DNA of 64,000 bases from Candidatus Omnitrophota bacterium. Its GTDB lineage: Bacteria; Omnitrophota; Gorgyraeia; Zapsychrales; Zapsychraceae. The stretch covers positions 6,539 to 70,538 of the forward strand of contig JAIORP010000012.1 of the NCBI GenBank assembly GCA_021108075.1, written 5' to 3'. How positions within the stretch are numbered: the stretch's first letter is position 1; each line of letters begins with the position of its first letter. Position numbers and translations under genes: made by a program. The notes under the pieces are model-generated. The model was not told the origin of the DNA and ran no database searches. It saw only the letters and a program-made list of their open reading frames with translations. Shown piece after piece: positions 1-64,000 of this stretch.

Positions 1-954
1 ACACATACGGCGCCTATCTACATCAGGCTGACGGGATTTTTGAGGTGAAGGCGGGGGAGAAGAAGACCCGGGTTTCACCGAAGAAGGTTCAGTCTATCGT
101 GATGACAACGGGCGTTAGTTTGTCTTCGGACGCGGTACAGTTGGCTGTCGAAAATAATATCGATATTTTGTTTTTGGATTATTTTGGAAATCCATACGGG
201 CGAGTATGGCACGGCCGTTTGGGGTCGACAGCCCGTATCCGGCGTGCTCAGCTTGAATTTGCGCTCTCGGACGAGGGGCTTAAAATCGGTCAAAAATTTG
301 TTGATAAGAAATTTGATAATCAAATTGTGTTCTTGCGTAATCTGCGGGATAGACGGACGGCTATGTCTGCGGAAATTACCGCTGCTATTAACATGATCAA
401 AGATGCCAGAGAGAAATTGATGACAGTAGAAGGGAATGCCAATGAGATGCGCGGCAGTATTATGGGTATTGAAGGTCAGGCCGGACGGCGTTATTGGATG
501 ATTTTAAGCCGGTTGCTCCCCGAGCGTTTCCGTTTCAACGGACGTAGCCGTAATCCTGCCCAGGACGAATTTAATTGTCTTTTAAATTATGCCTACGGAG
601 TTTTATACGGGATCGTCGAACGGGCCTGTGTTCTGGCTGGTATTGATCCGTATGTCGGTTTTATTCATACTGATCATTATGCTAAGACTTCAATGGTTTT
701 TGACGTGATCGAGGGCTACCGTATTTTTGCGGACGAAACGGTTTTTAATTTGTTTTCTCGTAAGAAAGTTAAAAAGGCGCTTTTTAACCGCATGCAGAAC
801 GGTTTTGTCTTGAATAAAGAAGGGAAGGCCGTTTTGCTGGTTGATTACAATGAATATCTGGATAACAGCATTCTATATAACGGACGCCGCTTGAAACGGC
901 GTGATACCATTCAGTTTGATTTGCATAAATTGGCTAATAGTTGGATAAAAACAA

Positions 955-968
<14 letters not shown>
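1..968 (+). CDS. cas1: CRISPR-associated endonuclease Cas1 (5'-truncated by window edge)
   Basis: ORF 45..968 (GTG) stays open to nt 3 with Cas1-like residues (YGAYLHQADGIFEV...VENNIDILFLD); Cas1-sized; followed by cas2, cas4 and the CRISPR array. Confidence 0.85.
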
Positions 969-1241
<273 letters not shown>

Positions 1242-1261
1242 CCTGAATCAGGTGGAGCTTC

Positions 1262-1867
1262 ATGCCTAGAACAAGCGATCCTCAGCAACAATTGATGATA
1301 ACACCCAGTGAAGTGATGGAGTACTTGTACTGTCCGCGCTTTACATATTATCTTAATGTTCTGCGGATTTCGCAATATGAGAAAAATCGATATAAAGTGC
1401 TGAAAGGAAGGCAAGTTCATGAGCAGCGTCTGCGGCATAATAAAAGTTATTTACCTAAAAAGATCCCTGTGTTAAAAAAAGAAATCGATGTTTATTTGGC
1501 GGATCCCGGGTTGAGAGTGCGGGGGATTGTTGATGAAATTTTATATCTGGAAGATGGAACACTTGCACCTGTCGACTATAAATTTAGCCCGTTTAAGGAA
1601 AGTGTATATAAGACCCATAAGGTGCAGATGTGCTTATACGCGCTTTTGATTGAAAGGACGTACGGTAGACCGGTTATAAAAGGTTATATCGCGTATATCC
1701 GCGGGGGCAGTAAGACCCTGGATGTAGATATAACAGAAGGTATGAAAGCGCACTCTCAAAAAATTGTTGATGATGTTTTTGATATAATTCTATCGGAGAA
1801 ATTGCCGGAGAAGACAAAAAGCAGGGTGCGGTGCGTTGACTGTACTTATAAAAATATTTGTGTCTAA
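1262..1867 (+). CDS. cas4: Cas4 RecB-like nuclease with Fe-S cluster
   Basis: 201 aa; N-terminal Cys (YLYCPRF) and C-terminal CVDCTYKNIC cysteine cluster typical of Cas4; lies between cas2 and the array. Confidence 0.8.
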   Translation: MPRTSDPQQQLMITPSEVMEYLYCPRFTYYLNVLRISQYEKNRYKVLKGRQVHEQRLRHNKSYLPKKIPVLKKEIDVYLADPGLRVRGIVDEILYLEDGTLAPVDYKFSPFKESVYKTHKVQMCLYALLIERTYGRPVIKGYIAYIRGGSKTLDVDITEGMKAHSQKIVDDVFDIILSEKLPEKTKSRVRCVDCTYKNICV

Positions 1868-2040
1868 TCAGAAAAATTTTCTAAGGTCATAAGAATGAAT
1901 AGTTTAGAATATGTTAGATGTAGAAATAGTGCTAAAAAATGCGATAAAAATTGCTTTTTTTATGCTAGTTCTTTGACATTTCGGTATAATATTTGGATAA
2001 AGGAACTGTTTGACATATATCAAGTTAGAGAAAATTTGCG
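1868..2040 (+). promoter_or_regulatory. CRISPR leader (AT-rich, promoter-like TTGACA/TATAAT elements)
   Basis: AT-rich 173 bp between cas4 and the first repeat; the degenerate repeat sits at the far end of the array, so the leader is proximal. Confidence 0.5.
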
Positions 2041-5000
2041 GTCGAGAAACCTCATCCAGTAAAACAAGGATTGAAACACTTTTGCTCTAACCCAATCGAT
2101 ATTTCCGTTATTGTCGAGAAACCTCATCCAGTAAAACAAGGATTGAAACTCCACAGGTTATCCACAGGGCACACAGATGTATGGGGTCGAGAAACCTCAT
2201 CCAGTAAAACAAGGATTGAAACTCCATGCAATTATCATAGCATAGTTCTTCAAATTTTTGTCGAGAAACCTCATCCAGTAAAACAAGGATTGAAACTCGT
2301 GAGTAAACAATGAACGAGAGAAATAATTTAGTCGAGAAACCTCATCCAGTAAAACAAGGATTGAAACTCGTGAGTAAACAATGAACGAGAGAAATAATTT
2401 AGTCGAGAAACCTCATCCAGTAAAACAAGGATTGAAACAGAATTTTACGTTTTTCTTGAGTAGTAAGATTGTTGTCGAGAAACCTCATCCAGTAAAACAA
2501 GGATTGAAACCTCGCTAACAGGTGTTGATACGTCCTTAATGGGGTGTCGAGAAACCTCATCCAGTAAAACAAGGATTGAAACTATCCGCGTCTGATGGCA
2601 ATTAATTATTAACAACCAAGTCGAGAAACCTCATCCAGTAAAACAAGGATTGAAACCGCGATTATTCTGTTTTTCGCCGCGATGAATAAACGTCGAGAAA
2701 CCTCATCCAGTAAAACAAGGATTGAAACCACATGGATATACACATGCAAGTAAGTATACAGCGTCGAGAAACCTCATCCAGTAAAACAAGGATTGAAACT
2801 CAGGTCATTACCTGCTGGATTGCGCGATAATCTACGTCGAGAAACCTCATCCAGTAAAACAAGGATTGAAACTTTTTTTGCCACGGCTGCCTGCATTACT
2901 GATGATTGTCGAGAAACCTCATCCAGTAAAACAAGGATTGAAACTTGAGCAACGTTTGCAAAACGTTCAGAATCAGCGATGTCGAGAAACCTCATCCAGT
3001 AAAACAAGGATTGAAACCAGATAATATCCTTATCAACCGCTATCTGTTTTGTGTCGAGAAACCTCATCCAGTAAAACAAGGATTGAAACTTAGCAACACT
3101 CAGCGACGATAGTCGACAATGGGGTGTCGAGAAACCTCATCCAGTAAAACAAGGATTGAAACAAAGAGTCCATTCCGCCGTCCCCTGGACAGCAAAGTCG
3201 AGAAACCTCATCCAGTAAAACAAGGATTGAAACAGCACAATGTCTATTCGCACAAGCCATCCACGCATTGTCGAGAAACCTCATCCAGTAAAACAAGGAT
3301 TGAAACTGCGTAACATGTTCGAATCGCGAGTTTCCGAAGAGGTCGAGAAACCTCATCCAGTAAAACAAGGATTGAAACCCGTTTGCGACGTAAACGCCGA
3401 TCACATCAGTATCGTCGAGAAACCTCATCCAGTAAAACAAGGATTGAAACATTCTGCCCAAACCGTTGCAAAATGGGCGGTCTATCGTCGAGAAACCTCA
3501 TCCAGTAAAACAAGGATTGAAACACCATTATCTCGCCGACATTGCAGACCCTAGTTACAGTCGAGAAACCTCATCCAGTAAAACAAGGATTGAAACCGGA
3601 TTGAGCCGTAGCAGGTTGTTGCGACTGCACGGGGTCGAGAAACCTCATCCAGTAAAACAAGGATTGAAACGCTGAGCACGGTACAATTATGATTATGGGT
3701 GTTGTGGTCGAGAAACCTCATCCAGTAAAACAAGGATTGAAACTATAGGGAAATCACCGGACTAAAAAAATACTGGCCAGTCGAGAAACCTCATCCAGTA
3801 AAACAAGGATTGAAACTGAATTGGGTCAGTGTACATGGGAAGAACGACGGAAAGTCGAGAAACCTCATCCAGTAAAACAAGGATTGAAACTAAATATGAA
3901 TCCACATGTTATCAGCATCCGTTGAGTCGAGAAACCTCATCCAGTAAAACAAGGATTGAAACACCGGAACGCAATCTTACGCTGACGATGTAGCAAGTCG
4001 AGAAACCTCATCCAGTAAAACAAGGATTGAAACCGAGGTGATTGCGAGGGTACTCTAATGTTGGAAGCGTGTCGAGAAACCTCATCCAGTAAAACAAGGA
4101 TTGAAACAATTTTCTTCACTGACTGTACAAATGCGATAAGCCGTCGAGAAACCTCATCCAGTAAAACAAGGATTGAAACTAAAAAGCGAGTCTAATCATT
4201 TCAACTCTCCTTCCGGTGTCGAGAAACCTCATCCAGTAAAACAAGGATTGAAACACCGGAACGAAGGGATTGAAGTTGAAGATAAAGCAGTCGAGAAACC
4301 TCATCCAGTAAAACAAGGATTGAAACTTGTATATCCCGTTAATAGCGTTACTGGGATCTTGGTCGAGAAACCTCATCCAGTAAAACAAGGATTGAAACAC
4401 TCTAGCGGTAACGTCTCTCAGCTTACTAGGGACCGTCGAGAAACCTCATCCAGTAAAACAAGGATTGAAACCATTTTTTCGCATTTTTTTTCGAAATTGT
4501 GGCAGCGGTCGAGAAACCTCATCCAGTAAAACAAGGATTGAAACAAAAAACGCGGGGTTTGCCTCGGCTGCAGGGTTCAAGTCGAGAAACCTCATCCAGT
4601 AAAACAAGGATTGAAACGCAAGAAATTACAGTCGCAGAATTACGAGATTTTCGTCGAGAAACCTCATCCAGTAAAACAAGGATTGAAACATAATCCAAAT
4701 AAACAAACTAAAGAAATGAAAATAAAGTCGAGAAACCTCATCCAGTAAAACAAGGATTGAAACGTTTTAGCTCCAGATTATCTTTTTTTGTGGTACCCAA
4801 GTCGAGAAACCTCATCCAGTAAAACAAGGATTGAAACCTCAAGCTCCTCGTCTCCGAAAGAATCCATATAAGGTCGAGAAACCTCATCCAGTAAAACAAG
4901 GATTGAAACCAAATAACGCAAAAAGTTATTGCAAAAGCGACAGAGTCGAGAAACCTCATCCAGTAAAACAAGGATTGAAACATCCTGGGGTTGAATGAAA

Positions 5001-5492
5001 TTTATTACAGTTTCGCGGGTCGAGAAACCTCATCCAGTAAAACAAGGATTGAAACATGATTTTATTTTTGCACTAATCCGGACAGGATCAAGTCGAGAAA
5101 CCTCATCCAGTAAAACAAGGATTGAAACATCCTATGCGTCAGTTCTCCGGGTGCGGTGTGATTGTCGAGAAACCTCATCCAGTAAAACAAGGATTGAAAC
5201 ATCAACCTGCGCATACCGGTTAACGCCCAATTAAATAGTCGAGAAACCTCATCCAGTAAAACAAGGATTGAAACAGTTCTTGCTTGGAAGAGTCCCCGGA
5301 TGCCGCTTGCGTCGAGAAACCTCATCCAGTAAAACAAGGATTGAAACGCGCAGCTCGAAGCGCAGATGGCGGAGTCGCAAGAAGTCGAGAAACCTCATCC
5401 AGTAAAACAAGGATTGAAACGATACAAGGACTTCATGACGGTACCAGCGAAGTTAGTCGAGAAATCTCATCCAGTAAAACAAGGATTGATTG
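2041..5492 (+). CRISPR. CRISPR array: 48 repeats of 37 nt (GTCGAGAAACCTCATCCAGTAAAACAAGGATTGAAAC), 47 spacers of ~34-37 nt, terminal repeat degenerate
   Basis: Exact 37-nt direct repeats with ~72-nt period, counted by hand. The last unit (5456..5492) carries substitutions (GAAATCTCAT...GATTGATTGAAG). The repeat 3' end ATTGAAAC matches the Cas6-type 8-nt crRNA handle. Confidence 0.97.
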
Positions 5493-5630
5493 AAGCTTAT
5501 CAAGGCCGCATATGGGCTGAAAGTGTTTCGCTTAAGGACTCTATCTGTTACATCTCCTTAACTATTAATTCAACTGCTGAAATTGTTTAAATGATTTTAT
5601 AGGAAAGCGTTATAGTGAATTTTTTGGTTT

Positions 5631-5648
5631 TTGTGATTTTTTTCACAA
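5631..5648 (+). promoter_or_regulatory. Candidate Rex operator TTGTGATTTTTTTCACAA
   Basis: 18-bp inverted repeat matching the Rex consensus TTGTGAA-N4-TTCACAA with one mismatch, immediately upstream of the rex -35 box. A second partial site, TTGTGAAATTTGGAACAA, lies at 5689..5706. Confidence 0.6.
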
Positions 5649-5654
5649 AACACC

Positions 5655-5682
5655 TTGATTTGTAGCGGGAATATGCTATAAT
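5655..5682 (+). promoter_or_regulatory. sigma70-like promoter of rex (-35 TTGATT, extended -10 TGCTATAAT)
   Basis: TTGATT at 5655..5660, 16-nt spacer, TGcTATAAT at 5674..5682, ~30 nt upstream of the rex start. Confidence 0.55.
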
Positions 5683-5713
5683 TTTGTAAAAATTGTGAAA
5701 TTTGGAACAAAAG

Positions 5714-6340
5714 ATGAAAACAACTAAAAATTGTATCACACGCCTTTATCAATATCGGGAGGCGTTGTATCGCATGAAGACATCAGGATGTCAAAAGGTA
5801 TTTTCTAATGATTTAGCTGAAGCAATCGGCGCGAATTCATCCCAGGTCCGTAAAGATTTTTCGCTCTTTGGTATCTCAGGAAATAAACGCGGTGGTTATG
5901 GTATTCATGAATTGATGGATCAGCTGGATACGCTGTTTAATAAGAATCAGATGCGAAAAATTATTGTTGTTGGCGTGGGGAATATCGGACGGGCCTTAAT
6001 GAATTATGAGAGCTTTGCCAGGGAGTTGATCCTTATTGAAGCCGCCTTTGATATCGATCCGATGAAGTATGACCGTGAAGCCCTGATTCCGGTCCTTCCG
6101 ATGGAAGAACTGCAGGATTACATTACCCATAACAAAATCAAGATGGCAATCATTGCTGTGCCGTATTTTGCCGCCCAGCAGGTGTTTGACCTGATGTCAG
6201 CTGCCGGTATCAGGGGCGTTGTTAATTTTTCACCTGTCAGCTTGAAAACTCCCGAGGATGTTTTTGTTAATAATGTGAATGTGCAGCTGGAAATAGATAT
6301 TGTTCATTACTTTGTTAATGCGTTAGATAAAAAAGAGTAA
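5714..6340 (+). CDS. rex: Redox-sensing transcriptional repressor Rex
   Basis: Winged-helix N-terminus (SNDLAEAIGANSSQVRKDFSLFG) followed by a Rossmann NADH-binding domain (IIVVGVGNIGRAL); Rex-family length (~208 aa); start taken at ATG 5714 (the ORF track uses TTG 5702). Confidence 0.85.
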   Translation: MKTTKNCITRLYQYREALYRMKTSGCQKVFSNDLAEAIGANSSQVRKDFSLFGISGNKRGGYGIHELMDQLDTLFNKNQMRKIIVVGVGNIGRALMNYESFARELILIEAAFDIDPMKYDREALIPVLPMEELQDYITHNKIKMAIIAVPYFAAQQVFDLMSAAGIRGVVNFSPVSLKTPEDVFVNNVNVQLEIDIVHYFVNALDKKE

Positions 6341-6564
6341 GAAAATATATTTTTTGAAGAATTGTTTGCGTTTTGATATATTTTTACCGGAGGAGTGGGT
6401 AACTTTTGGAAATCGTTCTAAAATTCAACACGTCATTCAGTTCTTTCAGCGCAATCAATGTGATCCTTAGATAATACATTTCGGTATTTTTAATGGAGTG
6501 AATTCCTCTGAGCTCTGCTGCGAGGAGATTCATTATATTACTCAAAAAACAGGAATAGGCCCAT

Positions 6565-8397
6565 ATGAAATTAAAAAGCAAAATGCTTTTTTCTGTAATC
6601 AGTATCATTGTTTTTTTGGGACTGTTTATTTCGTTTTTTGGCTTTCTCTTTGTTAAGAAGCACATTGTCGATCAAGCCCAACGTCAAATATCCATGGATT
6701 TGAAAGTCGCCCGATCTGTCTATGAAAAGCCTTTTGAACTGATGCGCGTCGGTTTTGATATGTACCGTACGGACCAATCCCTGGGCATGATCAAGGACAA
6801 TGTCGATCTGGATTATCTCGTTCTGCTTGATCAAAGTGGACTGGGCCAATTGACCGGCAATATTGCCCGTAAGGCCTACCGGACAAAACAGGCCTGTTTC
6901 GGAACACGCGTCATGGGGCATCAGGAACTGGAAGCTTTAGGCTCCCTGGACGCGTCGCCTTACGTGATCGCTCTTAAAGCGACCCCTGAATCGAGGCCCA
7001 CAGATCAGACGATTGTTAAAGATGTTATGGTGCTTGAGTATGCTAAGCCGCTGTTAGACGCTAACGGTGTCGTCCGGCAGTTATTGTACGGCGGCCGGAT
7101 TTTGACGCGCGATTATCCTTTTGTGGATGATATTGTCAAGGTGGTCTTTGAAAATAAAATTTACAACAATAAACCCGTTGGAACGGTCACGATTTTTCAG
7201 GACGATGTTCGTATTGCCACCAATGTGATCGACGATCAAGGCCAAAGGGCGATTGGAACACGGGTGTCTGATATCGTCTATGAAAAAGTTGTCGATCAAG
7301 GCGAAGTCTGGAATGACCGGGCTTTTGTTGTGACCGACTGGTATTTGACCGCCTATGAGCCAATAAGAAATATTGATGGAAATATCCTTGGTATTTTATA
7401 TGTCGGAATACTCGAGCAGCCTTACCACGACACGCAACGGAGTATCTTTTTAGCTTTTATCTCCCTTATTGCTGTCGCTTCTCTGATAGCCGCCGGGTTA
7501 GCGGTTTGGATCAGTGACCGGATATCAAACCCGATCAGTAGCCTCATGCAAACAATACGTAAGATCGGAGCGGGTGATTTGAAAAGCAAGGTTGAGAAGA
7601 GAACGGAGATTGATGAATTCAATGAATTGATTATCGCGCTCAATGATATGTCCGACCGGTTAAGTGAAAGGGAAAAGAATGTCGCGGATTCAAAGAACGC
7701 GATGGCTGAGATGAATAAGCGTTATTTGGATTTGATCGGGTTTGTTTCGCACGAACTGAAAGGATTGTTGTCGTCGATCGTTTTGAACACCTATTTATTG
7801 CAGCAGGGTATCTTAGGTCCTGTTAACGCCAAGCAGAAAAAGATACTGCAGTCGATCGCTCGAAATTTAGATTATTTGACGGTCACGGTCAGGAATTTTT
7901 TGAATTTGAGCCGGGTTGAAAAAGCGGAATTGGTTTTGAGCCGGACGGACCTGTTATTAAAGGAACATGTTTTTGATGTCTCAACCGAAGCGTTTATGCA
8001 TCAGGCCCTGGATAAAGAATTGAAGGTGACAAACAATATTGATCCCAGTATAGAAATCAACGGGGATGCGGGGTTGCTGCAAATTGTGGTCAATAATTTA
8101 TTGAGCAATGCTGTTAAGTACGCCCGCTCTGGCGGATGTATTCAAATCACCTCAAGGGTGATTGAGGGCGAAGTGGAGGTCACGGTTTACAACGATGGAA
8201 CACCGATCGCTTCCGTCGATTTAGATAAATTATTCAAGAAGTTTTCACGTATCGTTTACCGGGGACAAGAAAAAGTCAAAGGAACGGGAATAGGACTATT
8301 TATTACAAAGGAGATTATTGAACGTCATGGTGGTCGGATTTGGGTCGAACCACAGGCGGAAGGTAATGCTTTCAAATTTAGAATAAAGATGAAGTAA
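6565..8397 (+). CDS. Sensor histidine kinase with ~260-aa periplasmic sensor domain, HAMP, HisKA and HATPase
   Basis: Two TM segments (aa ~10-30 and ~290-313); HAMP-like linker; H-box FVSHELKGLL; G-box GTGIGLFITKEIIERHGGRIW. Confidence 0.85.
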   Translation: MKLKSKMLFSVISIIVFLGLFISFFGFLFVKKHIVDQAQRQISMDLKVARSVYEKPFELMRVGFDMYRTDQSLGMIKDNVDLDYLVLLDQSGLGQLTGNIARKAYRTKQACFGTRVMGHQELEALGSLDASPYVIALKATPESRPTDQTIVKDVMVLEYAKPLLDANGVVRQLLYGGRILTRDYPFVDDIVKVVFENKIYNNKPVGTVTIFQDDVRIATNVIDDQGQRAIGTRVSDIVYEKVVDQGEVWNDRAFVVTDWYLTAYEPIRNIDGNILGILYVGILEQPYHDTQRSIFLAFISLIAVASLIAAGLAVWISDRISNPISSLMQTIRKIGAGDLKSKVEKRTEIDEFNELIIALNDMSDRLSEREKNVADSKNAMAEMNKRYLDLIGFVSHELKGLLSSIVLNTYLLQQGILGPVNAKQKKILQSIARNLDYLTVTVRNFLNLSRVEKAELVLSRTDLLLKEHVFDVSTEAFMHQALDKELKVTNNIDPSIEINGDAGLLQIVVNNLLSNAVKYARSGGCIQITSRVIEGEVEVTVYNDGTPIASVDLDKLFKKFSRIVYRGQEKVKGTGIGLFITKEIIERHGGRIWVEPQAEGNAFKFRIKMK

Positions 8398-8629
8398 TAT
8401 CAATAACAAAATATAATTTGGAGTGATGATAAAACGGAATTGGAATAACGATGTGAGACTGACAGGATCAACCGAACAAGCCTGTTCGGTCCACCCCGGT
8501 GTGAGGACGAATTAATTTTTTCACTAATGGTGTGTGGAAGAGATTGTCTCCTGTGCTTCCTGGGGTGTTCAGTATCTCCTGGGATAATAACATAAGCTGT
8601 CGGTTAAAAAACAGCAAAGAGGAAAGAAG

Positions 8630-9481
8630 ATGAAAAATAAAATTTTACTTATTGATGATGATGCTGATTTTGTGGAAGCGACTCAATTATTGTTAGAAGC
8701 CAACGGTTATGATGTCTGTTGCGCGTCGAATGGAAAGGAAGGTTTCCAAAAGGTTAAGGAGGAATCTCCTGACCTGATCTTTCTTGATATGATGATGACG
8801 TATAAGACCGAGGGGGCGGAAACGGCGAAAGCGATGGCTGCTGATGCCGCCATCAAGATGATTCCCATTATTTTGATCACAGGAGCGGGCAAAGAAAAAG
8901 ATTTTCCGATGGATTTAAAAACATCGGACATACCTGTTAAGAGGATCCTCGAGAAACCGATCAACCCGGAAACACTTATTCAAGTAGCGAAGAGCTATAT
9001 CGGTTTGACAGGTAAAGAACGCCGTGAGTTTGTTGGGACATTAGACGCGATTGTTGGGAAATGGAAGGATAAAGAAGGCAATTTGATCATGATTTTGCAC
9101 GCGATTCAAAAGCATTACGGTTATGTGCCCCGAAATGTCTCCTTTGAATTGTGCCGGCTCTTGCATGTTCCGCTCGCGCGAATTTACGAAGTTATCACGT
9201 TCTACAACTATTTTAAATTAGAACCGCCGGGAAAAAATTTGATATCCATGTGTATGGGTACCGCTTGTTATTTAAAAGGAACACCGCAAATTCTTGACGA
9301 AATTAAAAATATCCTGGGGATTGAAGCCGGAGAGACAACGAAAGATGGATTTTTTCAATTGCAAAATGTCCGTTGTTTGGGCTGTTGCGGCCTGGCTCCC
9401 GTTATGATGATCAACGATAAGGTGTATGGTAAGGTCCAACGCGGTGAGGTCATGGATATTTTATCTGAATATACAAAATGA
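8630..9481 (+). CDS. hndA: Receiver (REC) domain fused to NuoE/HndA-like thioredoxin-fold [2Fe-2S] hydrogenase subunit
   Basis: N-terminal CheY-like domain with DDD acidic pocket, phospho-acceptor Asp in DLIFLDMMM, T in ILITGAG and K in EKPI. C-terminal NuoE motifs (CMGTACYLKG...CLGCCGLAPVMMIND). Confidence 0.8.
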   Translation: MKNKILLIDDDADFVEATQLLLEANGYDVCCASNGKEGFQKVKEESPDLIFLDMMMTYKTEGAETAKAMAADAAIKMIPIILITGAGKEKDFPMDLKTSDIPVKRILEKPINPETLIQVAKSYIGLTGKERREFVGTLDAIVGKWKDKEGNLIMILHAIQKHYGYVPRNVSFELCRLLHVPLARIYEVITFYNYFKLEPPGKNLISMCMGTACYLKGTPQILDEIKNILGIEAGETTKDGFFQLQNVRCLGCCGLAPVMMINDKVYGKVQRGEVMDILSEYTK

Positions 9482-9535
9482 TATTTGAAGACGGGCACTC
9501 CGTGAGGTCGCCTGGTTGATTGAAGGAGAAAAATA

Positions 9536-9883
9536 ATGAGTTCAAGTAAAGTCAATATAGATGAGATCAAAAAGAACATCAATAAGAAATCAGGTGATTG
9601 GATAAAGGTTGGGATGAGCACGTGCGGTATTGCCGCCGGGGCTGATAAAGTTTTAGAGAAATTTCAGGAAGAAAAAGAACGCCGAAATTTGGATATCCGT
9701 TTAGAAAAATGTGGCTGTGCCGGTATGTGTTACGCCGAGCCTTTAGTTGAAATTCGCGTTAAAGGAATGCCGCAGGTTGTATATGGAAAGGTTGACGCAA
9801 AAGTAGTTGTCGAAATCATTGATCGTCATGTTCTCCGGAAGCAATTACTGGATGATCATATATATAACATTAAGGTTCAATAA
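9536..9883 (+). CDS. hndB: Small HndB-like thioredoxin-fold [2Fe-2S] ferredoxin subunit
   Basis: 115 aa with Cys motifs STCGIAAGA...CGCAGMCYAEP; sits between the NuoE-like and NuoF-like genes as in hndABCD operons. Confidence 0.6.
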   Translation: MSSSKVNIDEIKKNINKKSGDWIKVGMSTCGIAAGADKVLEKFQEEKERRNLDIRLEKCGCAGMCYAEPLVEIRVKGMPQVVYGKVDAKVVVEIIDRHVLRKQLLDDHIYNIKVQ

Positions 9884-9964
9884 TACCAATTTCATTAAAT
9901 AATGACCAGAACCAATTCTGTTTTTCAGAGTTAAAATAGAACAATTTATTAATGGATTTGGCAT
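9883..9964 (+). repeat. MITE-like element, copy a (TIR ATACCAATTTCATTAAATAAT / TTATTAATGGATTTGGCAT)
   Basis: Terminal inverted repeats flanking a core related to copies b-h; ends 12 nt before the hndC start. Confidence 0.7.
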
Positions 9965-9976
9965 AAATGAGCGCAT

Positions 9977-11719
9977 ATGGGAGCAAATCAAATGAAAATA
10001 ATTCTGATTAAAGATACAGGACCAACTGAGAAGACGAAGATCATTTATGATCTTTTCAACGCCTTGTTGCGCGATGCCGGTATGCATGCAGATTACCAGG
10101 TTGTGCGCGCGGCGGATATCGGTATTTACGGGAAAGGCGTGGTTGTCAAGATTTTTCCAGGCGATATTGTTTATCAAAACGTCCAGGAAGATGATGTTAA
10201 CAATATTATTGATACAACATTAAAGCAAAATAAACCGATTAAAGATTTGCGGCTTGATTTTCAAAACAAACAAATTCGTATCGTCTTAAGGAATTGTGGT
10301 GTCATTGATCCGGAGAAGATTGATGATTACATCGGGCAAGACGGTTATCAGGGCATAAAGAAGGTTCTTCAGAAGTTTGATCCTGAAAAAGTCATTGACG
10401 AAATGAAAACGAGTGGACTCCGCGGCCGGGGAGGCGGTGGTTTTCCCACCTGGATGAAATGGAATTTCGCCCGGGGCGTCGAAATGGACCAAAAGTACAT
10501 TATCTGTAATGCCGACGAAGGTGATCCAGGCGCTTACATGGACCGTAGCGTTTTAGAAGGCGATCCCCATTCCGTATTGGAAGGGATGATGATCGCTGGA
10601 TACACGGTCGGCGCGTCGAAAGGTTACCTGTATATCCGCGCTGAATATCCTCTGGCGATAGAACGGTGTCAAAAAGCGATTGACCAGGCCCGCGTGTATG
10701 GTTTCCTGGGGGAAAATATTTTAGGGTGCGGCTTTAATTTTGATTTAGATATACGTTTAGGGGCCGGTGCTTTTGTTTGCGGCGAGGAGACGGCTTTGAT
10801 CGCGTCCATTGAAGGAAAACGCGGCTGTCCACAGCCCAGACCGCCGTACCCGTCGATAAAAGGATTGTGGGGAAAGCCGACGGTTATTAATAACGTTGAG
10901 ACATTAGCCAATGTGCCGGTTATCTTGCATAAAGGAGGGGCCTGGTTTTCTAAGATCGGAAGCGAGACATCAAAGGGCACAAAAGTTTTTGCCTTAACAG
11001 GGAAAGTTCAGAATTCCAGTCTGATCGAAGTTCCGATGGGGATCACCTTACGCGAAATCGTTTTTGATATCGGCGGTGGAGTTTTGGATAATAAAAAGAT
11101 CAAGGCGATTCAGACGGGCGGACCTTCCGGCGGCGTGGTCCCGGAGGACCTGTTTGACACCCCTGTCGATTATGAGAACTTGCTTAAATTAGGATCGATT
11201 ATGGGATCCGGTGGAATGATTGTTATGGACGAAGATGATTGTATGATCGATATTTCAAAATTTTATTTAGGTTTTTGCGTCGAGGAATCCTGCGGGAAAT
11301 GCGCTCCTTGCCGGATAGGCGGAACACAGCTGTTGAACATCCTCACAGATATTTCCGAAGGCAAAGCCACGATGTCAGACCTGGACCGCTTAACGAAAAT
11401 TTCTTCCGCGATGCAGAAGGCTTCTTTGTGCGGATTGGGGCAATCAGCGGCGAACCCTGTTCTGTCAACATTGAAATTTTTTAAAAAAGAATACCACGGA
11501 CATATCGTTGAAAAGACATGTCAGGCGGGCAAGTGTTCAGGCCTGTTTAAATATGAGATTATCCAGAAAAAATGTAAGCGTTGCGGCTTGTGTCAACGGA
11601 ACTGTCCTGTTGGCGCCATCCCGGGAGATAAAGATAAAGGCTATTTAATCGAACAAGAGAAATGTATCCGTTGTGGCCGGTGCTTTGATGTTTGTAAATT
11701 TGAGGCTGTTGCCAGGTAG
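9977..11719 (+). CDS. hndC: NAD(P)H-binding NuoF-like subunit of [FeFe]-hydrogenase (HndC/HydB)
   Basis: GLRGRGGGGFPTWMKW FMN/NADH motifs, ICNADEGDPGAYMDR, ESCGKCAPCRIGG, and two C-terminal 4Fe-4S ferredoxin motifs (CKRCGLCQRNCP, CIRCGRCFDVC). Confidence 0.9.
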   Translation: MGANQMKIILIKDTGPTEKTKIIYDLFNALLRDAGMHADYQVVRAADIGIYGKGVVVKIFPGDIVYQNVQEDDVNNIIDTTLKQNKPIKDLRLDFQNKQIRIVLRNCGVIDPEKIDDYIGQDGYQGIKKVLQKFDPEKVIDEMKTSGLRGRGGGGFPTWMKWNFARGVEMDQKYIICNADEGDPGAYMDRSVLEGDPHSVLEGMMIAGYTVGASKGYLYIRAEYPLAIERCQKAIDQARVYGFLGENILGCGFNFDLDIRLGAGAFVCGEETALIASIEGKRGCPQPRPPYPSIKGLWGKPTVINNVETLANVPVILHKGGAWFSKIGSETSKGTKVFALTGKVQNSSLIEVPMGITLREIVFDIGGGVLDNKKIKAIQTGGPSGGVVPEDLFDTPVDYENLLKLGSIMGSGGMIVMDEDDCMIDISKFYLGFCVEESCGKCAPCRIGGTQLLNILTDISEGKATMSDLDRLTKISSAMQKASLCGLGQSAANPVLSTLKFFKKEYHGHIVEKTCQAGKCSGLFKYEIIQKKCKRCGLCQRNCPVGAIPGDKDKGYLIEQEKCIRCGRCFDVCKFEAVAR

Positions 11720-11832
11720 GACCGGGGAGCTGATTATTAACGCGGATTGTCAGGGAACCATTGCTGAATACCATTCGCCATTTAAAAGATATTAAATGTA
11801 TTGTTGTTTATATTTATTGAGGAGGAATAGAA

Positions 11833-13578
11833 ATGATAAAAGCGCGTATTAACGGTATTACCGTTGAAGTCGAGAAAGGGACGACCATCCTTGACGCGGC
11901 CAGGACGGTTCAGATAGAGATACCGACATTATGTAAACACCAGGATTTACCGGCTTCCGCCGCCTGCGGTATTTGTATTGTTAAAGTGCGGGGCTCACGG
12001 AAAATGTTACGGGCCTGCTGTACGCCGATAGAAGACGGTCAGGAGGTTATTACCCATGATCCTGAAATCATTGAAACACGCCGCACGGTGGTTGAACTGA
12101 TTTTATCCAATCATCCCAATGATTGTTTGAAATGCGGTCGCAACAATAACTGCGAATTGCAGACGCTGGCGTCGGACTTTGCCATACGCGAAGATGTTTT
12201 TAAAAATATTGTCCGCGAAATACCAAAAGACAGTACGACCGGCACCATTGTTTTAGAACCGTCAAAATGCATCAAGTGTGGCCGTTGTGTTGAGGTGTGT
12301 CAGGGGATGCAGGACGTTTGGGCGTTGTCGTTTATTGACCGGGGGGTTGAGACGCGTATTTCTCCAGCCGGGGATATCCAATTGGGTGAATCACCCTGTG
12401 TTCGCTGTGGTCAATGTTCGGCCCATTGTCCGACGGGCGCGATTTTTGAGAAAGATGATACAATCAAAGTTTGGCGGGCATTGCAAGACGCGGATAAATA
12501 TTGTGTTGTTCAGATCGCGCCGTCCGTCCGTGTCGCTGTCGGCGAAGGATTTGGCTATGAACCGGGTACAAACTTGACCGGGAAGATTTATTCGATGTTG
12601 CGCCGGCTGGGTTTTAAAGCGGTCTTTGACACGAACTTCAGCGCTGACGTGACCATTATGGAAGAAGCCAGTGAGTTTGTCGAACGGTTTGTTCATAATA
12701 AAGGGCCCTTGCCACTCATCACGACGTGCTGCCCGGCCTGGGTTGATTTCATGGAAAAGTATGAAGCCGATATGATTGAACATTTTTCTTCCGCCAAATC
12801 ACCCCAACAGATGTTAAGCGTTTTAGCCAAGACCTATTATGCGGAAAAGATCGGAGTTGATCCTTCGAAGATTTACATGGTTTCGATCATGCCGTGCACC
12901 GCCAAGAAATATGAAATTACACGGAGTGAAGAGATGTTTATCGATGGCCGTCAAAACACGGATGTTGTTTTGACCACGCGTGAGTTTATCCGTATGATCA
13001 AACAGGCCGGAATCAATTTTAATGGGCTCAAAGATGAAGCTCCGGACCATATCCTCGGAGACTATTCCGGCGCGGGTGTTATTTTCGGCGCCACAGGTGG
13101 GGTCATGGAGGCCGCCTTAAGAACGGCGTATTATCTTGTGACCAATAAAAACCTCGACAAGTTTGAATTTGAAAATGTGCGGGGATTAAAGGGCGTGAAA
13201 GAAACGTCCATAACGATTGAAGGCACGGAAGTCAAGATCGCGATCGCGCATGGTTTAGGAAACGTCGAGTATGTGATCAATAAAGTCAAGGAAGCCAGGG
13301 CCAATAATCAACCTTTGCCTTATCACTTTATCGAGGTCATGGCCTGTCCAGGCGGGTGTGTCGGCGGCGGTGGGCAGCCTTACGGCGTCTCCGATGATGT
13401 GCGCATGAAAAGGGCTAAAGGTTTATACTCCGATGACGAAGGCAATGCCGTCCGCTGCAGTCATGATAATCCGTATGTTAAGAAATTGTATGAGGAATAT
13501 CTGGAAAAGCCCCTTAGTGAAAAAGCGCATCACCTGTTACATACAAAGTATATTCCTAAACCGGAATACCGGAAGTAA
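11833..13578 (+). CDS. hydA: [FeFe]-hydrogenase catalytic subunit (HndD/HydA)
   Basis: H-cluster signatures TTCCPAW (L1), MPCTAKKYE (L2), EVMACPGGCVGGGGQP (L3); N-terminal 2Fe-2S and accessory 4Fe-4S cysteine motifs. Confidence 0.93.
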   Translation: MIKARINGITVEVEKGTTILDAARTVQIEIPTLCKHQDLPASAACGICIVKVRGSRKMLRACCTPIEDGQEVITHDPEIIETRRTVVELILSNHPNDCLKCGRNNNCELQTLASDFAIREDVFKNIVREIPKDSTTGTIVLEPSKCIKCGRCVEVCQGMQDVWALSFIDRGVETRISPAGDIQLGESPCVRCGQCSAHCPTGAIFEKDDTIKVWRALQDADKYCVVQIAPSVRVAVGEGFGYEPGTNLTGKIYSMLRRLGFKAVFDTNFSADVTIMEEASEFVERFVHNKGPLPLITTCCPAWVDFMEKYEADMIEHFSSAKSPQQMLSVLAKTYYAEKIGVDPSKIYMVSIMPCTAKKYEITRSEEMFIDGRQNTDVVLTTREFIRMIKQAGINFNGLKDEAPDHILGDYSGAGVIFGATGGVMEAALRTAYYLVTNKNLDKFEFENVRGLKGVKETSITIEGTEVKIAIAHGLGNVEYVINKVKEARANNQPLPYHFIEVMACPGGCVGGGGQPYGVSDDVRMKRAKGLYSDDEGNAVRCSHDNPYVKKLYEEYLEKPLSEKAHHLLHTKYIPKPEYRK

Positions 13579-13803
13579 TATAAGAGGGAAAAAGGTGGAG
13601 AATAGCGGTATAATTTAAGCCATAAGTTGTTGTTTTATTCTGGATAATAATAAAGTATCCGGGAGCTCTTCAAATATTGAGAAGTTGGGTTAAATCCGGT
13701 AATATGTTAGTATTTCGAAAAATAGGCCAGACGTTTTTTGTTTTATTCGTATCACCATATTTTTATTTTACCTTTTACCGTTAACCTTTTTACTTTAGAA
13801 ATT

Positions 13804-14148
13804 ATGCACGAAATGTCGATCGTAACAGTTTTGATTGATCAAGTTATTGATATCGCTCAGCGGAACCGGCTGAAAGATGTTCAGGTCGTTGTGCTCGTGG
13901 CCGGACAGTTGCGTCAGGTCGTACCGGAAATGATGCAGGAAGCTTTTAAAGCGGTTATTCCTGGCACGATTGTTGAAGGCGCTGTTTTGCGGGTTGAAGC
14001 GGAAGCGGCCCTTGTCCGTTGTCGTGCTTGCCAGGCGGAGTACCAGCCGGACGTGGATGATTTTATTTGTCGGTCGTGCCAAAAGGCGGATGTCGAGATT
14101 TTGCGAGGGAATGATATTATATTAAAAACGATAGAAGGGAACAAATAG
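13804..14148 (+). CDS. hypA: Hydrogenase nickel-incorporation protein HypA
   Basis: Starts MHEMSI; zinc-ribbon CRAC...CRSC; ~114 aa. The real start is internal to the track ORF 13738..14148. Confidence 0.8.
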   Translation: MHEMSIVTVLIDQVIDIAQRNRLKDVQVVVLVAGQLRQVVPEMMQEAFKAVIPGTIVEGAVLRVEAEAALVRCRACQAEYQPDVDDFICRSCQKADVEILRGNDIILKTIEGNK

Positions 14149-14161
14149 CCGCCGGGTGATT

Positions 14162-14266
14162 ATACCAATGCCATTAAATAATGACAAAAAACCGATTCTG
14201 TTTTTCTCGACGCTAAGGCAAGAATATCAGAATTGAAATAGAATAATTAATGAATGGATTTGGTAT
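14162..14266 (+). repeat. MITE-like element, copy b (reference copy, intact TIRs)
   Basis: ATACCAATGCCATTAAATAATGAC...CTCGACGCTAAGGCAAGAATATCAGAATTGAAATAGAATAATTAATGAATGGATTTGGTAT, between hypA and hypB. Confidence 0.75.
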
Positions 14267-14293
14267 GAGTTTAAATATCGGGGAGGGGTTTTG

Positions 14294-14971
14294 ATGAAAG
14301 TGAATGTGGTAAAAAATGTTTTAAGGGCCAATGATATTGTCGCGCAGGAAAACAGATCGGTTTTTAAAGATAAAGGTGTTTTGGCCTTGAATTTGATCAG
14401 CTCCCCGGGCAGCGGGAAGACGACGTTATTAGAAAAGACATTGCCCGTGTTGAGTCCTGATAAATCGATTGTTTTAGTCGGTGATCTGGAAACCACCCGT
14501 GATGCCGAACGCGTCGCTCCACACGCCCTGAATGCCACCCAGATCAACACCGGCCTGAGCTGCCATCTTTACGCGAATCAGATCGCTCAAAGTTTGTCAG
14601 CTTTACCCCTTGATGACGCCCAATATTTGTTCATTGAGAACGTTGGCAATATGGTCTGCCCGGGAGAGTTTGATCTTGGTGAAAATTTGAAGATTATTTT
14701 GTTGAGCGTTCCGGAAGGGGATGATAAGGTCGCCAAATATCCCACGATTTTTCGTGTCGCGGACCTTATTTTGCTCACCAAATGCGAGTTGCTCGATATT
14801 TTGCCTTTTGATGTCCAACGTGTCAAAGAGGATTTAGCGAAACTCAATTCCAACACAACATTATTGCCGTTTTCATCCTTTAAAGGGGATGGCATGGATG
14901 TCTGGATCGACTGGCTGAAACAAAAGCGTCAAGAAAGCATCGGCGCCCAAGCGAAATTTGTGACGGAATAA
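14294..14971 (+). CDS. hypB: Hydrogenase maturation GTPase HypB
   Basis: P-loop GSGKTTLLEKT and HypB-family G-domain layout; GGGAGGGG Shine-Dalgarno 6 nt upstream of ATG 14294. Confidence 0.85.
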   Translation: MKVNVVKNVLRANDIVAQENRSVFKDKGVLALNLISSPGSGKTTLLEKTLPVLSPDKSIVLVGDLETTRDAERVAPHALNATQINTGLSCHLYANQIAQSLSALPLDDAQYLFIENVGNMVCPGEFDLGENLKIILLSVPEGDDKVAKYPTIFRVADLILLTKCELLDILPFDVQRVKEDLAKLNSNTTLLPFSSFKGDGMDVWIDWLKQKRQESIGAQAKFVTE

Positions 14972-15241
14972 AAAAAGTACCAACCGTCCCTACTTTTTTT
15001 ACAATGGATGATTAATAATATTTTCTTCTGGATTAGTTCTAAGTTTAACGGTATTCTTACTCATAAGGTATTCTTTTGATTTCGCGTGCGTTAACACACG
15101 GGTTTTATGGGTTCCTTTTTGAAAGGATACTCTTTTTTTTATTTTTATTTAAGCTCAAAATCACAACATTCAAGTATATCCCATATGTTATACGCGGTAG
15201 AAACCGTAATAGAAACATAAGAAAAGCAAAGGAGAAACAGC

Positions 15242-17200
15242 ATGTTTTCATTCAAAGATTTAAGTGTAAGGGCGAAAGTTTTATCAGCTGTGGGAAGTGT
15301 GTTGTTGATTTTGTTTTTTCTTGGCGCGCTGGCAATTACGAATTTTAACGCGATAAAGACAGAGATTGACGGACTTTTGCTCGCATCAGATATTCAGACA
15401 AACGCGTTTAGAATGAGGATGGAAGAGAAAAATTATCTTTTGCATCATAAGGATGAAAATTATAAAAAGGCAAAAGAAGATTTAAAGCATATTCATAAAG
15501 ATCTGGATACGATCAATGAAACATCAAAAGATAAAGGTCTTCTTGACCATGCGCGTAAAATGGGAGAAGAGGTTGAAAAATATGAAACTCTCTTTAGCCA
15601 GTTAGTGGAAGACAAAAGAAAAGAACTTCATGATGAAGAACTTATGAATAAAGAAGGAAGAAAGGTGGCAGATCTCTTTAGAGCATATTTTTCAGGGCAG
15701 GCGGCTGACATGAAAAAAGCGGTGGCAAGCGGTAATATCGAAGAGATTAAAATAAAAGAGTCACGTTATGCTAACGCGGTAAAAGGATTCAACTTAATCT
15801 CAAGTATTCGTCTCAGACAGAGAGAATATATAGTAGACCATGAGAAAGAGATATATGAAAGAATGAAAAAAGAATTAAAAGAACTTTTGGCCCTGTATGA
15901 TGAGATGCATGGGTATACAAGGCAGGAGAAAAATAAGAAGGCAATCCTTGGGGCTAAAAAGGTTACACTCGCGTATGTAAAGGAAATGGAAGAATGGGTG
16001 AAACTGGACCATGAGATCAGAGTAGAAATTTTGCCTGAGATGAGGGCATTAGGAAATGATGTTATTCATGTTGCTCAGGAATCTAACGATCACGCGGTGC
16101 ATTTAATGGTTTCAAAACAGAAGGAAGCCAAAAGCATTATTACCATAGGGTTGATTGTCGCGATATTAATAGGTGTGTTCCTTGGGTTTATGATAGGAAA
16201 TATGGTTTCGGGAGCTATTAAAAAAGTGGTTGATATGCTTAAAGATATTGCCGAAGGTGAAGGGGATTTAACCAAAAGGATACCGGTTGATTCAAAAGAT
16301 GAAACCGGCCAGCTTGCCCAGTGGTTTAATACCTTTATCGGTCAGGTTGAAGGCATTATTGGTCAGGTTGCAGACTCGGCGAATCAGCTTTCTGCCGCGA
16401 CAGAGGAGATATCATTGTCGGCACAGCAGATTTCAGACGGCGCGCAACAGCAATCATCAAGTTTTGAAGAATTATCCAGTTCTGTTCAATCTACCGCGGA
16501 AAATTCTATATTGGCAAATAAGATATCAAAAGAAGCTGAACAAAAAGCACATATAGCAGAGGAAGCTATGGGAAGCACCGTTGAGGCAATGACATCTATT
16601 GAAAAAGGCGCGGGACAGATTGCTGAGGCTGTCAGCTTGATCACTGATATCGCTGATCAAACCAACCTTTTGGCTCTTAATGCTGCGATTGAAGCGGCAC
16701 GCGCGGGTGAGCATGGAAAAGGGTTTGCTGTTGTCGCGGATGAAGTAAGGCGACTCGCGGAACGATCGGCTATCTCCGCGAAAGACATAGAAACTTTAAT
16801 AAAAGGTAGTTTAAAAGAAGTTGAAGATGGGGTGAAAGTTTCCCAAAAATCAGGTTCTGATGTCAAAGAAGTTGTTGGGAATATTAATACGATAGCGGGG
16901 CGACTGCAAGAAATTTCAAGTTCCACTCAAGAGCAGGCATCTGCAATGGAAGAAAACACTTCTATTGTTGAATCCAATGCTGCTGCTTCAGAAGAACTTG
17001 CAGCATCCGCGGAAGAGATGGCAGGGCAGGCAGAGGCGCTGCAGAATCTTGTTGCGCAGTTTAAGATAAGTGAAAGGGTGAATGCCTCGGGAATGGAAGC
17101 AACTGGCGTGAAGAAAGAGACGCCTAAGGTCCAAGCAGAAATTCCAAGAAAGGATAAAGATAGAGATAGAGATGAAGATGAAGAGTTAAGAATAGGCTGA
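15242..17200 (+). CDS. Methyl-accepting chemotaxis protein
   Basis: N-terminal TM/sensor region, HAMP, and conserved MCP signalling hairpin ([33 protein letters not shown]); AAGGAG RBS upstream. Confidence 0.9.
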
Positions 17201-17321
17201 AATATTATAGAGTAGGAGGGGATCAAAGAATATTTTTTGATCCCCTGGAAGAAAGATGCTAGCCTGTGAATGAATTTGAAAACGTCAAAAAATCCACTTG
17301 AGAAAAAAGTAAATTCTAATT

Positions 17322-17375
17322 ATATGAGGGGTCGGGGAGCTTTTCCGACCCCTCATATATATTTTAAAATTTTCA
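17322..17375 (+). terminator. Rho-independent terminator after the MCP gene
   Basis: Perfect 14-bp stem ATATGAGGGGTCGG/CCGACCCCTCATAT with an 11-nt loop, followed by a T-rich tract (ATATTTTAAAATTTTC). Confidence 0.75.
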
Positions 17376-17710
17376 GTTTTCCTCCAAAGAGAATGTCGGG
17401 ATTGTTTATCGCGACCCCATCAAGTATAGCTCCGCAACTCCAATGCCTGTGAAAGTGGGATGAGAGTTAAATCCAGAAACGAAGATTAGCGCCAATAGCG
17501 CTTGTAATAGTAAGTCCCCCGGGTGTGAACCCGTGGGAAGCTATTTTTCAGGCTCATTTTGCAGTAGAAAAGACTCTATTTTGATATATAATAATATATG
17601 TTGTATACTTATTTAGTTAAGTATTAATTTTCTTTATATTATGGCATTCATTGCAAGATGAGTTGCCATCCCTAATTCTACCATCGAATTTTTAACCGTT
17701 GATTATTTTT

Positions 17711-20700
17711 ATGCCGTCAAAATCTATGTCTTACAAATTGTTTTGCCTCTTTTTGATCCTCGCGCTCGGTGTTCATATGATCATGCCTGCCACGGGTTTT
17801 GCGCAAGGGATGATATCTTTGCCCATACCAGGTGAAATGGTGAGGGTCAGCCCGGTCTTTGATCCCATGATGATCCGGGGCGTGATGGTCAGTCCGGATA
17901 ACCCCTTTGAACTGAAATTTTTAATGGATAGCGGTGACGCGATCCTGGCTGATGAAGCCCTTAAGAAGGAGGGGCAGGGATTAATCAAGTATTTTTTGGC
18001 TACATTAACGACTCCGGATGAGGATCTGTGGGTTAATCTTTCTCCTTATGAAAACGACCGTATCATGGCCAATGAATTCGGTCAGACCGAAATGGGCCGG
18101 GATATGTTGGCCCAGGATTACTTGTTGAAGCAATTGACCGCCTCTTTAATGTATCCGGAAGAAGAACTGGGTAGACGGTTTTGGGAACGTGTTTACGAAG
18201 AAGCGTACAAACGCTTCCGCACGACGAATATTTTAGTCAACACGTTTAATAAGGTATGGATCATTCCTGAGTACGCGGATGTGTATGAAAAAGACGGTGT
18301 GGCGTATATTCTTGACTGCCGGCTAAAGGTTATGTTGGAGGAAGATTATATCGCCTCCCAGCAAGTGTTGGGTAATGCTGCTTGGGCCCGTAAGCTTGGC
18401 GTGGCTGACTTGACGGAAGAAGATAAAGCGAATTTGTTCGCCTCACAGAGCGATCCTTTAAAAGCCATCCTTAAGGAAATCATTGTTCCTGAAATTGAAC
18501 GGGAAGTCAATGAAGGACGAAATTTTGGACAGCTTCGTCAGATATTCTACTCGATGATTTTAGCGACATGGTACAAAGAGCGCCTGAAAAATTCCATCCT
18601 CAATCATGTCTACTCGAATCAAAAAAAAATAAACGGCATTGATGTCGAGGACAAAGACATTAAAGAAAAGATCTACCAACAGTATATCACCGCCTTTAAA
18701 CGTGGTGTTTACAATTACATTAAAGAGCAGTATGATCCGCAAAAAGGCGAGGTCATCCCACGCAAATATTTTTCCGGCGGGGCGACGTGGATCAATATCA
18801 AGGATGTGACCCGTTACCACAAAGAACTTCCATCAAATTTCGATAAGGTTCCCCGGTCCGATTTTGCCATGCTGACCAGGTTAGATGATTCCGCCCAAGC
18901 GGCGCCGCGCGCGATGGACGCGGCGATGCTCGACACCTCAGGCCGTCAAAGAGCCCGCCAGGATGCTTTTGAAAAGCTTGTCCGTGACCGTTTTGAGTTT
19001 GATAACGTGATCGCTTCTTTTAATGATTTGCTCAAGGGAGCTAATCTTAAAGTTTATCCATCCCGCGCGGATCTCTATCAGTATGAAGGCGGTCTGGATA
19101 CCGGAAGTTACTTCTTTACAAAATTAGTCGGGTATGGCCTCGACGCTCAGAGGAAATACATCGCGTTAAGGCGCTTGATTGAGCAGGATCAGTTTTTAGA
19201 TTTTATAAGTGGAGAGGCAACCTTTTCTCGTGGTGACCTATTGCGGATATTGAAAAATAAAGAATTGGACGATGAACTGGACCTGATATTAAAAGATCAA
19301 GACAGTTATGATGATTTTATTTCGATGTTAGCAGACCGGGACTATATGGATATTCTTTTCAGTCACACAGGGACCGCTGAGATTTATATTGAAAATAACA
19401 AGTTGGTTGCTCAATTACCCAATACTCAGCTCGTCGATGTACTGGGATTTATTTCTTTTTCCCCTGAGGATCGAAATATTGAGTTCCTCCTGTCCGAGAA
19501 TTCCATGGCCCAGTTCCTTTTTGATATCCGCCGACAAGTGCTGCCATTGTTAGTTGAGGCCGCGCAGGAATATGGATGGGGATTCCGCTCTCCGCTTGAA
19601 GTTGAGCTTTCGGATGCTGTCAGGCCAATCGCAAATGTGATTTCAAGAGTCCGGGAGCAGGAATTAGAACGGTTTTTAGGCCAGGATACGTTTAGCCGCC
19701 GGGTCGAAGACTTAGAACATGGGGCTTTTCAAAATTTAAAGGATTTGTTCCAGGAAAGGAAGCAGCAGGGGCAGCCGGTAATGATTGGCATCAGCGGTTT
19801 ACCCGGAGGCGGGAAAACGCAGAAAGATAAACGTGTCGCGGCAGCGATAGCAGAAGTTGTTAAGGAAGATATTGTGATCATCGACGAAGACCGGTTTATA
19901 AAACAGCGGGCGCCCGTGGACACCCGGGGGGAAGGATTGGGAGGGAAATTTGACTGGTCTGCGCATGATCAGAGCCTTAAGGACTTGCGGGAAGGCCGCT
20001 CCGTAATGGCACAGATGTATGATCCTGTGACGGGGGGGAATCCGATGTTGGCCCTCACGGAGGCCGGAAACATCATTATTTTGAATGGAAACAGGACGAT
20101 AACCATTGTCGCTGATAAAGACCAGAATCTTTTTGACTTGATCGAAGAAGAGCATCAACCCGGTCAACCAGCGCAAGTGATCAGGCATCATTTTAAGACG
20201 GAGAACTTGACGCAGAGCGGTCCGTTTACATCAGGTTCAACGGTCTATCAATTTAAAATAGAGAACGGAAAGTTAATGGTCGGATTTCAGGGGTATGATG
20301 TCTTACGATTGGAAGAACAGAACGCGCCCCGCAACATCTTGGCCATGACACAATATGAAATTGATTTAACACGTGAAGACCTCGTCGCGCGGATCCAACT
20401 GTCGGGAGAACATAAACATCTCGAAGCGCAAAGTGTTTTTCCCCTGAACGTCGTGTCTGACCGGATGGATGTGAACGCTGTGAGTCGTGCTATTCTCTTA
20501 AAGGAAGTCATCCCGACGGACAAACCGATTGTGTTTTCAGGAACGCATGCCTATACCCAGTATAAAGATAATAAGTTCGTGTCGAATGATCAGATCTTTG
20601 ATGTGAGTCTGTATTATCAGACGCCATGGATTGTGCGCTGGACGCGTGATTGGTTAAGGAGCCAAGAACGAGGCAAGCAAAGAGGGGAACAGCTCGGGAA

Positions 20701-23700
20701 TGCGGCACGTTTTTATGACCGTTTGAATGTGGAGGAAACGATTTCCTTACAGACAAAACCTCAGGTCGTTCGCGATATTAAAATTATGGGTGTCACGGAA
20801 GCTATCGCGTATTTGTTGCACGCGTCGCCTGAAAAATTATTTGTGCATGAAGCGTATCTTCGGCAATTAGGTCTGGACCTGAATACAATTCGTGAGTGGC
20901 AACGGGAATATCTTGTTAAGCCGGAGCTGCTGAGTCTTTTTAATGAATTTAGAGAGAAAACGGAATTTGTACGGACATATGACGGCCATGATGAGTATTC
21001 GATCGGAGATTTCATTTTCAACGTGAAGAGCGGACAGAGCGCGTTATCTCAGGCTGAGATTCTTCATCATGACCGGCTTCAGGACCGGTTAAGGGGGATT
21101 TGGGGCGGCAGCACGATTATTCATTTGGATCAGCTGGGTGATGTTGTTGTCGACGGGGATAAAAAAAGGTTCGGTTATGTTTCCGTCTGGAATAAAGGCG
21201 AGCTGGTCGGAGAACGTTTGAAGGCGCTGGCTCAAAGAACGGATCCAGACAGTTTGACTGAAGCGCAAATTCTGATCGATCAATTTGTAGAGCAAGAGCA
21301 GCAACTGCACCTGAGAGGGGTTGTCGATAAAAATCCTGATATTATGACGAATCGCCGGATTTTGCCGATGGATAATCAGATGAAAGTGATGGTCGCGAGT
21401 CCGGCCGCCCAGTTGACGATTTGGGAGAATGCGTTATCTGTGTACCAGTCCCGATATGCCTCACGCCGGGCGGATGAGAATATATATTTATCTCCTCAGA
21501 TTTTACAAAGCATTCCAGAGGCGTTCAGGCCCTATTATGAACAAAAAGTAACGGAACAATTGTTGCCTTCTGCCGGACAGACAAAAGAAGACGCTTTTCA
21601 GCAATTTTACAATAATGTCTTTGAACTCGCCTTACATGTCGCGGATCGATCTCCCTTCGGAGACCTGATAAAATTTGGTTTAGTCCGTAATGAACAGGCG
21701 CATTTGATTGTTGAGAATTTGAAGAATACAGACGTGGAACATCCGGCCCTATTTGAACGCCGACTGAATCATATCCGGTTTATTTTTACACGGGCCCTCA
21801 TCGATCAGACCCGTCGTGATTATTTTGATTACGTCAATACGTCAAAAGGAAATCCGCTGCTTGCCTGGACCATGCTTTTTGTTGATTCATACCCGGAAGT
21901 TTATAATAAATTTAATTTGCTCATTAAAATTTTTCTGAACGAATTGATGGAAAATGCGGGATTGTTACAGTCCTTCCCCTCGAATGAAGAACTCTGGCAG
22001 TACATTTCAGCACGGTATCAAGAGACTTATTCTGTTAGAGGGTTAGCGACTCCCGGGTTAAGTGCATATGTGCGGCGTTCTTTTGAATATTTTATCGATA
22101 TCGCCCGTCAAATGCCGTTAAGCTGGGACTTGATACAAGAACGGCCAGCGGTCACCGGTGATTTGGCCTCAGATCCATACGAGTTTTCCCTAACATCTTA
22201 TGCCAATGAAACGCAAGGGTATCCCGATATGATGGGGGTACAAGTTTTAGATGAGCGTGAGTTTGGTCGTCTCAGGACCTATATGGATCAACCGCGTAAA
22301 GCGGTCTTGACAGACCTCGACGGCACAGCAACACTCGTTGATCAGAAATCAGGTCGAGTTAGTGAAAGCGTAAAAGAATCGCATAAGGCCAATATTCAAC
22401 GCTTTGCTGAGCTGGTCACTGATGGCGTCTTAGTTGTTCCGACCACAAACCGCCGGGAGTCAAAAGCGGTTGCTTACGCTGAAGAAATTGATCAGGTCAT
22501 CCAGCAGACTCCCGGGTATCGGTATCGTCAAGATTCTAGGACGGGCGGATCGTTTTTATTGTTTTGGGCCTCTGGGATGAATGGCATGGATGTTGGTCAG
22601 AATAAATTATTAGATGATTTTCAGTTAAAATTTAATCCGCAACAACAGGAAGAGGTCGTTCAATCCTTGCTGAAGGATCAGGTTATCGCGTCACGCGCCA
22701 CAAGACATGTTGAGATCCTTGATGGAAAAATTAATGTTTATTATTCAGGTGGTACGCGCGTAAGCCGGGCAGGTTTTTTAGATGCTATCCGGGGTGTTTT
22801 AGATGGTTTGAATACCCTGGTCCGTCAAGACGGTTTTGCCCCAAAGGGCGAATATTCTTTGCTGCGGGTTGTCGACGGGGGAGAAAATGTCATCTCGATA
22901 CTGCCGCAGGACGCTAATAAGGCCCGGCCAAAGAATTATATTCAAAATCGTTATGCTATATCTGAAGATGAAACATTGATCCTTGTTGACCAACCGCAAC
23001 AAGGACGGGCGGACAATGACCTTGTCCGTTTGTCAGGTATTCATGTTGGGGATGATATCGATGATTTACCAGAAGGAGTTATCAGCACCAAGAAAGCAAT
23101 CGGCCTGGTTGGTCCGCAGGCGGTTCAATGGCTGCTAACAAACACAGAATTTTCTTCTCCTTTTATTGAAGAAGAAACCTTCCGCTCGATACTGGCAAAG
23201 AATATCCCACCGACACGGAATGTCGTCATTGAAAAGGTCGGAAACTTGCGTTTGGTGAGAACTCCCTGGCGCAAAAGACGTGTTAATCCGACAACCCCTT
23301 TTAGCGCGGTTGTTCTTCCCTTTGATCCTGGCCTTTTTAATTTTCGGAACGAAAACATTGATGAAAGCGATATCTTTTTCGAAGGCATTATCGAAGGGCA
23401 GGAAACAACGTTATTGTTGCAAAAGTCTCCCTTTGCCCCCGATCATTTTCTTGTAATTCCTGAGCGTGATCTTGAGCGTCCGCAGGTATTGCAGCCAAAG
23501 GACATCGCTTTTGGTGCCCGGTTTGTCCGTTCGCAAGCTTTGCCGCATTTGCGTTTGGGGTTTACAAGTTTAAAAGGCGGCGCATCTATTAATCAGCTGC
23601 ATATGCAGGCCTTCACGACGATCGAAGACCTTTCCGCGTTAGAATTGGTTCCTAAAAAAGAGGAGTACCGTATTCAAGGCGTCAGTGTGAATGTATTGGA

Positions 23701-26700
23701 AACAATGGAGGACTATCATTATAACGGCCTGATGTTCCATTCAGAGAACATTGAAGACCTTTCTGTTGTTGTTTATCGATACATCGAAATATTGAACCGG
23801 TTTGATATCCCCTATACCGTTAATTGGACCCAGGTCGGGGTGTATGTTATGCCGGTAAGAAGTTCCGTCGGGATACAAGGACGATTGGGTTTTTATGAAC
23901 ATATGGGTTTTGTTATTTCTAAAGATGTCAGCGAAAGCCGAGAGCAGGCTGTCGCAAAGTATGCTGATGAAATGCAATCAGCATCTCTGAACGATGCGGA
24001 CTTTATCCTAACGCATCAGTTTACCTTCTCGACCGAAGAGATTGAAGCTGCATCATTGAGGGAATTATCTTCCCGGTTAAATGAAGGAACGGACCGTCCG
24101 TCTGACGCGGCGATGTTGGGTGGCAGGGATGACAGGAATGAAGAGCGGCTTAATCTGGAGGCGTTAGAAAAGATAAATCTGCAAGCCTACGGGCCCGGGG
24201 GGCGCCATGGACTGATTGACCTGGAAAAATCTTACAATGATTCGCGTGTTTTTATGAGTTATATTTTCGGGTTAGCCGGGGCCGGGATGGTTGGTCTTCC
24301 GACAGCACTAATGACTCAGGACATCTATTCGTCCGCGACGGGGGCGCTCGTTGGTGCCGGGGTCGCGATCGCGACATATGTAAAATTATTTCCACAATCA
24401 AAATATAAAAATATTGAAGAGGGTATCCAGGCGTTGGAGAAAGCGCGTACTCAAGAGGAGATCCAGTCTGCGCGAGGTTTATTTATCGATGGAATGGCAG
24501 GCACAGATTCAGTATTGCTTCATCGTTTGGGCTTAACAGGTTTGGAAACATCGGAAAAATTATTTGCTAAAATGATGGGCGCAGAACAAACAGAGCTTGT
24601 TCTTCCTTCTGATATCCAACCCATCCAGGCTGATCAGATCAGGCAATTAGAAATAAATATGGGACTGGCTGGACTGGCTGATTTGTTAAAGATTGTTGTT
24701 CATGAAAAATTCGCGTACTTTTCCGTTGTTCCATCAATTCCGACCGATGAGCAACGGAAGTCATTAAGGGCCGCGATATCAGACCCTGATGTGATCAGGC
24801 GGCTTTTTAAAAACGTATCTGATGATAGCAATACGATAGAACGCCTGCAAGAAAGGGTATGGCACGGGATCTTTGATCTGTTGTACCGGCAGGATGGAGA
24901 CTCTATATTCTCTCCGGAGTATTTAGAGCTTTACAGGGATAATGAGATTTTTATGGAACAGGGGGTTTTGCGGGAGCTTGCCAATGATCAAGAACGCTCT
25001 CAGGAAGATTATCTGGTTGACGCGGTGAAATCAGAAATTAAAGCGGACAAACAGTATAAAATTCTTGTTTTCGCGACTGGCTCGGGAGCACTGATTAATA
25101 ATTTGTTGCAACAAATTTCAAATATTGGTGAGATCGTTGAATATGACCGTAGCGCTACTTCCAATGAAACGGCTGATCGCAAACGCAGAGAATTGTTGCC
25201 GCCCGATTTATATAATAAAGTTCGGCAGATTACAGCTGATGTTAGAGATTTTAAATCTGAGCTGAATGGCGAAGAGTTTGATTTTATTATTTCCACGGCA
25301 TCATTGCGCCTGATGAGTTCCGAAGCCCGGGAAAGCATATTAGAATTTTTGCAGGAAAAAGCAGGGTTGCGCAAGGGGGGATCGTTTATCTATATGGATA
25401 CCAGGGAGCATTCAGAAATCATGGGGCAGGCGGTCGACCAGATGCGGACGTCCGGTTTTAATGTGAGCGTTGATGATAAGTTTTTCGCGGGCCACAGAGA
25501 CGCGATGTTTTATATTTTTGTGCATCAATACCGAAAGAATCAAATCTTTAGAAATTTTATTGATCAGTTAATGAGCTTAAAGCGTAAAGATAATTTATAC
25601 AATTTTCTTTATGAGATGGCCGGTCACAGGAGAATCAAATTCGAATTATTAAAGGCGACGCAAACATCTGAGAGTTTGAGGAAAAAGAATTTTGAATCAA
25701 TGGTGAATCGATTTTCTGACGCCACAAAACAGATGTTTGGTTCTGTGTTTGAAGATGCACGGGTGACAGTCCAAAAGGGACCCAGTTCACGAATCACAAT
25801 CCGTTTATTTGAAAAGGATCCAGATGTTGATTATTTAGACAGCTATGATATCAGCGTCGATACCGCGCTGGGCCAGGTGTATGCGGTCACTCTTTATGAT
25901 GGGCGGAGTATCGGGAAAAACACTTTAATTGTTGGACGCGCGGTCTTGCAGGATCCAACAGTGGATAGAGTCATTCTGACGCAGCATGTGTTGTCTTCAA
26001 AATATGGATATGATGAAGCGTTAAAGGAATTGAAGTCCGTGTTATCTGAAATATTGCCTGAGGGGATGTTAAATTTTGATGAATCGGAAACATTGGATCG
26101 TTTAGCGACACATGCCGCGGGGTTAACAAAGAGTGATATGTCGGAGGCTATTAACGCCATTCCGGTCGATGCGGAAAATTACGAAGATATGATCATTGAA
26201 GCGTTTCGTTCATATTCTCGAACAGTCTATCCTTCACAAGAGCGTTTGCCTTTCCGGGGAGCGGCAAAGATTTTTCGAGAGAATGCCTCGATGGCGATGC
26301 GTTTGGCCGGCGAAGAGGGTTATTCATCAATTAGCGGACTCGTTTCTTTACCTGATGGTTTTCAAAATTTAGCGTTATATCAGAGGCTTGGTTTTAATCC
26401 GATAATCCCGGAAGGAAGAAGCGATTATTTTGGACAGGTGCAAGCAGCGTTAACAGATAAGAGCGCGGGCGCGACCTTAAAGGAAAAGGCCTGGTATTTG
26501 TCGCAACGTCTGGAGCAATTGATATTACTCGTTCAAAAAGATATTCCTGATCAAGACGCGGCGATGTTGGGCAAAATCAATCGTTATCAACTTAAAAATG
26601 GGGCAACGGTTTTAGGCCCGTTATCTGAGGACGCGTTTAATCAGATGGCAGGCGAAGACGCGTTTTTTCTTGTCAGAGATAAGGAAAAAGGAGTCTATGC

Positions 26701-29700
26701 TCAAAAGACAACCCCCGAGGAGCAGGGTTATAGTGTTGTTGCAACGGAATTTAGTGAGATCGAAACAATTTTTAAGGATGCCGGTGTGGATATGGTCACT
26801 CATATTTTGTCGACGTTATGGGAGAATCCAGATCGTGAAGTCGTCGTGTTAGCTGATGGAGTTGGCCGGGGAGTGGAATTGCAGGGACTTGTTGAAAAAT
26901 TAAAGAAAGAGGTAGAGGCTTTCGGCCTTGATATATCAAAAATCAAAATTTATGGTCTTTCAGACATGTATTTTCAGGACTGGCAGGACGCAGACCCGAT
27001 GATCAATTTTATTCTTGATGATCGAGAGAACTTGCCGGACTATTTCTCGAGAAGGCAAATTGACGTGATGATGAGTTATAAGGGCATTTCTCATATCGGT
27101 CAGCAAGCGGAATATATCAATCATATGAGAATGATGAAGCCGCACTTTAAATACAACGCCTTAATTGTCCATGATTTTTATTTTGGGAATTTAGACGCCG
27201 TTGAATCGATGCTGGAGCGGAATGGTTTTTCGGTTAAGAGGGAACGGTTGCCGGGTATGACGGAGTTATTTGTTCTGCGACCGGTCGATTTTAATAAAGA
27301 TGCGCCTGCCGATGTATCAGAAAACACGAATAGGGAGGTTAAAACGGTGCCGTATCAACAGGCGGAGTTTTTTGAACTCACGCCTGATTACAAACTAGCA
27401 GGAACATACACCACCCGAAAGGGAGAAGAATTCAATATTTATTTTAAAGATAATGATTTTGTGTTGATGAACGTTGAAGGGCAGTTTATCGGTAAGGTTG
27501 TATTTGATTTTACGGAAGAGGGTGTCGCGGAAATTGATTTAGTGCGCGTTTCAGAGTATGTTCAGGGGGAAGGATATCTGTATGATTTGATTGATGCTAT
27601 ATCTTTTTATTTAGGACAATTGGGAGCCGAAAGTATTGTCGTTACGGAAATTTATAATCCATTTTTGTCCTATGTTTTGACAAAAGAATATGGATTTCAT
27701 CCTGAGATTAAAGAGGGTGATGAACGCAAACAATTGATTATTGGTTCACGAGAGCCAGGTGAGAGACTGCCCGTTTATCTTTCCGGAGAAGGCGCTAAGA
27801 AAGTTTTCTCGCCGGGCTCAGGGTATGATGTTCTATTAGAAAAGTTAGATATCCTTGATACCCCTCCCGATGATGGCGTTGTCAGCTATGTGTTTGTTGA
27901 TTATGTTAAGGACGTTAATAACGCGCGATACCAACAGCAAATAAGTTCTGTCAAAAACAGGATGGCGATTGATGGAGAAATTCTTGAGCAAAGGAAGAAC
28001 GAATATCAAACAAAATTTCAGCGACGAGGAACAGACGACATGTCAGAAGATCACCGCGATCAAGCGATGTTGATAACCTATACGGAAAAAGAGTGGCAGC
28101 AAATAGACCAGACGTATCAAATTTTGCAGCAGTTGGCGCAGGTGGTTGATACTCAGATGGAACAGAGTGGTATGGTTGAAATTTTTGATGTCTTCCGTCA
28201 ATGGCTCAATCAAGGACCGCGGGATGCTTTGGCCCAAATCGAATTGATTGAGGACCCTCAGGAACAACAGGAAGCTTACCAGAAATTAAGCGCTGCCCTA
28301 TCACGTTTTGTTCATGAATTTGAGACAACATATGATCATGTATCGAAAAGATGGGGGCAGGAAATCGCGGGCGTTAACGGCCGGTCCTTTGTTCAATTTG
28401 ATACGGATGGGAAGGTCCTTTCTTATCCATGGTTTGATTTGACGTATGACCTGAATGACAAGTTGGATAAACTGGCCACCTTTATTCTTGGCTGGGGGAA
28501 GCTTTTGGTTACGGATGGCGCTGTTGCCAAAGATAATTTTTTGCTTTTGGTCAACAAATTGGAATCTACGTACCGCATATGGGATGGTTACCGGCAATAT
28601 TTGCGCCATGTTGCGGATCCGCTGTCAATTCAAGATAGTCAGATCGCGGATAATCAAGAAGAAAGAACACAGCCGCGTTTGGGTTATGATGAGTTTTTAT
28701 TGCCGTACCGCAATGCGTTATTAGCGCGCGATGCGGACCAGGATACTTTGGAGCAACCGCGTGAAGAATATGTTGCCCTGGTGGATGCGCAGGGGAATTT
28801 TTTGCGGGCTGTTCCACGTTCTGAGCGTAAAAATAAGGCGCCGGATGAATTTACTCAGGGTGCTGTTATTATTGTTGTCGATGAGGATGGGAATGTTTTG
28901 ATGCAGCAGCGATCAGAAGGGAAGATGGAAGGGCACGAAACCTTTGGCCCCATGGATTGGACCATCGGGGGGCATCGTTCTGATGAGGATGCCGACATTG
29001 AAGCCGCTGCTTTGCGCGAAGGCAATGAAGAGGCCGGGGGCATTATCAATTTTAAGAAATCAAATCTGGTGCAGATCGATCAGCGTCCTGTTAATCCGGA
29101 CACGGATGGCCGCTGGGTGCGCTCAACGTTCATTTATGTGGTCAGTGCAACAGAGAAGAACAATATTCAGGAACAGATGATCGAGGGCTGGCAAGGGAAT
29201 GACGAAGTTGACGGCTGGGAGTGGTGGGGGCAAGATGATTTTACAACAGAGGCAAAAACGAGCCAGAAATGGTCAACCGTGATTGATCTGTTAAGAGACA
29301 TTCCTGATTTTCCGGCGATGGTAGAAACGGCTGTTGTGGGTGTTACGCAGCGTCGCCGAGATAGCACGGTTCGAGACGGGGCAGCACTGACAACCTATAC
29401 GGAAAAAGAGTGGCAGCAAATCGACCGGACCTACCAGACGCTGCAGGAGATCGCCTTAAGCGTTCAGGGGAAATTGCAGGAAACAGGTATGACCACTCTC
29501 TTTCTACGCATCGACCAGTTCCTGGTCCAGGAGGACCCACGGCTGATGTTTGAACAATTACAAGACTTACCGAGCAAAGAGGCTCAAGATCGGGTTTATG
29601 CGGTAATAAACACGGCCATGCAGGGCTATGCCCTGAATATCAAAACCATGTATCAGGAAAACATATCAGAGATTGACGCTCAACTCGCCCGGATCAAAGG

Positions 29701-30313
29701 CCGATCCTTTGTTCAATTTAGCGCGGAGGGGGCATTGGAAGCATACTCTGCAGAGGAGTTGATCTATGACATCAAAGATAAGATAGGCAAAATAACGACT
29801 AATATTTTTTCCTGGTGGGATATGCTGTCATCAGACGGTGATCTCCCAAGGGAACAATTTTTGTTTATGCTGGATCAGTTTGAATATGCGAGTGAGGCAT
29901 TCCATCAGTACCGTTCTTATCTGGGACACATTCTTCAACCAATTCGTATTCTGGATGAAGATATCGTTGACAACCAAGAAGAACAAAGCCACCCACGGCA
30001 AAGCTATGATCAATTTTTACTGCCCTACCGTGATGCGTTGATCGCGCGTGATACCGCAGTCCAGGACGCTGCCATGCTGGGCAGAGAGCAAAGTGACAAT
30101 GTCGGTGGTATCGATCTTAATCCCGCCAATTTGAATCTGCGCATCAAGCGTGACGGGGATGGTCAGCCGTTGCCGTTTGATGCCCAACCGATCGATAGTA
30201 TTAACATTGAAGGACTGGTCCCTGTGATCATTAATGTTACACCGATCATAAACCTGCCGCTATTGCTTGGAGCGGCTGAGCCGGGTGAAGTCGATCAGGT
30301 CCTATCCCTTTAA
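17711..30313 (+). CDS. Giant (~4,200 aa) secreted or membrane-associated multidomain protein
   Basis: Uninterrupted 12.6-kb ORF with an N-terminal signal peptide. Domains by motif: PRK/uridine-kinase-like P-loop (GISGLPGGGKT...YDPVTG), HAD (LTDLDGTA...GDDIDD), HIT/GalT-like (HFLVIPERD, INQLHMQ), hydrophobic hairpin, class-I MTase-like (ILVFATGSGAL), GNAT-like (QGEGYLYDL), Nudix box (GGHRSDEDADIEAAALREGNEEAGG) and tandem ~230-aa repeats. The C-terminal ~75 aa are shared with the ORF at 47473. Confidence 0.8.
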   Translation: MPSKSMSYKLFCLFLILALGVHMIMPATGFAQGMISLPIPGEMVRVSPVFDPMMIRGVMVSPDNPFELKFLMDSGDAILADEALKKEGQGLIKYFLATLTTPDEDLWVNLSPYENDRIMANEFGQTEMGRDMLAQDYLLKQLTASLMYPEEELGRRFWERVYEEAYKRFRTTNILVNTFNKVWIIPEYADVYEKDGVAYILDCRLKVMLEEDYIASQQVLGNAAWARKLGVADLTEEDKANLFASQSDPLKAILKEIIVPEIEREVNEGRNFGQLRQIFYSMILATWYKERLKNSILNHVYSNQKKINGIDVEDKDIKEKIYQQYITAFKRGVYNYIKEQYDPQKGEVIPRKYFSGGATWINIKDVTRYHKELPSNFDKVPRSDFAMLTRLDDSAQAAPRAMDAAMLDTSGRQRARQDAFEKLVRDRFEFDNVIASFNDLLKGANLKVYPSRADLYQYEGGLDTGSYFFTKLVGYGLDAQRKYIALRRLIEQDQFLDFISGEATFSRGDLLRILKNKELDDELDLILKDQDSYDDFISMLADRDYMDILFSHTGTAEIYIENNKLVAQLPNTQLVDVLGFISFSPEDRNIEFLLSENSMAQFLFDIRRQVLPLLVEAAQEYGWGFRSPLEVELSDAVRPIANVISRVREQELERFLGQDTFSRRVEDLEHGAFQNLKDLFQERKQQGQPVMIGISGLPGGGKTQKDKRVAAAIAEVVKEDIVIIDEDRFIKQRAPVDTRGEGLGGKFDWSAHDQSLKDLREGRSVMAQMYDPVTGGNPMLALTEAGNIIILNGNRTITIVADKDQNLFDLIEEEHQPGQPAQVIRHHFKTENLTQSGPFTSGSTVYQFKIENGKLMVGFQGYDVLRLEEQNAPRNILAMTQYEIDLTREDLVARIQLSGEHKHLEAQSVFPLNVVSDRMDVNAVSRAILLKEVIPTDKPIVFSGTHAYTQYKDNKFVSNDQIFDVSLYYQTPWIVRWTRDWLRSQERGKQRGEQLGNAARFYDRLNVEETISLQTKPQVVRDIKIMGVTEAIAYLLHASPEKLFVHEAYLRQLGLDLNTIREWQREYLVKPELLSLFNEFREKTEFVRTYDGHDEYSIGDFIFNVKSGQSALSQAEILHHDRLQDRLRGIWGGSTIIHLDQLGDVVVDGDKKRFGYVSVWNKGELVGERLKALAQRTDPDSLTEAQILIDQFVEQEQQLHLRGVVDKNPDIMTNRRILPMDNQMKVMVASPAAQLTIWENALSVYQSRYASRRADENIYLSPQILQSIPEAFRPYYEQKVTEQLLPSAGQTKEDAFQQFYNNVFELALHVADRSPFGDLIKFGLVRNEQAHLIVENLKNTDVEHPALFERRLNHIRFIFTRALIDQTRRDYFDYVNTSKGNPLLAWTMLFVDSYPEVYNKFNLLIKIFLNELMENAGLLQSFPSNEELWQYISARYQETYSVRGLATPGLSAYVRRSFEYFIDIARQMPLSWDLIQERPAVTGDLASDPYEFSLTSYANETQGYPDMMGVQVLDEREFGRLRTYMDQPRKAVLTDLDGTATLVDQKSGRVSESVKESHKANIQRFAELVTDGVLVVPTTNRRESKAVAYAEEIDQVIQQTPGYRYRQDSRTGGSFLLFWASGMNGMDVGQNKLLDDFQLKFNPQQQEEVVQSLLKDQVIASRATRHVEILDGKINVYYSGGTRVSRAGFLDAIRGVLDGLNTLVRQDGFAPKGEYSLLRVVDGGENVISILPQDANKARPKNYIQNRYAISEDETLILVDQPQQGRADNDLVRLSGIHVGDDIDDLPEGVISTKKAIGLVGPQAVQWLLTNTEFSSPFIEEETFRSILAKNIPPTRNVVIEKVGNLRLVRTPWRKRRVNPTTPFSAVVLPFDPGLFNFRNENIDESDIFFEGIIEGQETTLLLQKSPFAPDHFLVIPERDLERPQVLQPKDIAFGARFVRSQALPHLRLGFTSLKGGASINQLHMQAFTTIEDLSALELVPKKEEYRIQGVSVNVLETMEDYHYNGLMFHSENIEDLSVVVYRYIEILNRFDIPYTVNWTQVGVYVMPVRSSVGIQGRLGFYEHMGFVISKDVSESREQAVAKYADEMQSASLNDADFILTHQFTFSTEEIEAASLRELSSRLNEGTDRPSDAAMLGGRDDRNEERLNLEALEKINLQAYGPGGRHGLIDLEKSYNDSRVFMSYIFGLAGAGMVGLPTALMTQDIYSSATGALVGAGVAIATYVKLFPQSKYKNIEEGIQALEKARTQEEIQSARGLFIDGMAGTDSVLLHRLGLTGLETSEKLFAKMMGAEQTELVLPSDIQPIQADQIRQLEINMGLAGLADLLKIVVHEKFAYFSVVPSIPTDEQRKSLRAAISDPDVIRRLFKNVSDDSNTIERLQERVWHGIFDLLYRQDGDSIFSPEYLELYRDNEIFMEQGVLRELANDQERSQEDYLVDAVKSEIKADKQYKILVFATGSGALINNLLQQISNIGEIVEYDRSATSNETADRKRRELLPPDLYNKVRQITADVRDFKSELNGEEFDFIISTASLRLMSSEARESILEFLQEKAGLRKGGSFIYMDTREHSEIMGQAVDQMRTSGFNVSVDDKFFAGHRDAMFYIFVHQYRKNQIFRNFIDQLMSLKRKDNLYNFLYEMAGHRRIKFELLKATQTSESLRKKNFESMVNRFSDATKQMFGSVFEDARVTVQKGPSSRITIRLFEKDPDVDYLDSYDISVDTALGQVYAVTLYDGRSIGKNTLIVGRAVLQDPTVDRVILTQHVLSSKYGYDEALKELKSVLSEILPEGMLNFDESETLDRLATHAAGLTKSDMSEAINAIPVDAENYEDMIIEAFRSYSRTVYPSQERLPFRGAAKIFRENASMAMRLAGEEGYSSISGLVSLPDGFQNLALYQRLGFNPIIPEGRSDYFGQVQAALTDKSAGATLKEKAWYLSQRLEQLILLVQKDIPDQDAAMLGKINRYQLKNGATVLGPLSEDAFNQMAGEDAFFLVRDKEKGVYAQKTTPEEQGYSVVATEFSEIETIFKDAGVDMVTHILSTLWENPDREVVVLADGVGRGVELQGLVEKLKKEVEAFGLDISKIKIYGLSDMYFQDWQDADPMINFILDDRENLPDYFSRRQIDVMMSYKGISHIGQQAEYINHMRMMKPHFKYNALIVHDFYFGNLDAVESMLERNGFSVKRERLPGMTELFVLRPVDFNKDAPADVSENTNREVKTVPYQQAEFFELTPDYKLAGTYTTRKGEEFNIYFKDNDFVLMNVEGQFIGKVVFDFTEEGVAEIDLVRVSEYVQGEGYLYDLIDAISFYLGQLGAESIVVTEIYNPFLSYVLTKEYGFHPEIKEGDERKQLIIGSREPGERLPVYLSGEGAKKVFSPGSGYDVLLEKLDILDTPPDDGVVSYVFVDYVKDVNNARYQQQISSVKNRMAIDGEILEQRKNEYQTKFQRRGTDDMSEDHRDQAMLITYTEKEWQQIDQTYQILQQLAQVVDTQMEQSGMVEIFDVFRQWLNQGPRDALAQIELIEDPQEQQEAYQKLSAALSRFVHEFETTYDHVSKRWGQEIAGVNGRSFVQFDTDGKVLSYPWFDLTYDLNDKLDKLATFILGWGKLLVTDGAVAKDNFLLLVNKLESTYRIWDGYRQYLRHVADPLSIQDSQIADNQEERTQPRLGYDEFLLPYRNALLARDADQDTLEQPREEYVALVDAQGNFLRAVPRSERKNKAPDEFTQGAVIIVVDEDGNVLMQQRSEGKMEGHETFGPMDWTIGGHRSDEDADIEAAALREGNEEAGGIINFKKSNLVQIDQRPVNPDTDGRWVRSTFIYVVSATEKNNIQEQMIEGWQGNDEVDGWEWWGQDDFTTEAKTSQKWSTVIDLLRDIPDFPAMVETAVVGVTQRRRDSTVRDGAALTTYTEKEWQQIDRTYQTLQEIALSVQGKLQETGMTTLFLRIDQFLVQEDPRLMFEQLQDLPSKEAQDRVYAVINTAMQGYALNIKTMYQENISEIDAQLARIKGRSFVQFSAEGALEAYSAEELIYDIKDKIGKITTNIFSWWDMLSSDGDLPREQFLFMLDQFEYASEAFHQYRSYLGHILQPIRILDEDIVDNQEEQSHPRQSYDQFLLPYRDALIARDTAVQDAAMLGREQSDNVGGIDLNPANLNLRIKRDGDGQPLPFDAQPIDSINIEGLVPVIINVTPIINLPLLLGAAEPGEVDQVLSL

Positions 30314-30503
30314 CACAACGCAGGGGTGTAGCATGCCAAGTCCTGACAGAAAACATTTTTGTTACACTCCGTCTCTGTTTCTTCCCACAAGAAATTTTTC
30401 TTGAAAAGAAATAATTAATAGTTATAATTTATTTAATTATATTATTACTAATAATTAGTGTTCTTTTCAAATTTTTTTTTCTACATGGAATTATTTAAAA
30501 TTA

Positions 30504-30557
30504 CGCGGGGTTTATTGTAAGTGCGTAACATGCGCATCCCCTACAATAAACCCCGCG
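30504..30557 (+). other. Long perfect hairpin (16-bp stem, 22-nt loop) between the giant ORF and hoxF
   Basis: CGCGGGGTTTATTGTA...TACAATAAACCCCGCG; a second short hairpin GGGTGTGTGCACCC follows at 30568..30581; no U-tract follows the hairpin. Confidence 0.5.
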
Positions 30558-30624
30558 ATGATCCTACGGGTGTGTGCACCCAAAGAATTAAATCCGTTTA
30601 ATTTCAATATCAAAGGTGAAGTCT

Positions 30625-32442
30625 ATGAGTGTAGAATTCAAGCAGACGATCAAAGAAATCTGTGAAGCCTGTGGTAACGACCGTTCCCTGATGATGGACG
30701 TTGTTATTGCGACGCAAAAGCGTTTTGGCTGTGTTTCCAATGAGGCGATGGATCTTATTGCTGAGAATATGAACGCCCATCGCGTCGAAGTAGAAGGCGT
30801 TGTTTCCTTCTATTCCTTCCTGTCGCCTGACCCCAAAGGTCAAGTCGTCATCCGGTTATGTAATGATGTTGTTGATCAAATGCAAGGCGTTCAAGCCGTT
30901 GCCGAGGCCTTCAAAAAAGAACTCGGCATTGATTTCGGCCAAACCACTCCGGACGGAAAAATTACCCTCGAATGGACTCCCTGTATCGGGATGTGCGATC
31001 AAGCCCCGGCCGCTCTCATCAATGATATGGTTTTTACCTATCTCTCCACAGATAAAGTCCGTGAAATTACGGATGAATTAAAAAAACATGGGGACCCGGA
31101 ACAGATTCCTATTCGCTATGGTGACGGGAATAACGCCCATGATCTGGTCAAATCCATGGTGAATAATGGACTGAGAAAAAAAGGCGCGGTTATCTTTGGC
31201 CAGCATGAAGCCGAAAAGGGTGTAAAGAATGCGCTGTCTATGAGTGCTGTTGAGGTCATTCGGGAAGTGAAGAACGCCCGTTTACGCGGTCGGGGAGGAG
31301 CCGGTTTTCCAACAGGGATGAAATGGGAATTCACCCGCGCGGCTGATGGCGATAAAAAGTATATCCTCTGTAATGCGGACGAAGGGGAGCCGGGCACATT
31401 TAAAGACCGTGTTATCCTCACGGAACGCGCGGATTTGCTTTTTGAAGGTATGACAATCGGCGGTTACGCGGTCGGATCAGATGAAGGAATTTTGTATTTG
31501 AGAGCTGAATATGCCTACTTACGCGCTTTCCTGGAAAATGTTTTGAAGGAAAGACGAGATAGGGGTCTTTTAGGAAAGAACGCTTGTGGTAAAGACGGTT
31601 TTGATTTTGACATCCGCATTCAGATGGGTGCGGGGGCCTATATATGCGGGGAAGAAACAGCCTTGATCAGTTCCTGTGAAGGCCTTAGAGGTGATCCGAA
31701 GAACCGGCCGCCTTTTCCCGCGCAAAAAGGTTATAAGGAGTGTCCGACATCGGTGAATAATGTTGAAACGTTCTGTGCTGTCGCCCGTATTTTGGATAAA
31801 GGGGCGGCCTGGTTTTCTGAAGTCGGTTCTCAGGGAAGCCCGAGCACGAAGTTGCTCAGTGTGTCCGGTGACTGCACGAATCCCGGCGTTTATGAATTTC
31901 CATTCGGGATGAGGGTCGATGATTTATTAAAAAAAGTTGGGGCGCAGGATGTCCAGGCTGTTTTGATTGGTGGTCCGTCTGGACAGCTGATCGGTTCAGC
32001 TGATTTTGAGAGAACGATTTGTTACGACGATTTGGCCACGGGCGGTTCGGTTATCGTTTTTAATTCCAAACGGAATATTCTTGAGATCGTTGGCCAGTAT
32101 ATGGACTTTTTCGTCGAAGAAAGTTGTGGATACTGCACGCCTTGCCGGGTGGGTAATGTTTTGCTCAGGAACGGTATTGAGAAAATTATTCATGGGCAGG
32201 GGGAAAAAGCAGACCTCGATTACCTTCAGGAATTGGGGGAAACCGTTAAATTGGCCAGCCGTTGTGGATTGGGGCAGACATCACCGAACCCTGTCTTAAC
32301 AAGCCTGAAAAATTTTAGAGCTGTTTACGAAGCCGTTTTGATTGAACCAACTGACGGACAGCAACCTTCGTTTGATATTAAAGCTGCCTTAAGCGTTTCA
32401 GAAGACTTAACAGGTCGTAAATCTGAGATATATAAAGATTAA
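30625..32442 (+). CDS. hoxF: NAD(P)-linked [NiFe]-hydrogenase diaphorase subunit HoxF (NuoE-NuoF fusion)
   Basis: N-terminal NuoE-like 2Fe-2S motifs (CNDVVDQ...CIGMCDQAPAALIND), then GRGGAGFPTGMKWEF, LCNADEGEPGTFKDR, EESCGYCTPCRVGN; AAAGGTGA RBS before ATG 30625. Confidence 0.88.
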   Translation: MSVEFKQTIKEICEACGNDRSLMMDVVIATQKRFGCVSNEAMDLIAENMNAHRVEVEGVVSFYSFLSPDPKGQVVIRLCNDVVDQMQGVQAVAEAFKKELGIDFGQTTPDGKITLEWTPCIGMCDQAPAALINDMVFTYLSTDKVREITDELKKHGDPEQIPIRYGDGNNAHDLVKSMVNNGLRKKGAVIFGQHEAEKGVKNALSMSAVEVIREVKNARLRGRGGAGFPTGMKWEFTRAADGDKKYILCNADEGEPGTFKDRVILTERADLLFEGMTIGGYAVGSDEGILYLRAEYAYLRAFLENVLKERRDRGLLGKNACGKDGFDFDIRIQMGAGAYICGEETALISSCEGLRGDPKNRPPFPAQKGYKECPTSVNNVETFCAVARILDKGAAWFSEVGSQGSPSTKLLSVSGDCTNPGVYEFPFGMRVDDLLKKVGAQDVQAVLIGGPSGQLIGSADFERTICYDDLATGGSVIVFNSKRNILEIVGQYMDFFVEESCGYCTPCRVGNVLLRNGIEKIIHGQGEKADLDYLQELGETVKLASRCGLGQTSPNPVLTSLKNFRAVYEAVLIEPTDGQQPSFDIKAALSVSEDLTGRKSEIYKD

Positions 32443-32467
32443 ATCATTGATAACATAAGGACGATTT

Positions 32468-33187
32468 ATGAGTGAAAAAACGATAACATTTACTATTGAT
32501 GGTGTTGAAGTCAAGGGGGCACCCGGTCAAACTATTCTTGATGCGGCTGATGCCGCGGGTATTTATATTCCCCGTCTGTGTCACTTCAAAGGCCTGAATC
32601 CGCACGGAAGTTGCCGCGTGTGTACCGTCATTGTGAACGGCCGGCCGCAAGCCGCCTGCACGCAACCCATCGCCGAAGGAACGACAGTTGAAAATGATAC
32701 GGAAGATATAAAGAAACACCGCAGCAACATCGTTGATATGATGTTTGTGGAGGGGAATCATTTTTGCATGTTCTGTGAAAAGAGCGGCAATTGTGAACTG
32801 CAGGCCCTTGCCTATCGTTTAGGTATCTGTGCCCCGAAATATCCGTTTCAATTCCCTGACTGCACGCTCGACGCGTCTCATCCGGATATCTTTATTGACC
32901 GCAATCGTTGTATATTATGTGGCCGCTGTGTTCAGGCGTCGAAAGATCTTGATGGGAAGTGTGTTTTTGAATTTGTCGGACGCGGCGCGGAAAAGAAAAT
33001 TGCTGTTAACGCCGAGGCGAAGTTATCTGACACGAATGTTGATGTGACGGATAGAGCGGTTAATATCTGTCCGGTTGGTGCCATTTTGAAGAAGCGTGAA
33101 GGCTTTAAAATTCCTATTGGGGAACGGATGTATGATGCTCAACCGATTGGTTCTGACATAGAGTCTGATACCAAATCCATTAAGTAA
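32468..33187 (+). CDS. hoxU: Hydrogenase diaphorase Fe-S subunit HoxU
   Basis: 2Fe-2S N-terminal domain (CHFKGLNPHGSCRVC), HFCMFCEKSGNCELQ and CILCGRCVQAS cluster motifs; ~239 aa. Confidence 0.82.
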   Translation: MSEKTITFTIDGVEVKGAPGQTILDAADAAGIYIPRLCHFKGLNPHGSCRVCTVIVNGRPQAACTQPIAEGTTVENDTEDIKKHRSNIVDMMFVEGNHFCMFCEKSGNCELQALAYRLGICAPKYPFQFPDCTLDASHPDIFIDRNRCILCGRCVQASKDLDGKCVFEFVGRGAEKKIAVNAEAKLSDTNVDVTDRAVNICPVGAILKKREGFKIPIGERMYDAQPIGSDIESDTKSIK

Positions 33188-33308
33188 TTGTTCTATTTTA
33201 ATTCTGATATTTTTGCCTTAGAGTCGAGGAAATCAGAACCGGTTTTGGTAATGATACCAATGATTGAATTTGGTCTCGTTATTCGTACTATTATTTAATG
33301 GAATGGGT
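33168..33308 (-). repeat. MITE-like element, copy c (reverse orientation, composite); left TIR overlaps the last codons and stop of hoxU
   Basis: GATACCAAATCCATTAAGTAATTGTTCTATTTTAATTCTGATATTTTTGCCTTAGAGTCGAG...ATTATTTAATGGAATGGGTCT matches the reverse complement of copy b. An extra partial TIR pair sits at 33250..33280. Confidence 0.65.
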
Positions 33309-33354
33309 CTAAATAACAATTTATATTAATTTATTTGGGAAAAGGTAAAGAATT

Positions 33355-33900
33355 ATGGAAAAACCAAAAATTGCTACTGCTTCGCTCGCGGGTTGTTTTG
33401 GCTGTCATATGTCTTTATTGGATATTGATGACCGCATCCTGAAACTTTTTGAGCTCGTTCAATTTGATAAATCCCCTATTGATGATATTAAGAAGTTTAC
33501 GGGCCAGTGCGCTATAGGCCTGATTGAGGGGGGATGTTGCAATGAAGAAAATGTTCATAACCTGCAGAATTTTCGTAAGCATTGTGGCATCCTGATCTCT
33601 GTCGGTGACTGCGCGATCAATGGCGGGATTCCAGCGATGCGCAATAACATTCCTTTAAAAGAATGCTTTGACGAGGCCTACAGGGATGGACCTTCGGTTT
33701 ATAATCCTGAAGGTATTATTCCGAATGACAAAGAAATCCCTCTTCTGTTAGATAAGGTTTATCCTTGCCATCATGTGGTTAAAGTTGATTATTATTTGCC
33801 AGGTTGTCCACCGCCTGCTGATACACTGTGGGAAGCGCTTGTGGCCTTGTTAAGCAATAAGCCGCTTGATTTACCTTATGAGTTAATAAAGTATGATTAA
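33355..33900 (+). CDS. hoxY: [NiFe]-hydrogenase small subunit HoxY
   Basis: CFGCHMS proximal-cluster cysteines, GGCCNEE, LPGCPP; ~181 aa as in bidirectional hydrogenase small subunits. Confidence 0.8.
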   Translation: MEKPKIATASLAGCFGCHMSLLDIDDRILKLFELVQFDKSPIDDIKKFTGQCAIGLIEGGCCNEENVHNLQNFRKHCGILISVGDCAINGGIPAMRNNIPLKECFDEAYRDGPSVYNPEGIIPNDKEIPLLLDKVYPCHHVVKVDYYLPGCPPPADTLWEALVALLSNKPLDLPYELIKYD

Positions 33901-33923
33901 TTTTTTAATGTGGAGATAAAGCC

Positions 33924-35366
33924 GTGAGCGATCAAAATTTAAAAAGAGTTATCATTGAGCCCGTCACTCGTGTTGAGGGGCATGGCAAAGTGTCGATCCT
34001 TTTGGATCAAGATAACAAAGTTAAACAGGCTCGGCTGCATATTGTCGAGTTCCGGGGCTTTGAACGTTTTATTCAAGGCCGACCTTATTGGGAAGTTCCC
34101 GTCCTGGTTCAACGTTTATGCGGTATCTGTCCGGTGAGTCATCATCTGGCGGCCGCTAAGGCCATGGACTGGATTGTGGGCGGAGAGAATCTGACTCCCA
34201 CCGCCGAGAAGATGCGCCGTTTGATGCATTACGGTCAGACGTTTCAATCCCATGCCTTACATTTTTTCCATCTCTGTTCACCTGATCTATTGTTTGGTTT
34301 TGACGCTGATCCATCCATCCGCAACGTGATCGGTGTCGCCCGGAAATATCCTGATTTGGCTGTGCAAGGGGTGATGATGCGCAAATATGGTCAGGAAATC
34401 ATTAAAGCCACCGCAGGGAAAAAGATCCATGGCACGGGCGCGATCCCCGGCGGGGTCAATAAGAATTTGTCCATTGAAGAACGGGATGTCTTTCTGAAAG
34501 ATATTGACCAGATGCTGGAATGGGGCAGAGGCGCTTTAAAAATCGCCAGAGATTACACGATTGAAAATTTGGATAAGGTGAAGGATTTTGGATCCTTTGA
34601 GTCGAACCATGCCGGTCTGGTCCGCAAAGATGGCTGCCTTGATTTGTATGACGGTTATTTGCGGGCTGTTGACTCCCAGGGCAATCGGATATTGGATGAC
34701 ATGGACCCTCAAAAATATACCGAGTTTATTCAAGAAGGTGTGAAGTCCTGGACATACATGAAATTCCCATTCTTGAAATCGATTGGGCCTGAAGATGGAT
34801 GGTATCGTGTCGGTCCGTTATCGCGTATCAATGTGTGTGATTTCATTGACACACCGGAAGCCGAAGCCGCCCGTAAAGAGTTTAAGGCCATTACAGATGA
34901 TAAACCGAATCATATCACGATGGCGTATCATTGGACGCGCATGATTGAGGTCCTGCACTCGATCGAAAAAATTAATGAATTGTTGCACGACACTGACCTG
35001 CAGGGGACTGATCTGGTTGTTAAAGGCCAGAGAAGAGAAGAGGCGGCCTCGATCCTTGAAGCGCCACGCGGATCCCTGTTCCATCATTATAAGGTCGATG
35101 AAAATGATCAAGTTGTGATGGCGAACCTGATTGTCTCGACGACAAATAACAATGAACCTATGAACCGCGCGGTGACAAAGGTCGCGGAAGATTATCTCAG
35201 CGGTCAGGCCGAGATCACGGAAGGTTTATTGAATCATATTGAAGTGGCTATCCGCGCCTATGATCCGTGTTTGTCTTGTGCGACGCATGCGATGGGTAAG
35301 ATGCCTTTGATTGTGAGCCTGTTTGATCATGAGGGTCAGTTGCTTGATAAGAAAGTTAAGGAATGA
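33924..35366 (+). CDS. hoxH: [NiFe]-hydrogenase large subunit HoxH
   Basis: N-terminal RVEGHG...RLCGICPVSHHLA (L1 Ni-binding) and C-terminal DPCLSCATHAMG (L2); 480 aa. Confidence 0.9.
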   Translation: MSDQNLKRVIIEPVTRVEGHGKVSILLDQDNKVKQARLHIVEFRGFERFIQGRPYWEVPVLVQRLCGICPVSHHLAAAKAMDWIVGGENLTPTAEKMRRLMHYGQTFQSHALHFFHLCSPDLLFGFDADPSIRNVIGVARKYPDLAVQGVMMRKYGQEIIKATAGKKIHGTGAIPGGVNKNLSIEERDVFLKDIDQMLEWGRGALKIARDYTIENLDKVKDFGSFESNHAGLVRKDGCLDLYDGYLRAVDSQGNRILDDMDPQKYTEFIQEGVKSWTYMKFPFLKSIGPEDGWYRVGPLSRINVCDFIDTPEAEAARKEFKAITDDKPNHITMAYHWTRMIEVLHSIEKINELLHDTDLQGTDLVVKGQRREEAASILEAPRGSLFHHYKVDENDQVVMANLIVSTTNNNEPMNRAVTKVAEDYLSGQAEITEGLLNHIEVAIRAYDPCLSCATHAMGKMPLIVSLFDHEGQLLDKKVKE

Positions 35367-35842
35367 TACCTGCTGAACCAAGGATTCTTTTGATCGGGTA
35401 TGGTAATCCCGGACGTTTGGATGATGGTTTGGGCCCGGCCGTGGCAGCCGCCGTCGAGAAGTTGGCCTTGCCGAACGTGACCATTGAGTCTGATTATCAA
35501 CTGACGGTAGAAGATGCTTCCCAGATCGCCGAGCACGATATTGTTATTTTTTGTGATGCCGCTGTTTCCGGGGCGGAACCATTTGATTTTTTTGAAATAG
35601 CACCTAAAAAGGATGATATTTCGTTCAGTACTCACAGCATTGATCCGAGCGCTGTTTTAGGTTTAGCCTGTACGTTATTTCAGGCAAAAACAAAGGCGTA
35701 CGTCCTGGCCATTCGCGGTTATGATTTTAACGAGTTTGGTGAGAAGCTGTCGGATAAAGCGCAAAATAATTTATTAGATGCTTTTAAATTTTTAGAGAAG
35801 CGCCTTAAAACCAGGGATTTTTCTCAGGTAAATAAAAGATGA
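35363..35842 (+). CDS. hoxW: Hydrogenase maturation endopeptidase (HoxW/HycI family)
   Basis: LLIGYGNPGRLDDGLGPAVAAAV motif; ~159 aa; start overlaps the hoxH stop (ATGA). Confidence 0.8.
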   Translation: MIPAEPRILLIGYGNPGRLDDGLGPAVAAAVEKLALPNVTIESDYQLTVEDASQIAEHDIVIFCDAAVSGAEPFDFFEIAPKKDDISFSTHSIDPSAVLGLACTLFQAKTKAYVLAIRGYDFNEFGEKLSDKAQNNLLDAFKFLEKRLKTRDFSQVNKR

Positions 35843-35918
35843 TGCGACGTTGACGCTGCTTTGTCCGCGTTATCAAAAAGAACGTAACCAACGAACCCGG
35901 AACGGTAAGGAGAGTAAA

Positions 35919-36299
35919 ATGCAAGATGGTAAATATGTGATTCTGGTTATTGATGATAACGCTGATTTCCGTGAAGCAGTCCGGCTTATCCTGGAGGCGA
36001 ATGATTATTTAATGGTCGAAGCAAGCAGTGCGGAGCAGGGTTTGAAGAAATATAAGGCTGAAACCCCTGATCTTATCATCGTTGATTTGATGATGGAAGA
36101 GGTCGACGCTGGCGCAAACTTCGCGAAAGAACTTAAACTTCTAAATAACACGGCACCCATTTATCTTCTTAGCGGAGCCGGGGATAGTATGGCGTCCAGC
36201 ACGGATTATAATGATCTGGGCTTTAATGGTGTTTTTCAAAAGCCGATTAATGCTCAAAGATTGCTGGGTGTGTTAAAGGCTAAGTTACCGGAAGCGTAG
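35919..36299 (+). CDS. Stand-alone response-regulator receiver protein (paralog of the HndA receiver)
   Basis: VIDDNADF...DLIIVDLMME...SGAGD...FQKPI; no output domain; AAGGAGAG RBS before ATG 35919. Confidence 0.75.
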   Translation: MQDGKYVILVIDDNADFREAVRLILEANDYLMVEASSAEQGLKKYKAETPDLIIVDLMMEEVDAGANFAKELKLLNNTAPIYLLSGAGDSMASSTDYNDLGFNGVFQKPINAQRLLGVLKAKLPEA

Positions 36300-36388
36300 G
36301 AACGATAGAAAATAGTAAACGTAGTGACAGAGACCATATTCAGACAGAAAATGGATTCTGTCACTATTTTTTTTAATGAAAGGAAATC

Positions 36389-38725
36389 GTGCAAGACACC
36401 AAACGTTTATATGTTGAAATATTCGGACTTGTCCAGGGGGTCGGTTTTCGTCCGTTTGTTCATCGGTTGGCGCGAGGATTGAACCTGTTGGGTTGGGTTA
36501 AGAATTCATCCCAGGGCGTGTTGATTGAGGCCGAAGGGCCAACCGACCGATTAGAGACATTTATTTTACGTTTGCCCCGGGAAAAACCCCTGGTTTCCGC
36601 TATTTACAGTTTTAAATATTCCTATCTCGACCCTGTCGGATACAAGGAGTTTCAAATTCTTACCAGTGATGTCTCAGCTAAAAAGACAACACTGATCATG
36701 CCGGATATTGCCACTTGTCCGGAATGCTTAAAAGAAATTTTTGATCCAAACGACCGCCGGTATTTCTATCCATTTGCAAATTGCACACATTGCGGGCCGC
36801 GTTATACGATCATTGAAGGGTTGCCGTATGACCGCCCGAATACCTCTATGCGGAGGTTTAAAATGTGTGATGAATGCCAGGCAGAGTATGATAATCCGAG
36901 CAGCCGAAGGTTTCACGCGCAACCAAACGCGTGTCCTCAATGCGGTCCAGTCGTTGAGTTATGGGATAAGAACGGAAGGCGCCTTTCCTTTAAACAACAG
37001 GCGATTGACGATGTTGTCGTTCATTTAAAGGAAGGCCGGATTGTCGCGGTCAAAGGTCTGGGTGGTTTTCACCTGGTCTGTGACGCGATGAATGAAGAGT
37101 CGATCAGGCAGTTGAGGAGGAGGAAACACCGCGAGGCTAAACCGTTCGCGCTTATGTTTCCCCGGCTTGAAGACGTCCGCGATATTGTTGAAGTGTCTTT
37201 GCTGGAGGAACAGTTATTAACCTCCATTGAGTCTCCGATTGTCCTGTTAAGAAAAAATAAACGTGATATGGGCATGTGTCTGTCTGATAACATCGCGCCG
37301 GACAACCCTCACATCGGGGTCATGTTGCCGTATACTCCGTTGCATCACATTTTATTAAAATTGTTTGATCGTCCGGTCATCGCGACGAGCGCGAATATTT
37401 CCGATGAGCCGATTTGTATTCATGAGCGGGACGCTGTTGAACGCTTGAACGGCATCGCGGATTTCTTTTTGGTCCACAATCGTCCTATCGTTCATCATTG
37501 CGATGATTCCATTGTGCGTCTCATGCATCAACGGCCCATGGTGCTGAGACGGGCGAGAGGGTATGCGCCATTGCCGGTACCTATTCGACAGGGAAGGGGG
37601 AATATCCTTGCTGTTGGGGCACATTTGAAGAATTCGATTGCCATGAGCGTTAATAACCATGTCTTTTTAAGTCAACATATCGGCGATTTGGAGACAAAAA
37701 TGTCTTATGACACATTTGAAAGGACGATTAATGCTTTTAAGAGTTTGTATGATATCCACGATATCCGGATTGTTCGCGATCAACATGATCATTATTTTTC
37801 GAGTCAATACGCGCAAAAGATGCGTTCGGATTGCGTAAAAGTGCAGCATCACCATGCTCATATCGTTTCGTGTATGGTGGAGAACCAATTGGAGGGCACT
37901 GTCCTGGGGGTGGCCTGGGATGGAACGGGGCTGGGATTAGATCATACCTTGTGGGGTGGCGAGTTCCTTAAAGCCTCGTTGGAGTCGTTTAAGCGGATCG
38001 GTACGATTTATCCTTTTTCTTTGCCTGGAGGTGAAGTCGCGATCAAAGAACCCCGCCGGACAGCTGTTTCTTTATTGTGGGTCACGTTGGGAGATGACAT
38101 TTGGGATTATCAGGATTTGCCCGCGTTGAAATCATTTACCGCTGAAGAGTTGAAAATTTTGATCCGGATGCTGACACAAGATGTGAACGCGCCCGCTTCA
38201 ACAAGTATCGGCCGTTTATTTGATGGTATCGCTTCTATTTGTGGTTTGAATCACATTAATCAATTTGAAGGACAGGCGCCGATGGCCCTGGAACATTGTG
38301 TCCGGCATCATGATGACAACGCCGCCTATTCGTTCTTAATTAATAACATGGGAGATGAACAAACTGATATTATTAACGATGATAATCTTATGTGGATTGT
38401 TGATTGGCGTCCCATCTTGCGGGAAATCATTTTTGATTTGCGAATTGAAAAAACAGTAGACATTATCGCTGAAAAATTTCATAATACGCTCGTTAATATT
38501 CTGATCGCTATCGCCAGGAAAGCCGGATTGTCAAAGGTTGTTTTGTCCGGTGGCTGTTTTCAGAATCAGTATTTGTTAGAACATGCCGTAGATCAGTTGT
38601 TAAAGGCCGGTTTTAGCCCGTACTGGCATCAACTGATCCCTCCAAACGATGGAGGCATCGCTTTAGGACAAGCGGCTGTTTGTCACTACCGCTTGATAAA
38701 AGAAAGAGGAGATCGGGAATCGTGA
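36389..38725 (+). CDS. hypF: Carbamoyltransferase HypF
   Basis: Acylphosphatase-like N-terminus, two Zn-finger repeats (CPEC...CTHCGPRYTI; CDEC...CPQCGP), YrdC-like and Kae1-like C-terminal domains; 778 aa. Confidence 0.92.
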   Translation: MQDTKRLYVEIFGLVQGVGFRPFVHRLARGLNLLGWVKNSSQGVLIEAEGPTDRLETFILRLPREKPLVSAIYSFKYSYLDPVGYKEFQILTSDVSAKKTTLIMPDIATCPECLKEIFDPNDRRYFYPFANCTHCGPRYTIIEGLPYDRPNTSMRRFKMCDECQAEYDNPSSRRFHAQPNACPQCGPVVELWDKNGRRLSFKQQAIDDVVVHLKEGRIVAVKGLGGFHLVCDAMNEESIRQLRRRKHREAKPFALMFPRLEDVRDIVEVSLLEEQLLTSIESPIVLLRKNKRDMGMCLSDNIAPDNPHIGVMLPYTPLHHILLKLFDRPVIATSANISDEPICIHERDAVERLNGIADFFLVHNRPIVHHCDDSIVRLMHQRPMVLRRARGYAPLPVPIRQGRGNILAVGAHLKNSIAMSVNNHVFLSQHIGDLETKMSYDTFERTINAFKSLYDIHDIRIVRDQHDHYFSSQYAQKMRSDCVKVQHHHAHIVSCMVENQLEGTVLGVAWDGTGLGLDHTLWGGEFLKASLESFKRIGTIYPFSLPGGEVAIKEPRRTAVSLLWVTLGDDIWDYQDLPALKSFTAEELKILIRMLTQDVNAPASTSIGRLFDGIASICGLNHINQFEGQAPMALEHCVRHHDDNAAYSFLINNMGDEQTDIINDDNLMWIVDWRPILREIIFDLRIEKTVDIIAEKFHNTLVNILIAIARKAGLSKVVLSGGCFQNQYLLEHAVDQLLKAGFSPYWHQLIPPNDGGIALGQAAVCHYRLIKERGDRES

Positions 38726-38786
38726 CGGGCAGGCAGGGATCGTTCCTTACGATTGTTTTTACGCAGGAACAGGAGGATGTGTTTAT

Positions 38787-39020
38787 ATGTGTTTAGCCGT
38801 ACCTGGAAAAATAATGAATATCGATGGAGAGGACCCGCTTACCCGTCAGGGCAAGATTGACTTTGGGGGCATATTTAAAGAATCTTCCCTGGCCTATGTG
38901 CCGGAAGCAAAGATCGGCGATTATGTGATTGTCCACGCGGGTTTTGCTATCAGCATTGTTGATGAAGAAGAAGCCGTAGAGACGTTAAAGATGTTGGCTG
39001 AGATGGGGGACTTGAGCTAG
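38787..39020 (+). CDS. hypC: Hydrogenase assembly chaperone HypC
   Basis: Starts MCLAVPGKI (HypC signature MC(L/I)(A/G)(I/V)P); 77 aa. Confidence 0.85.
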   Translation: MCLAVPGKIMNIDGEDPLTRQGKIDFGGIFKESSLAYVPEAKIGDYVIVHAGFAISIVDEEEAVETLKMLAEMGDLS

Positions 39021-39114
39021 GAGAAATAAAACTTAGCTCCAAACGTGATCGACCGGAAGACAACCAGGAGAGGTCATTCTTTTGCTCCGGCCGCCATGCT
39101 CAAAATTTATTACC

Positions 39115-40203
39115 ATGAAATATATCGACGAATTCAGAAATCCACAATTAGCTCAGGCATTAATCGCTCAAATCCAAAAGGTTGTCACTCGGCCCCATGT
39201 TATCATGGAGGTCTGTGGGGGGCAAACCCACGCGATTGTTAAATACGGCATTGATAAATTACTGCCCCGAGGAGTGGAACTGGTGCACGGTCCAGGATGT
39301 CCTGTGTGCGTGACTCCCGTGGAACTGATTGATAAAGCGGTTGAAATCGCCGCCTTACCGCATGTCATTTTTTGTTCTTTTGGGGATATGCTGCGGGTGC
39401 CGGGAACACAGAAAGATTTATTCTCGGTAAAGGCGGAAGGGGGAGATATTCGCGTTGTCTATTCCCCTCTGGATGCCCTGAAGATCGCTAAAGAAAATCA
39501 GGATAAAGAGGTCGTGTTCTTCGCGATAGGTTTTGAAACAACAGCTCCGGGCAATGCCATGGTTGTTTATCAAGCGCGGGAACAACATGTTTCAAATTTT
39601 TCTGTGCTTGTCTCACATGTACTTGTTCCTCCGGCCGTGGAAGCGGTGTTGTCCTCACCGGAAAATAAAGTGCAGGGGTTTTTAGCGGCAGGTCATGTTT
39701 GCACGGTTATGGGGCTGGAGGAATACGAGCGGCTGGCTGAAAAGTATCATGTGCCGTTTGTCATAACGGGCTTTGAGCCGCTGGACCTTCTGTGGGGAAT
39801 TTATCAATGCTTAAAACAATTAGAAGAACGGCGTTATGACGTCGAGAATGCCTACGCCCGGTCTGTTCGTCATGACGGAAATGTTCATGCCAAACAGATT
39901 ATGCGGAAAGTTTTTCGGATTGCGACGCGTAAATGGCGTGGTATCGGTCCGATCGAGAACAGTGGTTATGAATTAACAGAGGATTACGCGGCTTATGATG
40001 CCCAAAAAAAATTTGGTTTAACCTTGTATCAGGTTGAAGAGAACACAGAGTGTATCAGCGGACTGATTTTGCGGGGTTTGAAAAAACCGGATGAATGCCC
40101 TTTGTTCGCCCGTTCCTGTAGCCCGGAACATCCTTACGGGGCGACAATGGTTTCCAGTGAAGGGGCCTGCGCGGCATACTATTTGTACCGTGCGAGATCA
40201 TAG
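39115..40203 (+). CDS. hypD: Hydrogenase maturation factor HypD
   Basis: Begins [10 protein letters not shown] (HypD N-terminal signature); [13 protein letters not shown] and C-terminal CxxH motifs; the track ORF starts earlier at 39082. Confidence 0.88.
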
Positions 40204-40329
40204 GGTCCGGAAGGTCATCCTGTCTTTCCGTGCCTGATTTGAGTCGTATAAATAATCATGAACGTCCTTTGGATGGTATAAGAATATCTTTAAGAGCGCC
40301 TGTTTCAGGGGATATCAGATACAGGGTTT

Positions 40330-40438
40330 GTTATCCCTGTCTTATTAAATAATTTTTCTGTTTTCTCGTCGCTATTTTCGTAAAAGCGTTCGCAAAAAAC
40401 GATGAGAATTTTTGGCGATTCATTAATGGATTTGGTAT
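40330..40438 (+). repeat. MITE-like element, copy d (degenerate left part, intact right TIR CATTAATGGATTTGGTAT)
   Basis: ATTAAATAATTTTTCTGTTTTCTCGTCGCTATTTTCG...GCGATTCATTAATGGATTTGGTATGA, immediately upstream of the hypE start. Confidence 0.5.
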
Positions 40439-40456
40439 GACTGCCCGTGAGGTTTT

Positions 40457-41506
40457 ATGATGAATGATTTCAATGTTTCTTGTCCTATCCCGGTTAAGGA
40501 TTATCCCTATGTTTTGTTGTCGCACGGGAGCGGCGGGAAATTAATGTACCAGTTGATTAACAAAATGTTTTTAAAGGCCTTTGAGAATGATATTTTATTA
40601 CAAGGCCATGATGCCGCTGTTCTGCCGGCTGAGGCCGGGGAGCTGGCCTTCACAACAGACTCCTATGTCGTGCATCCGCTCTTTTTTCCCGGCGGTGATA
40701 TTGGCTCAATGGCCGTTTATGGAACGGTGAATGATTTATCCATGGCCGGGGCGCGGCCAAAGTATATCAGCGTCGGTTTTATCATTGAAGAAGGCTTAGC
40801 GATGGACACATTATGGCGGATCGTCCAATCCATGGGCCAGGCCGCTCAAAGAGTGGGCGTTCAAATCGCCACAGGTGACACGAAAGTTGTGGATAAAGGA
40901 CATGGCGATGGAATTTTTATTAACACCGCGGGTATCGGGGTGCTACCGGCTAATCAGGCCATTGGGCCAGGGCATATTCAATCCGGTGACGCCATCATTG
41001 TTAGCGGTGATATCGGTCGGCATGGGATCGCGATTATGAGCGTCCGTCAGGGCATCGCTTTTGAAACAGAGATTACGAGCGACTTAGCCCCGTTGCATCG
41101 CCTGGTCCAGTCCTTGCTTGACGCTGGTTTGAATATTCATTGTCTGCGTGATTTAACACGGGGAGGATTGGCCACAACCTTAAATGAATTCGCCCGGTCT
41201 TCTCATCGGGGGATGAAGATCGATGAAAACGCGGTGCCTGTTCGTCAGGATGTCGTGAATGCTTGCGAAATTTTAGGATTCGATCCTCTGCAGATGGCCT
41301 GCGAAGGCCGGTGTGTGATATGTGTTCCCCAGGATCAGGTTGAGCAAACATTGGCGATTTGCAGAGATTTTCCTGAAGGGCAATCCGCCAGTGTCGTGGG
41401 GCGGGTCATTGACTCGGCCCCCGGTCAAGTTGTTCTTCAAACGCCTTTAGGTGTTGACCGTTTGATTGACATGCCAACCGGGGAACAGCTTCCCCGTATT
41501 TGTTAG
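40457..41506 (+). CDS. hypE: Hydrogenase maturation factor HypE (carbamoyl dehydratase)
   Basis: PurM-like fold; HypE N-terminus LLSHGSGGK; C-terminal PRIC (the Cys carrying the thiocyanate). Confidence 0.9.
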   Translation: MMNDFNVSCPIPVKDYPYVLLSHGSGGKLMYQLINKMFLKAFENDILLQGHDAAVLPAEAGELAFTTDSYVVHPLFFPGGDIGSMAVYGTVNDLSMAGARPKYISVGFIIEEGLAMDTLWRIVQSMGQAAQRVGVQIATGDTKVVDKGHGDGIFINTAGIGVLPANQAIGPGHIQSGDAIIVSGDIGRHGIAIMSVRQGIAFETEITSDLAPLHRLVQSLLDAGLNIHCLRDLTRGGLATTLNEFARSSHRGMKIDENAVPVRQDVVNACEILGFDPLQMACEGRCVICVPQDQVEQTLAICRDFPEGQSASVVGRVIDSAPGQVVLQTPLGVDRLIDMPTGEQLPRIC

Positions 41507-41710
41507 CCGGGCATGTTTCCCCCGTGTGTTCTTTCTGATGACCCGGGCCATGTTTGATTCGGTTTCTTGTGATTGACAAGAGCTTTTAAGATAGTACAAT
41601 TGTTGGTATTCAAGGAGGGGGATCAGGAGACGGTTTATTCAACGTGAAAGGCCGCGTCTAAAAACAGTTTCCATATCAGCATTTTTTACTAATGCCAGTT
41701 TCTGTTTAAT

Positions 41711-42430
41711 ATGAGGTTTCCATTAATATTTTTTGTTTTTTGTGTCGCCGTTATTCTGGGCTTTTTGCTTTTAGGCCGAAGTCTTTGGTATCCGTGGTAT
41801 CTTTCGGCAAAAGGAGATAAGACGGTCGTCTCTGTCATCGAGGAATTATCTCCCGATGTTCGGCAAAGATTAATAATTCTTTTTCAAACGGCGGATATGA
41901 CTTATCCTCCGAAAGAGGTCGCCTTTTTAGCCATCAAAGATCTGAAGGTGTTAGAGTTGTGGGCAAAGGATAACAGCGTCTGGAAGCATATAACAACGTA
42001 TGACATCCAGGCGGCCAGTGGGCGATTAGGGCCTAAACTTAAAGAGGGGGATGGGCAAGTGCCTGAGGGGATTTATCAGATTGAAGGTTTGAACCCCAAT
42101 AGCGCGTATCATTTATCCATGAAAATAAATTACCCGAATGATTTTGACCTGAAATGGGCGAAAGTTGAAGGCCGGTCCCGGCCGGGTTCGGATATCTTTA
42201 TTCATGGTGAGGCTGTTTCCGTGGGGTGCCTGGCCATGGGCAATGAAGCGATCGAAGAATTATTTTTTCTCGCGGACGCGGTCGGTATCCCCAATGCCAC
42301 GGTCATCATTGCCCCGACAGATCCAAGAATATCAAGTTTGATCAAGTCGGAGTACCAAAGGAATTGGCATAAAGAACTTGATCAAATAATTGAATCGGCT
42401 TTTTCTGAAATAGTTTCAGGCGCGCGTTAA
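41711..42430 (+). CDS. L,D-transpeptidase-like (YkuD fold) protein with N-terminal signal anchor
   Basis: Catalytic motif FIHGEAVSVGCLAMGN (H...S.GC); N-terminal hydrophobic segment. Confidence 0.6.
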   Translation: MRFPLIFFVFCVAVILGFLLLGRSLWYPWYLSAKGDKTVVSVIEELSPDVRQRLIILFQTADMTYPPKEVAFLAIKDLKVLELWAKDNSVWKHITTYDIQAASGRLGPKLKEGDGQVPEGIYQIEGLNPNSAYHLSMKINYPNDFDLKWAKVEGRSRPGSDIFIHGEAVSVGCLAMGNEAIEELFFLADAVGIPNATVIIAPTDPRISSLIKSEYQRNWHKELDQIIESAFSEIVSGAR

Positions 42431-42565
42431 TACCCATCATTCCCCCGGAGTATTTTTCTCACGTAAGTTTCCTTGACATAATAATGTTCTCTACCTGCCC
42501 GGATAGAAATGATAAGTGCCATATTCATGAAGAAAAGGTATATTCAGTATGAAGGCTAAGGAAAT

Positions 42566-42631
42566 TTTTTTTCGACGCTAAGGCAAAAATATCAGAATTG
42601 AAATAGAACAATTCATTAATGGACTTGGTAT
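42566..42631 (+). repeat. MITE-like element, copy e (solo right half)
   Basis: TTTTCGACGCTAAGGCAAAAATATCAGAATTGAAATAGAACAATTCATTAATGGACTTGGTAT; left TIR absent. Confidence 0.6.
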
Positions 42632-42685
42632 AACACGCGAGCTTAAAAAAAGAGTCAGCAACCGAAGGTCGCCGGCTCTTTTTTA

Positions 42686-44143
42686 TCAGGACAATGAAGC
42701 CGGGTGTGTGCCGATAGGCCGGGCTTCTTGCCTTTGGGGTAAGTCATTTGGCAACATGTTTCTTAAACGTTTAAATAAAAAGTTCGGGTTAAAATCATTA
42801 AGGATGAGTTCCAGCAAAGGCAGCATGTATTTCAGCATTTTTTTTTGAATGACGATATCCCAGACCGGGTCGATTTTTTTCCAGCCGCCGGTATAAGCGA
42901 TTTGCCGGATGGCCTTTGGCAGTGAATCCTGCTTGAGCGCGCCTTTAAAAATGGAACGCCATTTGTAGAAATTGTCATGGGCGTCAATCAGCCCCTGGTC
43001 CAGCCTTTCAGGGCTCATTTTAGAGGGTTGAAAGACGGCATGTTTGGCGTCATAGAGTTTCCAGTTCTTATGAAGCAGCCTGTTTTGTTTTTCCAGTTGT
43101 GTGTATAGCGTCGTGCCCGGGTAGGGGGTCAGGATATGAAAGGAAGAGGTCTCGACGCTGTTTTTGATCGCCCAATCCACGGTCCTTTTGAAAACAGATT
43201 CATCATCATTGTCCATGCCAAAAACAAAACTGGCGTTGACCATAACACCCAATGAATGAAGTTTATGGATCGCGGCGACGTAATCGCGGTTTAAGTTTTG
43301 GTGTTTGTTATACGCCTTCAAATTTGACGCGCTCAATGTTTCAAACCCGACGAACAAACTTCGCAGGCCACAGGCGGCCGCTTTTTCAACGAGGTCCGTG
43401 TTTAAGATCGCGTGAACGGTACCGGCGGCTTGCCAGGCTTTTTTCATCGGACGCATTCCCTTAAATAAATCGGAAGCAAAGCGGGGATCTCCAAATAAAT
43501 TATCATCCAAAAAAAATAAATGTTTGCCTTCCAGGCTTTCGATTTCTTCTAAGGCCGCGTCGACACGCATCGTATAAAAAGAACGGCCGCCTTGATAAAA
43601 ATTGTTTTTGTAGCAAAAGTCACAACGGTGGGGGCATCCGCGTGAGACAACAATTGAGTTGGGTGTGAGGTAAAGGTCTTTTTTGAAAAGGTCCCGCCTG
43701 ATCCTCGGAGCGCCGACGAGCGTTCGGTGACACGATTGATATTTCTTTTGGGGATGACCGGCGCGGAAATCTTTGAGAAATACCGGCCAGATATCCTCCC
43801 CGGGTCCCAGGCAAATGGTGTCGGCGTGTCGCGCCGCTTCATCCGGCAGCGCGGTAACATGCAACCCGCCCATAACCACGTGAACAGATTTTTTTCGATA
43901 CGCGTCAGCGATCGCGTACGCCCGAAAAGCATTTGTTATATAGGTCTGAATGACGACCAAATCCGGGCGATCATCCAGATTCAGTTCCTGAACATGTTCG
44001 TCTTCAATGGTCACGTCGTCGTCCGGGTCAAGGTACCCGGCGAGGGTGGCTAAGCCTAGGGGCGGGAATCGGTAATAACCTATTTTTCGCCAATTTTCAT
44101 TTGTTTCATCGATAAGGGCGGGTAAAATCATTTTGATTTTCAT
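42686..44143 (-). CDS. B12-binding radical SAM protein
   Basis: CPHRCDFC (CxxxCxxC) radical SAM motif after an N-terminal cobalamin-binding Rossmann-like domain; start taken at MKIKMILP with AGGAG 8 nt upstream (the track ORF extends to 44179). Confidence 0.85.
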   Translation of the reverse strand: MKIKMILPALIDETNENWRKIGYYRFPPLGLATLAGYLDPDDDVTIEDEHVQELNLDDRPDLVVIQTYITNAFRAYAIADAYRKKSVHVVMGGLHVTALPDEAARHADTICLGPGEDIWPVFLKDFRAGHPQKKYQSCHRTLVGAPRIRRDLFKKDLYLTPNSIVVSRGCPHRCDFCYKNNFYQGGRSFYTMRVDAALEEIESLEGKHLFFLDDNLFGDPRFASDLFKGMRPMKKAWQAAGTVHAILNTDLVEKAAACGLRSLFVGFETLSASNLKAYNKHQNLNRDYVAAIHKLHSLGVMVNASFVFGMDNDDESVFKRTVDWAIKNSVETSSFHILTPYPGTTLYTQLEKQNRLLHKNWKLYDAKHAVFQPSKMSPERLDQGLIDAHDNFYKWRSIFKGALKQDSLPKAIRQIAYTGGWKKIDPVWDIVIQKKMLKYMLPLLELILNDFNPNFLFKRLRNMLPNDLPQRQEARPIGTHPASLS

Positions 44144-44277
44144 TGTCAATCTCCTGTGCGGGTAAAGTGAAGCCATCAATGATGAACTTCATTGTTTATG
44201 TTTTTTACCGGGCCCCGGGGGTATTTTTAACACTAGTGTATTAGTAGTATAATACACTAATACACGCATGTCAATAG

Positions 44278-44440
44278 TGATACCAAATCCATATGGCAGG
44301 ATTTGACAATTTGTTCTAACGCTATAAAATGATTAAACATTTGCTTTTTTATACCAAATCCATTAATGAATTGTTCTATTTCAATTTTGATATTTTTGCC
44401 GTAGCGTCGAGGAAAGCGGAACCGGTTCAGGTGTTAATCC
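44278..44440 (-). repeat. MITE-like element, copy f (reverse orientation, duplicated left TIR)
   Basis: ATACCAAATCCAT at 44280..44292 and again at 44351..44363, followed by ATTAATGAATTGTTCTATTTCAATTTTGATATTTTTGCCGTAGCGTCGAGGAAAGCGGAACCGG; sits in the divergent spacer between the rSAM and CPBP genes. Confidence 0.65.
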
Positions 44441-44614
44441 ATCCTCGCGTCGATCAGCCGGGATGTTGGCCTGTTTTATGACAATCCGGGTTTTCCGTTT
44501 GTGAACAAGATTGACAGCTTTGTCTGAAAAAAAATTGAGGTTCGGGTGCTGAAGCATTGTATGCGTCCGGGAGAAATGAGTCGACATTCCGTCAACAAAA
44601 TATAAGGAGAGCGC

Positions 44615-45937
44615 ATGGGAGGTTTTATTTTTTTATTTGTCATGATCGGCGTTATCTATATCGATGCGCGGTCGATGCAGCAAAAAGACAGCGGGTTGTA
44701 CCGGACGACCGTCAAATCACCGCCGGTCGCCTGGGCCTTGTTTTCATTCCTGTTTTTTATCGTGGTTGGCCCGATATATTATTATCTTCGCCGCCGGTTC
44801 CTTGAGGGATTAGAATTGAAAAGAGAGGAAGACGCGTTTTCAGGTGATGGTCCGCCTGTCGACCAGGACCGGTCAGATGCTTGTGAGGAGCATTTTTCAT
44901 GTGTTATGGAGTCGACCGGGGTTGTCATTCGATGGTTTTTTATTCTGGTGTGCGTCTCTTTGGCCTATGCCGCGCTCGCGTTATTTTTCCCGAATTTGAA
45001 CAGTATGCTCGTTCAGTTTGTTATTGTCGGACAGATAACGAGTCTTTCGATGCTTTTTCTTATTTATCAGGTGATAAAAAAGAACAGGGTCGCCGGGTTT
45101 TGGAAATCCTTGTCTGTGGTTAAGGTCGATCGTTTCTGGATAAAGGCGATTGTCATTCCGGTTGTGGCCGGGTGTGTGATGGCCGCTATCAACTATGCCA
45201 TTATTTCCAGCCGCGGGACAGATTCTCCCAGTCCTCTGGGGCAGGCGATGGTGGGCAGTGATGGTCTCACCATAACCATTTTTTTTCTGCTGGCGATTTT
45301 ATCCGCGCCGTTGGTCGAGGAATTGATTTTCCGGGGATATTTTTACGCGACAATAGCTCACGTGAAAGGCAAGGTCTATGCCTTTGTTGTGATTTCTTTG
45401 CTGTTTGCTTCCATACACATCGCGCAGTTATGGGGTGATTGGTTGGGGATCGGGGCTATTTTCTTTTTGGGCTTTTGTTTAACTTTTCTACGGTATTGGT
45501 CAGGGACAACAGTCGCGAGCATGATCGCCCACTTTGTTTATAATACCAGTATCGTGATTATTCCGTTGGTCTTTCTCGTCACCTCTTCTCCATCATTTTT
45601 TGAGTACACGTGGAAATATTCTCAGCTGGATTTTATTCAAAAAGAGGAGTTGTTGTTAACTAGTCTGGAAGAGGACCCTGATTTTCCAGCAGCATTGAAC
45701 GCCCTGGCCTGGCTGTATGCCGAACAGCATCAGGACCTGGAAAGGGCGTTGGAGCTGGTGGAAAAGGCCTTGACGCTTGAGCCGAATACCGCCGCCTATT
45801 TGGACACAAAGGCGGAGGTGCTGTATCAGTTGGACCGCTGTGAAGAAGCGGCCGCGATTGAAAGCAAACTTGTTGAACAATTTCCCGTTGTTGGTTTTTA
45901 TCAGGAGCAGTTAGAAAAGTTTGAGGCATGCCGGTAA
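44615..45937 (+). CDS. CPBP-family intramembrane metalloprotease (CAAX protease-like) with C-terminal TPR region
   Basis: Polytopic; motifs EELIFRGYFY, FASIHI, HFVYN (EExxxR / FxxxH / HxxxN); C-terminal soluble helical repeats (ALNALAWLYAEQHQDLERALELVEKAL). Confidence 0.75.
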   Translation: MGGFIFLFVMIGVIYIDARSMQQKDSGLYRTTVKSPPVAWALFSFLFFIVVGPIYYYLRRRFLEGLELKREEDAFSGDGPPVDQDRSDACEEHFSCVMESTGVVIRWFFILVCVSLAYAALALFFPNLNSMLVQFVIVGQITSLSMLFLIYQVIKKNRVAGFWKSLSVVKVDRFWIKAIVIPVVAGCVMAAINYAIISSRGTDSPSPLGQAMVGSDGLTITIFFLLAILSAPLVEELIFRGYFYATIAHVKGKVYAFVVISLLFASIHIAQLWGDWLGIGAIFFLGFCLTFLRYWSGTTVASMIAHFVYNTSIVIIPLVFLVTSSPSFFEYTWKYSQLDFIQKEELLLTSLEEDPDFPAALNALAWLYAEQHQDLERALELVEKALTLEPNTAAYLDTKAEVLYQLDRCEEAAAIESKLVEQFPVVGFYQEQLEKFEACR

Positions 45938-46230
45938 AAGAAGAGCGGGGTTCGGGCATGCCCGTTCCCTACAGGATTATTGATTATTATGCCATGTAGG
46001 TTTGGCATAATAATATATTGATCTAAATCGATATTGTTGAAATGTGCGGGTATTTCTAACCAGGTTTTTTTAATAATTTCTCCTGATTCGTTTAATATCA
46101 TTTTGTCATTACTGATTGTTCCAAATTTTTCAATTCTATTATGCGCACAAATTGTTACAAAATAATATCCCGGCATGCGATAATCATATTCTTTTAATCT
46201 GTTTTGTTTTCGTTTTGGTGATTTGTCCAT
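45901..46230 (-). pseudogene. IS200/IS605-like (RAYT-type) Y1 transposase, N-terminal fragment only
   Basis: YYFVTICAHNRIEKFG...IMPN motif, but the HuH box is disrupted (LHGII instead of HVHLL) and the ORF runs into the CPBP gene terminus; low-GC context. Confidence 0.45.
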
Positions 46231-46317
46231 TTTATTATTTTGATTATAACGAGAAAATCAGCCGCCTTTGGAGCCGTGAAGCGGCGGAAAAGGTCGGCTG
46301 TATTGCTTTGATATATG

Positions 46318-46923
46318 TTAATTTTCTATTTCACAAGCTCTAATTACCCCTTTAAGAATTATTTTGCGTAAATCATTAGTTGAGATTTTGGGGGAGACAG
46401 ATTGCTTGATTTTCCACTGGAAAATAATATTATCGTCATCGGGATTGTCATTAAAAAATATGATATCAAAATAAACTCCACGATGTACTATATCACAGCG
46501 TACCTTATATAGTAATGCTACAACTTCTTTCAGGGATAAATATGCGTCCTTTTGTAATTTTTCAGAGGGATATTTAATAAAAGATTTTTCTAACTTATCT
46601 TTTTCTTCCTCATTGAGAATATTTTCGAAAAATTTGTATACATACTTTTTGCTATCTCTTTCACCTGTATAATTAAATTTTATTTTTGCCGCCGCCTCAG
46701 CGATAATTATAAAAAATAAAACATCAAATGCTGGACGGCCTTGTTGATGTATTTTGTCTGCTAAATAGAGCATTCTTGCGCATTGGTGAACGATTATTCT
46801 TGAATTTCGATTTCCTCTTGCTTTCTTTACAAAGATTTTTGCATCTTTTTCAGAATTTAATACAGGTAAAAAATATTCCCACGGATCAATTTCTGCTATG
46901 TGTTTTTCTGTTTTAATTCTCAT
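46318..46923 (-). CDS. Hypothetical protein with HEPN-like R-x4-H motif (VRCDIVHRG)
   Basis: 201-aa ORF in a low-GC islet next to the transposase remnant; predicted all-alpha; Rx4HR near the C-terminus. Confidence 0.5.
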   Translation of the reverse strand: MRIKTEKHIAEIDPWEYFLPVLNSEKDAKIFVKKARGNRNSRIIVHQCARMLYLADKIHQQGRPAFDVLFFIIIAEAAAKIKFNYTGERDSKKYVYKFFENILNEEEKDKLEKSFIKYPSEKLQKDAYLSLKEVVALLYKVRCDIVHRGVYFDIIFFNDNPDDDNIIFQWKIKQSVSPKISTNDLRKIILKGVIRACEIEN

Positions 46924-47472
46924 ATAACAATTATTATACGACAGTCCGATTTACTTGCTTAACAGGACATCGCAGGTTGAGTTTGATTAAAATCATTAAG
47001 AATATATGCTTTTTATAACTAAAATAGCTGATAAATGGACAGTCGTTGAAGCTGTGCGTATTTGTATTCCGGACATTATTTCTGATATAAATCAATCCTT
47101 AAAAAACAAATTCCCTATCGACATACAAACATTCTAGTCTTCCCCTTAATTATTGTCAATGACTTGAATCGACTTAAAATGGACTAAAAGGTCAGTTTTT
47201 TGGACGCAAATCCATATCCGTTCATACGCGCGTATCGCGAAATTTATCACAAACTAAAATTCATCCGGTTTTGTGAGGGGGGCAATATTTTGATATGAAA
47301 GGCGCCTTTTAGGCCGGGGGAGGGGTGTTAAACGTCCCCATTTTGATTTTTTTCATCGGGAAGGTGAGCTGACAATAGGATCTTGTTAATAAATACAAAA
47401 TATGCTATTGTTCATATATAGAATATTTATACTAATATTTATTTCCAATTTCCAAAAAACAGGAGCAGACGT

Positions 47473-50400
47473 ATGAACGCGTTATTTTTCTCGAACCTTT
47501 CCACATTTTCTCGAAAAATTTTATCTGTTACTTTATGTCTTTTTCTCATTCTGATATCCACCCCGGTCCCGCTTGTCAGGGCCCAAACGCCATTGAATCT
47601 GCCCTTGCCAGGGGCGGCGGTCCCTTTAACCTCCGCGTATGAACCCGCGTTATTAAGGGGATTGACCATTTATCCGGATAATCCTTTGCAGTTTGAATTT
47701 TTGTTGGATGCGGGCGACACTTTTTTGCGAGGTCAAGCATTGCGAAAGCAAGGTGAAAAGTTAATCAAATATTTTTTGGCCGCCTTAACCATTCCTGAAG
47801 AAGAGATGTGGGTGAATCTTTCTCCCTATGAAGATAATCTTATCATTCCGGATAGTTTTGGTGACACGACCATGGGGAGCGACCTTTTAGCCCAGGATTA
47901 TTTGCTCAAGCAATTAACCGCTTCTTTAATGACCCCTGAAGATGAGATCGGCCGGATTTTTTGGGACCGTATTTATGAAAAAGTTTACAATATGTACAAG
48001 ACAACGGACATTCCATTGAACACGTTTAATAAAATTTGGATTGTGCCGGAATCAGCCACAGTCGTGGAGAAGGGTAATGATGTTTACCTTATGAATAGCC
48101 GGTTAAGCGTGATGCTGGAAGAAGATTATGTCGCCTTAAAACAAAATCTTGGCGACGAGAAATTCGGCACCGAGCAAATGGAAATGGATGAAGCTCAGGT
48201 AATCAGTCAGGTCGCGACAGAATTGGTGCGTGAGATTATTATCCCTGAAATTGAAAGAGAGGTCAATGAAGGCCAAACTTTCGCTCAGTTGCGGCAAATT
48301 TATCATGCCATGGTTTTATCCACCTGGTATAAGCAGAATTTAAAAGAATCATTCCTGGGGCAGGTCTATATCGATCAATCCAAGACAAAAGGTGTGGATA
48401 CCTGGGATAAACAGGTCACGAATAAGATTTATGATCAGTACATTCAAGCCTTTAAATCAGGAGTCCAAAATATCATCCGTGATGAGTATAATCAGCATGA
48501 TGGAGTTGTTGTGCCGCGGAAATATTTTTCCGGTGGTTTTACCACGCAACGTTTTGATGGCCGTGATTTGGCGATGTTGACCACCCGGATCAATTTGGAG
48601 TATTTCCAAAATGTTGACGCGAAGTCAAGAGCGGAAGTTCGGGATTGGCTGATGGAAGCGGATAATAGTGAGTTGTTTCAGTTTTCATTGTCTTTGATCG
48701 AATACACGGAAAATAATGAACTGCACATGGACGATGTTGTTAACGCCGGTTTTTTTGATAATGTGATTGATGAACTTCACTCACAAAGGATAAACTTACT
48801 AAAGGAGGCTCAGATCGCGCCTTTTATGCTGGAAATTCCTTTTGATCAGCGGATACAAGAAGACGGAATATCTCACCCTACGACCAAAGATGACCTGATT
48901 ATTATCGGGGAAAGATTTCGCAAGGGAATTGATCGTATTTCTAAAATCGTTCACCGGGATAAACTGACAGGTCTGTATAATTTAGATGGATACATGTTGC
49001 GGTTGCAAGAGATGGTCGATTGGATCAGACGTCAGGGTGATAAGGATGATCAGCTGCAGTATGTCTTTTTTGATATCGATCATTTTAAGGCGGTAAATGA
49101 TACTTTCGGTCACGATAATGGGGATATTGTCTTGCAGGAATTCGCCGAGATTTTAAGTTCAAACGTGCGCGCTTCAACCACAGTCGCCCGGATCGGCGGG
49201 GAAGAGTTCATCGTTATGATGTTTGATAAATCATCTGAAGATGCTGTTCTCGCCATGAAAAGAATGAAAGGCGTTTTGCGGGATCATTTTCAAACGCAGG
49301 TCAGCAAGACGGACAAGACATTTTTGTACGATAAAAAACAACTTGTTATCCAGGCGAAGAAAAGGATCGGTAAACTCCTTGAAGCAAAGACCGCCGGGCA
49401 GTCGGTTGGTTTTGATATAACAAAGTTACGGGACGCGATCGCGCACCAGGTTAAGGTCCAGGCAACCAATGACGCCGAAAGGCGATTCGCTCAAGCCCTC
49501 CAGTCGGAAGCTCTTTTTAACGCGGATGAAACCGGAGTTAATCCTGAAATTGAAAAGGCGCTTGACCTATTAGCGGGCTGGATGATCACGTTCAGCGCGG
49601 GGATAACGATTTTTGATTTGCCCCAGTATGAAAAGCTGCTTCAACGTGATGGCATCAAATCCGGTGACGCTTTGACGCAAGTGGCGACATTGCTTTATCG
49701 TCAGGGTCAAGCCGCTGTTGAGGTGGCTAAAAACAGTGGACGGGATGAAATAACGGTTTTTGATCCAGAGACAATGGAAATCGATGAAGACAGGGATCTG
49801 GGCAGTTATGCCAGTCCGGCCCCCTCTTATGAAGCGCATGACCTGGACAAAATGACGAGACGACGATTATTGAAAGAAGTCAACGGGCTCCGTAAGAGGT
49901 TTGTATCCTTGATAAATAAATCCGAGACCGATCCGTTAACAGGAATGAAAAACCGCAATGGCTTATATCAAAAGTATATTGAACGGGTGCATTACGGCGC
50001 GCGTTACCAGCCTGATACGAGTATGGCGTTAGCCTATACGGATATTGATTTCTTTAAGACCATTAATGATAGTTTTGGCCATGAAATAGGGGATGATGTT
50101 TTAAAGGCTTTAGCCGCTGGGTTTAAAGAAAATTTAAGAACGATTGATACCGTGGCCCGTTTCGGCGGCGAAGAAGTCATTATTTTTTTGCCGGCCATGA
50201 AGCGCATGGATGAGCAACGGACGATTTTAAAAGTTAGAGATATTGTCAGGAGAACAACAAAATACATTCGGGAAAATGTTTCTTTATTCGGGAACAAGAC
50301 TGAGGTGATTAAAAAAATTAGAGCGCGCATCGGGGCCCTCGACGAAAGTCAAAAAGAAGGGCTTGGCGTGGACGCTGATCTGGCGAATCTACGTAACGGT

Positions 50401-51309
50401 CTGGTTCATCAGTTAACCGTGCAGGAAGTTTTTACGGATGAAAATGAAGCAGAAAAGAAAAGATACCTTAACGATACGGGTATTGCCACCCTCTATGAAT
50501 TAGCCGATTTGCTTAATGGTTGGGACGTTACTTTAAGCGTCGGTGTTGAGATCGATGATTTTACGGAAGAGGGCAAGATCCAGTCTTATCTGAAAAAAGG
50601 AGATTTAGACACGGGGTTAACCTTGATGGTTGCCAAAGCGGAAATCGCCGCCGGTTATGTCAAAGAGACGGGCCGTAACCGCGCGGCTTATCACAGTGAG
50701 GTCCCTCGAGTGTCAAGACCCGCGCCAAATATCTTAGCGATCATCGAAAAGGAACAGGACCGTGACGGGTTCAAGGCTTATTTTGAAAATAAAGGTTATG
50801 TTGTGACAGTTGTTGGCGACTTAGAATCGGCTGAAGGTGAGTTAGCGGAACAATTAGCCAGGTATAGTTTTGTTTTAACGGAAAAACAATCCGCGGTTTC
50901 TGCCGACGATGATTCTTACCTTCCTGGCAATGAGGTGATTGATCGTTTAAGATCGATATTTCCCGGGATAAAGTCTTTGATTTTAGGCAGCCCGGAGGAA
51001 ATCTATGATGTTGATCATATTGAAGAGATGATCACAGGCGCGATTGGTGAGGGAAAAACAGATCAAGCCATGTTGACGGCTCGTTTGGATAACACCCCGG
51101 TCGGTGGTATCGATCTTGACCCGGCTCTGCTTGATTTGAAAATTAAACGCGATGGAGAGGGCATTGCCTTACCACTACTGCAACAACCGCCCGAAGCGCT
51201 GCAAATTGAGGGCTTTATCCCTGTGATCATGAACGTGACACCCGTGCAGACGCTGCCGATTTTTCTTGGAAACCTGGCGACTGAAGGGGATACGTTAGCC
51301 CAATTATAG
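47473..51309 (+). CDS. Signal-peptide protein with giant-protein-like N-domain, two GGDEF domains, a pseudo-receiver and a shared C-terminal domain
   Basis: N-terminal signal peptide; aa ~40-390 paralogous to the giant ORF N-domain; GGDEF-1 (RIGGEEF, no RxxD) and GGDEF-2 (RTID...RFGGEEV); C-terminal 75 aa paralogous to the giant ORF C-terminus. Confidence 0.85.
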   Translation: MNALFFSNLSTFSRKILSVTLCLFLILISTPVPLVRAQTPLNLPLPGAAVPLTSAYEPALLRGLTIYPDNPLQFEFLLDAGDTFLRGQALRKQGEKLIKYFLAALTIPEEEMWVNLSPYEDNLIIPDSFGDTTMGSDLLAQDYLLKQLTASLMTPEDEIGRIFWDRIYEKVYNMYKTTDIPLNTFNKIWIVPESATVVEKGNDVYLMNSRLSVMLEEDYVALKQNLGDEKFGTEQMEMDEAQVISQVATELVREIIIPEIEREVNEGQTFAQLRQIYHAMVLSTWYKQNLKESFLGQVYIDQSKTKGVDTWDKQVTNKIYDQYIQAFKSGVQNIIRDEYNQHDGVVVPRKYFSGGFTTQRFDGRDLAMLTTRINLEYFQNVDAKSRAEVRDWLMEADNSELFQFSLSLIEYTENNELHMDDVVNAGFFDNVIDELHSQRINLLKEAQIAPFMLEIPFDQRIQEDGISHPTTKDDLIIIGERFRKGIDRISKIVHRDKLTGLYNLDGYMLRLQEMVDWIRRQGDKDDQLQYVFFDIDHFKAVNDTFGHDNGDIVLQEFAEILSSNVRASTTVARIGGEEFIVMMFDKSSEDAVLAMKRMKGVLRDHFQTQVSKTDKTFLYDKKQLVIQAKKRIGKLLEAKTAGQSVGFDITKLRDAIAHQVKVQATNDAERRFAQALQSEALFNADETGVNPEIEKALDLLAGWMITFSAGITIFDLPQYEKLLQRDGIKSGDALTQVATLLYRQGQAAVEVAKNSGRDEITVFDPETMEIDEDRDLGSYASPAPSYEAHDLDKMTRRRLLKEVNGLRKRFVSLINKSETDPLTGMKNRNGLYQKYIERVHYGARYQPDTSMALAYTDIDFFKTINDSFGHEIGDDVLKALAAGFKENLRTIDTVARFGGEEVIIFLPAMKRMDEQRTILKVRDIVRRTTKYIRENVSLFGNKTEVIKKIRARIGALDESQKEGLGVDADLANLRNGLVHQLTVQEVFTDENEAEKKRYLNDTGIATLYELADLLNGWDVTLSVGVEIDDFTEEGKIQSYLKKGDLDTGLTLMVAKAEIAAGYVKETGRNRAAYHSEVPRVSRPAPNILAIIEKEQDRDGFKAYFENKGYVVTVVGDLESAEGELAEQLARYSFVLTEKQSAVSADDDSYLPGNEVIDRLRSIFPGIKSLILGSPEEIYDVDHIEEMITGAIGEGKTDQAMLTARLDNTPVGGIDLDPALLDLKIKRDGEGIALPLLQQPPEALQIEGFIPVIMNVTPVQTLPIFLGNLATEGDTLAQL

Positions 51310-51468
51310 GAACAAAAGAGAGGCAGCTGTTATCTGAGTAAAAAGGTAGCGGCTGTTTCCACTTTTTTCTTGCTCTCTTTGATATATCAGTTATAATATT
51401 TGAATTCTATCCTGCAAAACATAAAACTATCGTAAAACATTAGGTCTATTATACTTTCATCGTTAATG

Positions 51469-51571
51469 ATACCAAATCCATTAAATAATTACCAAAGTCA
51501 GTATGATATTCTCGACGTTTAAACGCGAATATTGGTATTCAGATAGGACAATTATTTAATGGATTTGGTAT
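51469..51571 (+). repeat. MITE-like element, copy g (intact TIRs ATACCAAATCCATTAAATAAT / TTATTTAATGGATTTGGTAT)
   Basis: ~20-bp terminal inverted repeats; divergent core; ends 25 nt before the trx start. Confidence 0.75.
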
Positions 51572-51595
51572 GACTTGTTTAAAAGGGAGTGAACT

Positions 51596-51916
51596 ATGTC
51601 TGTCCTTCATGCGACCAACGCGAATTTTGACAAAGAAGTTTTGCAGTCATCTATACCTGTCCTTGTCGATTTCTGGGCAGAATGGTGTAATCCCTGTAAA
51701 ATGATTGGTCCGATTATTGATGAGATTGAAACAGAAATGGCAGACAAGATAAAAGTCGTTAAAGTCAATATTGATGAAGCCGCTGATATTGCCGGCAAGT
51801 ATAATGTCATGTCTATCCCCACCATTATGGTTTTTAAGGGTGGTCAGATCGCGAATCAGACCGTCGGCGTTTTACCGAAAGAGGCGTTAATGGCGAAAGT
51901 CAATGAGGTTTTGTAA
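51596..51916 (+). CDS. trxA: Thioredoxin with atypical WCNPC active site
   Basis: Thioredoxin fold, 106 aa; VLVDFWAEWCNPCKMIGPIIDEI (canonical is WCGPC). Confidence 0.85.
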   Translation: MSVLHATNANFDKEVLQSSIPVLVDFWAEWCNPCKMIGPIIDEIETEMADKIKVVKVNIDEAADIAGKYNVMSIPTIMVFKGGQIANQTVGVLPKEALMAKVNEVL

Positions 51917-51965
51917 GGATAAGAGAGTTGAAACGTCATATTAAATGAGGAGTTAGAAGACGATC

Positions 51966-52316
51966 ATGATGATCCCCATGTTGAGAACGAAGATAGCCTA
52001 TGCGACGATTACGGAATCGAATCTATACTATGAAGGCAGTATTTCCATCGACCGGGATTTGATGGACACGGTTGGACTGATCCCGGGGCAGAAAGTTGAA
52101 ATTCTTAATATCAATAATGGTCAGCGTTTTGAGACGTACACCATTGTCGGTGAAAGAGGTAGTGGCCAAATTTGTTTGAATGGTCCCGCGGCACGTTTGG
52201 GTGTTATCGGCGATCAGATTATGATACTGAGTTACGTGTATGTTGATGTTGAGGAAGCAAAAAGCGTTAAACAGGAGATTGTGCATTTAGATGAGCGGAA
52301 TAAGGTTAAAAGTTAG
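51966..52316 (+). CDS. panD: Aspartate 1-decarboxylase
   Basis: MLRTKIAYATITESNLYYEGSISIDRDLMD...ICLNGPAARLGVIGDQIMILSY matches PanD including the self-processing G-S site. Confidence 0.85.
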   Translation: MMIPMLRTKIAYATITESNLYYEGSISIDRDLMDTVGLIPGQKVEILNINNGQRFETYTIVGERGSGQICLNGPAARLGVIGDQIMILSYVYVDVEEAKSVKQEIVHLDERNKVKS

Positions 52317-52785
52317 AATTTACGGTGACCCTTGCTTGCGGGAAAAGACCAGGCCGGTGGACAAGATAACACCCGCCTTGCGGTTGATGTTAAAGACAAT
52401 GGTCAATACGATGTACGAAGAGGATGGCGTTGGGTTGGCCGCTTCCCAGGTCGGGATCAATGAAAGTTTTTTTGTCGCTGATATGGGGGATGGTCCGGGA
52501 GTTTATATTAATCCGCAAATTTATAAACAATCGGGCGAAGAAACGATGGAAGAAGGATGTTTGAGTTTGCCCGGTTTGACGATCAAGGTCGCTCGCCCAA
52601 AGAATATTCAAGTGTCGTATAGAGATGTGAATTTTGAGAATATTACCAGAGACCTGGAAGGACTTCACGCCAGGATTTTTCTGCATGAATCAGATCATTT
52701 AATCGGTCGTCTTCTGCTTGATTACGTCGACGAAAAGGACCGGCCAGCCCTGGAGAAAAAGATTCAACCTAATCCGTCTGGATAA
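52291..52785 (+). CDS. def: Peptide deformylase
   Basis: Motifs GVGLAASQVG, EGCLSLPG, HESDHLIG. Confidence 0.9.
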   Translation: MSGIRLKVRIYGDPCLREKTRPVDKITPALRLMLKTMVNTMYEEDGVGLAASQVGINESFFVADMGDGPGVYINPQIYKQSGEETMEEGCLSLPGLTIKVARPKNIQVSYRDVNFENITRDLEGLHARIFLHESDHLIGRLLLDYVDEKDRPALEKKIQPNPSG

Positions 52786-52805
52786 CTTTTATTTCCCAGA
52801 AGAAC

Positions 52806-53711
52806 ATGCCATCTTCCCACACAAATTTGGAAGGATCTGACGACAAGATTTTACCTCCGTGGTTTTGTCAGCCTATTCCTGTTCCCTCCGCGGTTGATTC
52901 CATGCGAAGCCTTTTAGAGGAGTTCAACATCAATACGGTTTGTCAATCAGCCCGTTGCCCAAACAGTGGGCAATGTTGGTTGCGCAAGGCAGCCGCGTTT
53001 ATGATTTTAGGTGATGTGTGTACCCGTTCTTGCCGTTTCTGCGCTGTGCCATCCGGTCAAGCCCCGTCAGTCGTTGATCCATATGAACCTCAGCATATTG
53101 CCGAAGCTGTTAATCGTTTAGATCTGAATTATGTTGTGATGACATCTGTGACACGTGATGACCTGCCTGATTGTGGCGTGGGCCAATTCATTCAGACGAT
53201 TCAAGCTATTCGGCAATGGCATTCAAAGGCGAAGATTGAGGTCTTGATCCCTGATTTTCAGGGTGATGCGGACTTGCTGGATTCCCTGTTGCGGGTCAAA
53301 CCGGATGTTATCGGGCACAATATTGAGATGCCCGGAAGATTCTTTCCTGATTTGCGGCCGCAGGGGGATTACCGGAGATCCGTCGATGTATTAACTTATT
53401 TAAAAAAGAACCGTTCGCGAATGATTGTGAAAACAGGTTTTATGGTCGGTTTCGGCGAGACGGATGAAGAGATTGAGCGTCTTCTGGACGACCTGATCCA
53501 AACGGGTTGTGATATTTTAACGATCGGGCAGTATCTTAAACCCGTGAAAAATGAATCAATGGCGCAAGTCCAACGTTATGTGACACCGGCGGAGTTTGAT
53601 CAATTGCGTCTGCTCGCCCTGAACAAAGGCTTCAGGCATGTCGTGAGCGGTCCGCTTGTGCGCAGTTCTTTTTTAGCCGAAGAGAGTTTCAACGCTCTGA
53701 AGATCCACTAA
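52806..53711 (+). CDS. lipA: Lipoyl synthase
   Basis: Two cysteine clusters CQSARCPNSGQC and CTRSCRFC (radical SAM); LipA length. Confidence 0.88.
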   Translation: MPSSHTNLEGSDDKILPPWFCQPIPVPSAVDSMRSLLEEFNINTVCQSARCPNSGQCWLRKAAAFMILGDVCTRSCRFCAVPSGQAPSVVDPYEPQHIAEAVNRLDLNYVVMTSVTRDDLPDCGVGQFIQTIQAIRQWHSKAKIEVLIPDFQGDADLLDSLLRVKPDVIGHNIEMPGRFFPDLRPQGDYRRSVDVLTYLKKNRSRMIVKTGFMVGFGETDEEIERLLDDLIQTGCDILTIGQYLKPVKNESMAQVQRYVTPAEFDQLRLLALNKGFRHVVSGPLVRSSFLAEESFNALKIH

Positions 53712-53755
53712 ATATTTTCTACTGGGCATGGTGTTTTTTGCCCATCCGTTAGACT

Positions 53756-54799
53756 ATGGCAAATACAAAGAATGAATTTCAATTAAAATTTTTTATTGTT
53801 TATTTGATCTGTTTGTTTTTAATCCTGGAGGGAACCGCCCGTCTGTATCTTTGTTTTAGATACAAAATCAATCCACTCAATCCTGGAAGAACCATTTCTT
53901 CTTTTTATCCCGAGCTTTTTCCAGCAGCCGATCATCAGATTGTCCCTGATGACGCGTTTTTTGATGTCCTCCTGTTAGGTGCGTCTGTCGTTAATTATCG
54001 AATCAGTGACATTGATCGACGGCTGGTCGAGGGCCTAACAGAGCAATTAGGAAGAAAAGTCCGGATTTTTAATTTGTCCAAGTTCGCGCATTCTTCACGG
54101 GATAGCCTGATGAAGTATCAGTTTCTGCGGGACAAGAGTTTTGATTTAGTGCTGATTTATCACGGCATCAATGAGGTGAGATCCAATAATATTCCGGCCC
54201 ATCTGTTTAAAAGCGATTATTCTCATTGTCCTTTTTATGAAAGAGTGAATACATTTAACCGGCACCAGGAAATATCTTTTGTTGTTTTTCCCTGGCTTGT
54301 GCACGATTTGATCATTAACATGAAACAGCGTTTTTCTCCGGACAACTATATCCCTTTTGAACAACCCAGAGCCGGTTGGCTGCGGTATGGTAAAGAACTG
54401 AAGGCGACAGAATCTTTTAAACAAAATTTTGAGGATATAATAAACATCGCTGCCGCGAAGAATGAGCCCATTGTGTTATCCACCTTCGCCTATTATCTTC
54501 CGGAACAGTATTCAAGACAAAATTTTGAAGGAGGCCTTCTGGATTATACCCCTGGCGAGCAGGCGGTTCCGGCTGAAATATGGGGGCATCCGCAAAATGT
54601 TGTTTCGGGGTTGGATGCCCATAACACGGTCATCGAGAATTTACGGGATATGCCTGGCCAGATCATTTTTGTCGATCAAAGAAAGCTTATTCCCGCGTCA
54701 GGCGATTATTTTATCGATATCTGTCACTTCTCTCCTAAAGGCAATCAGCAGTTTATCAACAATATCATCTCTCCGGTTGTTGACTTCTTTAGGCCGTAG
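53756..54799 (+). CDS. Hypothetical membrane-anchored protein (possibly SGNH/GDSL-like hydrolase fold)
   Basis: N-terminal TM helix then a soluble domain; no strong catalytic motif recognised. Confidence 0.4.
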   Translation: MANTKNEFQLKFFIVYLICLFLILEGTARLYLCFRYKINPLNPGRTISSFYPELFPAADHQIVPDDAFFDVLLLGASVVNYRISDIDRRLVEGLTEQLGRKVRIFNLSKFAHSSRDSLMKYQFLRDKSFDLVLIYHGINEVRSNNIPAHLFKSDYSHCPFYERVNTFNRHQEISFVVFPWLVHDLIINMKQRFSPDNYIPFEQPRAGWLRYGKELKATESFKQNFEDIINIAAAKNEPIVLSTFAYYLPEQYSRQNFEGGLLDYTPGEQAVPAEIWGHPQNVVSGLDAHNTVIENLRDMPGQIIFVDQRKLIPASGDYFIDICHFSPKGNQQFINNIISPVVDFFRP

Positions 54800-54921
54800 T
54801 TATTAAGGGGAACGGAGAATCAGCATAGGCTTTAATAGAAAAGTTTGATTATATTCACTTTGTGATTATAATACATAAAAAATGATAGACAATCAATTCG
54901 ACAAACAAGGGTGAACGTAAC

Positions 54922-55914
54922 ATGAAAGATAAAGTAAAGAATATATTGAGTTTTGTTCTGCGGCTGGGGTTGAGCGGGCTTTTGTTGTGGTATTTATTCT
55001 CAAAGATTGATATGGAAAAGACCCTGGATATCTTACGGACCGCAGATTTAAACTATATTTATTTAGCGGGAGGGATATTTCTTGTTTGCCAATCTTTTTT
55101 ATTGCTGCGGTGGTTTATCTTTATTAAAGCCTTGAAACTGGAGGCCCATCCATTGGTTGTCACCCGTTTTTTCTTTATTGGTCTATTTGGGAATTTATTC
55201 CTGCCAAGTTCGATCGGGGGAGACCTCATAAAAATTATCGGGCTTTGCAAGAACAGTTCTCAAAAACCACGCGTGGTTGCCTCGGTGTTGCTGGACCGCC
55301 TGAGTGGCTTCGCCTCAATCGTCATTGTCGCGGTGGGGGCTTTTATTGTCGGGTATCGGTATGTTAATGAACCGCAATTGATTTTGCCGATTGCCCTGAT
55401 CGGGGTTGGTTCAATCGTTGTCGCTGCCGTTTTATTTAATGAGAGAATTTATGGTTTTGGCTGCCGGATTTTTAATTTTTTCCCAAAGGTTAAAGAAAGT
55501 TTAATGCAGATGCATTACGATATCATGTTAATGCAAGACAATAAGATGGAAGGATTCAAAGCGATCGCATTGTCTATCGTCGGTCAGCTGGTCTACGCGC
55601 TGACATTTTATTTAAGTGCTAAGGCGCTACACTCTGATATCCCGCTGCTTTATTTTTTTATTTTTGTTCCTCTTATTTGTGTCGCTTCATCATTGCCGTC
55701 AATCGGAGGGTTGGGTGTGCGTGAAGCAGGAGCGGCATATTTTTTTGGCAAAGTCGGGGTGGCGTCTGAGGTCGCGATCAGTATTTCCTTAATAAGTTTT
55801 CTTTTTATGATTATGATGGGTTTATTGGGTGGGGTGATTTATGTCTTTACATTATCTTCTGGACGGGTACAACATTGTTCATCAGATGCCGACGTTGATC
55901 CATCAACAACTTGA
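54922..55914 (+). CDS. Flippase-like (MprF-TM-type, UPF0104) polytopic membrane protein
   Basis: ~8 TM helices; N-terminal LLWYLFSKID...GGIFLVCQSFLLLRWFIF pattern of the lysyl-PG-synthase TM family. Confidence 0.55.
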   Translation: MKDKVKNILSFVLRLGLSGLLLWYLFSKIDMEKTLDILRTADLNYIYLAGGIFLVCQSFLLLRWFIFIKALKLEAHPLVVTRFFFIGLFGNLFLPSSIGGDLIKIIGLCKNSSQKPRVVASVLLDRLSGFASIVIVAVGAFIVGYRYVNEPQLILPIALIGVGSIVVAAVLFNERIYGFGCRIFNFFPKVKESLMQMHYDIMLMQDNKMEGFKAIALSIVGQLVYALTFYLSAKALHSDIPLLYFFIFVPLICVASSLPSIGGLGVREAGAAYFFGKVGVASEVAISISLISFLFMIMMGLLGGVIYVFTLSSGRVQHCSSDADVDPSTT

Positions 55915-56371
55915 GACGCAAAGGCATTCATTTGTTCATATGATTCACACCCGGCGGCCGCAGGGCAGTTCACGCAATAAGGTCACGGTCGTGTTTGACG
56001 GATATCCGGCCGGGTTTGGGGCGGACTTATCTTCCGGGCATGTTCAAATTCTTTATTCCTGCGACATAACAGCGGACGACCGTATTAAACAAATTGTCCA
56101 GAAGTCAATTTTAAAAAAGAACATTATTGTTGTTACCAATGATCGGGCGATACAATATGCTGTTCGGGCTCTGGGGGCAAAAGTTATTTCTGTCGAGAGT
56201 TTTCTGCAAAAGATAAACAAGTCCGCGTCTTCCGGTTCAGTTGACTCACAGAGAAATCAATCCGGTCTGAAAAAGAATATTTCAAACCGCGAAAAACAAC
56301 ATATCAATTTAGAATTGGAAGATCTCTGGCTTAAAAAAAAGTCTAACAAAAAGAATAAACGGGATGAATGA
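55841..56371 (+). CDS. NYN/YacP-like nuclease domain protein
   Basis: LLDGYNIVHQ...VTVVFDG...ADDRI pattern of the YacP/Rae1-like NYN family; overlaps the upstream gene by 74 nt. Confidence 0.55.
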   Translation: MSLHYLLDGYNIVHQMPTLIHQQLETQRHSFVHMIHTRRPQGSSRNKVTVVFDGYPAGFGADLSSGHVQILYSCDITADDRIKQIVQKSILKKNIIVVTNDRAIQYAVRALGAKVISVESFLQKINKSASSGSVDSQRNQSGLKKNISNREKQHINLELEDLWLKKKSNKKNKRDE

Positions 56372-56414
56372 TAAATCGTGTTGTGTTTGCTTCGGGAATT
56401 GGGCCCTGTGTTCA

Positions 56415-56512
56415 CGGCCTTTAGTTAGTTGTTCTATTTCAATTCTGATATTCTCACTGAAGCTTCGAGAAAAGCGGAAATCAGAAGAATTATTTATCGG
56501 ATTTGGTCTCGC
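56415..56512 (-). repeat. MITE-like element, copy h (reverse orientation, degenerate TIRs)
   Basis: GTTGTTCTATTTCAATTCTGATATTCTCACTGAAGCTTCGAGAAAAGCGGAAATCAGAAGAATTATTTATCGGATTTGGTCTCG. Confidence 0.6.
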
Positions 56513-57046
56513 TAGTTGTTCAATAATTTAGTGGAATTGGTATTATCGATGATTCAAGACAAAAGGGGGTTCATCAGGTGTCGGTCGTTTCACAACCCGG
56601 GCGGTTGTCTGCTCTTATATCCTCAGTATTTTTTAGAACGCATTATTAACAAAATTTATTTTGACTTTTTGGGGATAAGTACTATTTTAAGGGAAAAGGT
56701 TAAAGTCTTAATAATATGGAGCAGCGTATTATTGAGGGATGATTGTTCGGGGAAAATGATAATCCTTATCATGTTCAATTTGTGTCCTGGATTTTCAGGT
56801 TGCCGCTTGACTGGCGGAAATGTCGGTAAGGCGCGGAGTTATCCTTTTCCTTTTCAGGCGTCTCGCGGGCGGTCACGGACGCTTCAGAAGAGATGGAGTA
56901 TGTGGCCACGAAGTCAAAATAATTGCTGGACCGGGTTGAAGAAAAAATTGTTGATGGATCATCGTTTAAGGTTTTTTGACCCATTGGCAGGCAAATGTTC
57001 CACCTTCCGGAGGCAGGTTTAATAGATTTAAAGAAAGGGATCATGC

Positions 57047-57361
57047 ATGTTTATTTTAGGTAATTTTATTGGTTCAATTGGTTTTATCCTGGGTGTTATT
57101 TTGAACATTTTAAAATGGCTTGTCATTATCCGGGCTTTGATTAGCTGGGTTAACCCCGATCCCTTAAATCCGGTTGTCCAATTTTTAAGGCGCGCGACCG
57201 ACCCGATCCTTATTCCCATCCGCAACCGGATGCCGGTTACGGGGGGATTTGACCTCTCGCCTTTAGTCGCCTTGCTTATTATTCTTTTTCTGGACATTTT
57301 TTTGGTGAATACGATTTATGCCGTAGCGAATTCGTTAGGGGCAACCATCTATTTCAGGTGA
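57047..57361 (+). CDS. yggT: YggT-family membrane protein
   Basis: ISWVNPDPLNP...FLRRATDPILIPIRN...GGFDLSPL signature; 104 aa. Confidence 0.8.
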   Translation: MFILGNFIGSIGFILGVILNILKWLVIIRALISWVNPDPLNPVVQFLRRATDPILIPIRNRMPVTGGFDLSPLVALLIILFLDIFLVNTIYAVANSLGATIYFR

Positions 57362-57476
57362 TTTTGATAAAATAAATTAATTCTTGAAATATTTTTCATG
57401 AAGGTATATGATTGAACATCTTATTAAACAAAGAAAATAGAACTCATAAATGACAGAAAGGTTTAAGGTGTAGCGT

Positions 57477-57770
57477 ATGTTTGATAAAATGAAGCAACTG
57501 ATGGATATGAAGAAACAAGCGGACCGTTTAAAGAAAGAATTGGATGGAATTACGACTGAAGTTTCAGAAGTTCGTGGCATTACAATTGTTATTAACGGGT
57601 CGCAGAATTTTAAGTCCATTGAAGTTGATGAGTCATTATTACAGGCCGGCAATAAAAAAGGCTTTGAAGCGGATATGCTTAGGAGCATGAATGCTGCGAT
57701 TAAGAAGTCTCAGGAGTTAGCGGCAAAAAAGATGCGGGAATCAATGCCGGCAGGCTTTCCAGGTCTTTAA
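57477..57770 (+). CDS. ybaB: Nucleoid-associated protein YbaB/EbfC
   Basis: MKQLMDMKKQADRLKKELDGITTEVSEVRGITIVINGSQNFKSIEVDESLL...PAGFPGL. Confidence 0.85.
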   Translation: MFDKMKQLMDMKKQADRLKKELDGITTEVSEVRGITIVINGSQNFKSIEVDESLLQAGNKKGFEADMLRSMNAAIKKSQELAAKKMRESMPAGFPGL

Positions 57771-57824
57771 TCATAGATTCAGTAAGAGCAATGTATTATT
57801 AATATTAATTTTGAGGAGGAAGAA

Positions 57825-58058
57825 ATGCCATACGACCAATCATTAGATGTTGATTGTTTTAAGGAAGTTAAAGAATTTGAGGATACACGCATTACGGTTG
57901 GTGTCTTTTCATATAATGAAGGGCCAAAAAAATTACAGTTATCCCGGGAAAATAGAGGTCAGACCGGAGAATGGCGTTTTGCCAAATTAGGCCGGATGAC
58001 AAAGGATGAAGCAAAAGAAATTATGCCTGTCATTATGAAAGCTGTAGAAAATATGTAA
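57825..58058 (+). CDS. Small conserved hypothetical protein (possible PC4/YdbC-like ssDNA-binding fold)
   Basis: 77 aa with AGGAGGAAG RBS; TRITVGVFSYNEGPKKLQLSRE...WRFAKLGRMTKDEAKEI resembles bacterial PC4-like proteins. Confidence 0.45.
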   Translation: MPYDQSLDVDCFKEVKEFEDTRITVGVFSYNEGPKKLQLSRENRGQTGEWRFAKLGRMTKDEAKEIMPVIMKAVENM

Positions 58059-58127
58059 ATGAATTTTATCCTGGAAAGGCTACTTTTATTTTAAAAGTAG
58101 CCTTTCTTTTTTTAACAAGGAGGAAAT

Positions 58128-58601
58128 ATGGCTGATGATATTTATTTGACCAGAGAGGGAAATGAAAAAATGTATCAAGCCTTACAGGATCTCAAAACAG
58201 AGCGGGGAAAAATAGCTAAAGCCATTGAAGAGGCCCGTTTGCAGGGTGATTTATCAGAGAACGCTGAATACGATGCCGCCAAAGAGGCCCAGGGGCATAA
58301 TAATGCCCGCGTTCAAGATTTGGAAGACAAGTTGTCACGCGTCCGTGTTATTGAAGACGTGGATATCCCCGGAGACCGGATTTACATCGGCGCGATTGCT
58401 AAATTGCTGGACAGGCAATCAAATGAAGAAGTTGTTTATCAACTGCTATCTGAAGAAGAATCCAACTATGAAGAGAATAAGATTTCTATTTATTCTCCGA
58501 TCGGTAAAGCCCTGATGGGGAAAGCTGAAGGGGAAGAAGTGACCGCTCATGTGCCGGCCGGCATATTAAAGTACAAGGTCTTAAAGATTGACCGCCCATA
58601 G
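58128..58601 (+). CDS. greA: Transcription elongation factor GreA
   Basis: YLTREGNEKMYQALQDL...GDLSENAEYDAAKEAQ coiled-coil plus C-terminal FKBP-like domain; 157 aa. Confidence 0.9.
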   Translation: MADDIYLTREGNEKMYQALQDLKTERGKIAKAIEEARLQGDLSENAEYDAAKEAQGHNNARVQDLEDKLSRVRVIEDVDIPGDRIYIGAIAKLLDRQSNEEVVYQLLSEEESNYEENKISIYSPIGKALMGKAEGEEVTAHVPAGILKYKVLKIDRP

Positions 58602-58723
58602 TTTTTTTGTCGTTTTTTGCGAGTTCATTGTCCCGGGATATTTTGATCGCGTAGGATATAGGATTGAATATTATTTCGAAACGTTCAGTTTGGATGAAGA
58701 CAGGGGTTCAAAAAGAAATGACA

Positions 58724-60088
58724 CTACTCCATTCGTTCCCTCCAGAAGGAATAAAAACACCAAAAAGTAATGATCGGTAATAAGGACAGTTCAATCCGGT
58801 TAAAAGAGACCGACAACCACCACTCGATCTTGAAGTGCGTGTTAACATAGTAGTACATTGTGACGATGCCGATATAGCTGAGCAGGAACAATGGAATGAC
58901 GAGGGTCTCGCTCCTGAAGATTTTTTTTCCGCTTAACAAGAGTCCGAAGATAATGACAATCCAAAGACCATTCCATCCCTGTTTCCCCACTTTAAATATT
59001 TCATGGAAGTAAAAGGAGAGGATTGTTTGCAGCCTCGGCCATGTTGAGGGATTTGTCTGAGATGTCAGTCCGTTGGTCATCGTGATGTTGTCAGGGGCAT
59101 AAAAATATTTAAAAACAAACGGAATGATGGAAAATAGAAACAGGGAACCGAAAAAGAAGCGTAAGCATTTCGGCCGGTCAAATTTTTGGATGGTTTTCCA
59201 GAGGATACCGGGGATGATGATCAAGAGGATCCCTGTCGCGACATAACCTTCCGGTTTCACAAAACTCAGGAAACCTAAGAAAGCGCCGGTTAACAACAGA
59301 TACCGGGGATTATGATGGCGTATGTTTAAAATGAAGCAAAGCATGCCGGCAAACAGATAAAAGCTGAGGACGATATCGGCATACTGGGCACTACTCAGGG
59401 TGAGAAAATAGGGTTGCAGAAAAAACAGAAAAACAACCAGACTTGACCAATATGACCGCGTCAGATCTTTCAGGGCGGAAAATATGAGGCCGATAGTTAT
59501 GAGATTGAAAATGACGGTGGTTATTTGTGTTGTTGTATGTGTGGGGCTGTGATGAAAGATCCAACCCCAAACATTGATTAAAGGCAAAAGCAATGGATAG
59601 TGCGGACTTGATCTCCAGAGGGTGGGGTGGAAGATGTTTTCCCAATAGACTCCTGCTTCAAATAAAAATTTTGCCTTAAAGTTCCAAACGCTCCAGGCGT
59701 CCCAACCTCCGTAAGGGTGGATGTGGATGTTTAATAATACCGTGCCGGACATTATCAGCAATAACGTTAAACCGATGACGTCATCTTTTGTGATGGGTGC
59801 GAGGGTCCAGAAAGGAATACGGAGTTTACGGCAACGGTAAATAAGAGCGGCTAAAATAGCCCCGAGAAATGTCATGTGCAGGATGATGACAAGATTTTTA
59901 TTCAGTTGCCAGATAAAAAGGTAACTGAGGAATGTCAGATAGGAACTGATTCCAAGGCCTAATCCCCCGCCCAAGCAGAACGCTGTTAAAAAGGATATTT
60001 GCGGGCGTTTCTGAAAGATTAAATTTAGCAGGCCTAGACCTATCATAAAGGATAGGAGAAAAGGCGTTATCGTTTTTAATAATACCAT
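58724..60088 (-). CDS. Polytopic membrane protein, probable GT-C fold glycosyltransferase (ArnT/PMT-like)
   Basis: 454 aa with >10 TM helices and aromatic-rich loops; adjacent to sugar-modification genes. Confidence 0.45.
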   Translation of the reverse strand: MVLLKTITPFLLSFMIGLGLLNLIFQKRPQISFLTAFCLGGGLGLGISSYLTFLSYLFIWQLNKNLVIILHMTFLGAILAALIYRCRKLRIPFWTLAPITKDDVIGLTLLLIMSGTVLLNIHIHPYGGWDAWSVWNFKAKFLFEAGVYWENIFHPTLWRSSPHYPLLLPLINVWGWIFHHSPTHTTTQITTVIFNLITIGLIFSALKDLTRSYWSSLVVFLFFLQPYFLTLSSAQYADIVLSFYLFAGMLCFILNIRHHNPRYLLLTGAFLGFLSFVKPEGYVATGILLIIIPGILWKTIQKFDRPKCLRFFFGSLFLFSIIPFVFKYFYAPDNITMTNGLTSQTNPSTWPRLQTILSFYFHEIFKVGKQGWNGLWIVIIFGLLLSGKKIFRSETLVIPLFLLSYIGIVTMYYYVNTHFKIEWWLSVSFNRIELSLLPIITFWCFYSFWRERME

Positions 60089-60510
60089 GGTTTCTTTTCA
60101 GCCAATATAATGTTTAAGCTGTTTTTAACGTGCGGTGTTGCCCTGATTTTATTGATAATCGCGAGAGCTTTTTCGTCAGAGTTATAGGCAAAAAAGATAT
60201 AGTTATGATTTAAGCTATTGGGCACTAGAATAATAGGGGCTAATTCATATTGGGCTTGAGTGAAAATAGCGTTATGATAGGGTTCGTTAAGATTTTTGTC
60301 GGTGCAGTACCCGATAAATTGGTTCTTTTTTAGTCTGTCCTTAACTTCTGTGAAATAATGAGCATAGAACTGGTAGGGCCCCCTGGCGCGTTTATTTAAA
60401 GATACCTTAAGGTGCGGGATCAGATAAAAGAGGTTCACCGCGATACAGATGAAAATAACAATAATAAATGCCGTTTGCTTGTATCGAACTGTCCGGGGAT
60501 TTTTGTTCAT
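60076..60510 (-). CDS. Hypothetical protein with N-terminal TM anchor
   Basis: 144-aa ORF co-directional with, and overlapping, the upstream membrane protein. Confidence 0.4.
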   Translation of the reverse strand: MNKNPRTVRYKQTAFIIVIFICIAVNLFYLIPHLKVSLNKRARGPYQFYAHYFTEVKDRLKKNQFIGYCTDKNLNEPYHNAIFTQAQYELAPIILVPNSLNHNYIFFAYNSDEKALAIINKIRATPHVKNSLNIILAEKKPWYY

Positions 60511-61113
60511 TATGATTCCGTTATTTGATGAGATCTTCAGTCAGGGTGTCGGGAAAGGATCAAATCCTGGCTTTTGTTTAAGTTTAAATCATTGTTTAGA
60601 CTCTACTTTATTATCAGAAAAATTTTGATATACTAATATGACGTTAACCGGTAAACAAGAAGGATGGGCAGATTTCAATAGAACTTTAAAAGCAAGGCCA
60701 CGTCGCAACTGTTTTTATTTAAATAAACATTTCCATTGTACTATAAAGAGAATCTATTGCCAATAGGAGCATCACAAAGTTATAAAAAAAATGATTAGCT
60801 GATTTGCGGACATAGGTTTGTGCGCCGACCGGGGGACATGAATTCGCCGTTTAACCCGGATTTTTCAATAGAAGAGGTAATCCGGCTTGAACCGCTGCTT
60901 TTCTCGTCAGTAATTGAGGAAGCAGACGATTTTGTAATAAAACCTTTTTTTCCCGTCCGTTTATGTCGAGAAAAAGATTCTATTGCAAAATTTCGGTTTA
61001 TTCATGCCTGTCTGTTTTGTTTCAAAAGTCATCAATGATGACATGTTGTTTTGTTCAATTTTATCAAATAAATCATTTTTGTCATTTGCAATCTCAGACC
61101 ATAGGAGTAAATA

Positions 61114-62126
61114 TGATTAATGTTGGAATCATCGGTTGTGGCCATTGGGGGCCAAACCATATCAGGATTTTTTCTCAATTACCAAACACGTGTAGTTTGA
61201 TGTGTGCTGATTTAGAACCGAAAAGATTAGGTTTTGTGAAGTCGTTATTCCCGGATATTCAAACAACACAGGACTATAAAGAGATGTTAACGAATGCTGA
61301 CATTGATGCTGTTTGTATCGCGTCTCCGACCAAAACGCATTATGAAATTGCCCTTCAGGCCCTTGCTCAGGGCAAACATGTTCTTTGTGAAAAACCATTA
61401 ACTCTTAAACCGGAAGAAAGCCTTAAATTGAAGGATTTCGCCGAAGAAAAAGGACTTGTTTTAATGGTCGGCCATATTTTTTTGTTTAATTCCGGAATAA
61501 GATGGTTGAAGGAATACATCAAGTCCGGGGCTTTGGGCCAGGTCTATTACGCCTATGCAACGAGGACGAATTTAGGTCCATTCCGTTATGATGTCAATGC
61601 GTTGTGGGACTTAGCCCCTCATGACATTTCCATTTTTAATTACCTGTTCGATTCCTGCCCGACCACTGTTGCCGCTACAGGGCATAAATTTATTGGCGAC
61701 ACGCATGATGATGTGACGTTTGCGACATTGTCTTATCCCAATAACATCGCTGCAAATGTGCATGTCAGTTGGCTTGACCCGAAGAAAGTCCGTCAGATGA
61801 CGATTGTCGGCGATCAACAAATGGTTGTTTGGGACGATTTAGATAATTTAGGACCGATTAAAGTATACGATAAACATGTTGAGAAGACGTCAACCTATTA
61901 CGAGACATATGGCGAGTTTCAACTGTTGTCACGGGAAGGAAGCATCACGATTCCGAAGATTGCTTCCAGCGAACCGTTAAAAGCTCAGGGGCAATATTTT
62001 ATCAACTGTGTTGAGGAGAATCAATATCCCGCGTTGACGGATGCCCAAAAAGGGATGGAAGTGGTCCGGGTTTTATGCGCGATCGATGAGTCCGTTAAGA
62101 ACAAAGGGGCGTGTATAAATATTTAA
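61114..62126 (+). CDS. Gfo/Idh/MocA-family NAD-dependent sugar oxidoreductase (WbpB-like)
   Basis: Rossmann start MINVGIIGCGHWGPNHIR; AGGAGT RBS; the track ORF 60963 is an unsupported 5' extension. Confidence 0.8.
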
Positions 62127-62201
62127 GGCGGGTTAGTTTTTTTTAGGTCATTCATCGCCTGAGCGCTTGCCGGCGTATGGCGGTATAAGACAGGAGTTCT
62201 T

Positions 62202-62759
62202 ATGAGTTTTTTTAAACATGAACTGGCTACGGTTTCTTTAGAAGCGGATATTGGTGAAGGAACACGCATATGGGCTCGCACCAATATTCAGTCCGGAGCG
62301 AAAATCGGACAGCATTGCAATATTTGTGATGGGACTTTTGTTGAAAAAGGGGCGATCATTGGTGACCATGTGACCGTTAAACATAATGTTTCCGTGTTTA
62401 ACGGCGTTGTCATTGGTGATGATGTTTTTATCGGCTCCAATATCGCTTTTATCAATGACCGCTATCCCCGCAGCCATCGGCAAGATGAATGGACGTTAGA
62501 AAAGACATGGATAAAGAAAGGGGCAACGTTAGGGGCGAATGTTACTATCCTTTGCGGTTTAACCGTTGGTGAATACGCCGTTGTCGGGGCTGGAAGCGTG
62601 GTGACTGGAGATGTTCCCGCTTATACGATTGTTTGTGGGAACCCCGCTCGAGAAAAAGGGTTTGCCTGTCAGTGTGGTCGGCCGTTAAATGATTATCTTA
62701 AATGTCATTGTGAAAAACAGTATTTTTTAACTGAGGAAGGAAGGATCGTTGAAAAATAA
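62202..62759 (+). CDS. Left-handed beta-helix (hexapeptide) sugar N-acetyltransferase (WbpD/PglD-like) with C-terminal Cys4 zinc ribbon
   Basis: Hexapeptide repeats (IGDHVTVKHNVSVFNGVVIGDDVFIGSNIAF); C-terminal CQCGRP...CHCEKQ. Confidence 0.75.
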   Translation: MSFFKHELATVSLEADIGEGTRIWARTNIQSGAKIGQHCNICDGTFVEKGAIIGDHVTVKHNVSVFNGVVIGDDVFIGSNIAFINDRYPRSHRQDEWTLEKTWIKKGATLGANVTILCGLTVGEYAVVGAGSVVTGDVPAYTIVCGNPAREKGFACQCGRPLNDYLKCHCEKQYFLTEEGRIVEK

Positions 62760-63486
62760 CCGTATCTTGGTCACGCCGGTGGCGTACAATGAGTGCGTTA
62801 AGTTAAAAAATGTGATTGAACGTTTTCTGCTCAGTCCTGTTCGAAAAGATGTTGATTACATGGTCGTTGATGACGGATCGACGGACGGGACGTCTGAGCT
62901 TATTCAACAGTACTCAGACCAGGGTGTTATGCATTTGAAACATGAGCAGCGTCAGGGCGTGGGTTCGGCGATTCGGACCGCCATTAAATATGCCTGTGAA
63001 AATCATTATGAAATTTTGGTTATCATGGCTGGAAATGATAAAGACAATCCTGAAGAAATTCCGCAGCTCATTGATCCCATCCTTAAAGATAATTTTGACT
63101 TTGTCCAGGGATCACGTTATAAAGGGGGAAAAGGTATCGGTGGGGATATGCCTTTTTATAGAAAGATAGCGACCAGAATCCATCCCCTTCTCATGTCGGC
63201 ATTCACCGGGAAGAAACTGACGGACACGACTAATGGTTTTCGCGCTTTTCGCCTGGCGATATTTGAAGATAATCGCATTAATATTGACCAGGATTGGCTT
63301 GATAAGTATGAATTAGAACCCTATTTGTTGTTTAAGGCCATTGCATTAAACTACCGTTTTACAGAAGCATTTGTGACGAAGATATATCCTCCTAAGAAAT
63401 TAGGCTATACGAAGATGAAACCCCTGATCGGTTGGTGGAGCATCTTACGCCCGGTCTTTTATTTAGGCTTTAGATTAAAGAAATAG
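62749..63486 (+). CDS. Family 2 glycosyltransferase (dolichyl-phosphate-mannose synthase-like)
   Basis: VVDDGSTDGTSEL (DxD region) and GT2 fold length. Confidence 0.8.
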   Translation: MKNNRILVTPVAYNECVKLKNVIERFLLSPVRKDVDYMVVDDGSTDGTSELIQQYSDQGVMHLKHEQRQGVGSAIRTAIKYACENHYEILVIMAGNDKDNPEEIPQLIDPILKDNFDFVQGSRYKGGKGIGGDMPFYRKIATRIHPLLMSAFTGKKLTDTTNGFRAFRLAIFEDNRINIDQDWLDKYELEPYLLFKAIALNYRFTEAFVTKIYPPKKLGYTKMKPLIGWWSILRPVFYLGFRLKK

Positions 63487-63519
63487 GTGATATTAACAAT
63501 AATACAGGGGAAGAATATT

Positions 63520-63765
63520 ATGAAGAAGGGGGCCATATTAATTTTTTTATTGTTAGTTAGCACTCCGGGCTGTCAATATCTTGAAAATCCACGAACCTTA
63601 ATAAGAGACCCACACTTTGCTGAATATAAAAAACAACGGGATGAATTAGAACGCGAGTATTTACGAAAGGAAATCATGTACGATGATTATATTTTGCGGC
63701 GGGACGAGCTGGATAATATTTATTCAAAAGAGGTTCAAGAGCGCCAGGAAAAAATGAATTATTAG
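63520..63765 (+). CDS. Small putative lipoprotein
   Basis: MKKGAILIFLLLVSTPGC lipobox-like signal peptide; charged helical remainder. Confidence 0.45.
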   Translation: MKKGAILIFLLLVSTPGCQYLENPRTLIRDPHFAEYKKQRDELEREYLRKEIMYDDYILRRDELDNIYSKEVQERQEKMNY

Positions 63766-63830
63766 AAATCATTGAGTTAAACTTGCCATTGGAGGGATTA
63801 TTCCCTTGAATGCCGTCAGATGGATGTCAT

Positions 63831-64000
63831 ATGAAATTATACGGAAGAAATCCAGTTATTGAAAGGTTACGTTTTAACCCAAATAGCGTTATTAAAATTT
63901 ATTTGCAGGAAGGCTTGAGAAAGGCGGGATATATTCGGCAACGGGCAAAGAAGTTTGGAATTCCGCTTTTTACCGTGCCGAAGTCAAAAATTCAGAAGAT
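63831..64000 (+). CDS. rlmB: SpoU/TrmH-family rRNA 2'-O-methyltransferase (RlmB-like), 3'-truncated by window edge
   Basis: MKLYGRNPVIERLRFNPNSVIKIYLQEGLRKAGYIRQRAKKFGIPLFTV matches the RlmB N-terminal substrate-binding domain. Confidence 0.65.
   Translation, partial: MKLYGRNPVIERLRFNPNSVIKIYLQEGLRKAGYIRQRAKKFGIPLFTVPKSKIQK

What the first reader, a model, noticed from the sequence alone, without database searches (positions are those of the whole stretch)
30085..30313. Shared ~75-aa C-terminal module in both proteins (candidate sorting or secretion signal)
The giant ORF ends ...DAAMLGREQSDNVGGIDLNPANLNLRIKRDGDGQPLPFDAQPIDSINIEGLVPVIINVTPIINLPLLLGAAEPGEVDQVLSL. The dual-GGDEF ORF (51064..51309) ends ...DQAMLTARLDNTPVGGIDLDPALLDLKIKRDGEGIALPLLQQPPEALQIEGFIPVIMNVTPVQTLPIFLGNLATEGDTLAQL. 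A conserved terminal module on two very large exported proteins is the pattern seen for C-terminal sorting domains (such as T9SS CTD, PEP-CTERM and LPXTG). This one (GGIDLxPAxLxLxIKRDGxG...IEGxxPVIxNVTP...LPxxLG) matches none of those I know.
Basis: partly seen in the sequence, partly recalled or inferred. Interest (0 to 1): 0.75.

Follow-up and report, generated by a model that had tools for sequence, protein, structure and literature searches.

The report
Omnitrophota C-terminal bookend module
The two proteins share a real, unnamed ~70-residue end-piece that, together with a shared signal peptide and ~325-residue front-piece, brackets unrelated enzyme "cargo" in thousands of proteins of the uncultured phylum Omnitrophota, so it looks like half of a phylum-specific protein-handling tag whose machinery is unknown.

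Summary
ORF A (17699..30313, 4204 aa) and ORF B (47473..51309, 1278 aa) share a C-terminal module (56% identity, E 4e-18).

The module is not a private duplication. A profile finds it in 4536 clusters (at 50% identity) of public proteins, at the extreme C-terminus in all 150 listed hits. All named sources with good context are Candidatus Omnitrophota MAGs. In 80 fetched genomic loci, every intact reading frame with the C-module that lies wholly inside the fetched DNA starts with the N-module.

The cargo between the two modules is unrelated in 98% of protein pairs. Where it is annotated, it consists of cytoplasm-type enzymes such as GGDEF, NUDIX, methyltransferase, PGM, PGI, UGPase and REC.

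The C-module matches no Pfam or NCBIfam model, no PDB sequence and no PDB fold. It lacks the motif, TM helix and basic tail of sortase or exosortase signals. No export or sortase gene is a conserved neighbour.

Best reading (about 0.45): it is the C-terminal half of a two-part, phylum-specific targeting or retention tag on Sec-exported modular proteins. It works like a sorting domain but belongs to no known family.

The cargo regions also carry strongly enriched junction motifs (DxAML, SSPV).

The parts
17699..30313 (+). ORF A, 4204 aa counted from the first TTG. Public annotations start at ATG 17711 (MCD4779116.1, 4200 aa) or ATG 17726 (4195 aa). Build: leader, N-module, multi-enzyme cargo, C-module.
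17711..17803 (+). ORF A Sec-type leader: MPSKSMSYK, a hydrophobic stretch LFCLFLILALGVHMIM, then PATGFA|QG.
   Evidence: Sequence; Kyte-Doolittle 2.2; family-wide leader statistics.
17804..18787 (+). ORF A N-terminal bookend module (aa 36-363, ending at PRKYFSGG).
   Evidence: 52% identity to ORF B, E 7e-104. The profile finds at least 1421 proteins. No Pfam, NCBIfam or PDB match.
30065..30271 (+). ORF A C-terminal module core (aa 4123-4191): DAAML, linker, VGGIDLNPANLNLRIKRDGDGQPLP..IEGLVPVIINVTPIINLPLLLG.
30272..30313 (+). ORF A acidic variable tail (AAEPGEVDQVLSL) and stop codon.
47473..51309 (+). ORF B, 1278 aa (identical to MCD4779131.1). Build: leader, N-module, two GGDEF domains plus a further C-terminal stretch with no Pfam match, C-module.
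47473..47583 (+). ORF B Sec-type leader (..SRKILSVTLCLFLILISTPVPLVRA|QT).
47584..48543 (+). ORF B N-terminal bookend module (aa 38-357).
51061..51270 (+). ORF B C-terminal module core (aa 1197-1266): DQAML, linker, VGGIDLDPALLDLKIKRDGEGIALP..IEGFIPVIMNVTPVQTLPIFLG.
51271..51309 (+). ORF B variable tail (NLATEGDTLAQL) and stop codon.
18860..18931 (+). Two DxAML junction motifs just after the ORF A N-module (DFAML at aa 388, DAAML at aa 407).
24104..24118 (+). DAAML junction motif, ORF A aa 2136.
26555..26569 (+). DAAML junction motif, ORF A aa 2953.
28058..28072 (+). DQAML junction motif, ORF A aa 3454. It marks the start of the first copy of an internal 240-aa duplicated module.
29375..29389 (+). 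DGAAL (variant motif), ORF A aa 3893. It marks the start of the second copy of the duplicated module.
48565..48579 (+). DLAML junction motif, ORF B aa 365, directly after the N-module.

Best explanation
The ~70-residue block is the C-terminal half of a two-part 'bookend' specific to Candidatus Omnitrophota. A cleavable Sec-type leader plus a ~325-aa N-module sits at the front and this C-module sits at the very end. Interchangeable enzyme modules lie between them.

The C-module has three parts:
- a small Gly/Pro-fixed beta-rich mini-domain (GGIDLNP..L.L.IKRDG.G.PLP);
- a proline-punctuated hydrophobic stretch (GF.PVIINI.PV.NLP.LLG);
- a 12-54 aa acidic tail.

Most likely it is not catalytic. 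It probably serves as a common handling tag. After Sec export, a trans-acting machinery encoded elsewhere in the genome would read it, and/or it would act together with the N-module. The outcome would be to route, retain or display the cargo at the envelope, or to pass it on to a host or prey cell.

Shown here: the module's reality, its terminal position, its phylum-wide spread, its coupling to the N-module and leader, the unrelatedness of the cargo, and the absence of homology to known domains. Inferred: that the leader is cleaved, that the proteins leave the cytoplasm, and that the module acts as a targeting or retention signal.
For: Spread and position: a profile of 7 copies hits 4536 clusters (2056 at E<=1e-10). 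In all 150 listed hits the match ends near the C-terminus, in proteins of 79-4763 aa.

Taxonomy: 232 tblastn-confirmed places in species-representative genomes. The best 80 are nearly all titled Omnitrophota; 18 are titled 'uncultured Planctomycetales' and one simply 'bacterium'. Several fall in one genome, often in tandem. The window's own proteins are annotated as Candidatus Omnitrophota.

Coupling to the N-module: 57 stop-to-stop frames in the 80 loci carry both modules. Every N-module frame that ends inside a locus has the C-module, except interrupted genes.

Cargo and bookends: among 111 non-redundant full-length members, only 98 of 6105 pairs share any cargo similarity. N-modules stay at a median 51% identity and C-modules at 40%. 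N and C identities co-vary (Spearman 0.40; 0 of 300 permutations reach it).

Leader: typical Sec features in 112-114 of 116 complete members.

Fold: AlphaFold2 gives a confident small fold (pLDDT 80-92 over residues 21-70 of the 90-aa query), so this is a folded unit and not just a linear motif.

Conservation: invariant or nearly invariant G, P, R, D and Q positions across 122 copies.
Against: No export, sortase or protease gene is a conserved neighbour. The best non-family cluster is generic TPR, in 14 of 80 loci.

Annotated cargo consists of cytoplasm-type, often NTP-dependent enzymes: GGDEF, NUDIX, SAM methyltransferase, PGM, PGI, UGPase, NDK and REC. These have no obvious role outside a cytoplasm unless they are delivered into another cell.

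In one locus (L058) the module is internal and is followed by a protein-kinase module.

The N-module also occurs without the C-module, followed by TM segments instead.

There is no experimental or proteomic evidence for export or processing. The AlphaFold model has low pTM (0.36).
Confidence: 0.45

Rival explanations
1. Docking or assembly module. The C-module binds the N-module, either of the same chain (closing the protein into a loop) or of another family member (head-to-tail). This would build a multi-enzyme coat or chain on the cell surface, with no dedicated sorting enzyme needed.
For: N and C modules strictly co-occur on intact genes. Their divergence is correlated. There is no conserved accessory gene nearby. 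Genes are often in tandem. [quoted passage not shown] L058 looks like a covalent fusion across a C-module.
Against: Correlated divergence is also expected from simple co-inheritance. In the full-length AlphaFold model of P0251 the C-module is less confident (pLDDT 63-88) and less ordered than when modelled alone, which gives no sign of docking. Inter-domain contacts could not be inspected.
Confidence: 0.2
2. C-terminal membrane anchor. The hydrophobic stretch GF.PVIINI.PV.NLP.LLG inserts into a membrane and tethers the exported protein.
For: In ORF A this 19-mer is the only strongly hydrophobic segment besides the leader (Kyte-Doolittle 1.93). Some N-module proteins carry ordinary TM helices in place of cargo plus C-module (P0208, P0193, P0169).
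Against: Three invariant or nearly invariant prolines and a conserved Asn lie inside the stretch. ORF B scores only 1.45. AlphaFold predicts short strands and a 7-residue helix, not a TM helix. The following tail is acidic, not basic. The upstream 35 residues are conserved as strongly as the stretch itself, which an anchor does not need.
Confidence: 0.12
3. Intramolecular pro-domain or quality-control tag. The module is needed only transiently, for example to keep the very long chain export-competent or to time folding, and is then removed at the preceding junction motif.
For: A junction motif lies within 30 residues upstream of the module's GGID motif in 27 of 121 proteins that have it: DxAM[LMA] in 14 and SSP[VIML] in 13. 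Both window proteins have DxAML there. The same motifs separate cargo modules at domain-like spacing (median 236 aa).
Against: No protease was identified. The motif is absent upstream of the module in most members (94 of 121). There is no evidence of cleavage.
Confidence: 0.1
4. A divergent member of a known sorting family (T9SS CTD, PEP-CTERM, LPXTG, GlyGly-CTERM, MYXO-CTERM or the T1SS signal).
For: Terminal position and a Sec leader, as in T9SS and sortase substrates. A CPBP (Rce1-like) protease gene, the enzyme class of myxosortase, lies at 44615..45937 upstream of ORF B.
Against: None of 122 copies hits any Pfam or NCBIfam model through the module, even at E<=1. There is no PDB sequence or fold match. 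The tripartite build is absent. CPBP homologues lie within 8 kb in only 2 of 80 loci.
Confidence: 0.03

Closest known systems
T9SS C-terminal domain (CTD; Pfam PF18962 Por_Secre_tail, TIGR04183/TIGR04131) of Bacteroidota
   Same: It is a folded domain of tens of residues at the extreme C-terminus of Sec-exported proteins with unrelated cargo. There are many substrates per genome, and the domain is restricted to one phylum-level lineage.
   Different: There is no sequence or predicted-fold similarity. The module is shorter: a core of about 55-70 aa with 4 short strands and a helix in the model, against a 7-strand Ig-like sandwich. It is followed by an acidic tail. It is always paired with a 325-aa N-module. 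The carriers are Omnitrophota. No T9SS genes were seen in the window.
Sortase/exosortase-type tripartite signals (LPXTG, PEP-CTERM, GlyGly-CTERM, MYXO-CTERM)
   Same: It is a C-terminal tag with a hydrophobic stretch on proteins that have N-terminal signal peptides.
   Different: There is no short signature followed by a clean TM helix and an Arg/Lys cluster. The hydrophobic stretch carries invariant prolines, the tail is acidic and 12-54 aa long, and the conserved part extends about 35 aa upstream as a folded unit. No model matches.
Two-partner secretion (type Vb) TPS domain of TpsA/CdiA/FhaB exoproteins
   Same: The logic of the front half is the same: a Sec leader followed by a conserved ~250-330-aa N-terminal domain on very large exoproteins whose remainder is variable.
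   Different: The comparison concerns the N-module, not the C-module. There is no PF05860 match, and the predicted fold is mixed alpha/beta with long helices, not a beta-helix. No TpsB gene is adjacent.
MARTX toxins (conserved N- and C-terminal repeat regions flanking exchangeable effector domains that are released by cleavage after Leu at inter-domain linkers)
   Same: Conserved ends bracket a variable string of cytoplasm-type effector enzymes in proteins of 1-5 thousand residues. A short recurrent inter-module motif ends in Leu and is followed by a small residue (DxAML followed by A, S, T or G in about 80% of sites).
   Different: MARTX toxins use T1SS (no Sec leader), glycine-rich repeats and an internal cysteine protease domain. 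None of these was detected here. The resemblance is in architecture only and rests on my knowledge of MARTX, not on a test.
Omnitrophota giant proteins ('Archaeovorins' and related; bioRxiv 10.1101/2023.11.21.568195 and 10.64898/2026.06.07.730766)
   Same: The phylum is the same. The Pfam content of the cargo overlaps (NUDIX, GGDEF, methyltransferase, HAD, PGM, starch synthase, REC). A signal peptide is predicted.
   Different: Those papers classify by Pfam content and TM topology. As far as the text searches show, they do not describe these N- and C-terminal modules or the junction motifs. The family here is mostly 0.8-5 thousand aa, not above 10 thousand.

Membership tests
T9SS C-terminal sorting domain | Match to PF18962 / TIGR04183 / TIGR04131 | tested here: not met
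   0 of 122 C-modules hit these models at E<=1. The two window copies have no hit at E<=0.01.
T9SS C-terminal sorting domain | Ig-like beta-sandwich fold of about 70-100 aa | tested here: not met
T9SS C-terminal sorting domain | N-terminal Sec signal peptide on substrates | tested here: met
   Leader features are present in 112-114 of 116 complete members. This is a heuristic; no SignalP run was possible.
T9SS C-terminal sorting domain | T9SS core genes (PorU/V, Sov, PorKLMN) in the genome | not tested
   None appears among the window ORFs scanned. Whole genomes were not examined.
Sortase/exosortase/rhombosortase/myxosortase signals | Signature motif, then a TM helix, then a basic cluster at the C-terminus | tested here: not met
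   The hydrophobic stretch holds invariant or nearly invariant P61, P68 and P73. The tails are 12-54 aa and acidic in most of the 154 tails listed.
Sortase/exosortase/rhombosortase/myxosortase signals | Match to a curated sorting-signal model (NCBIfam/TIGRFAM) | tested here: not met
Sortase/exosortase/rhombosortase/myxosortase signals | Cognate processing enzyme co-occurring or adjacent | tested here: inconclusive
   A CPBP protease with TPR lies at 44615..45937, but homologues lie near family genes in only 2 of 80 loci. Genome-wide co-occurrence was not tested.
T1SS / RTX C-terminal secretion signal | No N-terminal signal peptide; GGxGxD nonapeptide repeats upstream of the signal | tested here: not met
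   Leaders are present. No RTX (HemolysinCabind) hit in ORF A or B.
Type V autotransporter beta-domain | C-terminal beta-barrel of at least 250 aa (PF03797) | tested here: not met
   The module is about 70 aa. No Pfam hit.
TPS domain (type Vb), considered for the N-module | PF05860 match and a right-handed beta-helix fold | tested here: not met
MARTX toxins | Glycine-rich A/B/C repeats and an internal cysteine protease domain (Peptidase_C80) | tested here: not met
   No such Pfam hits in ORF A or B, nor among the families matched by 33 other members.

The most novel reading that the evidence does not exclude
The leader, N-module and C-module together form a self-contained, Omnitrophota-specific delivery scaffold for strings of cytoplasm-type enzymes. 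This would be analogous to MARTX or CdiA but unrelated to them. The bookends would take the cargo out of the cell and onto or into a host or prey cell. The enriched DxAML and SSPV junction motifs would be processing sites at which individual effector modules are released. That would amount to a new protein secretion or effector-delivery route, and it would give the first sequence-level rule for where Omnitrophota long or giant proteins are cut.
Probability: 0.2. Interest if true: 0.85.

Novelty: new variant of a known kind. Interest (0 to 1): 0.68.

Why it matters
Omnitrophota are uncultured, mostly ultra-small bacteria suspected of predatory or parasitic life. Their long and giant proteins are a recognised puzzle. 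Published work classifies them by Pfam content and leaves open how they are exported and whether they are cut.

A phylum-wide pair of unnamed terminal modules around hypervariable enzyme cargo gives three things:
- a simple sequence handle (two HMMs) to enumerate a whole class of probably exported or displayed proteins in every Omnitrophota genome;
- a concrete target for finding the missing machinery by phylogenetic profiling;
- candidate junction or processing motifs that make the 'are they cleaved?' question testable by proteomics.

If the tag proves to be a sorting domain, it would add a new C-terminal sorting system outside Bacteroidota and Firmicutes.

Tried and rejected

2. Conserved-neighbour analysis of 80 loci with 8-kb flanks. 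Only promiscuous families turned up: TPR, PAS-histidine kinase and ABC ATPase, with MlaE/MlaD in 6 loci. There is no candidate machinery.

3. The CPBP protease next to ORF B as a candidate sorting enzyme. Homologues lie near family genes in only 2 of 80 loci, so this is not supported.

4. Stand-alone small C-module proteins as a separate gene class. On long contigs they sit at the end of strings of small same-strand ORFs in low-coverage long-read assemblies, or after frameshifts or an in-frame TAA. I read them as broken long genes.

5. Genome-specific concerted evolution of the tag. This was not computed. The only indication is that the window's two copies (56% identical) are no closer to each other than to copies from other metagenomes (up to 67%).

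6. AFDB Foldseek search. The library was unavailable.

7. N-C docking. I hoped to read it from the full-length P0251 model, but only pLDDT and secondary structure are returned, so contacts could not be assessed.

8. Literature. The motif strings are absent from the library. Three Omnitrophota papers do not mention the modules.

9. The single Por_Secre_tail hit among 33 members could not be localised to a protein or position.
Full report
**1. The observation**

The window holds two large same-strand reading frames:
- ORF A, 17699..30313, 4204 aa
- ORF B, 47473..51309, 1278 aa

BLASTP aligns A aa 4123-4191 with B aa 1197-1266 at 56% identity (73% positives, one gap, E 4e-18). A tblastn of either end against all six frames of the window finds only these two copies. 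The shared block is about 70 aa, at nt 30065..30271 and 51061..51270. The last 12-13 residues differ between the two proteins.

ORF B does carry two GGDEF domains. ORF A carries NUDIX, a SAM methyltransferase and weaker P-loop kinase-like matches.

Both proteins begin with a hydrophobic leader followed by a ~325-aa module that is 52% identical (E 7e-104).

**2. Not a private duplication**

The window's proteins are in public databases as Candidatus Omnitrophota MAG proteins: MCD4779131.1 'diguanylate cyclase' and MCD4779116.1 'NUDIX domain-containing protein'. The rest of the window is an ordinary anaerobe chromosome. It carries Cas1/Cas4 with a 47-repeat CRISPR array, [FeFe] and [NiFe] hydrogenase subunits, HypD/E/F, an MCP and a histidine kinase.

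A profile of seven C-modules was scored against 1.84 billion representative proteins. It hit 4536 clusters at E<=1e-3 and 2056 at E<=1e-10. In all 150 listed hits the match ends near the end of the protein (median 10.5 residues from the envelope end to the protein's end). Protein lengths range from 79 to 4763 aa.

A scan of one genome per species found 232 confirmed places. The best 80 are nearly all in MAGs titled Omnitrophota. Eighteen are titled 'uncultured Planctomycetales' and one simply 'bacterium'. Several fall in one genome, often as tandem genes.

A few short contigs are labelled as archaea or Deltaproteobacteria. They are partial and are probably binning noise.

**3. The C-module is one of two bookends**

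Of the 89 C-module hits of at least 450 aa, 59 carry the N-module at about aa 40-360. The rest look like fragments.

In the 80 loci, 57 stop-to-stop frames have both modules. Every N-module frame that ends inside the fetched DNA also has the C-module, apart from three interrupted genes:
- an in-frame TAA in L001
- a frameshift in L046
- a run of N in L037

Small 'stand-alone' C-module ORFs on long contigs sit at the end of strings of small same-strand ORFs in low-coverage long-read assemblies. They are broken long genes.

There are two real exceptions to the simple picture:
- In L058 the module is internal and is followed by a protein-kinase module.
- The N-module also occurs without the C-module, followed by ordinary TM segments instead (P0169, P0193, P0208).

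The N-module family is itself large, with at least 1421 proteins among the 8000 candidates scored.

**4. Conserved ends, unrelated middles**

Among 111 non-redundant full-length members:
- N-modules have a median 51% pairwise identity.
- C-modules have a median 40% pairwise identity.
- Only 98 of 6105 pairs (1.6%) share any detectable cargo similarity.
- N and C identities co-vary (Spearman 0.40; none of 300 permutations reaches it). This shows co-inheritance or co-evolution but cannot tell the two apart.

The annotated cargo in 33 members is cytoplasm-type: REC, phosphoglucomutase, UDP-glucose pyrophosphorylase, phosphoglucose isomerase, NDK, starch synthase and CofD. Most cargo has no Pfam match. 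This content overlaps the Pfam 'modules' reported for Omnitrophota long proteins in bioRxiv 10.64898/2026.06.07.730766.

**5. Anatomy of the module**

The consensus of 122 copies is VGGIDLNPALLDLQIKRDGNGVPLP...QPI..M.I.GF.PVIINITPV.NLPLLLG. Invariant or nearly invariant positions (numbering of the 90-aa query) are G22, G23, I24, I35, R37, D38, G41, P43, L44, P45, Q49, I56, G58, P61, I63, I64, P68 and P73.

A tail of 12-54 residues follows. It is mostly acidic. In one large subgroup it ends ...KAREPEE[IV]S.LN, and elsewhere it often contains an LS motif near the end.

AlphaFold2 with the 122-row alignment gives pLDDT 80-92 for residues 21-70 of the 90-aa query. The model has four short strands and a seven-residue helix over LPLLLG (mean pLDDT 73, pTM 0.36).

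Hydropathy finds only two hydrophobic segments in ORF A: the leader, and the C-module stretch GLVPVIINVTPIINLPLLL (Kyte-Doolittle 1.93). The ORF B equivalent scores 1.45.

**6. The leader**

In 116 complete N-module proteins:
- The median leader is 42 residues.
- 112 have a net positive n-region.
- 114 have a hydrophobic core with Kyte-Doolittle >= 2.0.
- 112 have an A-[QEHS] site in the c-region (typically ..PP..YA|Q..).

This is the classical Sec/SPase I pattern. Cleavage and export are inferred, not shown.

**7. Comparison with known families**

No Pfam or NCBIfam model matches the module. This holds for the two window copies at E<=0.01 and for 122 copies at E<=1. The few hits there fall on flanking cargo fragments. 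NCBIfam holds the curated C-terminal sorting-signal models, so this is a direct negative test for PEP-CTERM, LPXTG-type, GlyGly-CTERM, MYXO-CTERM and T9SS type A/B.

Other negative results:
- Profile search of PDB sequences: 0 hits for either module.
- Foldseek against PDB for the C-module: nothing at E<=1e-3.

The sortase or exosortase build (motif, clean TM helix, basic tail) is not present. The stretch has three fixed prolines and the tail is acidic.

The literature held here does not describe the modules. The motif strings occur in no relevant paper. Two preprints on Omnitrophota giant proteins and Seymour et al. 2023 discuss signal peptides, TM helices, Pfam content and possible cleavage by C39 or S8 peptidase domains. 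By text search they mention neither module and give no cleavage points.

**8. Genomic context**

All-against-all clustering of non-family ORFs in the 80 loci (8 kb either side) gives no conserved partner:

| Cluster | Loci (of 80) |
|---|---|
| Generic TPR | 14 |
| PAS-histidine kinase | 10 |
| ABC ATPase | 7 |
| MlaE | 6 |
| MlaD | 6 |

The CPBP (Rce1-like) protease with TPR upstream of ORF B (44615..45937) has homologues near family genes in only 2 of 80 loci. Any reader of the tag is therefore encoded elsewhere, or there is none.

**9. Junction motifs (a side finding that bears on mechanism)**

ORF A contains D-x-A-M-L six times plus one DGAAL. ORF B contains it twice. In both proteins one copy lies right after the N-module and one right before the C-module.

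An unbiased 4-mer enrichment over the cargo of 122 non-redundant members puts these at the top: SSPV (44-fold), ASSP (30), SSPI (28), DSAM (28) and DAAM (27).

| Motif | Observed in cargo | Expected from shuffles | Proteins with motif (of 122) |
|---|---|---|---|
| D.AM[LMA] | 111 | 4.4 | 44 |
| SSP[VIML] | 124 | 3.6 | 33 |

Only about 5 proteins carry both motifs.

Spacing between successive motifs has a median of 236 aa, which is domain-sized.

ORF A holds a 240-aa internal duplication (aa 3453-3690 and 3892-4131, 40% identity, E 4e-58). Both copies start exactly at the motif.

The residue after DxAML is A, S, T or G in about 80% of sites.

These motifs are therefore module junctions. Whether they are cleavage sites is unknown.

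**10. What it most likely is**

The evidence supports a phylum-specific two-part tag around exchangeable cargo. By architecture it works like a terminal sorting or retention domain. The closest analogies are:
- the T9SS CTD, for the back end;
- the TPS domain of two-partner secretion, for the front end;
- MARTX toxins, for 'conserved ends, effector string, inter-effector motif'.

It is a member of none of these.

I rate the explanations as follows:

| Explanation | Confidence |
|---|---|
| Targeting or retention tag read by machinery elsewhere | 0.45 |
| N-C docking or self-assembly | 0.20 |
| Plain membrane anchor | 0.12 |
| Transient pro-domain | 0.10 |
| Known sorting family | 0.03 |

The main unexplained point is why NTP-dependent cytoplasm-type enzymes (GGDEF, NUDIX, UGPase, NDK, REC) carry a Sec leader. 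Delivery into another cell would explain it and would fit the proposed predatory or parasitic lifestyle (PMC10066038). That is inference only.

**11. Verdict**

The module is real, widespread, unnamed in the libraries searched and not described in the literature searched here.

Noticed in passing
   Followed up: yes
window 18860..18874, 18917..18931, 24104..24118, 26555..26569, 28058..28072, 29375..29389, 30065..30079, 48565..48579, 51061..51075: A recurrent DxAML motif sits at module boundaries. Family-wide, D.AM[LMA] is about 25-fold enriched and an alternative motif (A/S)SSP[V/I] about 35-fold (SSPV alone 44-fold). The two are nearly mutually exclusive between proteins. Spacing is domain-sized (median 236 aa). 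These are candidate junction or processing sites.
   Followed up: partly
window 28055..28768 and 29372..30091: ORF A has an internal duplication of a ~240-aa module with no Pfam match (40% identity, E 4e-58). The two copies flank the NUDIX domain, and both start exactly at the DxA(M/A)L motif.
   Followed up: partly
window 2041..5420 (with 45..968 and 1262..1867): A CRISPR array of 47 identical-scoring 37-nt repeats (Rfam CRISPR-DR7), preceded by Cas1 and Cas4 genes.
   Followed up: no
window 44615..45937: A CPBP/Rce1-like intramembrane protease fused to TPR repeats lies 1.5 kb upstream of ORF B. This is the enzyme class of myxosortase. Homologues lie near family genes in only 2 of 80 other loci (L022, L030).
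   Followed up: partly
L058 (CAYZIY010000004.1), aa 2669-2756 of an open frame of at least 5414 aa: Here the C-module is internal. After ..PMLLG and a short acidic stretch the frame continues into a protein-kinase-like module. This is either a gene fusion across a lost stop codon or evidence that the module need not be terminal.
   Followed up: partly
L001 3185..3187; L046 6609..6678; L030, L038, L063; L082, L083: In about 6 of 85 cases the C-module is separated from the main frame by an in-frame TAA or a frameshift. In low-coverage long-read contigs the whole gene is shattered into small ORFs. These are most likely assembly errors or pseudogenes. Programmed recoding is not excluded.
   Followed up: partly
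P0169, P0193, P0208 (N-module proteins): Some N-module proteins lack cargo and C-module and end in one or more ordinary TM helices instead. This suggests the N-module acts at the outer face of the cytoplasmic membrane.
   Followed up: no
one of the 33 family members in alignment A6: One full-length family member has a Pfam Por_Secre_tail (T9SS CTD) match at E 1.8e-6 somewhere in its sequence. The protein and the position were not identified.
   Followed up: no
window 8630..13578 and 30616..35366, 36389..41506: There are two hydrogenase gene sets: an [FeFe] group A hydrogenase with a NuoF-like subunit and a response-regulator-fused 2Fe-2S (NuoE-like) subunit, and a NuoF/NuoG-like plus [NiFe] small and large subunit set. 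HypF, HypD and HypE follow. ORF A sits between the two sets.
   Followed up: no
C-terminal tails of family members: One large subgroup has a strongly conserved 27-aa tail, LADTEQD.DE..PAMKAREPEE[IV]S.LN, ending the protein. Other tails often carry an 'LS' motif 3-6 residues from the end. The tail may therefore be a second recognition element.
   Followed up: no

Follow-up and report, generated by a model that had tools for sequence, protein, structure and literature searches.

Diguanylate cyclases of the PleD/WspR type are built on the GGDEF domain (PF00990), which carries a GG(D/E)EF signature, a Mg2+-binding Asp, a guanine-binding Asn/Asp, and a phosphate-binding Lys/Arg. Known diguanylate cyclases are either cytoplasmic or hold their GGDEF domain on the cytoplasmic side. 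For example, in sensor cyclases of the YfiN/TpbB and DgcN type, a hydrophobic N-terminal segment and a large non-GGDEF region precede the GGDEF domain, and a second transmembrane segment (TM), together with HAMP, brings the chain back into the cytoplasm. A normal periplasm is not expected to contain GTP. In the Omnitrophota, giant proteins that combine a signal peptide with metabolic Pfam domains and GGDEF have already been reported (10.1101/2023.11.21.568195; 10.64898/2026.06.07.730766). Members of this phylum are reported to be ultra-small and host-dependent or predatory (PMC10066038), and predator RNA has been observed inside prey cells (PMC13153191).

Here, we describe a double-GGDEF protein encoded at 47473..51309 of the window, that is, the whole 64,000-nucleotide stretch of Omnitrophota DNA that was analysed; all features below lie on its + strand. 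A preliminary description of the gene had reported two GGDEF domains behind a Sec signal. That observation is confirmed, and the interpretation given to it is partly supported. The main point was missed: two unannotated stretches, 320 aa at the N-terminus and 66 aa at the C-terminus, define a family, which is very large and undescribed.

Architecture and topology of the protein

The open reading frame starts with ATG, encodes 1278 aa, and keeps the coordinates first given for it. Its layout is a signal peptide, a ~320-aa N-domain, a linker, two GGDEF modules, a ~120-aa region, a ~66-aa C-motif, and an acidic tail. A Shine-Dalgarno-like AGGAG (47461..47465) lies 7 nt 5' of the ATG and the nearest in-frame stop is 17 codons upstream; therefore, the hydrophobic N-terminus does not result from a misplaced start. 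Downstream, a candidate terminator, a 16-bp hairpin followed by a T-run (51320..51369), was found by consensus scan 11 nt past the stop codon.

Residues 1–37 (47473..47583) have the features of a Sec-type signal peptide: an n-region with R14 and K15, an h-region (residues 16–34), and a c-region PVPLV-R-A followed by Q38, in the n/h/c layout of the whole family. The h-region is the only strongly hydrophobic 19-mer (Kyte-Doolittle, KD, 2.31) and the sole segment above KD 1.9 in the protein. Thus, the initial reading of the N-terminus as a Sec-type signal with N-in orientation holds, and its sequence had been quoted correctly. From the c-region we infer cleavage at the predicted VRA|QTP site, i.e., before Q38.

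Both GGDEF domains are borne out by profile matches (Pfam PF00990, E 8e-52, in two stretches; TIGR00254, E 6e-59), and the catalytic cores of the two modules are 39–42% identical to PleD, whose residue numbering we take to be that of PDB 1W25. The N-terminal two-thirds of module 1 (residues 485–605, 48925..49287) matches the Pfam profile over residues 494–605 (profile 2–110 of 161), is 42% identical to PleD 278–392, and contains D534, K539, N542, D551, R573, and GGEEF (575–579). As first noted, this module has no I-site: RAST (566–569) occupies the position of the RxxD, ahead of R573-I-G575GEEF579. Its C-terminal third (residues 701–765, 49573..49767, including GWMITFSAGITIF) carries K753 and R757 (AKNSGRD). 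In module 2, the N-terminal two-thirds (residues 809–925, 49897..50247; defined by Pfam, TIGR00254, and PleD alignment) contains D857, K862, N865, D874, R896, and GGEEV (898–902). Here an RxxD I-site (R889-T-I-D892) and the GGEEV variant (R896-F-G898GEEV902) are both present, again as described. The C-terminal third (GWDVTLSVGVEI, residues 1016–1078, 50518..50706) carries K1064 and R1068 (VKETGRN).

The catalytic set is therefore complete in module 1 (D534/N542/D551/R573/E577-E578/K753/R757) and in module 2 (D857/N865/D874/R896/E900-E901/K1064/R1068). A comparison with homologs agrees: a syntenic ortholog (P0170), 33% identical, keeps GGEEF and GGDEF along with all catalytic, metal-binding, and phosphate-binding residues. 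The proposal of non-canonical extracytoplasmic GGDEF folds thus stands in part. Topology rules do place the modules outside, but their active sites are canonical, with the full set of catalytic residues in place. Their unusual feature is instead a ~95-aa insert common to both. Insert 1 (about residues 606–700, 49288..49572) is absent from PleD and from the Pfam profile, has no Pfam match of its own, and contains the conserved motif LRDAIAHQVKVQ. It is paralogous to insert 2 (about residues 926–1015, 50248..50517, motif LRNGLVHQLTVQ) and occurs also in the ortholog (IKNGLIHQFVFQ). When the inserts are deleted in silico, the Pfam match becomes continuous over profile positions 2–135 (module 1) and 2–145 (module 2) of 161.

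The gene product has no second transmembrane segment. The segment LLAGWMITFSAGITIF (residues 699–714, 49567..49614), once offered as one, is present with a KD of only 1.6. It was rejected as a TM: these residues form the conserved 'vTvSiGva' core β-strand of GGDEF-1, displaced by the insert, and the extended Pfam match of module 1 passes through them. Hydropathy and profile alignment likewise give no N-in/C-in arrangement with two TMs. With an N-in Sec signal and nothing downstream returning the chain, standard topology rules place both GGDEF modules outside the cytoplasm, and this predicted location is supported.

The variable linker (residues 357–484, 48541..48924) has low AF2 confidence, no Pfam match at E<=10, and 21% identity to the ortholog. 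A region of unknown fold (residues 1079–1200, 50707..51072) is 30% identical to the ortholog. It had been taken for a pseudo-receiver, an assignment that fails: there is no Pfam match at E<=10, and the PDB sequence matches at E<=10, the best at E=1.5, include no receiver.

A bookend family and its passengers

The N-domain (residues 38–356, LNLPxPG to RKYFSGG, 47584..48540) contains the invariant motifs WVNLSPYE, DYxLKQ, NTFNKxWIVP, ExN, and LRQ. A word index gave more than 1256 matches, and a profile search recovered 8,365 clusters (50% identity) at E<=1e-3, 6,723 of them at E<=1e-30; in every case the domain lies at protein residues ~1–370. At least 584 loci were found in reference genomes, many per genome, and the top 80 are all Omnitrophota MAGs. 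The AF2 model of a homolog has a mixed α/β fold (pLDDT 85–95), with no match in Pfam or NCBIfam, none to PDB sequences at E<=10, and none to PDB structures by Foldseek. The C-motif (GGIDLDPALLDLKIKRDGEGIALP...IEGFIPVIMNVTPVQTLPIFLG, residues 1201–1266, 51073..51270) follows the invariant pattern GGI...G..P.I....P and has no Pfam match. Of 123 representatives, 83 have a single copy within the last 80 aa, and in the AF2 model of one member (P0093) it reaches pLDDT 78–91 despite the disordered linker preceding it. Beyond it lies a short acidic or polar tail (residues 1267–1278 with the stop codon, 51271..51309), which varies in the family from 11 to 78 aa. The bookends are the best-conserved parts of the protein relative to the ortholog (N-domain 58%, C-motif 45%, GGDEF cores 31–38%). 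Searches and alignments thus show the N-domain and the C-motif as paired bookends of an Omnitrophota-restricted family with thousands of members.

A second member, a single open reading frame of 4204 aa, lies in the same window (17699..30313). By tblastn, its N-domain maps to 17813–18787 (E 1e-116) and its C-motif to 30065–30271 (E 1e-19); between the signal peptide with N-domain and the C-motif it carries NUDIX and SAM-methyltransferase passengers (Pfam NUDIX, Methyltransf_25/31). Only two of its segments are hydrophobic, the signal peptide at KD 2.2 and the C-motif at KD 1.93.

About 60 Pfam passenger families were found in ~60 scanned members together with precomputed matches. The metabolic ones are GAPDH, PGK, TIM, enolase, PPDK, hexokinase, PGI, PGM, UGPase, ICL, and malate synthase. 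Others are radical SAM/B12, SNF2/DEAD/ResIII, Pkinase, HATPase, DnaJ, NUDIX, MTases, Macro, DRAT, and GGDEF. No hydrolase, adhesin, or Ig-type passenger occurs in this set. As annotated by profile, the passengers are shown to be almost exclusively cytoplasm-type, nucleotide- or cofactor-dependent enzymes. PGK and enolase are both full-length (E 1e-103 and E 1e-100), and the one PGK passenger that was compared is a divergent additional copy, at most 41% identical to any standalone PGK.

Such passengers sit behind a uniform export-type signal. Among 195 family N-termini, the n-region has a net charge of +4.4 against +0.06 past the h-core, which gives positive-inside N-in orientation in 98.5%. 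A -3/-1 site, mostly [AVSG]xA|Q, is found in 189 of the 195 (97%), with a helix-breaking PP downstream; lipoboxes occur in none and Tat-like signals in 4. The h-region is unusually conserved across paralogs (SAFIAFTFIFS-type). That an SPase-I-type c-region is conserved across thousands of paralogs argues that the signal peptide is used. A further TM is absent from 67 of 83 full-length representatives and from the 4204-aa paralog. Judged from these sequences, the topology paradox, a Sec signal on cytoplasm-type enzymes, is real and family-wide.

Where the GGDEF modules may act

The reading that we consider most likely, albeit tentative and unproven, is that family members are Sec-exported carriers whose passengers become active where host- or prey-derived nucleotides are available. 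The precursor would pass through SecYEG, and signal peptidase I would cut it at VRA|Q38, which would make the whole mature protein extracytoplasmic. Model confidence (pLDDT) suggests that the N-domain and the C-motif probably pack against each other to form a single module for carrying, anchoring, or delivery, from which the intervening passengers would loop out. Within one chain, the two GGDEF modules could pair as an antiparallel GGDEF-GGDEF catalytic dimer and would make c-di-GMP wherever GTP is supplied, with RxxD product inhibition presumably kept in module 2 and not in module 1. Since the producer periplasm is normally without GTP, the likeliest site would be a compartment supplied from the cytoplasm of a host or prey. 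Candidate sites are the inside of an attached host or prey cell, or a contact zone or periplasm receiving its contents. This proposal agrees with the epibiotic or predatory way of life suggested for Omnitrophota; if the host is bacterial, a delivered cyclase would raise c-di-GMP there.

Several observations count against export of an active cyclase. The GGEEV of module 2 is a variant of the signature, and Sec is poorly suited to passengers of the radical-SAM/Fe-S and multi-kDa glycolytic kinds. We know of no precedent for cargo of this kind being moved into another cell after Sec export. Secretion or delivery machinery was found neither adjoining the gene nor recurrently beside family members. 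In addition, two RR-GAF-HD-GYP genes and a hybrid histidine kinase immediately precede the ortholog, a neighbourhood that looks like ordinary intracellular c-di-GMP signalling.

This neighbourhood, with the retention of all catalytic residues, favours a possible, although unlikely, cytoplasmic location. The signal-like helix would then be an uncleaved tether or oligomerisation helix without translocation, for which an unusually conserved h-region is expected if it is retained with a partner, and the protein an ordinary intracellular diguanylate cyclase. The N-domain and the C-motif would serve as a membrane-proximal scaffold, with cytoplasmic HD-GYP phosphodiesterases and PilZ receptors as partners, and the family would tether metabolic and signalling enzymes to the inner membrane face in very small cells. 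The passengers amount to a cytoplasm's worth, including Fe-S radical SAM proteins, DNA/RNA helicases, DnaJ, response regulators, and all of lower glycolysis. Against this location stand the charge asymmetry, the SPase-I site followed by PP, and the lack of a second TM to give C-in. Moreover, the diverged PGK passenger is not obviously housekeeping, and PGK and enolase KOs are reported in 176 of 176 complete genomes, so that the passengers need not represent the glycolysis of the cell itself.

It is quite unlikely that the protein is exported with GGDEF modules that do not synthesise c-di-GMP but act as binding or structural modules on a surface or periplasmic scaffold, for example through the RTID I-site of module 2, which would bind c-di-GMP. 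Degenerate GGDEF domains, such as those of PelD and PopA, are well known as receptors, and such a role would agree with the absence of GTP from a normal periplasm, the GGEEV variant beside an intact I-site, and the interruption of each domain by an insert. However, purely structural modules would not be expected to keep every catalytic, metal-binding, and phosphate-binding residue in both copies and the ortholog, and the argument would have to cover dozens of intact enzyme passengers, such as full-length PGK and enolase.

Very unlikely is a nucleotide-containing internal compartment or enlarged periplasm, of the PVC kind, into which the signal peptide would target members for a second metabolism and signalling. 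It would reconcile a genuine Sec signal with nucleotide-dependent passengers, and the PVC superphylum, of which Omnitrophota are part, has signal-peptide-targeted compartments such as the anammoxosome. However, no such compartment is reported for Omnitrophota in the genome and lifestyle literature examined, no nucleotide transporter or compartment marker was found in the window, and the cells are ultra-small.

Finally, a two-TM sensor cyclase of the YfiN/TpbB type (N-in/C-in), with residues 38–698 as a periplasmic loop and 699–714 as the second TM, has a negligible probability: residues 696–714 do rank second in hydrophobicity among 19-mers, but at a KD of 1.6, below usual TM thresholds, the GGEEF half of module 1 would be left in the periplasm with the domain split across the membrane, the equivalent module-2 segment is non-hydrophobic, and the alignment to the GGDEF core strand after insert removal already refutes the model.

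Comparison with known systems

The two modules resemble PleD/WspR cyclases in profile matches, catalytic residues, and, for module 2, the I-site. They differ by the insert, which has its own conserved HQ motif and separates the GGEEF half from the last third, by the GGEEV of module 2, by tandem catalytic-type modules without a recognisable sensor or receiver domain, and by a Sec signal without a TM. In contrast to YfiN/TpbB and DgcN, the N-terminal region is a carrier-family bookend and not a Cache-, CHASE-, or PAS-type sensor.

Other likenesses are only of working principle. Two-partner-secretion exoproteins (TpsA/CdiA) also join a Sec signal and a shared ~300-aa N-terminal domain to a long variable remainder, and CdiA delivers a variable enzyme domain into the cytoplasm of another bacterium. 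However, the TPS domain is a β-helix with NPNL/NPNGI, whereas the N-domain is α/β, has long helices, and gave no match to a TPS model in Pfam or NCBIfam; no TpsB/Omp85 partner adjoins the gene, and the variable part is central rather than C-terminal. In T9SS cargo, an N-terminal Sec signal and a conserved C-terminal sorting element flank arbitrary cargo, and in MARTX toxins conserved N- and C-terminal regions flank swappable enzyme modules that use host-cytosol cofactors. No T9SS CTD, RTX repeat, or other sorting-signal model in Pfam or NCBIfam matches here; T9SS cargo consists of hydrolases or adhesins, and MARTX toxins use T1SS without a Sec signal.

The giant 'Archaeovorin' and multi-enzyme proteins of Omnitrophota (West-Roberts et al. 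2023 preprint; 2026 complete-genome preprint) share the phylum, the signal peptide, and the Pfam domains GGDEF, NUDIX, HAD, methyltransferase, hexokinase, PGM, and radical SAM. An unresolved conflict between topology and domain content is noted in those preprints too. The giants reach at least 10–25 kaa, mostly with many TM helices, and SecA-like or dockerin modules. The bookend pair, which is defined in neither preprint, here characterises proteins of 0.4–5 kaa that are mostly TM-free.

The split GGDEF modules and their topology

The ORF at 47473..51309 on the plus strand encodes a protein of 1278 aa. GGDEF is the sole Pfam/NCBIfam family type recognized in it by full-length scans, and it occurs in two stretches: PF00990 matches with an E-value of 8e-52 and 175.7 bits (cut-off 23.8), and TIGR00254 with an E-value of 6e-59 and 198.5 bits (cut-off 37.4). 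Coordinates, length and the two GGDEF domains agree with the preliminary description of this gene, whose observation is confirmed and whose interpretation is partly supported. An AGGAG lies 7 nt 5′ of the ATG and an in-frame stop lies 17 codons upstream; therefore, the N-terminus cannot be extended and a mis-call is unlikely. Together with the family-wide conservation of the signal peptide, these two features rule out a wrong start codon or a spurious N-terminus. At the other end, a 16-bp hairpin with a T-run is found 11 nt 3′ of the stop codon.

Both GGDEF stretches are 39–42% identical to the catalytic core of PleD and of other solved cyclases, and they are paralogous to each other (30% identity). 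The active-site signature is GGEEF at 575–579 in module 1 and GGEEV at 898–902 in module 2, where both Glu are kept and the last residue is changed from Phe to Val. In alignment with PleD, module 1 has D534, K539, N542, D551, R573, G575-G-E-E-F579, K753, and R757, and module 2 has D857, K862, N865, D874, R896, G898-G-E-E-V902, K1064, and R1068. As reference we used D327, N335, D344, R366, K442, and R446 of PleD (numbering of PDB 1W25), which we take to be the Mg2+/GTP-binding residues. By this comparison the Mg2+/GTP-binding set is complete in both modules. The comparison with homologs extends to P0170, the syntenic ortholog, in which two GGDEF modules are split as well and carry the canonical signatures GGEEF and GGDEF. 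At the I-site position module 1 reads RAST, and thus has no I-site, and module 2 reads RTID, an intact site, just as had been read from the sequence beforehand.

Neither module is a contiguous GGDEF domain of ~160 aa. Each carries an insert of ~95 aa after the helix that follows GGEEF, and in the native sequence each covers only positions ~2–110 of the 161 in the Pfam profile. When the insert is deleted in silico, the Pfam alignment of module 1 runs on through GWMITFSAGITIF to position 135/161, and that of module 2 through GWDVTLSVGVEI to 145/161. The modules are a split variant of the GGDEF domain. A Pfam search of the insert gave no match, and a motif common to the inserts of both modules and of P0170 reads LRDAIAHQVKVQ / LRNGLVHQLTVQ / IKNGLIHQFVFQ.

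A Kyte-Doolittle scan of the protein finds a single strong hydrophobic segment, residues 16–34, at 2.31; it is the only one with a 19-residue mean of at least 1.9. Next come residues 696–714 at 1.6 and the C-terminal PVIMNVTPVQTLPIFLG at 1.45. Residues 699–714 had been put forward as a possible second transmembrane segment that would return the chain to the cytoplasm. Once the insert is removed, the Pfam alignment of module 1 passes through this segment, and the candidate is therefore the conserved 'vTvSiGva' core strand of GGDEF-1; its counterpart in module 2 (GWDVTLSVGVEI) is not hydrophobic. The label 'pseudo-receiver' for residues 1079–1200 also fell away: PF00072 gave no Pfam match there at E<=10, no receiver is among the PDB sequence matches at E<=10, and a receiver domain in this region is thus without support from either source.

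Signal peptide, N-domain and C-motif across the family

The N-terminus had been described as a Sec-type signal with positive-inside orientation, and this reading holds. R14 and K15 form the charged part of the n-region, the h-region spans residues 16–34, and a cleavage site is predicted at V35-R36-A37|Q38, so that n-region charge, h-region, -3/-1 site and positive-inside orientation, the features of a Sec / signal peptidase I substrate, are all present in the sequence. The same layout is seen in 195 complete N-termini of the family, from which the statistics were taken. The n-region has a mean net charge of +4.4 vs +0.06 over the 25 residues past the h-core, and the positive-inside rule for an N-in/C-out orientation is obeyed by 98.5%. 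A -3/-1 site, mostly [AVSG]-x-A|Q, is found in 189 of the 195; it is usually preceded by a PP helix breaker and followed just after by an invariant LNLPxPG. The marks of lipoprotein and Tat signals, a lipobox Cys and a twin arginine, are lacking: no lipobox occurs among the 195 N-termini, and a Tat-like (RRxFL-like) motif occurs in 4. Of 83 full-length representatives, 67 lack any other TM-like segment; a number of the extra matches correspond to the C-motif itself. As judged from these sequences, the signal peptide appears genuine and family-wide.

Two conserved ends bracket the rest of the protein, and we refer to them as bookends. The first is the N-domain (residues 38–356), which directly follows the signal peptide and is 42–58% identical to 43 homologs. 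The second is the C-motif (residues 1201–1266), with the consensus GGI(D/N)(L/F)...G..PVI.N(I/V).P...LLG, in which the position before (I/V) is N or any residue, followed by a short polar tail. A search with residues 1–480 gave more than 1,256 matches, with up to 59% identity and nearly all from Omnitrophota MAGs or metagenomes; they cover residues ~40–356 and are fused to many different Pfam domains. An N-domain profile searched against 1.84 billion representatives matched 8,365 clusters, 6,723 of them at E<=1e-30, always at residues ~1–370 of host proteins that range from 420 to more than 5,300 aa. Of 123 new representatives, 83 carry a single copy of the C-motif, no more than 80 aa from the C-terminus. 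Reference genomes hold at least 584 confirmed family loci, with many copies per genome, and the best 80 of these are all from Omnitrophota bins, some mislabelled as Planctomycetales. The family is thus defined here by an Omnitrophota architecture of signal peptide, N-domain, passenger and C-motif, for which we found no published name; it is apparently a very large, carrier-type family that has hitherto not been described.

The bookends match no model of a known sorting or secretion domain in Pfam or NCBIfam. For the N-domain, neither database has a model and the PDB sequences give no relative at E<=10, and the isolated C-motif with its linker gives nothing in Pfam at E<=10 beyond chance-level matches. 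In full-length scans the GGDEF protein matches none of the Pfam/NCBIfam models for TPS, autotransporter barrel, T9SS CTD, PEP-CTERM, LPXTG, or RTX. AlphaFold2 predicts the N-domain as a mixed alpha/beta fold with two long beta-hairpins and about seven helices, neither a beta-barrel nor a beta-helix. The model of a fragment of the GGDEF protein has pLDDT 63 and pTM 0.59; that of P0093, a family member of 603 aa, has pLDDT 70 and pTM 0.68, with the N-domain at 85–95. Foldseek against PDB found nothing significant for either model. In the P0093 model the C-motif reaches pLDDT 78–91 despite a disordered linker of ~85 residues before it, and because it is confidently folded behind such a linker, the model suggests that the C-motif may pack on the N-domain. 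When the GGDEF protein is compared with P0170, conservation is highest in the bookends (58% identity in the N-domain and 45% in the C-motif, compared with 31–38% for the GGDEF cores and ~20% for the inserts).

A second family member in the window, an ORF of 4204 aa at 17699-30313 (+), is built alike, with the family's signal peptide and both bookends. Across its 4204 residues the only hydrophobic segments are the signal peptide and the C-motif. Its passengers, that is, the domains between the bookends, include a SAM-methyltransferase (aa ~2450–2583) and a NUDIX domain (aa 3720–3850), and ~3,000 aa are without a Pfam match. It was called mechanically from a TTG start, and its flanking genes are an MCP gene and a NuoE/F-like gene.

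Passengers and genomic surroundings

In about 60 scanned members and precomputed matches, the recognizable passengers are all cytoplasm-type domains. Those of central metabolism are GAPDH, PGK, TIM, enolase, PPDK, DeoC-type aldolase, hexokinase, ROK, PGI, PGM, UGPase, UDP-glucose dehydrogenase, isocitrate lyase, and malate synthase. Cofactor-dependent enzymes are represented by radical SAM/B12, SAM methyltransferases, NUDIX, HAD, metallophosphoesterase, Macro, and DRAT-like domains; nucleic-acid and signalling functions by SNF2, DEAD, ResIII, protein kinases, ABC1, HATPase_c, receivers, DnaJ, and GGDEF; and repeats by WD40, HEAT, and TPR. The same survey found no glycoside hydrolase, peptidase, Ig/FN3/cadherin, or cell-wall-binding domain among the passengers. 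Since cytoplasm-type passengers run through the family, the paradox first raised for the GGDEF protein, that an enzyme in need of nucleotides follows a signal for export, is a property of the family as a whole. For example, the member at locus L010 carries a PGK (E 1e-103), complete in length, and after it an enolase. This PGK is at most 41% identical to any standalone PGK, and judged by that divergence it would be a long-diverged copy and not an obvious housekeeping gene.

In five Omnitrophota MAGs (L010:4253-11326; L008, L025, L057, L072) a family member lies directly 3′ of trpG-trpD-trpC-trpF. The passengers at these loci differ fully between genomes (PGK with enolase, WD40 propellers, a protein kinase, a DRAT-like domain), which suggests that passengers are exchanged rapidly while their place on the chromosome is conserved; that they are trp-operon enzymes is rejected on the same grounds. 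When 618 neighbour ORFs of 80 loci were clustered, no partner gene recurred beside family members, and thus no dedicated neighbouring gene for secretion, sorting or processing. The top cluster is an antisense ORF of ~128 aa opposite the N-domain coding sequence in 17 of the 80 loci (e.g. L031:7566-7952, minus strand); the simplest view is that it is a shadow ORF and arises from sense-strand conservation.

Close relatives of the passenger part of the GGDEF protein were absent from 5.8 billion proteins and from JGI metagenomes. P0170 (1781 aa, 33% identity) is the only ortholog found in a search for dN/dS partners, and it is regarded as syntenic because its downstream genes (PanD, peptide deformylase, LipA-like radical SAM, LPG synthase) are those of the window. 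Two RR-GAF-HD-GYP genes and a hybrid histidine kinase lie immediately upstream of it (L081:1392-5724). This c-di-GMP turnover neighbourhood is absent from the window, in which no secretion system or other c-di-GMP gene was found.

Upstream of the GGDEF gene in the window are two small unannotated reverse ORFs and, 1.5 kb away at 44615-45937 (+), a CPBP/Rce1-like intramembrane protease domain with C-terminal TPR repeats, which does not recur as a neighbour in the 80 other loci. The two reverse ORFs, 45901-46923 (-), have no Pfam match at E<=1e-3 and lie in a region of low GC (0.35 at 46001-48000; window mean ~0.44). One of them, of 109 aa, resembles by eye a truncated IS200/RAYT-type Y1 transposase (YFVT.C...MPN.H), and the low-GC stretch may be the remnant of a mobile insertion.

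Elsewhere in the window, cas1 (E 2e-74) and cas4 at 45-1867 are followed at 2041-5421 by a CRISPR array with ~46 copies of a 37-nt repeat, GTCGAGAAACCTCATCCAGTAAAACAAGGATTGAAAC, at a period of 72–74; the mechanical ORFs 2774-3461 and 4173-4529 are translations of its repeats. There are two NuoE/NuoF-like flavoprotein and hydrogenase-type clusters, 8630-13578 and 30616-35842, the former with an unusual fusion of a response-regulator receiver to a NuoE-like [2Fe-2S] thioredoxin-fold domain (8630-9481). Next to them, at ~13.7-15 kb and 36-41.5 kb, come apparent HypA/B/F/D/E-like maturation genes, some of which were scanned. Nearly all 2-kb bins have a positive GC skew and the plus strand carries 37 of the 45 genes called mechanically, and the window is therefore consistent with the leading strand of a single replichore.

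Possible sites of action and comparison with known systems

To our knowledge, c-di-GMP synthesis is regarded as strictly cytoplasmic, and we found no literature precedent for an exported GGDEF cyclase. A cyclase with intact residues that is placed outside by standard rules thus means either new messenger biology or a failure of topology rules in this phylum. We lean, at slightly less than an even chance, towards a mature protein that resides outside the cytoplasm and works at a site supplied with GTP from a host or prey. The protein would be exported by Sec and cleaved at A37|Q38, the N-domain and C-motif would pair into one carrier module, and the two GGDEF modules would pair intramolecularly to form the active site, with product inhibition through module 2 only.

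In the main rival, the hydrophobic N-terminus would tether the protein without translocating it, and the cyclase would act in the cytoplasm of the cell that makes it. The HD-GYP genes next to P0170 and the cytoplasm-type nature of the passengers speak for it; however, the charge bias around the h-region and the conserved signal peptidase site speak against it, and we consider it unlikely. That the protein is exported but catalytically idle, with a binding or scaffold role, is improbable, and a nucleotide-containing internal compartment is very improbable.

A broader reading extends extracytoplasmic action to the whole family, in that the bookends and signal peptide would constitute an undescribed, Omnitrophota-specific system that delivers folded 'cytoplasmic' enzyme cargo to a host or prey cell or to a nucleotide-containing extracytoplasmic compartment. 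This reading is doubtful as it stands. If it is true, the GGDEF protein would be the first Sec-exported, catalytically competent diguanylate cyclase, and would offer a small, tractable system in which to study the topology paradox of giant proteins in Omnitrophota. RNA of an Omnitrophota predator has been found inside prey cells (PMC13153191), which gives indirect support to the notion that macromolecules can pass to prey.

The significance lies in the family itself, whose more than 8,000 sequence clusters place practically any cytoplasmic enzyme between conserved ends and downstream of a Sec signal. The giants are too large for experiments, and a protein of 1.3 kaa and members of 600 aa such as P0093 make the topology question testable. 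Its answer matters for the question of how bacteria that are ultra-small and depend on hosts deal with these hosts or take advantage of them.

Among known systems, YfiN/TpbB-like sensor cyclases with an N-in/C-in arrangement require a second TM before the GGDEF domain, whereas the protein described here has none, and the two-TM model is refuted. It is a form of a known enzyme kind that is new in being split, tandem and signal-peptide-bearing. Two preprints (10.1101/2023.11.21.568195; 10.64898/2026.06.07.730766) report that in Omnitrophota giants metabolic and signalling Pfams, GGDEF among them, occur together with signal peptides, TM helices or both, that pilZ genes and T2SS/Tad-like loci lie near giants, and that topology prediction conflicts with 'intracellular' domain content. 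We found no description of the N-domain/C-motif family in the Omnitrophota papers, these preprints and PMC10066038 among them. The phenomenon has thus already been noted for giants at the level of the phylum; the bookend architecture and a small tractable member are apparently new.

Follow-up and report, generated by a model that had tools for sequence, protein, structure and literature searches.

MITEs with IS630-family termini and a TNA target duplication in a Candidatus Omnitrophota genome

Palindromic repeats of about 103 bp, with the ends TACCAAWTCCATTAA and TTAATGGAWTTGGTA, occupy eight intergenic loci of the window (the whole 64-kb stretch of Candidatus Omnitrophota DNA analysed here). 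These repeats are very probably non-autonomous MITEs, derived from and mobilised in trans by a transposase of the IS630 family (Tc1/mariner type, with a DDE_3 domain). As such they belong to a commonplace class of mobile DNA in bacteria, now recorded from a Candidatus Omnitrophota genome, and they are mildly unusual in the length of the target duplication, which is 3 bp, and in the occurrence of identical termini on MITEs of three phyla. We infer both the mobilisation in trans and the consequences at the RNA level that are discussed below; a functional role of the element is possible but unsupported. The identification explains palindromes of ~100 bp that interrupt Omnitrophota operons and might otherwise be taken for regulatory sites, small RNAs or terminators, and it supplies exact ends (TACC...GGTA) and a target (TNA) that can be used for masking the elements and for finding the parent insertion sequence.

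Copies in the window

With at most 2 mismatches allowed, the ATACCAAWTCCATTAA terminal inverted repeat (TIR) has 12 matches in the 64-kb window. Dinucleotide-preserving shuffles of the window give 0.19 +/- 0.42 matches, and 12 was reached in none of 100 shuffles. The matches form inverted pairs with a spacing of 80-140 bp. A search with the family profile (nhmmer), together with repeat finding, recovered exactly eight loci, the same eight that the original prediction had listed, and the profile found no ninth copy above noise in the whole window. A ninth copy does lie 8.4 kb past the end of the window on the same contig, giving 9 copies in 73.5 kb, and the local density is about one copy per 8 kb. 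By exact matches of its proteins, the window belongs to contig NODE_16 (118,899 bp) of ENA ERZ26872899, and in NCBI the identical or nearly identical proteins bear the label Candidatus Omnitrophota/Omnitrophica bacterium.

Once oriented by their asymmetric core, the window copies align end to end, in the order left arm, short CAAAA..TTTTG hairpin, a second hairpin containing TTCTCGACG.., and right arm. The arms (TIRs) of the elements are 15-22 nt long, the window copies range from 80 to 141 bp, and an ORF of 80 aa or more is found inside none of them. Similarity among the copies is bounded at ~103 bp, with unrelated flanks. As originally described, the copies always lie in intergenic spacers and occur in both orientations; contact with flanking ORFs is confined to the ends of those ORFs.

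Four of the copies, a, b, d and g, all on the + strand, have right ends 12-27 nt upstream of the next start codon, which agrees with the claim that the right TIR tends to lie near the downstream gene. Copy a (element 9884-9963, 80 bp, or 9881..9966 with its duplication) is an internal-deletion derivative with an intact TAA/TAA duplication; its neighbours, assigned by Pfam, are a 2Fe-2S thioredoxin-like gene, whose stop codon is at the same time the left TAA (9881-9883), and a NuoF-like subunit. Copy b (14163-14265, 103 bp; 14160..14268 with flanks) is full length and lies in the hypA/hypB spacer, with mismatched flanks, TTA and TGA. Copy d (40334-40437; 40331..40440 with flanks) lies in the hypD/hypE spacer and has an intact right TIR, a degenerate left TIR (14/20 by eye), and a core in which the left half (TTTTCTCGTCGCT) is recognisable and the right half has been replaced. 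Copy g (51470-51570, 101 bp; 51467..51573 with its duplication) is full length, with an intact TGA/TGA duplication and perfectly paired terminal arms of 22 bp; 24 nt separate its right end from the thioredoxin start codon, and on its other side is a GGDEF gene. The cores of a and g had been described as unrelated to those of the other copies. For g this does not hold, since it matches the consensus over its full length, and for a the difference stands as that of an internal-deletion derivative. Copy g is nearer to the copies of another MAG (up to 82% identity) than to copy b (~74%).

The remaining copies are composite or incomplete. Copy c (- strand) has a long form, 33169-33309 (33166..33312 with flanks), made up of a full element (33169-33278) and an outer left TIR (33290-33309); it is opposite in orientation to the flanking + strand hydrogenase-subunit genes (NuoG-like and NuoB-like), and the upstream ORF (32468-33187) runs 19 nt into it. 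Copy e (+ strand) is a 3' half only, 42566-42630, followed by TAA (42566..42633), and lies between convergent genes, a YkuD-domain gene and a radical-SAM gene by Pfam. Copy f (- strand; 44352-44431, or 44349..44431 with its flank) has the core and right TIR without a left TIR, about 170 nt upstream of the - strand radical-SAM gene, and a solo right-TIR remnant of 19 nt, ATGGATTTGGTAT (44274-44292, - strand), lies about 60 nt from it. Copy h (- strand) again has a long form, 56415-56542 (56415..56545 with its flank), with tandem left TIRs and a degenerate right end; it is reversed relative to the flanking + strand genes, an NYN-domain gene and a hypothetical gene. The end first assigned to this copy, 56512, falls short by ~30 nt, as the outer TIR (56528-56543) extends the element to 56542.

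Is the family tied to hydrogenase genes, as its first description suggested? The copies beside thioredoxin, GGDEF, radical-SAM and NYN-domain genes speak against such an association, as do the unrelated contexts of copies in other genomes.

Termini, target duplication and spread

The elements of the family and of its relatives (~63-447 bp) are too short to code for a transposase. Where, then, is the enzyme to be found? A full-length insertion sequence with the same TIRs had been proposed as something to look for, and the search led to ~1.1-kb IS630-family elements in Psychromonas, Shewanella and marine metagenomes. On an 848-bp contig of Psychromonas marina, TAATACCAATTCCATTAATTAATTGG stands directly 3' of the C-terminus of a DDE_3 transposase ORF, which carries the IS630/Tc1 signature ...VIMDGASWH...PPYSPELNPIEQVW. 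PF13358 (DDE_3) is present in all 120 homologues listed of 508, some of which are named IS630-family transposase. Complete insertion sequences of ~1.09 kb contain orfA (HTH_23/29/32/33) and orfB (DDE_3), the domains being assigned from precomputed Pfam matches on the ORFs of loci L044-L049 and L136-L145. Their left and right ends read TACCAATTCCGATAA and TTATCGGAATTGGTA in L047-L049, TACCAATCAGTAATG and GATGGAATGGTA in three copies from Shewanella psychrophila (CP014782; L044-L046), and TACCATTCCATCTAG and AGATGGATTGGTA in a marine genome and metagenomes (L136-L143).

The main Omnitrophota MITE agrees with the Psychromonas end at 15/15 terminal nucleotides, and a second MITE subfamily, found in the MAG CAZIRV01 (TACCAATTCCACTAATTAATT; L016 4278-4384 and others), agrees at 20/21. 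The termini of the marine gammaproteobacterial IS630 elements, to which these figures refer, can be written TACCAATTCC(A/G)(T/A)TAA, and these elements too have a TNA duplication. Between the ends there is no likeness: the parent-type insertion sequence is ~1.09 kb long, with an HTH orfA and a DDE_3 orfB, whereas the window elements, of 80-141 bp, code for nothing and have a hairpin core of unrelated sequence. The hosts of the parent type, marine Gammaproteobacteria, also belong to another phylum than the Omnitrophota. Four transposase ORFs used as tblastn queries revealed no transposase of the matching clade in the window, in agreement with the original prediction, or in the related Omnitrophota and Bdellovibrio loci that were retrieved; full-length partners were seen in Gammaproteobacteria and metagenomes only. 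A partner in the source genome is hypothetical; it would be a PF13358 gene bounded by TACCAATTCC...GGAATTGGTA.

The classical target duplication of Tc1/mariner elements is TA. The data presented here do not fit this canonical IS630/Tc1 duplication and instead fit TNA. Seven copies of one insertion sequence with different flanks have in common the sequence from TACC to GGTA, and the trinucleotides outside it match in 7/7 cases (TTA/TTA in six, TAA/TAA in one). A set of 40 TIR-bounded pairs (about 36 genuine elements, two spurious pairs, and two duplicate loci of one insertion sequence) includes 24 with identical flanking trinucleotides, and nearly all flanks are T-N-A. When the left middle base is not A, 8 of 14 genuine elements match, compared with ~3 expected from base frequencies (a hand tally). 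Finally, in L048/L049 one copy of the insertion sequence abuts another at GCG-TAA-TACC, and the intact sequence reads GCGTAACTAACG. Because insertion sequences and small elements alike are flanked by a 3-bp TNA duplication, the element proper is TACC...GGTA, and the ends originally proposed, ATACC...GGTAT, need to be trimmed by their outermost A and T, which belong to the duplication. We considered and rejected a TA duplication around an element CC...GG, which requires that the 8-bp target TNA-TA-TNA never vary and that its two middle bases be equal, and which also clashes with the junction of one insertion sequence within another in L048/L049, which fits a TAA target. Duplications of TAA and TAAA are known variants in the pogo/Fot branch of the same group (PMC7386202), so that the 3-bp duplication is a variant and not a break with the group.

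In the window, target-site duplications were sought as originally recommended, and matching TNA duplications turned up in copies a and g, half of the four copies that have both TIRs. Around copies b, c and d each flank reads T-N-A, but the middle bases differ, and the same pattern, mismatched middle bases between a conserved outer T and A, is seen in about one-third of the genuine elements. This excess of mismatches confined to the middle base is not accounted for by simple neutral decay; recombination between copies is a possibility. With IS630-family termini and a 3-bp TNA target duplication, the label 'MITE-like' that the repeats were first given is well founded.

At six element ends (the one in copy a; L014 6157-6159; and one each in L018, L019, L030 and L039) the upstream gene stops at the very TAA that forms the duplication. 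Such insertions are to be expected, since TAA and TGA are preferred targets and stop codons alike, and they left the upstream long ORFs undamaged. In the mechanism that we favour, the helix-turn-helix of the transposase would recognise TACCAATTCCATTAA at both termini, and the enzyme would excise the element and paste it into a TNA trinucleotide, which would thereby be duplicated. Copies would survive only in intergenic spacers, many of them just after a stop codon or before the next RBS, because TAA and TGA are stops and the spacers ahead of an RBS are AT-rich. Amplification inside the Omnitrophota lineage would then have given rise to a genome-specific subfamily, by now mostly decaying in this genome.

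How far has the family spread? At least 10 contigs of CAZIRV01 (its label is 'uncultured Planctomycetales') and several of Candidatus Omnitrophota OFTM38 carry full-length homologues of ~103 bp, which in both genomes are 70-82% identical to the window copies. Dozens of copies with unrelated flanks were found across other contigs and MAGs, and the copies of the Omnitrophota family are intergenic throughout. Each genome has its own subfamilies, within which identity reaches 95-97% in CAZIRV01 and OFTM38. At least three Omnitrophota-type MAGs carry the family, which identifies it as a bounded, dispersed element and not a peculiarity of one locus or an RBS-like motif; the hosts found by the TIR scan, which covered one genome per species, are a lower bound. 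As a negative control, 80 unrelated hypE loci (723 kb), taken from a metagenome scan with HypE in which the best relative was 62% identical, contained no family copies. Viral contigs scanned for the 20-nt TIR gave no matches, a TIR search of a plasmid collection gave only a small element on one Pseudoalteromonas plasmid, with no transposase annotated at it, and a literature search on the TIR strings returned nothing relevant.

MITEs of 81-447 bp with TACCAATTCCATTAA termini and TNA flanks also occur in Bdellovibrionota MAGs, in Oceanisphaera and Paraglaciecola, and on the Pseudoalteromonas plasmid. The Bdellovibrionota and gammaproteobacterial elements share their termini and TNA flanks with those of the Omnitrophota, but their cores are unrelated, and the gammaproteobacterial ones at least are GC-rich, unlike the Omnitrophota core. 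Judged from these sequences, the MITEs of the other phyla appear to have arisen independently, by miniaturisation of related insertion sequences. A single IS630 clade with an atypical 3-bp duplication is in this way linked to miniature derivatives in three phyla. In other MAGs, elements are often tandem or abutting (L006 2059-2360; L024 1157-1363; L010 2568-2690; L027 6894-7128), separated by a single shared TNA or TTAA, an arrangement that could result when an element re-inserts into the duplication beside a copy already in place.

The density of copies had also been taken as a sign of recent mobilisation, and this part of the original prediction is not upheld. The window copies are mutually only 70-92% identical, 5/8 are defective (truncated, composite or degenerate), and matching duplications are kept in half of the four copies counted above. 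Every other assembly of the organism that was examined, one of them 99.8% identical, contains copies d and g in unchanged form, and no presence/absence polymorphism was seen at these two sites among the strain variants L051-L053, L134 and L135. These observations, together with the lack of a matching transposase in the window and the related loci retrieved, point to an old, decaying family in the source genome rather than a recently mobilised one. As no such polymorphism was seen among the available assemblies, the case for mobility in this lineage is made by the duplications and the copy number alone.

Several well-studied bacterial repeats provide points of comparison. The repeat unit of pneumococcus (RUP) is a 107-bp MITE attributed to IS630-Spn1 and presumed to be moved in trans; its reported duplication is TA, as opposed to TNA in the window family. 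Like the window element, RUP is ~100 bp long, intergenic and palindromic, with TIRs that resemble IS630-family ends; it differs in having no sequence similarity and in its host phylum. Among enterobacteria, ERIC/IRU and REP/BIME are dispersed intergenic repeats that are transcribed, form hairpins and occur in either orientation. REP depends on RAYT enzymes and is not known to make a target duplication, and we know of no identified transposase for ERIC; neither has the termini of the window family. The Correia elements of Neisseria (CREE/NEMIS) have TA as their duplication. They are described, in a review that also names RUP, as 100-150-bp MITEs with TIRs of ~26 bp and no known resident transposase, placed mostly just upstream of genes or between cistrons; the junctions of element and duplication create promoters, and the TIR hairpins are cut by RNase III (PMC10969869). 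In the window family, too, the junction makes a promoter-like box, as described below. For Correia elements the promoter and RNase III activities have been demonstrated, whereas for the window family they are suggested by analogy, the sequences being unrelated.

Hairpins and alternative explanations

The element is an imperfect palindrome throughout, and copies within operons should therefore fold into RNA hairpins of 20 bp and more. Folding the element as RNA, another check that had been proposed, gave strong predicted hairpins for intact copies, with the exception of copy h: copies b and g fold at -26 to -34 kcal/mol, z-scores across copies a, b, c and g are -3 to -7, and copy h folds no better than shuffles. 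In 23 aligned copies, 94% of the consensus-hairpin cells are paired, as against 21-41% when the structure is slid by 1-3 columns. Pairs changed on both sides number 8, compared with 2.9 +/- 1.4 in shuffles that ignore relatedness (1 of 500 is as high), and the covariation score lies above all 500 of these shuffles, with counts that come from few related sublineages. The compensatory changes include TTACGTTAA / TTAACGTAA in two related copies, CCCATT / AATGGG in one, and a switch from T-A to G-C in the inner stem of one sublineage; counted by eye, there are roughly six independent events. These results hint that complementarity of the arms is maintained, either by selection for the hairpin or by a process that homogenises the arms, and we treat this as a lead and not as a result. 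Covariation of the arms beyond shuffles is not predicted by a model in which the TIRs are purely protein-binding sites, and is a point against the transposon explanation.

Signals of other kinds are sparse. In Rfam 15, at or above the gathering score, no family matches at the element copies, CRISPR-DR7 being the only match in the window, and a scan of copies b and g for terminator-like sites gave none. On the - strand, the stretch 14159-14187, which joins the left end of copy b to its flank, contains TTGTCA-17-TGnTATAAT, an 11/12 promoter match that faces outward, antisense to hypA. The junction TGGTA + TAA + T spells the extended -10 box TGnTATAAT, and element ends joined to a TAA duplication could generally make outward-facing TGnTATAA -10-like boxes. 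By analogy with the Correia elements, effects on the processing, stability or transcription of operon mRNAs are plausible; if the hairpins do act on mRNA processing, they would have a bearing on the expression of hydrogenase operons in an uncultivated phylum.

Could the element, then, be more than a passenger? A broader version of the transposon explanation would have an IS630 clade (TACCAATTCC ends, TNA target) cross Gammaproteobacteria, Bdellovibrionota and Omnitrophota and independently spawn hairpin MITEs in each, the Omnitrophota hairpin then being selected, as the compensatory changes in the arms suggest, for a role as an intercistronic module of RNA processing or stabilisation or as an outward promoter. 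We consider this extension rather unlikely. If it were true, TAA and TGA targets, being stop codons, would deliver the elements exactly to cistron boundaries, such as those of the hnd/hyp operons.

A related explanation, which we regard as improbable, is that the repeat is a domesticated structured RNA, its hairpin selected as an RNase III site, a protective 5' stem-loop or a translational modulator, and its transposon origin only a matter of history. Complementarity kept through two-sided changes (in the comparison above, which ignores relatedness), the folding of intact copies far better than shuffles, the position of four window copies 12-27 nt before a start codon, and the precedent of Correia elements, which RNase III cuts at their TIRs (PMC10969869), can all be cited for it. 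Against this, orientation is unbiased: between co-directional genes, 11 copies are forward and ~7 reverse relative to those genes. Copies e and f are without one arm, copy h folds like its shuffles, an Rfam match is absent, and the covariation counts come from few related sublineages, with relatedness ignored by the control. Insertion at TNA in AT-rich spacers, together with purifying selection, explains the position near the RBS equally well.

Two other alternatives fare worse than a transposon-derived MITE mobilised by an IS630-family enzyme. One, very unlikely in our judgement, is a hairpin repeat moved by some other enzyme (a RAYT/IS200-type single-strand transposase) or generated by replication fold-back, as might be suggested by covariation of the arms and by the fact that the whole element, and not its ends alone, is an imperfect palindrome. 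REP/RAYT and IS200/IS605 are not known to make a target duplication, whereas a TNA duplication is seen here, and the terminal 15-21 nt are IS630-family ends that come with the same duplication; nor did a Y1 (RAYT) transposase gene come to notice in passing. The other is a repeated operator, a palindromic site at which a host regulator would coordinate the hnd/hyp and neighbouring operons. The copies are palindromic, lie near gene starts and are clustered in the hnd/hyp region, and yet they also stand beside unrelated genes here (thioredoxin, GGDEF, NYN-domain, radical-SAM) and in other MAGs, in both orientations and between convergent genes, with target duplications; their ends are identical to insertion-sequence ends, and the hypE loci of other organisms are without them. 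The chances of such an operator are slim in the extreme, and for the 'repurposed regulatory palindrome' of the original prediction there is no positive evidence, although the hairpin arms co-vary. Local segmental duplication, or a chance or RBS-like motif, has nothing in its favour except the clustering of copies in one window and is scarcely conceivable given the 12 TIR matches against 0.19 expected, the ~103-bp bounds with unrelated flanks, and the homologous copies on many contigs of other genomes.

Other features of the window and of strain variants

A CRISPR array at 2041-5420 contains 47 exact copies of the 37-nt repeat GTCGAGAAACCTCATCCAGTAAAACAAGGATTGAAAC (Rfam CRISPR-DR7), with spacers of 34-38 nt and a degenerate extra repeat at ~5457-5493. 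The repeat-spacer units at 2256-2326 and 2327-2397 are 99% identical, so one spacer has been duplicated. None of the spacers matches the MITE, the insertion sequences or any other part of the window. The MITE core motif TTTCTCGAC (for example at 14204-14212) equals the CRISPR repeat's first 9 nt in reverse complement, where an estimated ~0.02 9-mer matches of this kind are expected by chance, and the window copies also contain ATTGAAA. The 9-mer is present in copies of CAZIRV01 and OFTM38 as well, and with no spacer match the link to the array is probably coincidental.

Strain variants differ from the window at two further places. In ERZ26872896 (96-99% identical; L135 3564-3700), an extra 137-bp insert containing a hairpin lies between hypC and hypD; it is absent from the window (39019/39020), and a copy 80% identical to it is found in CAZIRV01 (L021 6202-6335). 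The insert looks like a member of a second, unrelated family of small mobile elements that is polymorphic between strains. In L052 (1-1731, compared with the window at ~47327), what lies upstream of the GGDEF gene is a wholly different sequence, and a SEFIR/TIR_2-domain gene and a 165-aa DDE_3 fragment replace the 201-aa ORF of the window (46318-46923). This fragment was considered as a possible partner of the MITE and set aside, as it belongs to a different IS630 subgroup and is without matching TIRs.

A single ORF of 4204 aa (17699-30313) contains internal repeats of ~1.3 kb (28071-28137 versus 29388-29454; 28362 versus 29682). Parts of it have 66-68% DNA identity to OFTM38 (L029 3015-3745), and the same is true of part of the GGDEF gene (47756-48455). 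Two paralogous NuoF-like (Complex1_51K) genes share 73-82% DNA identity (10421-10546/31285-31410, 10921/31788 and 11429/32263), which indicates, from the sequences of these paralogues, a probable duplicated hnd-type gene cluster in the window.
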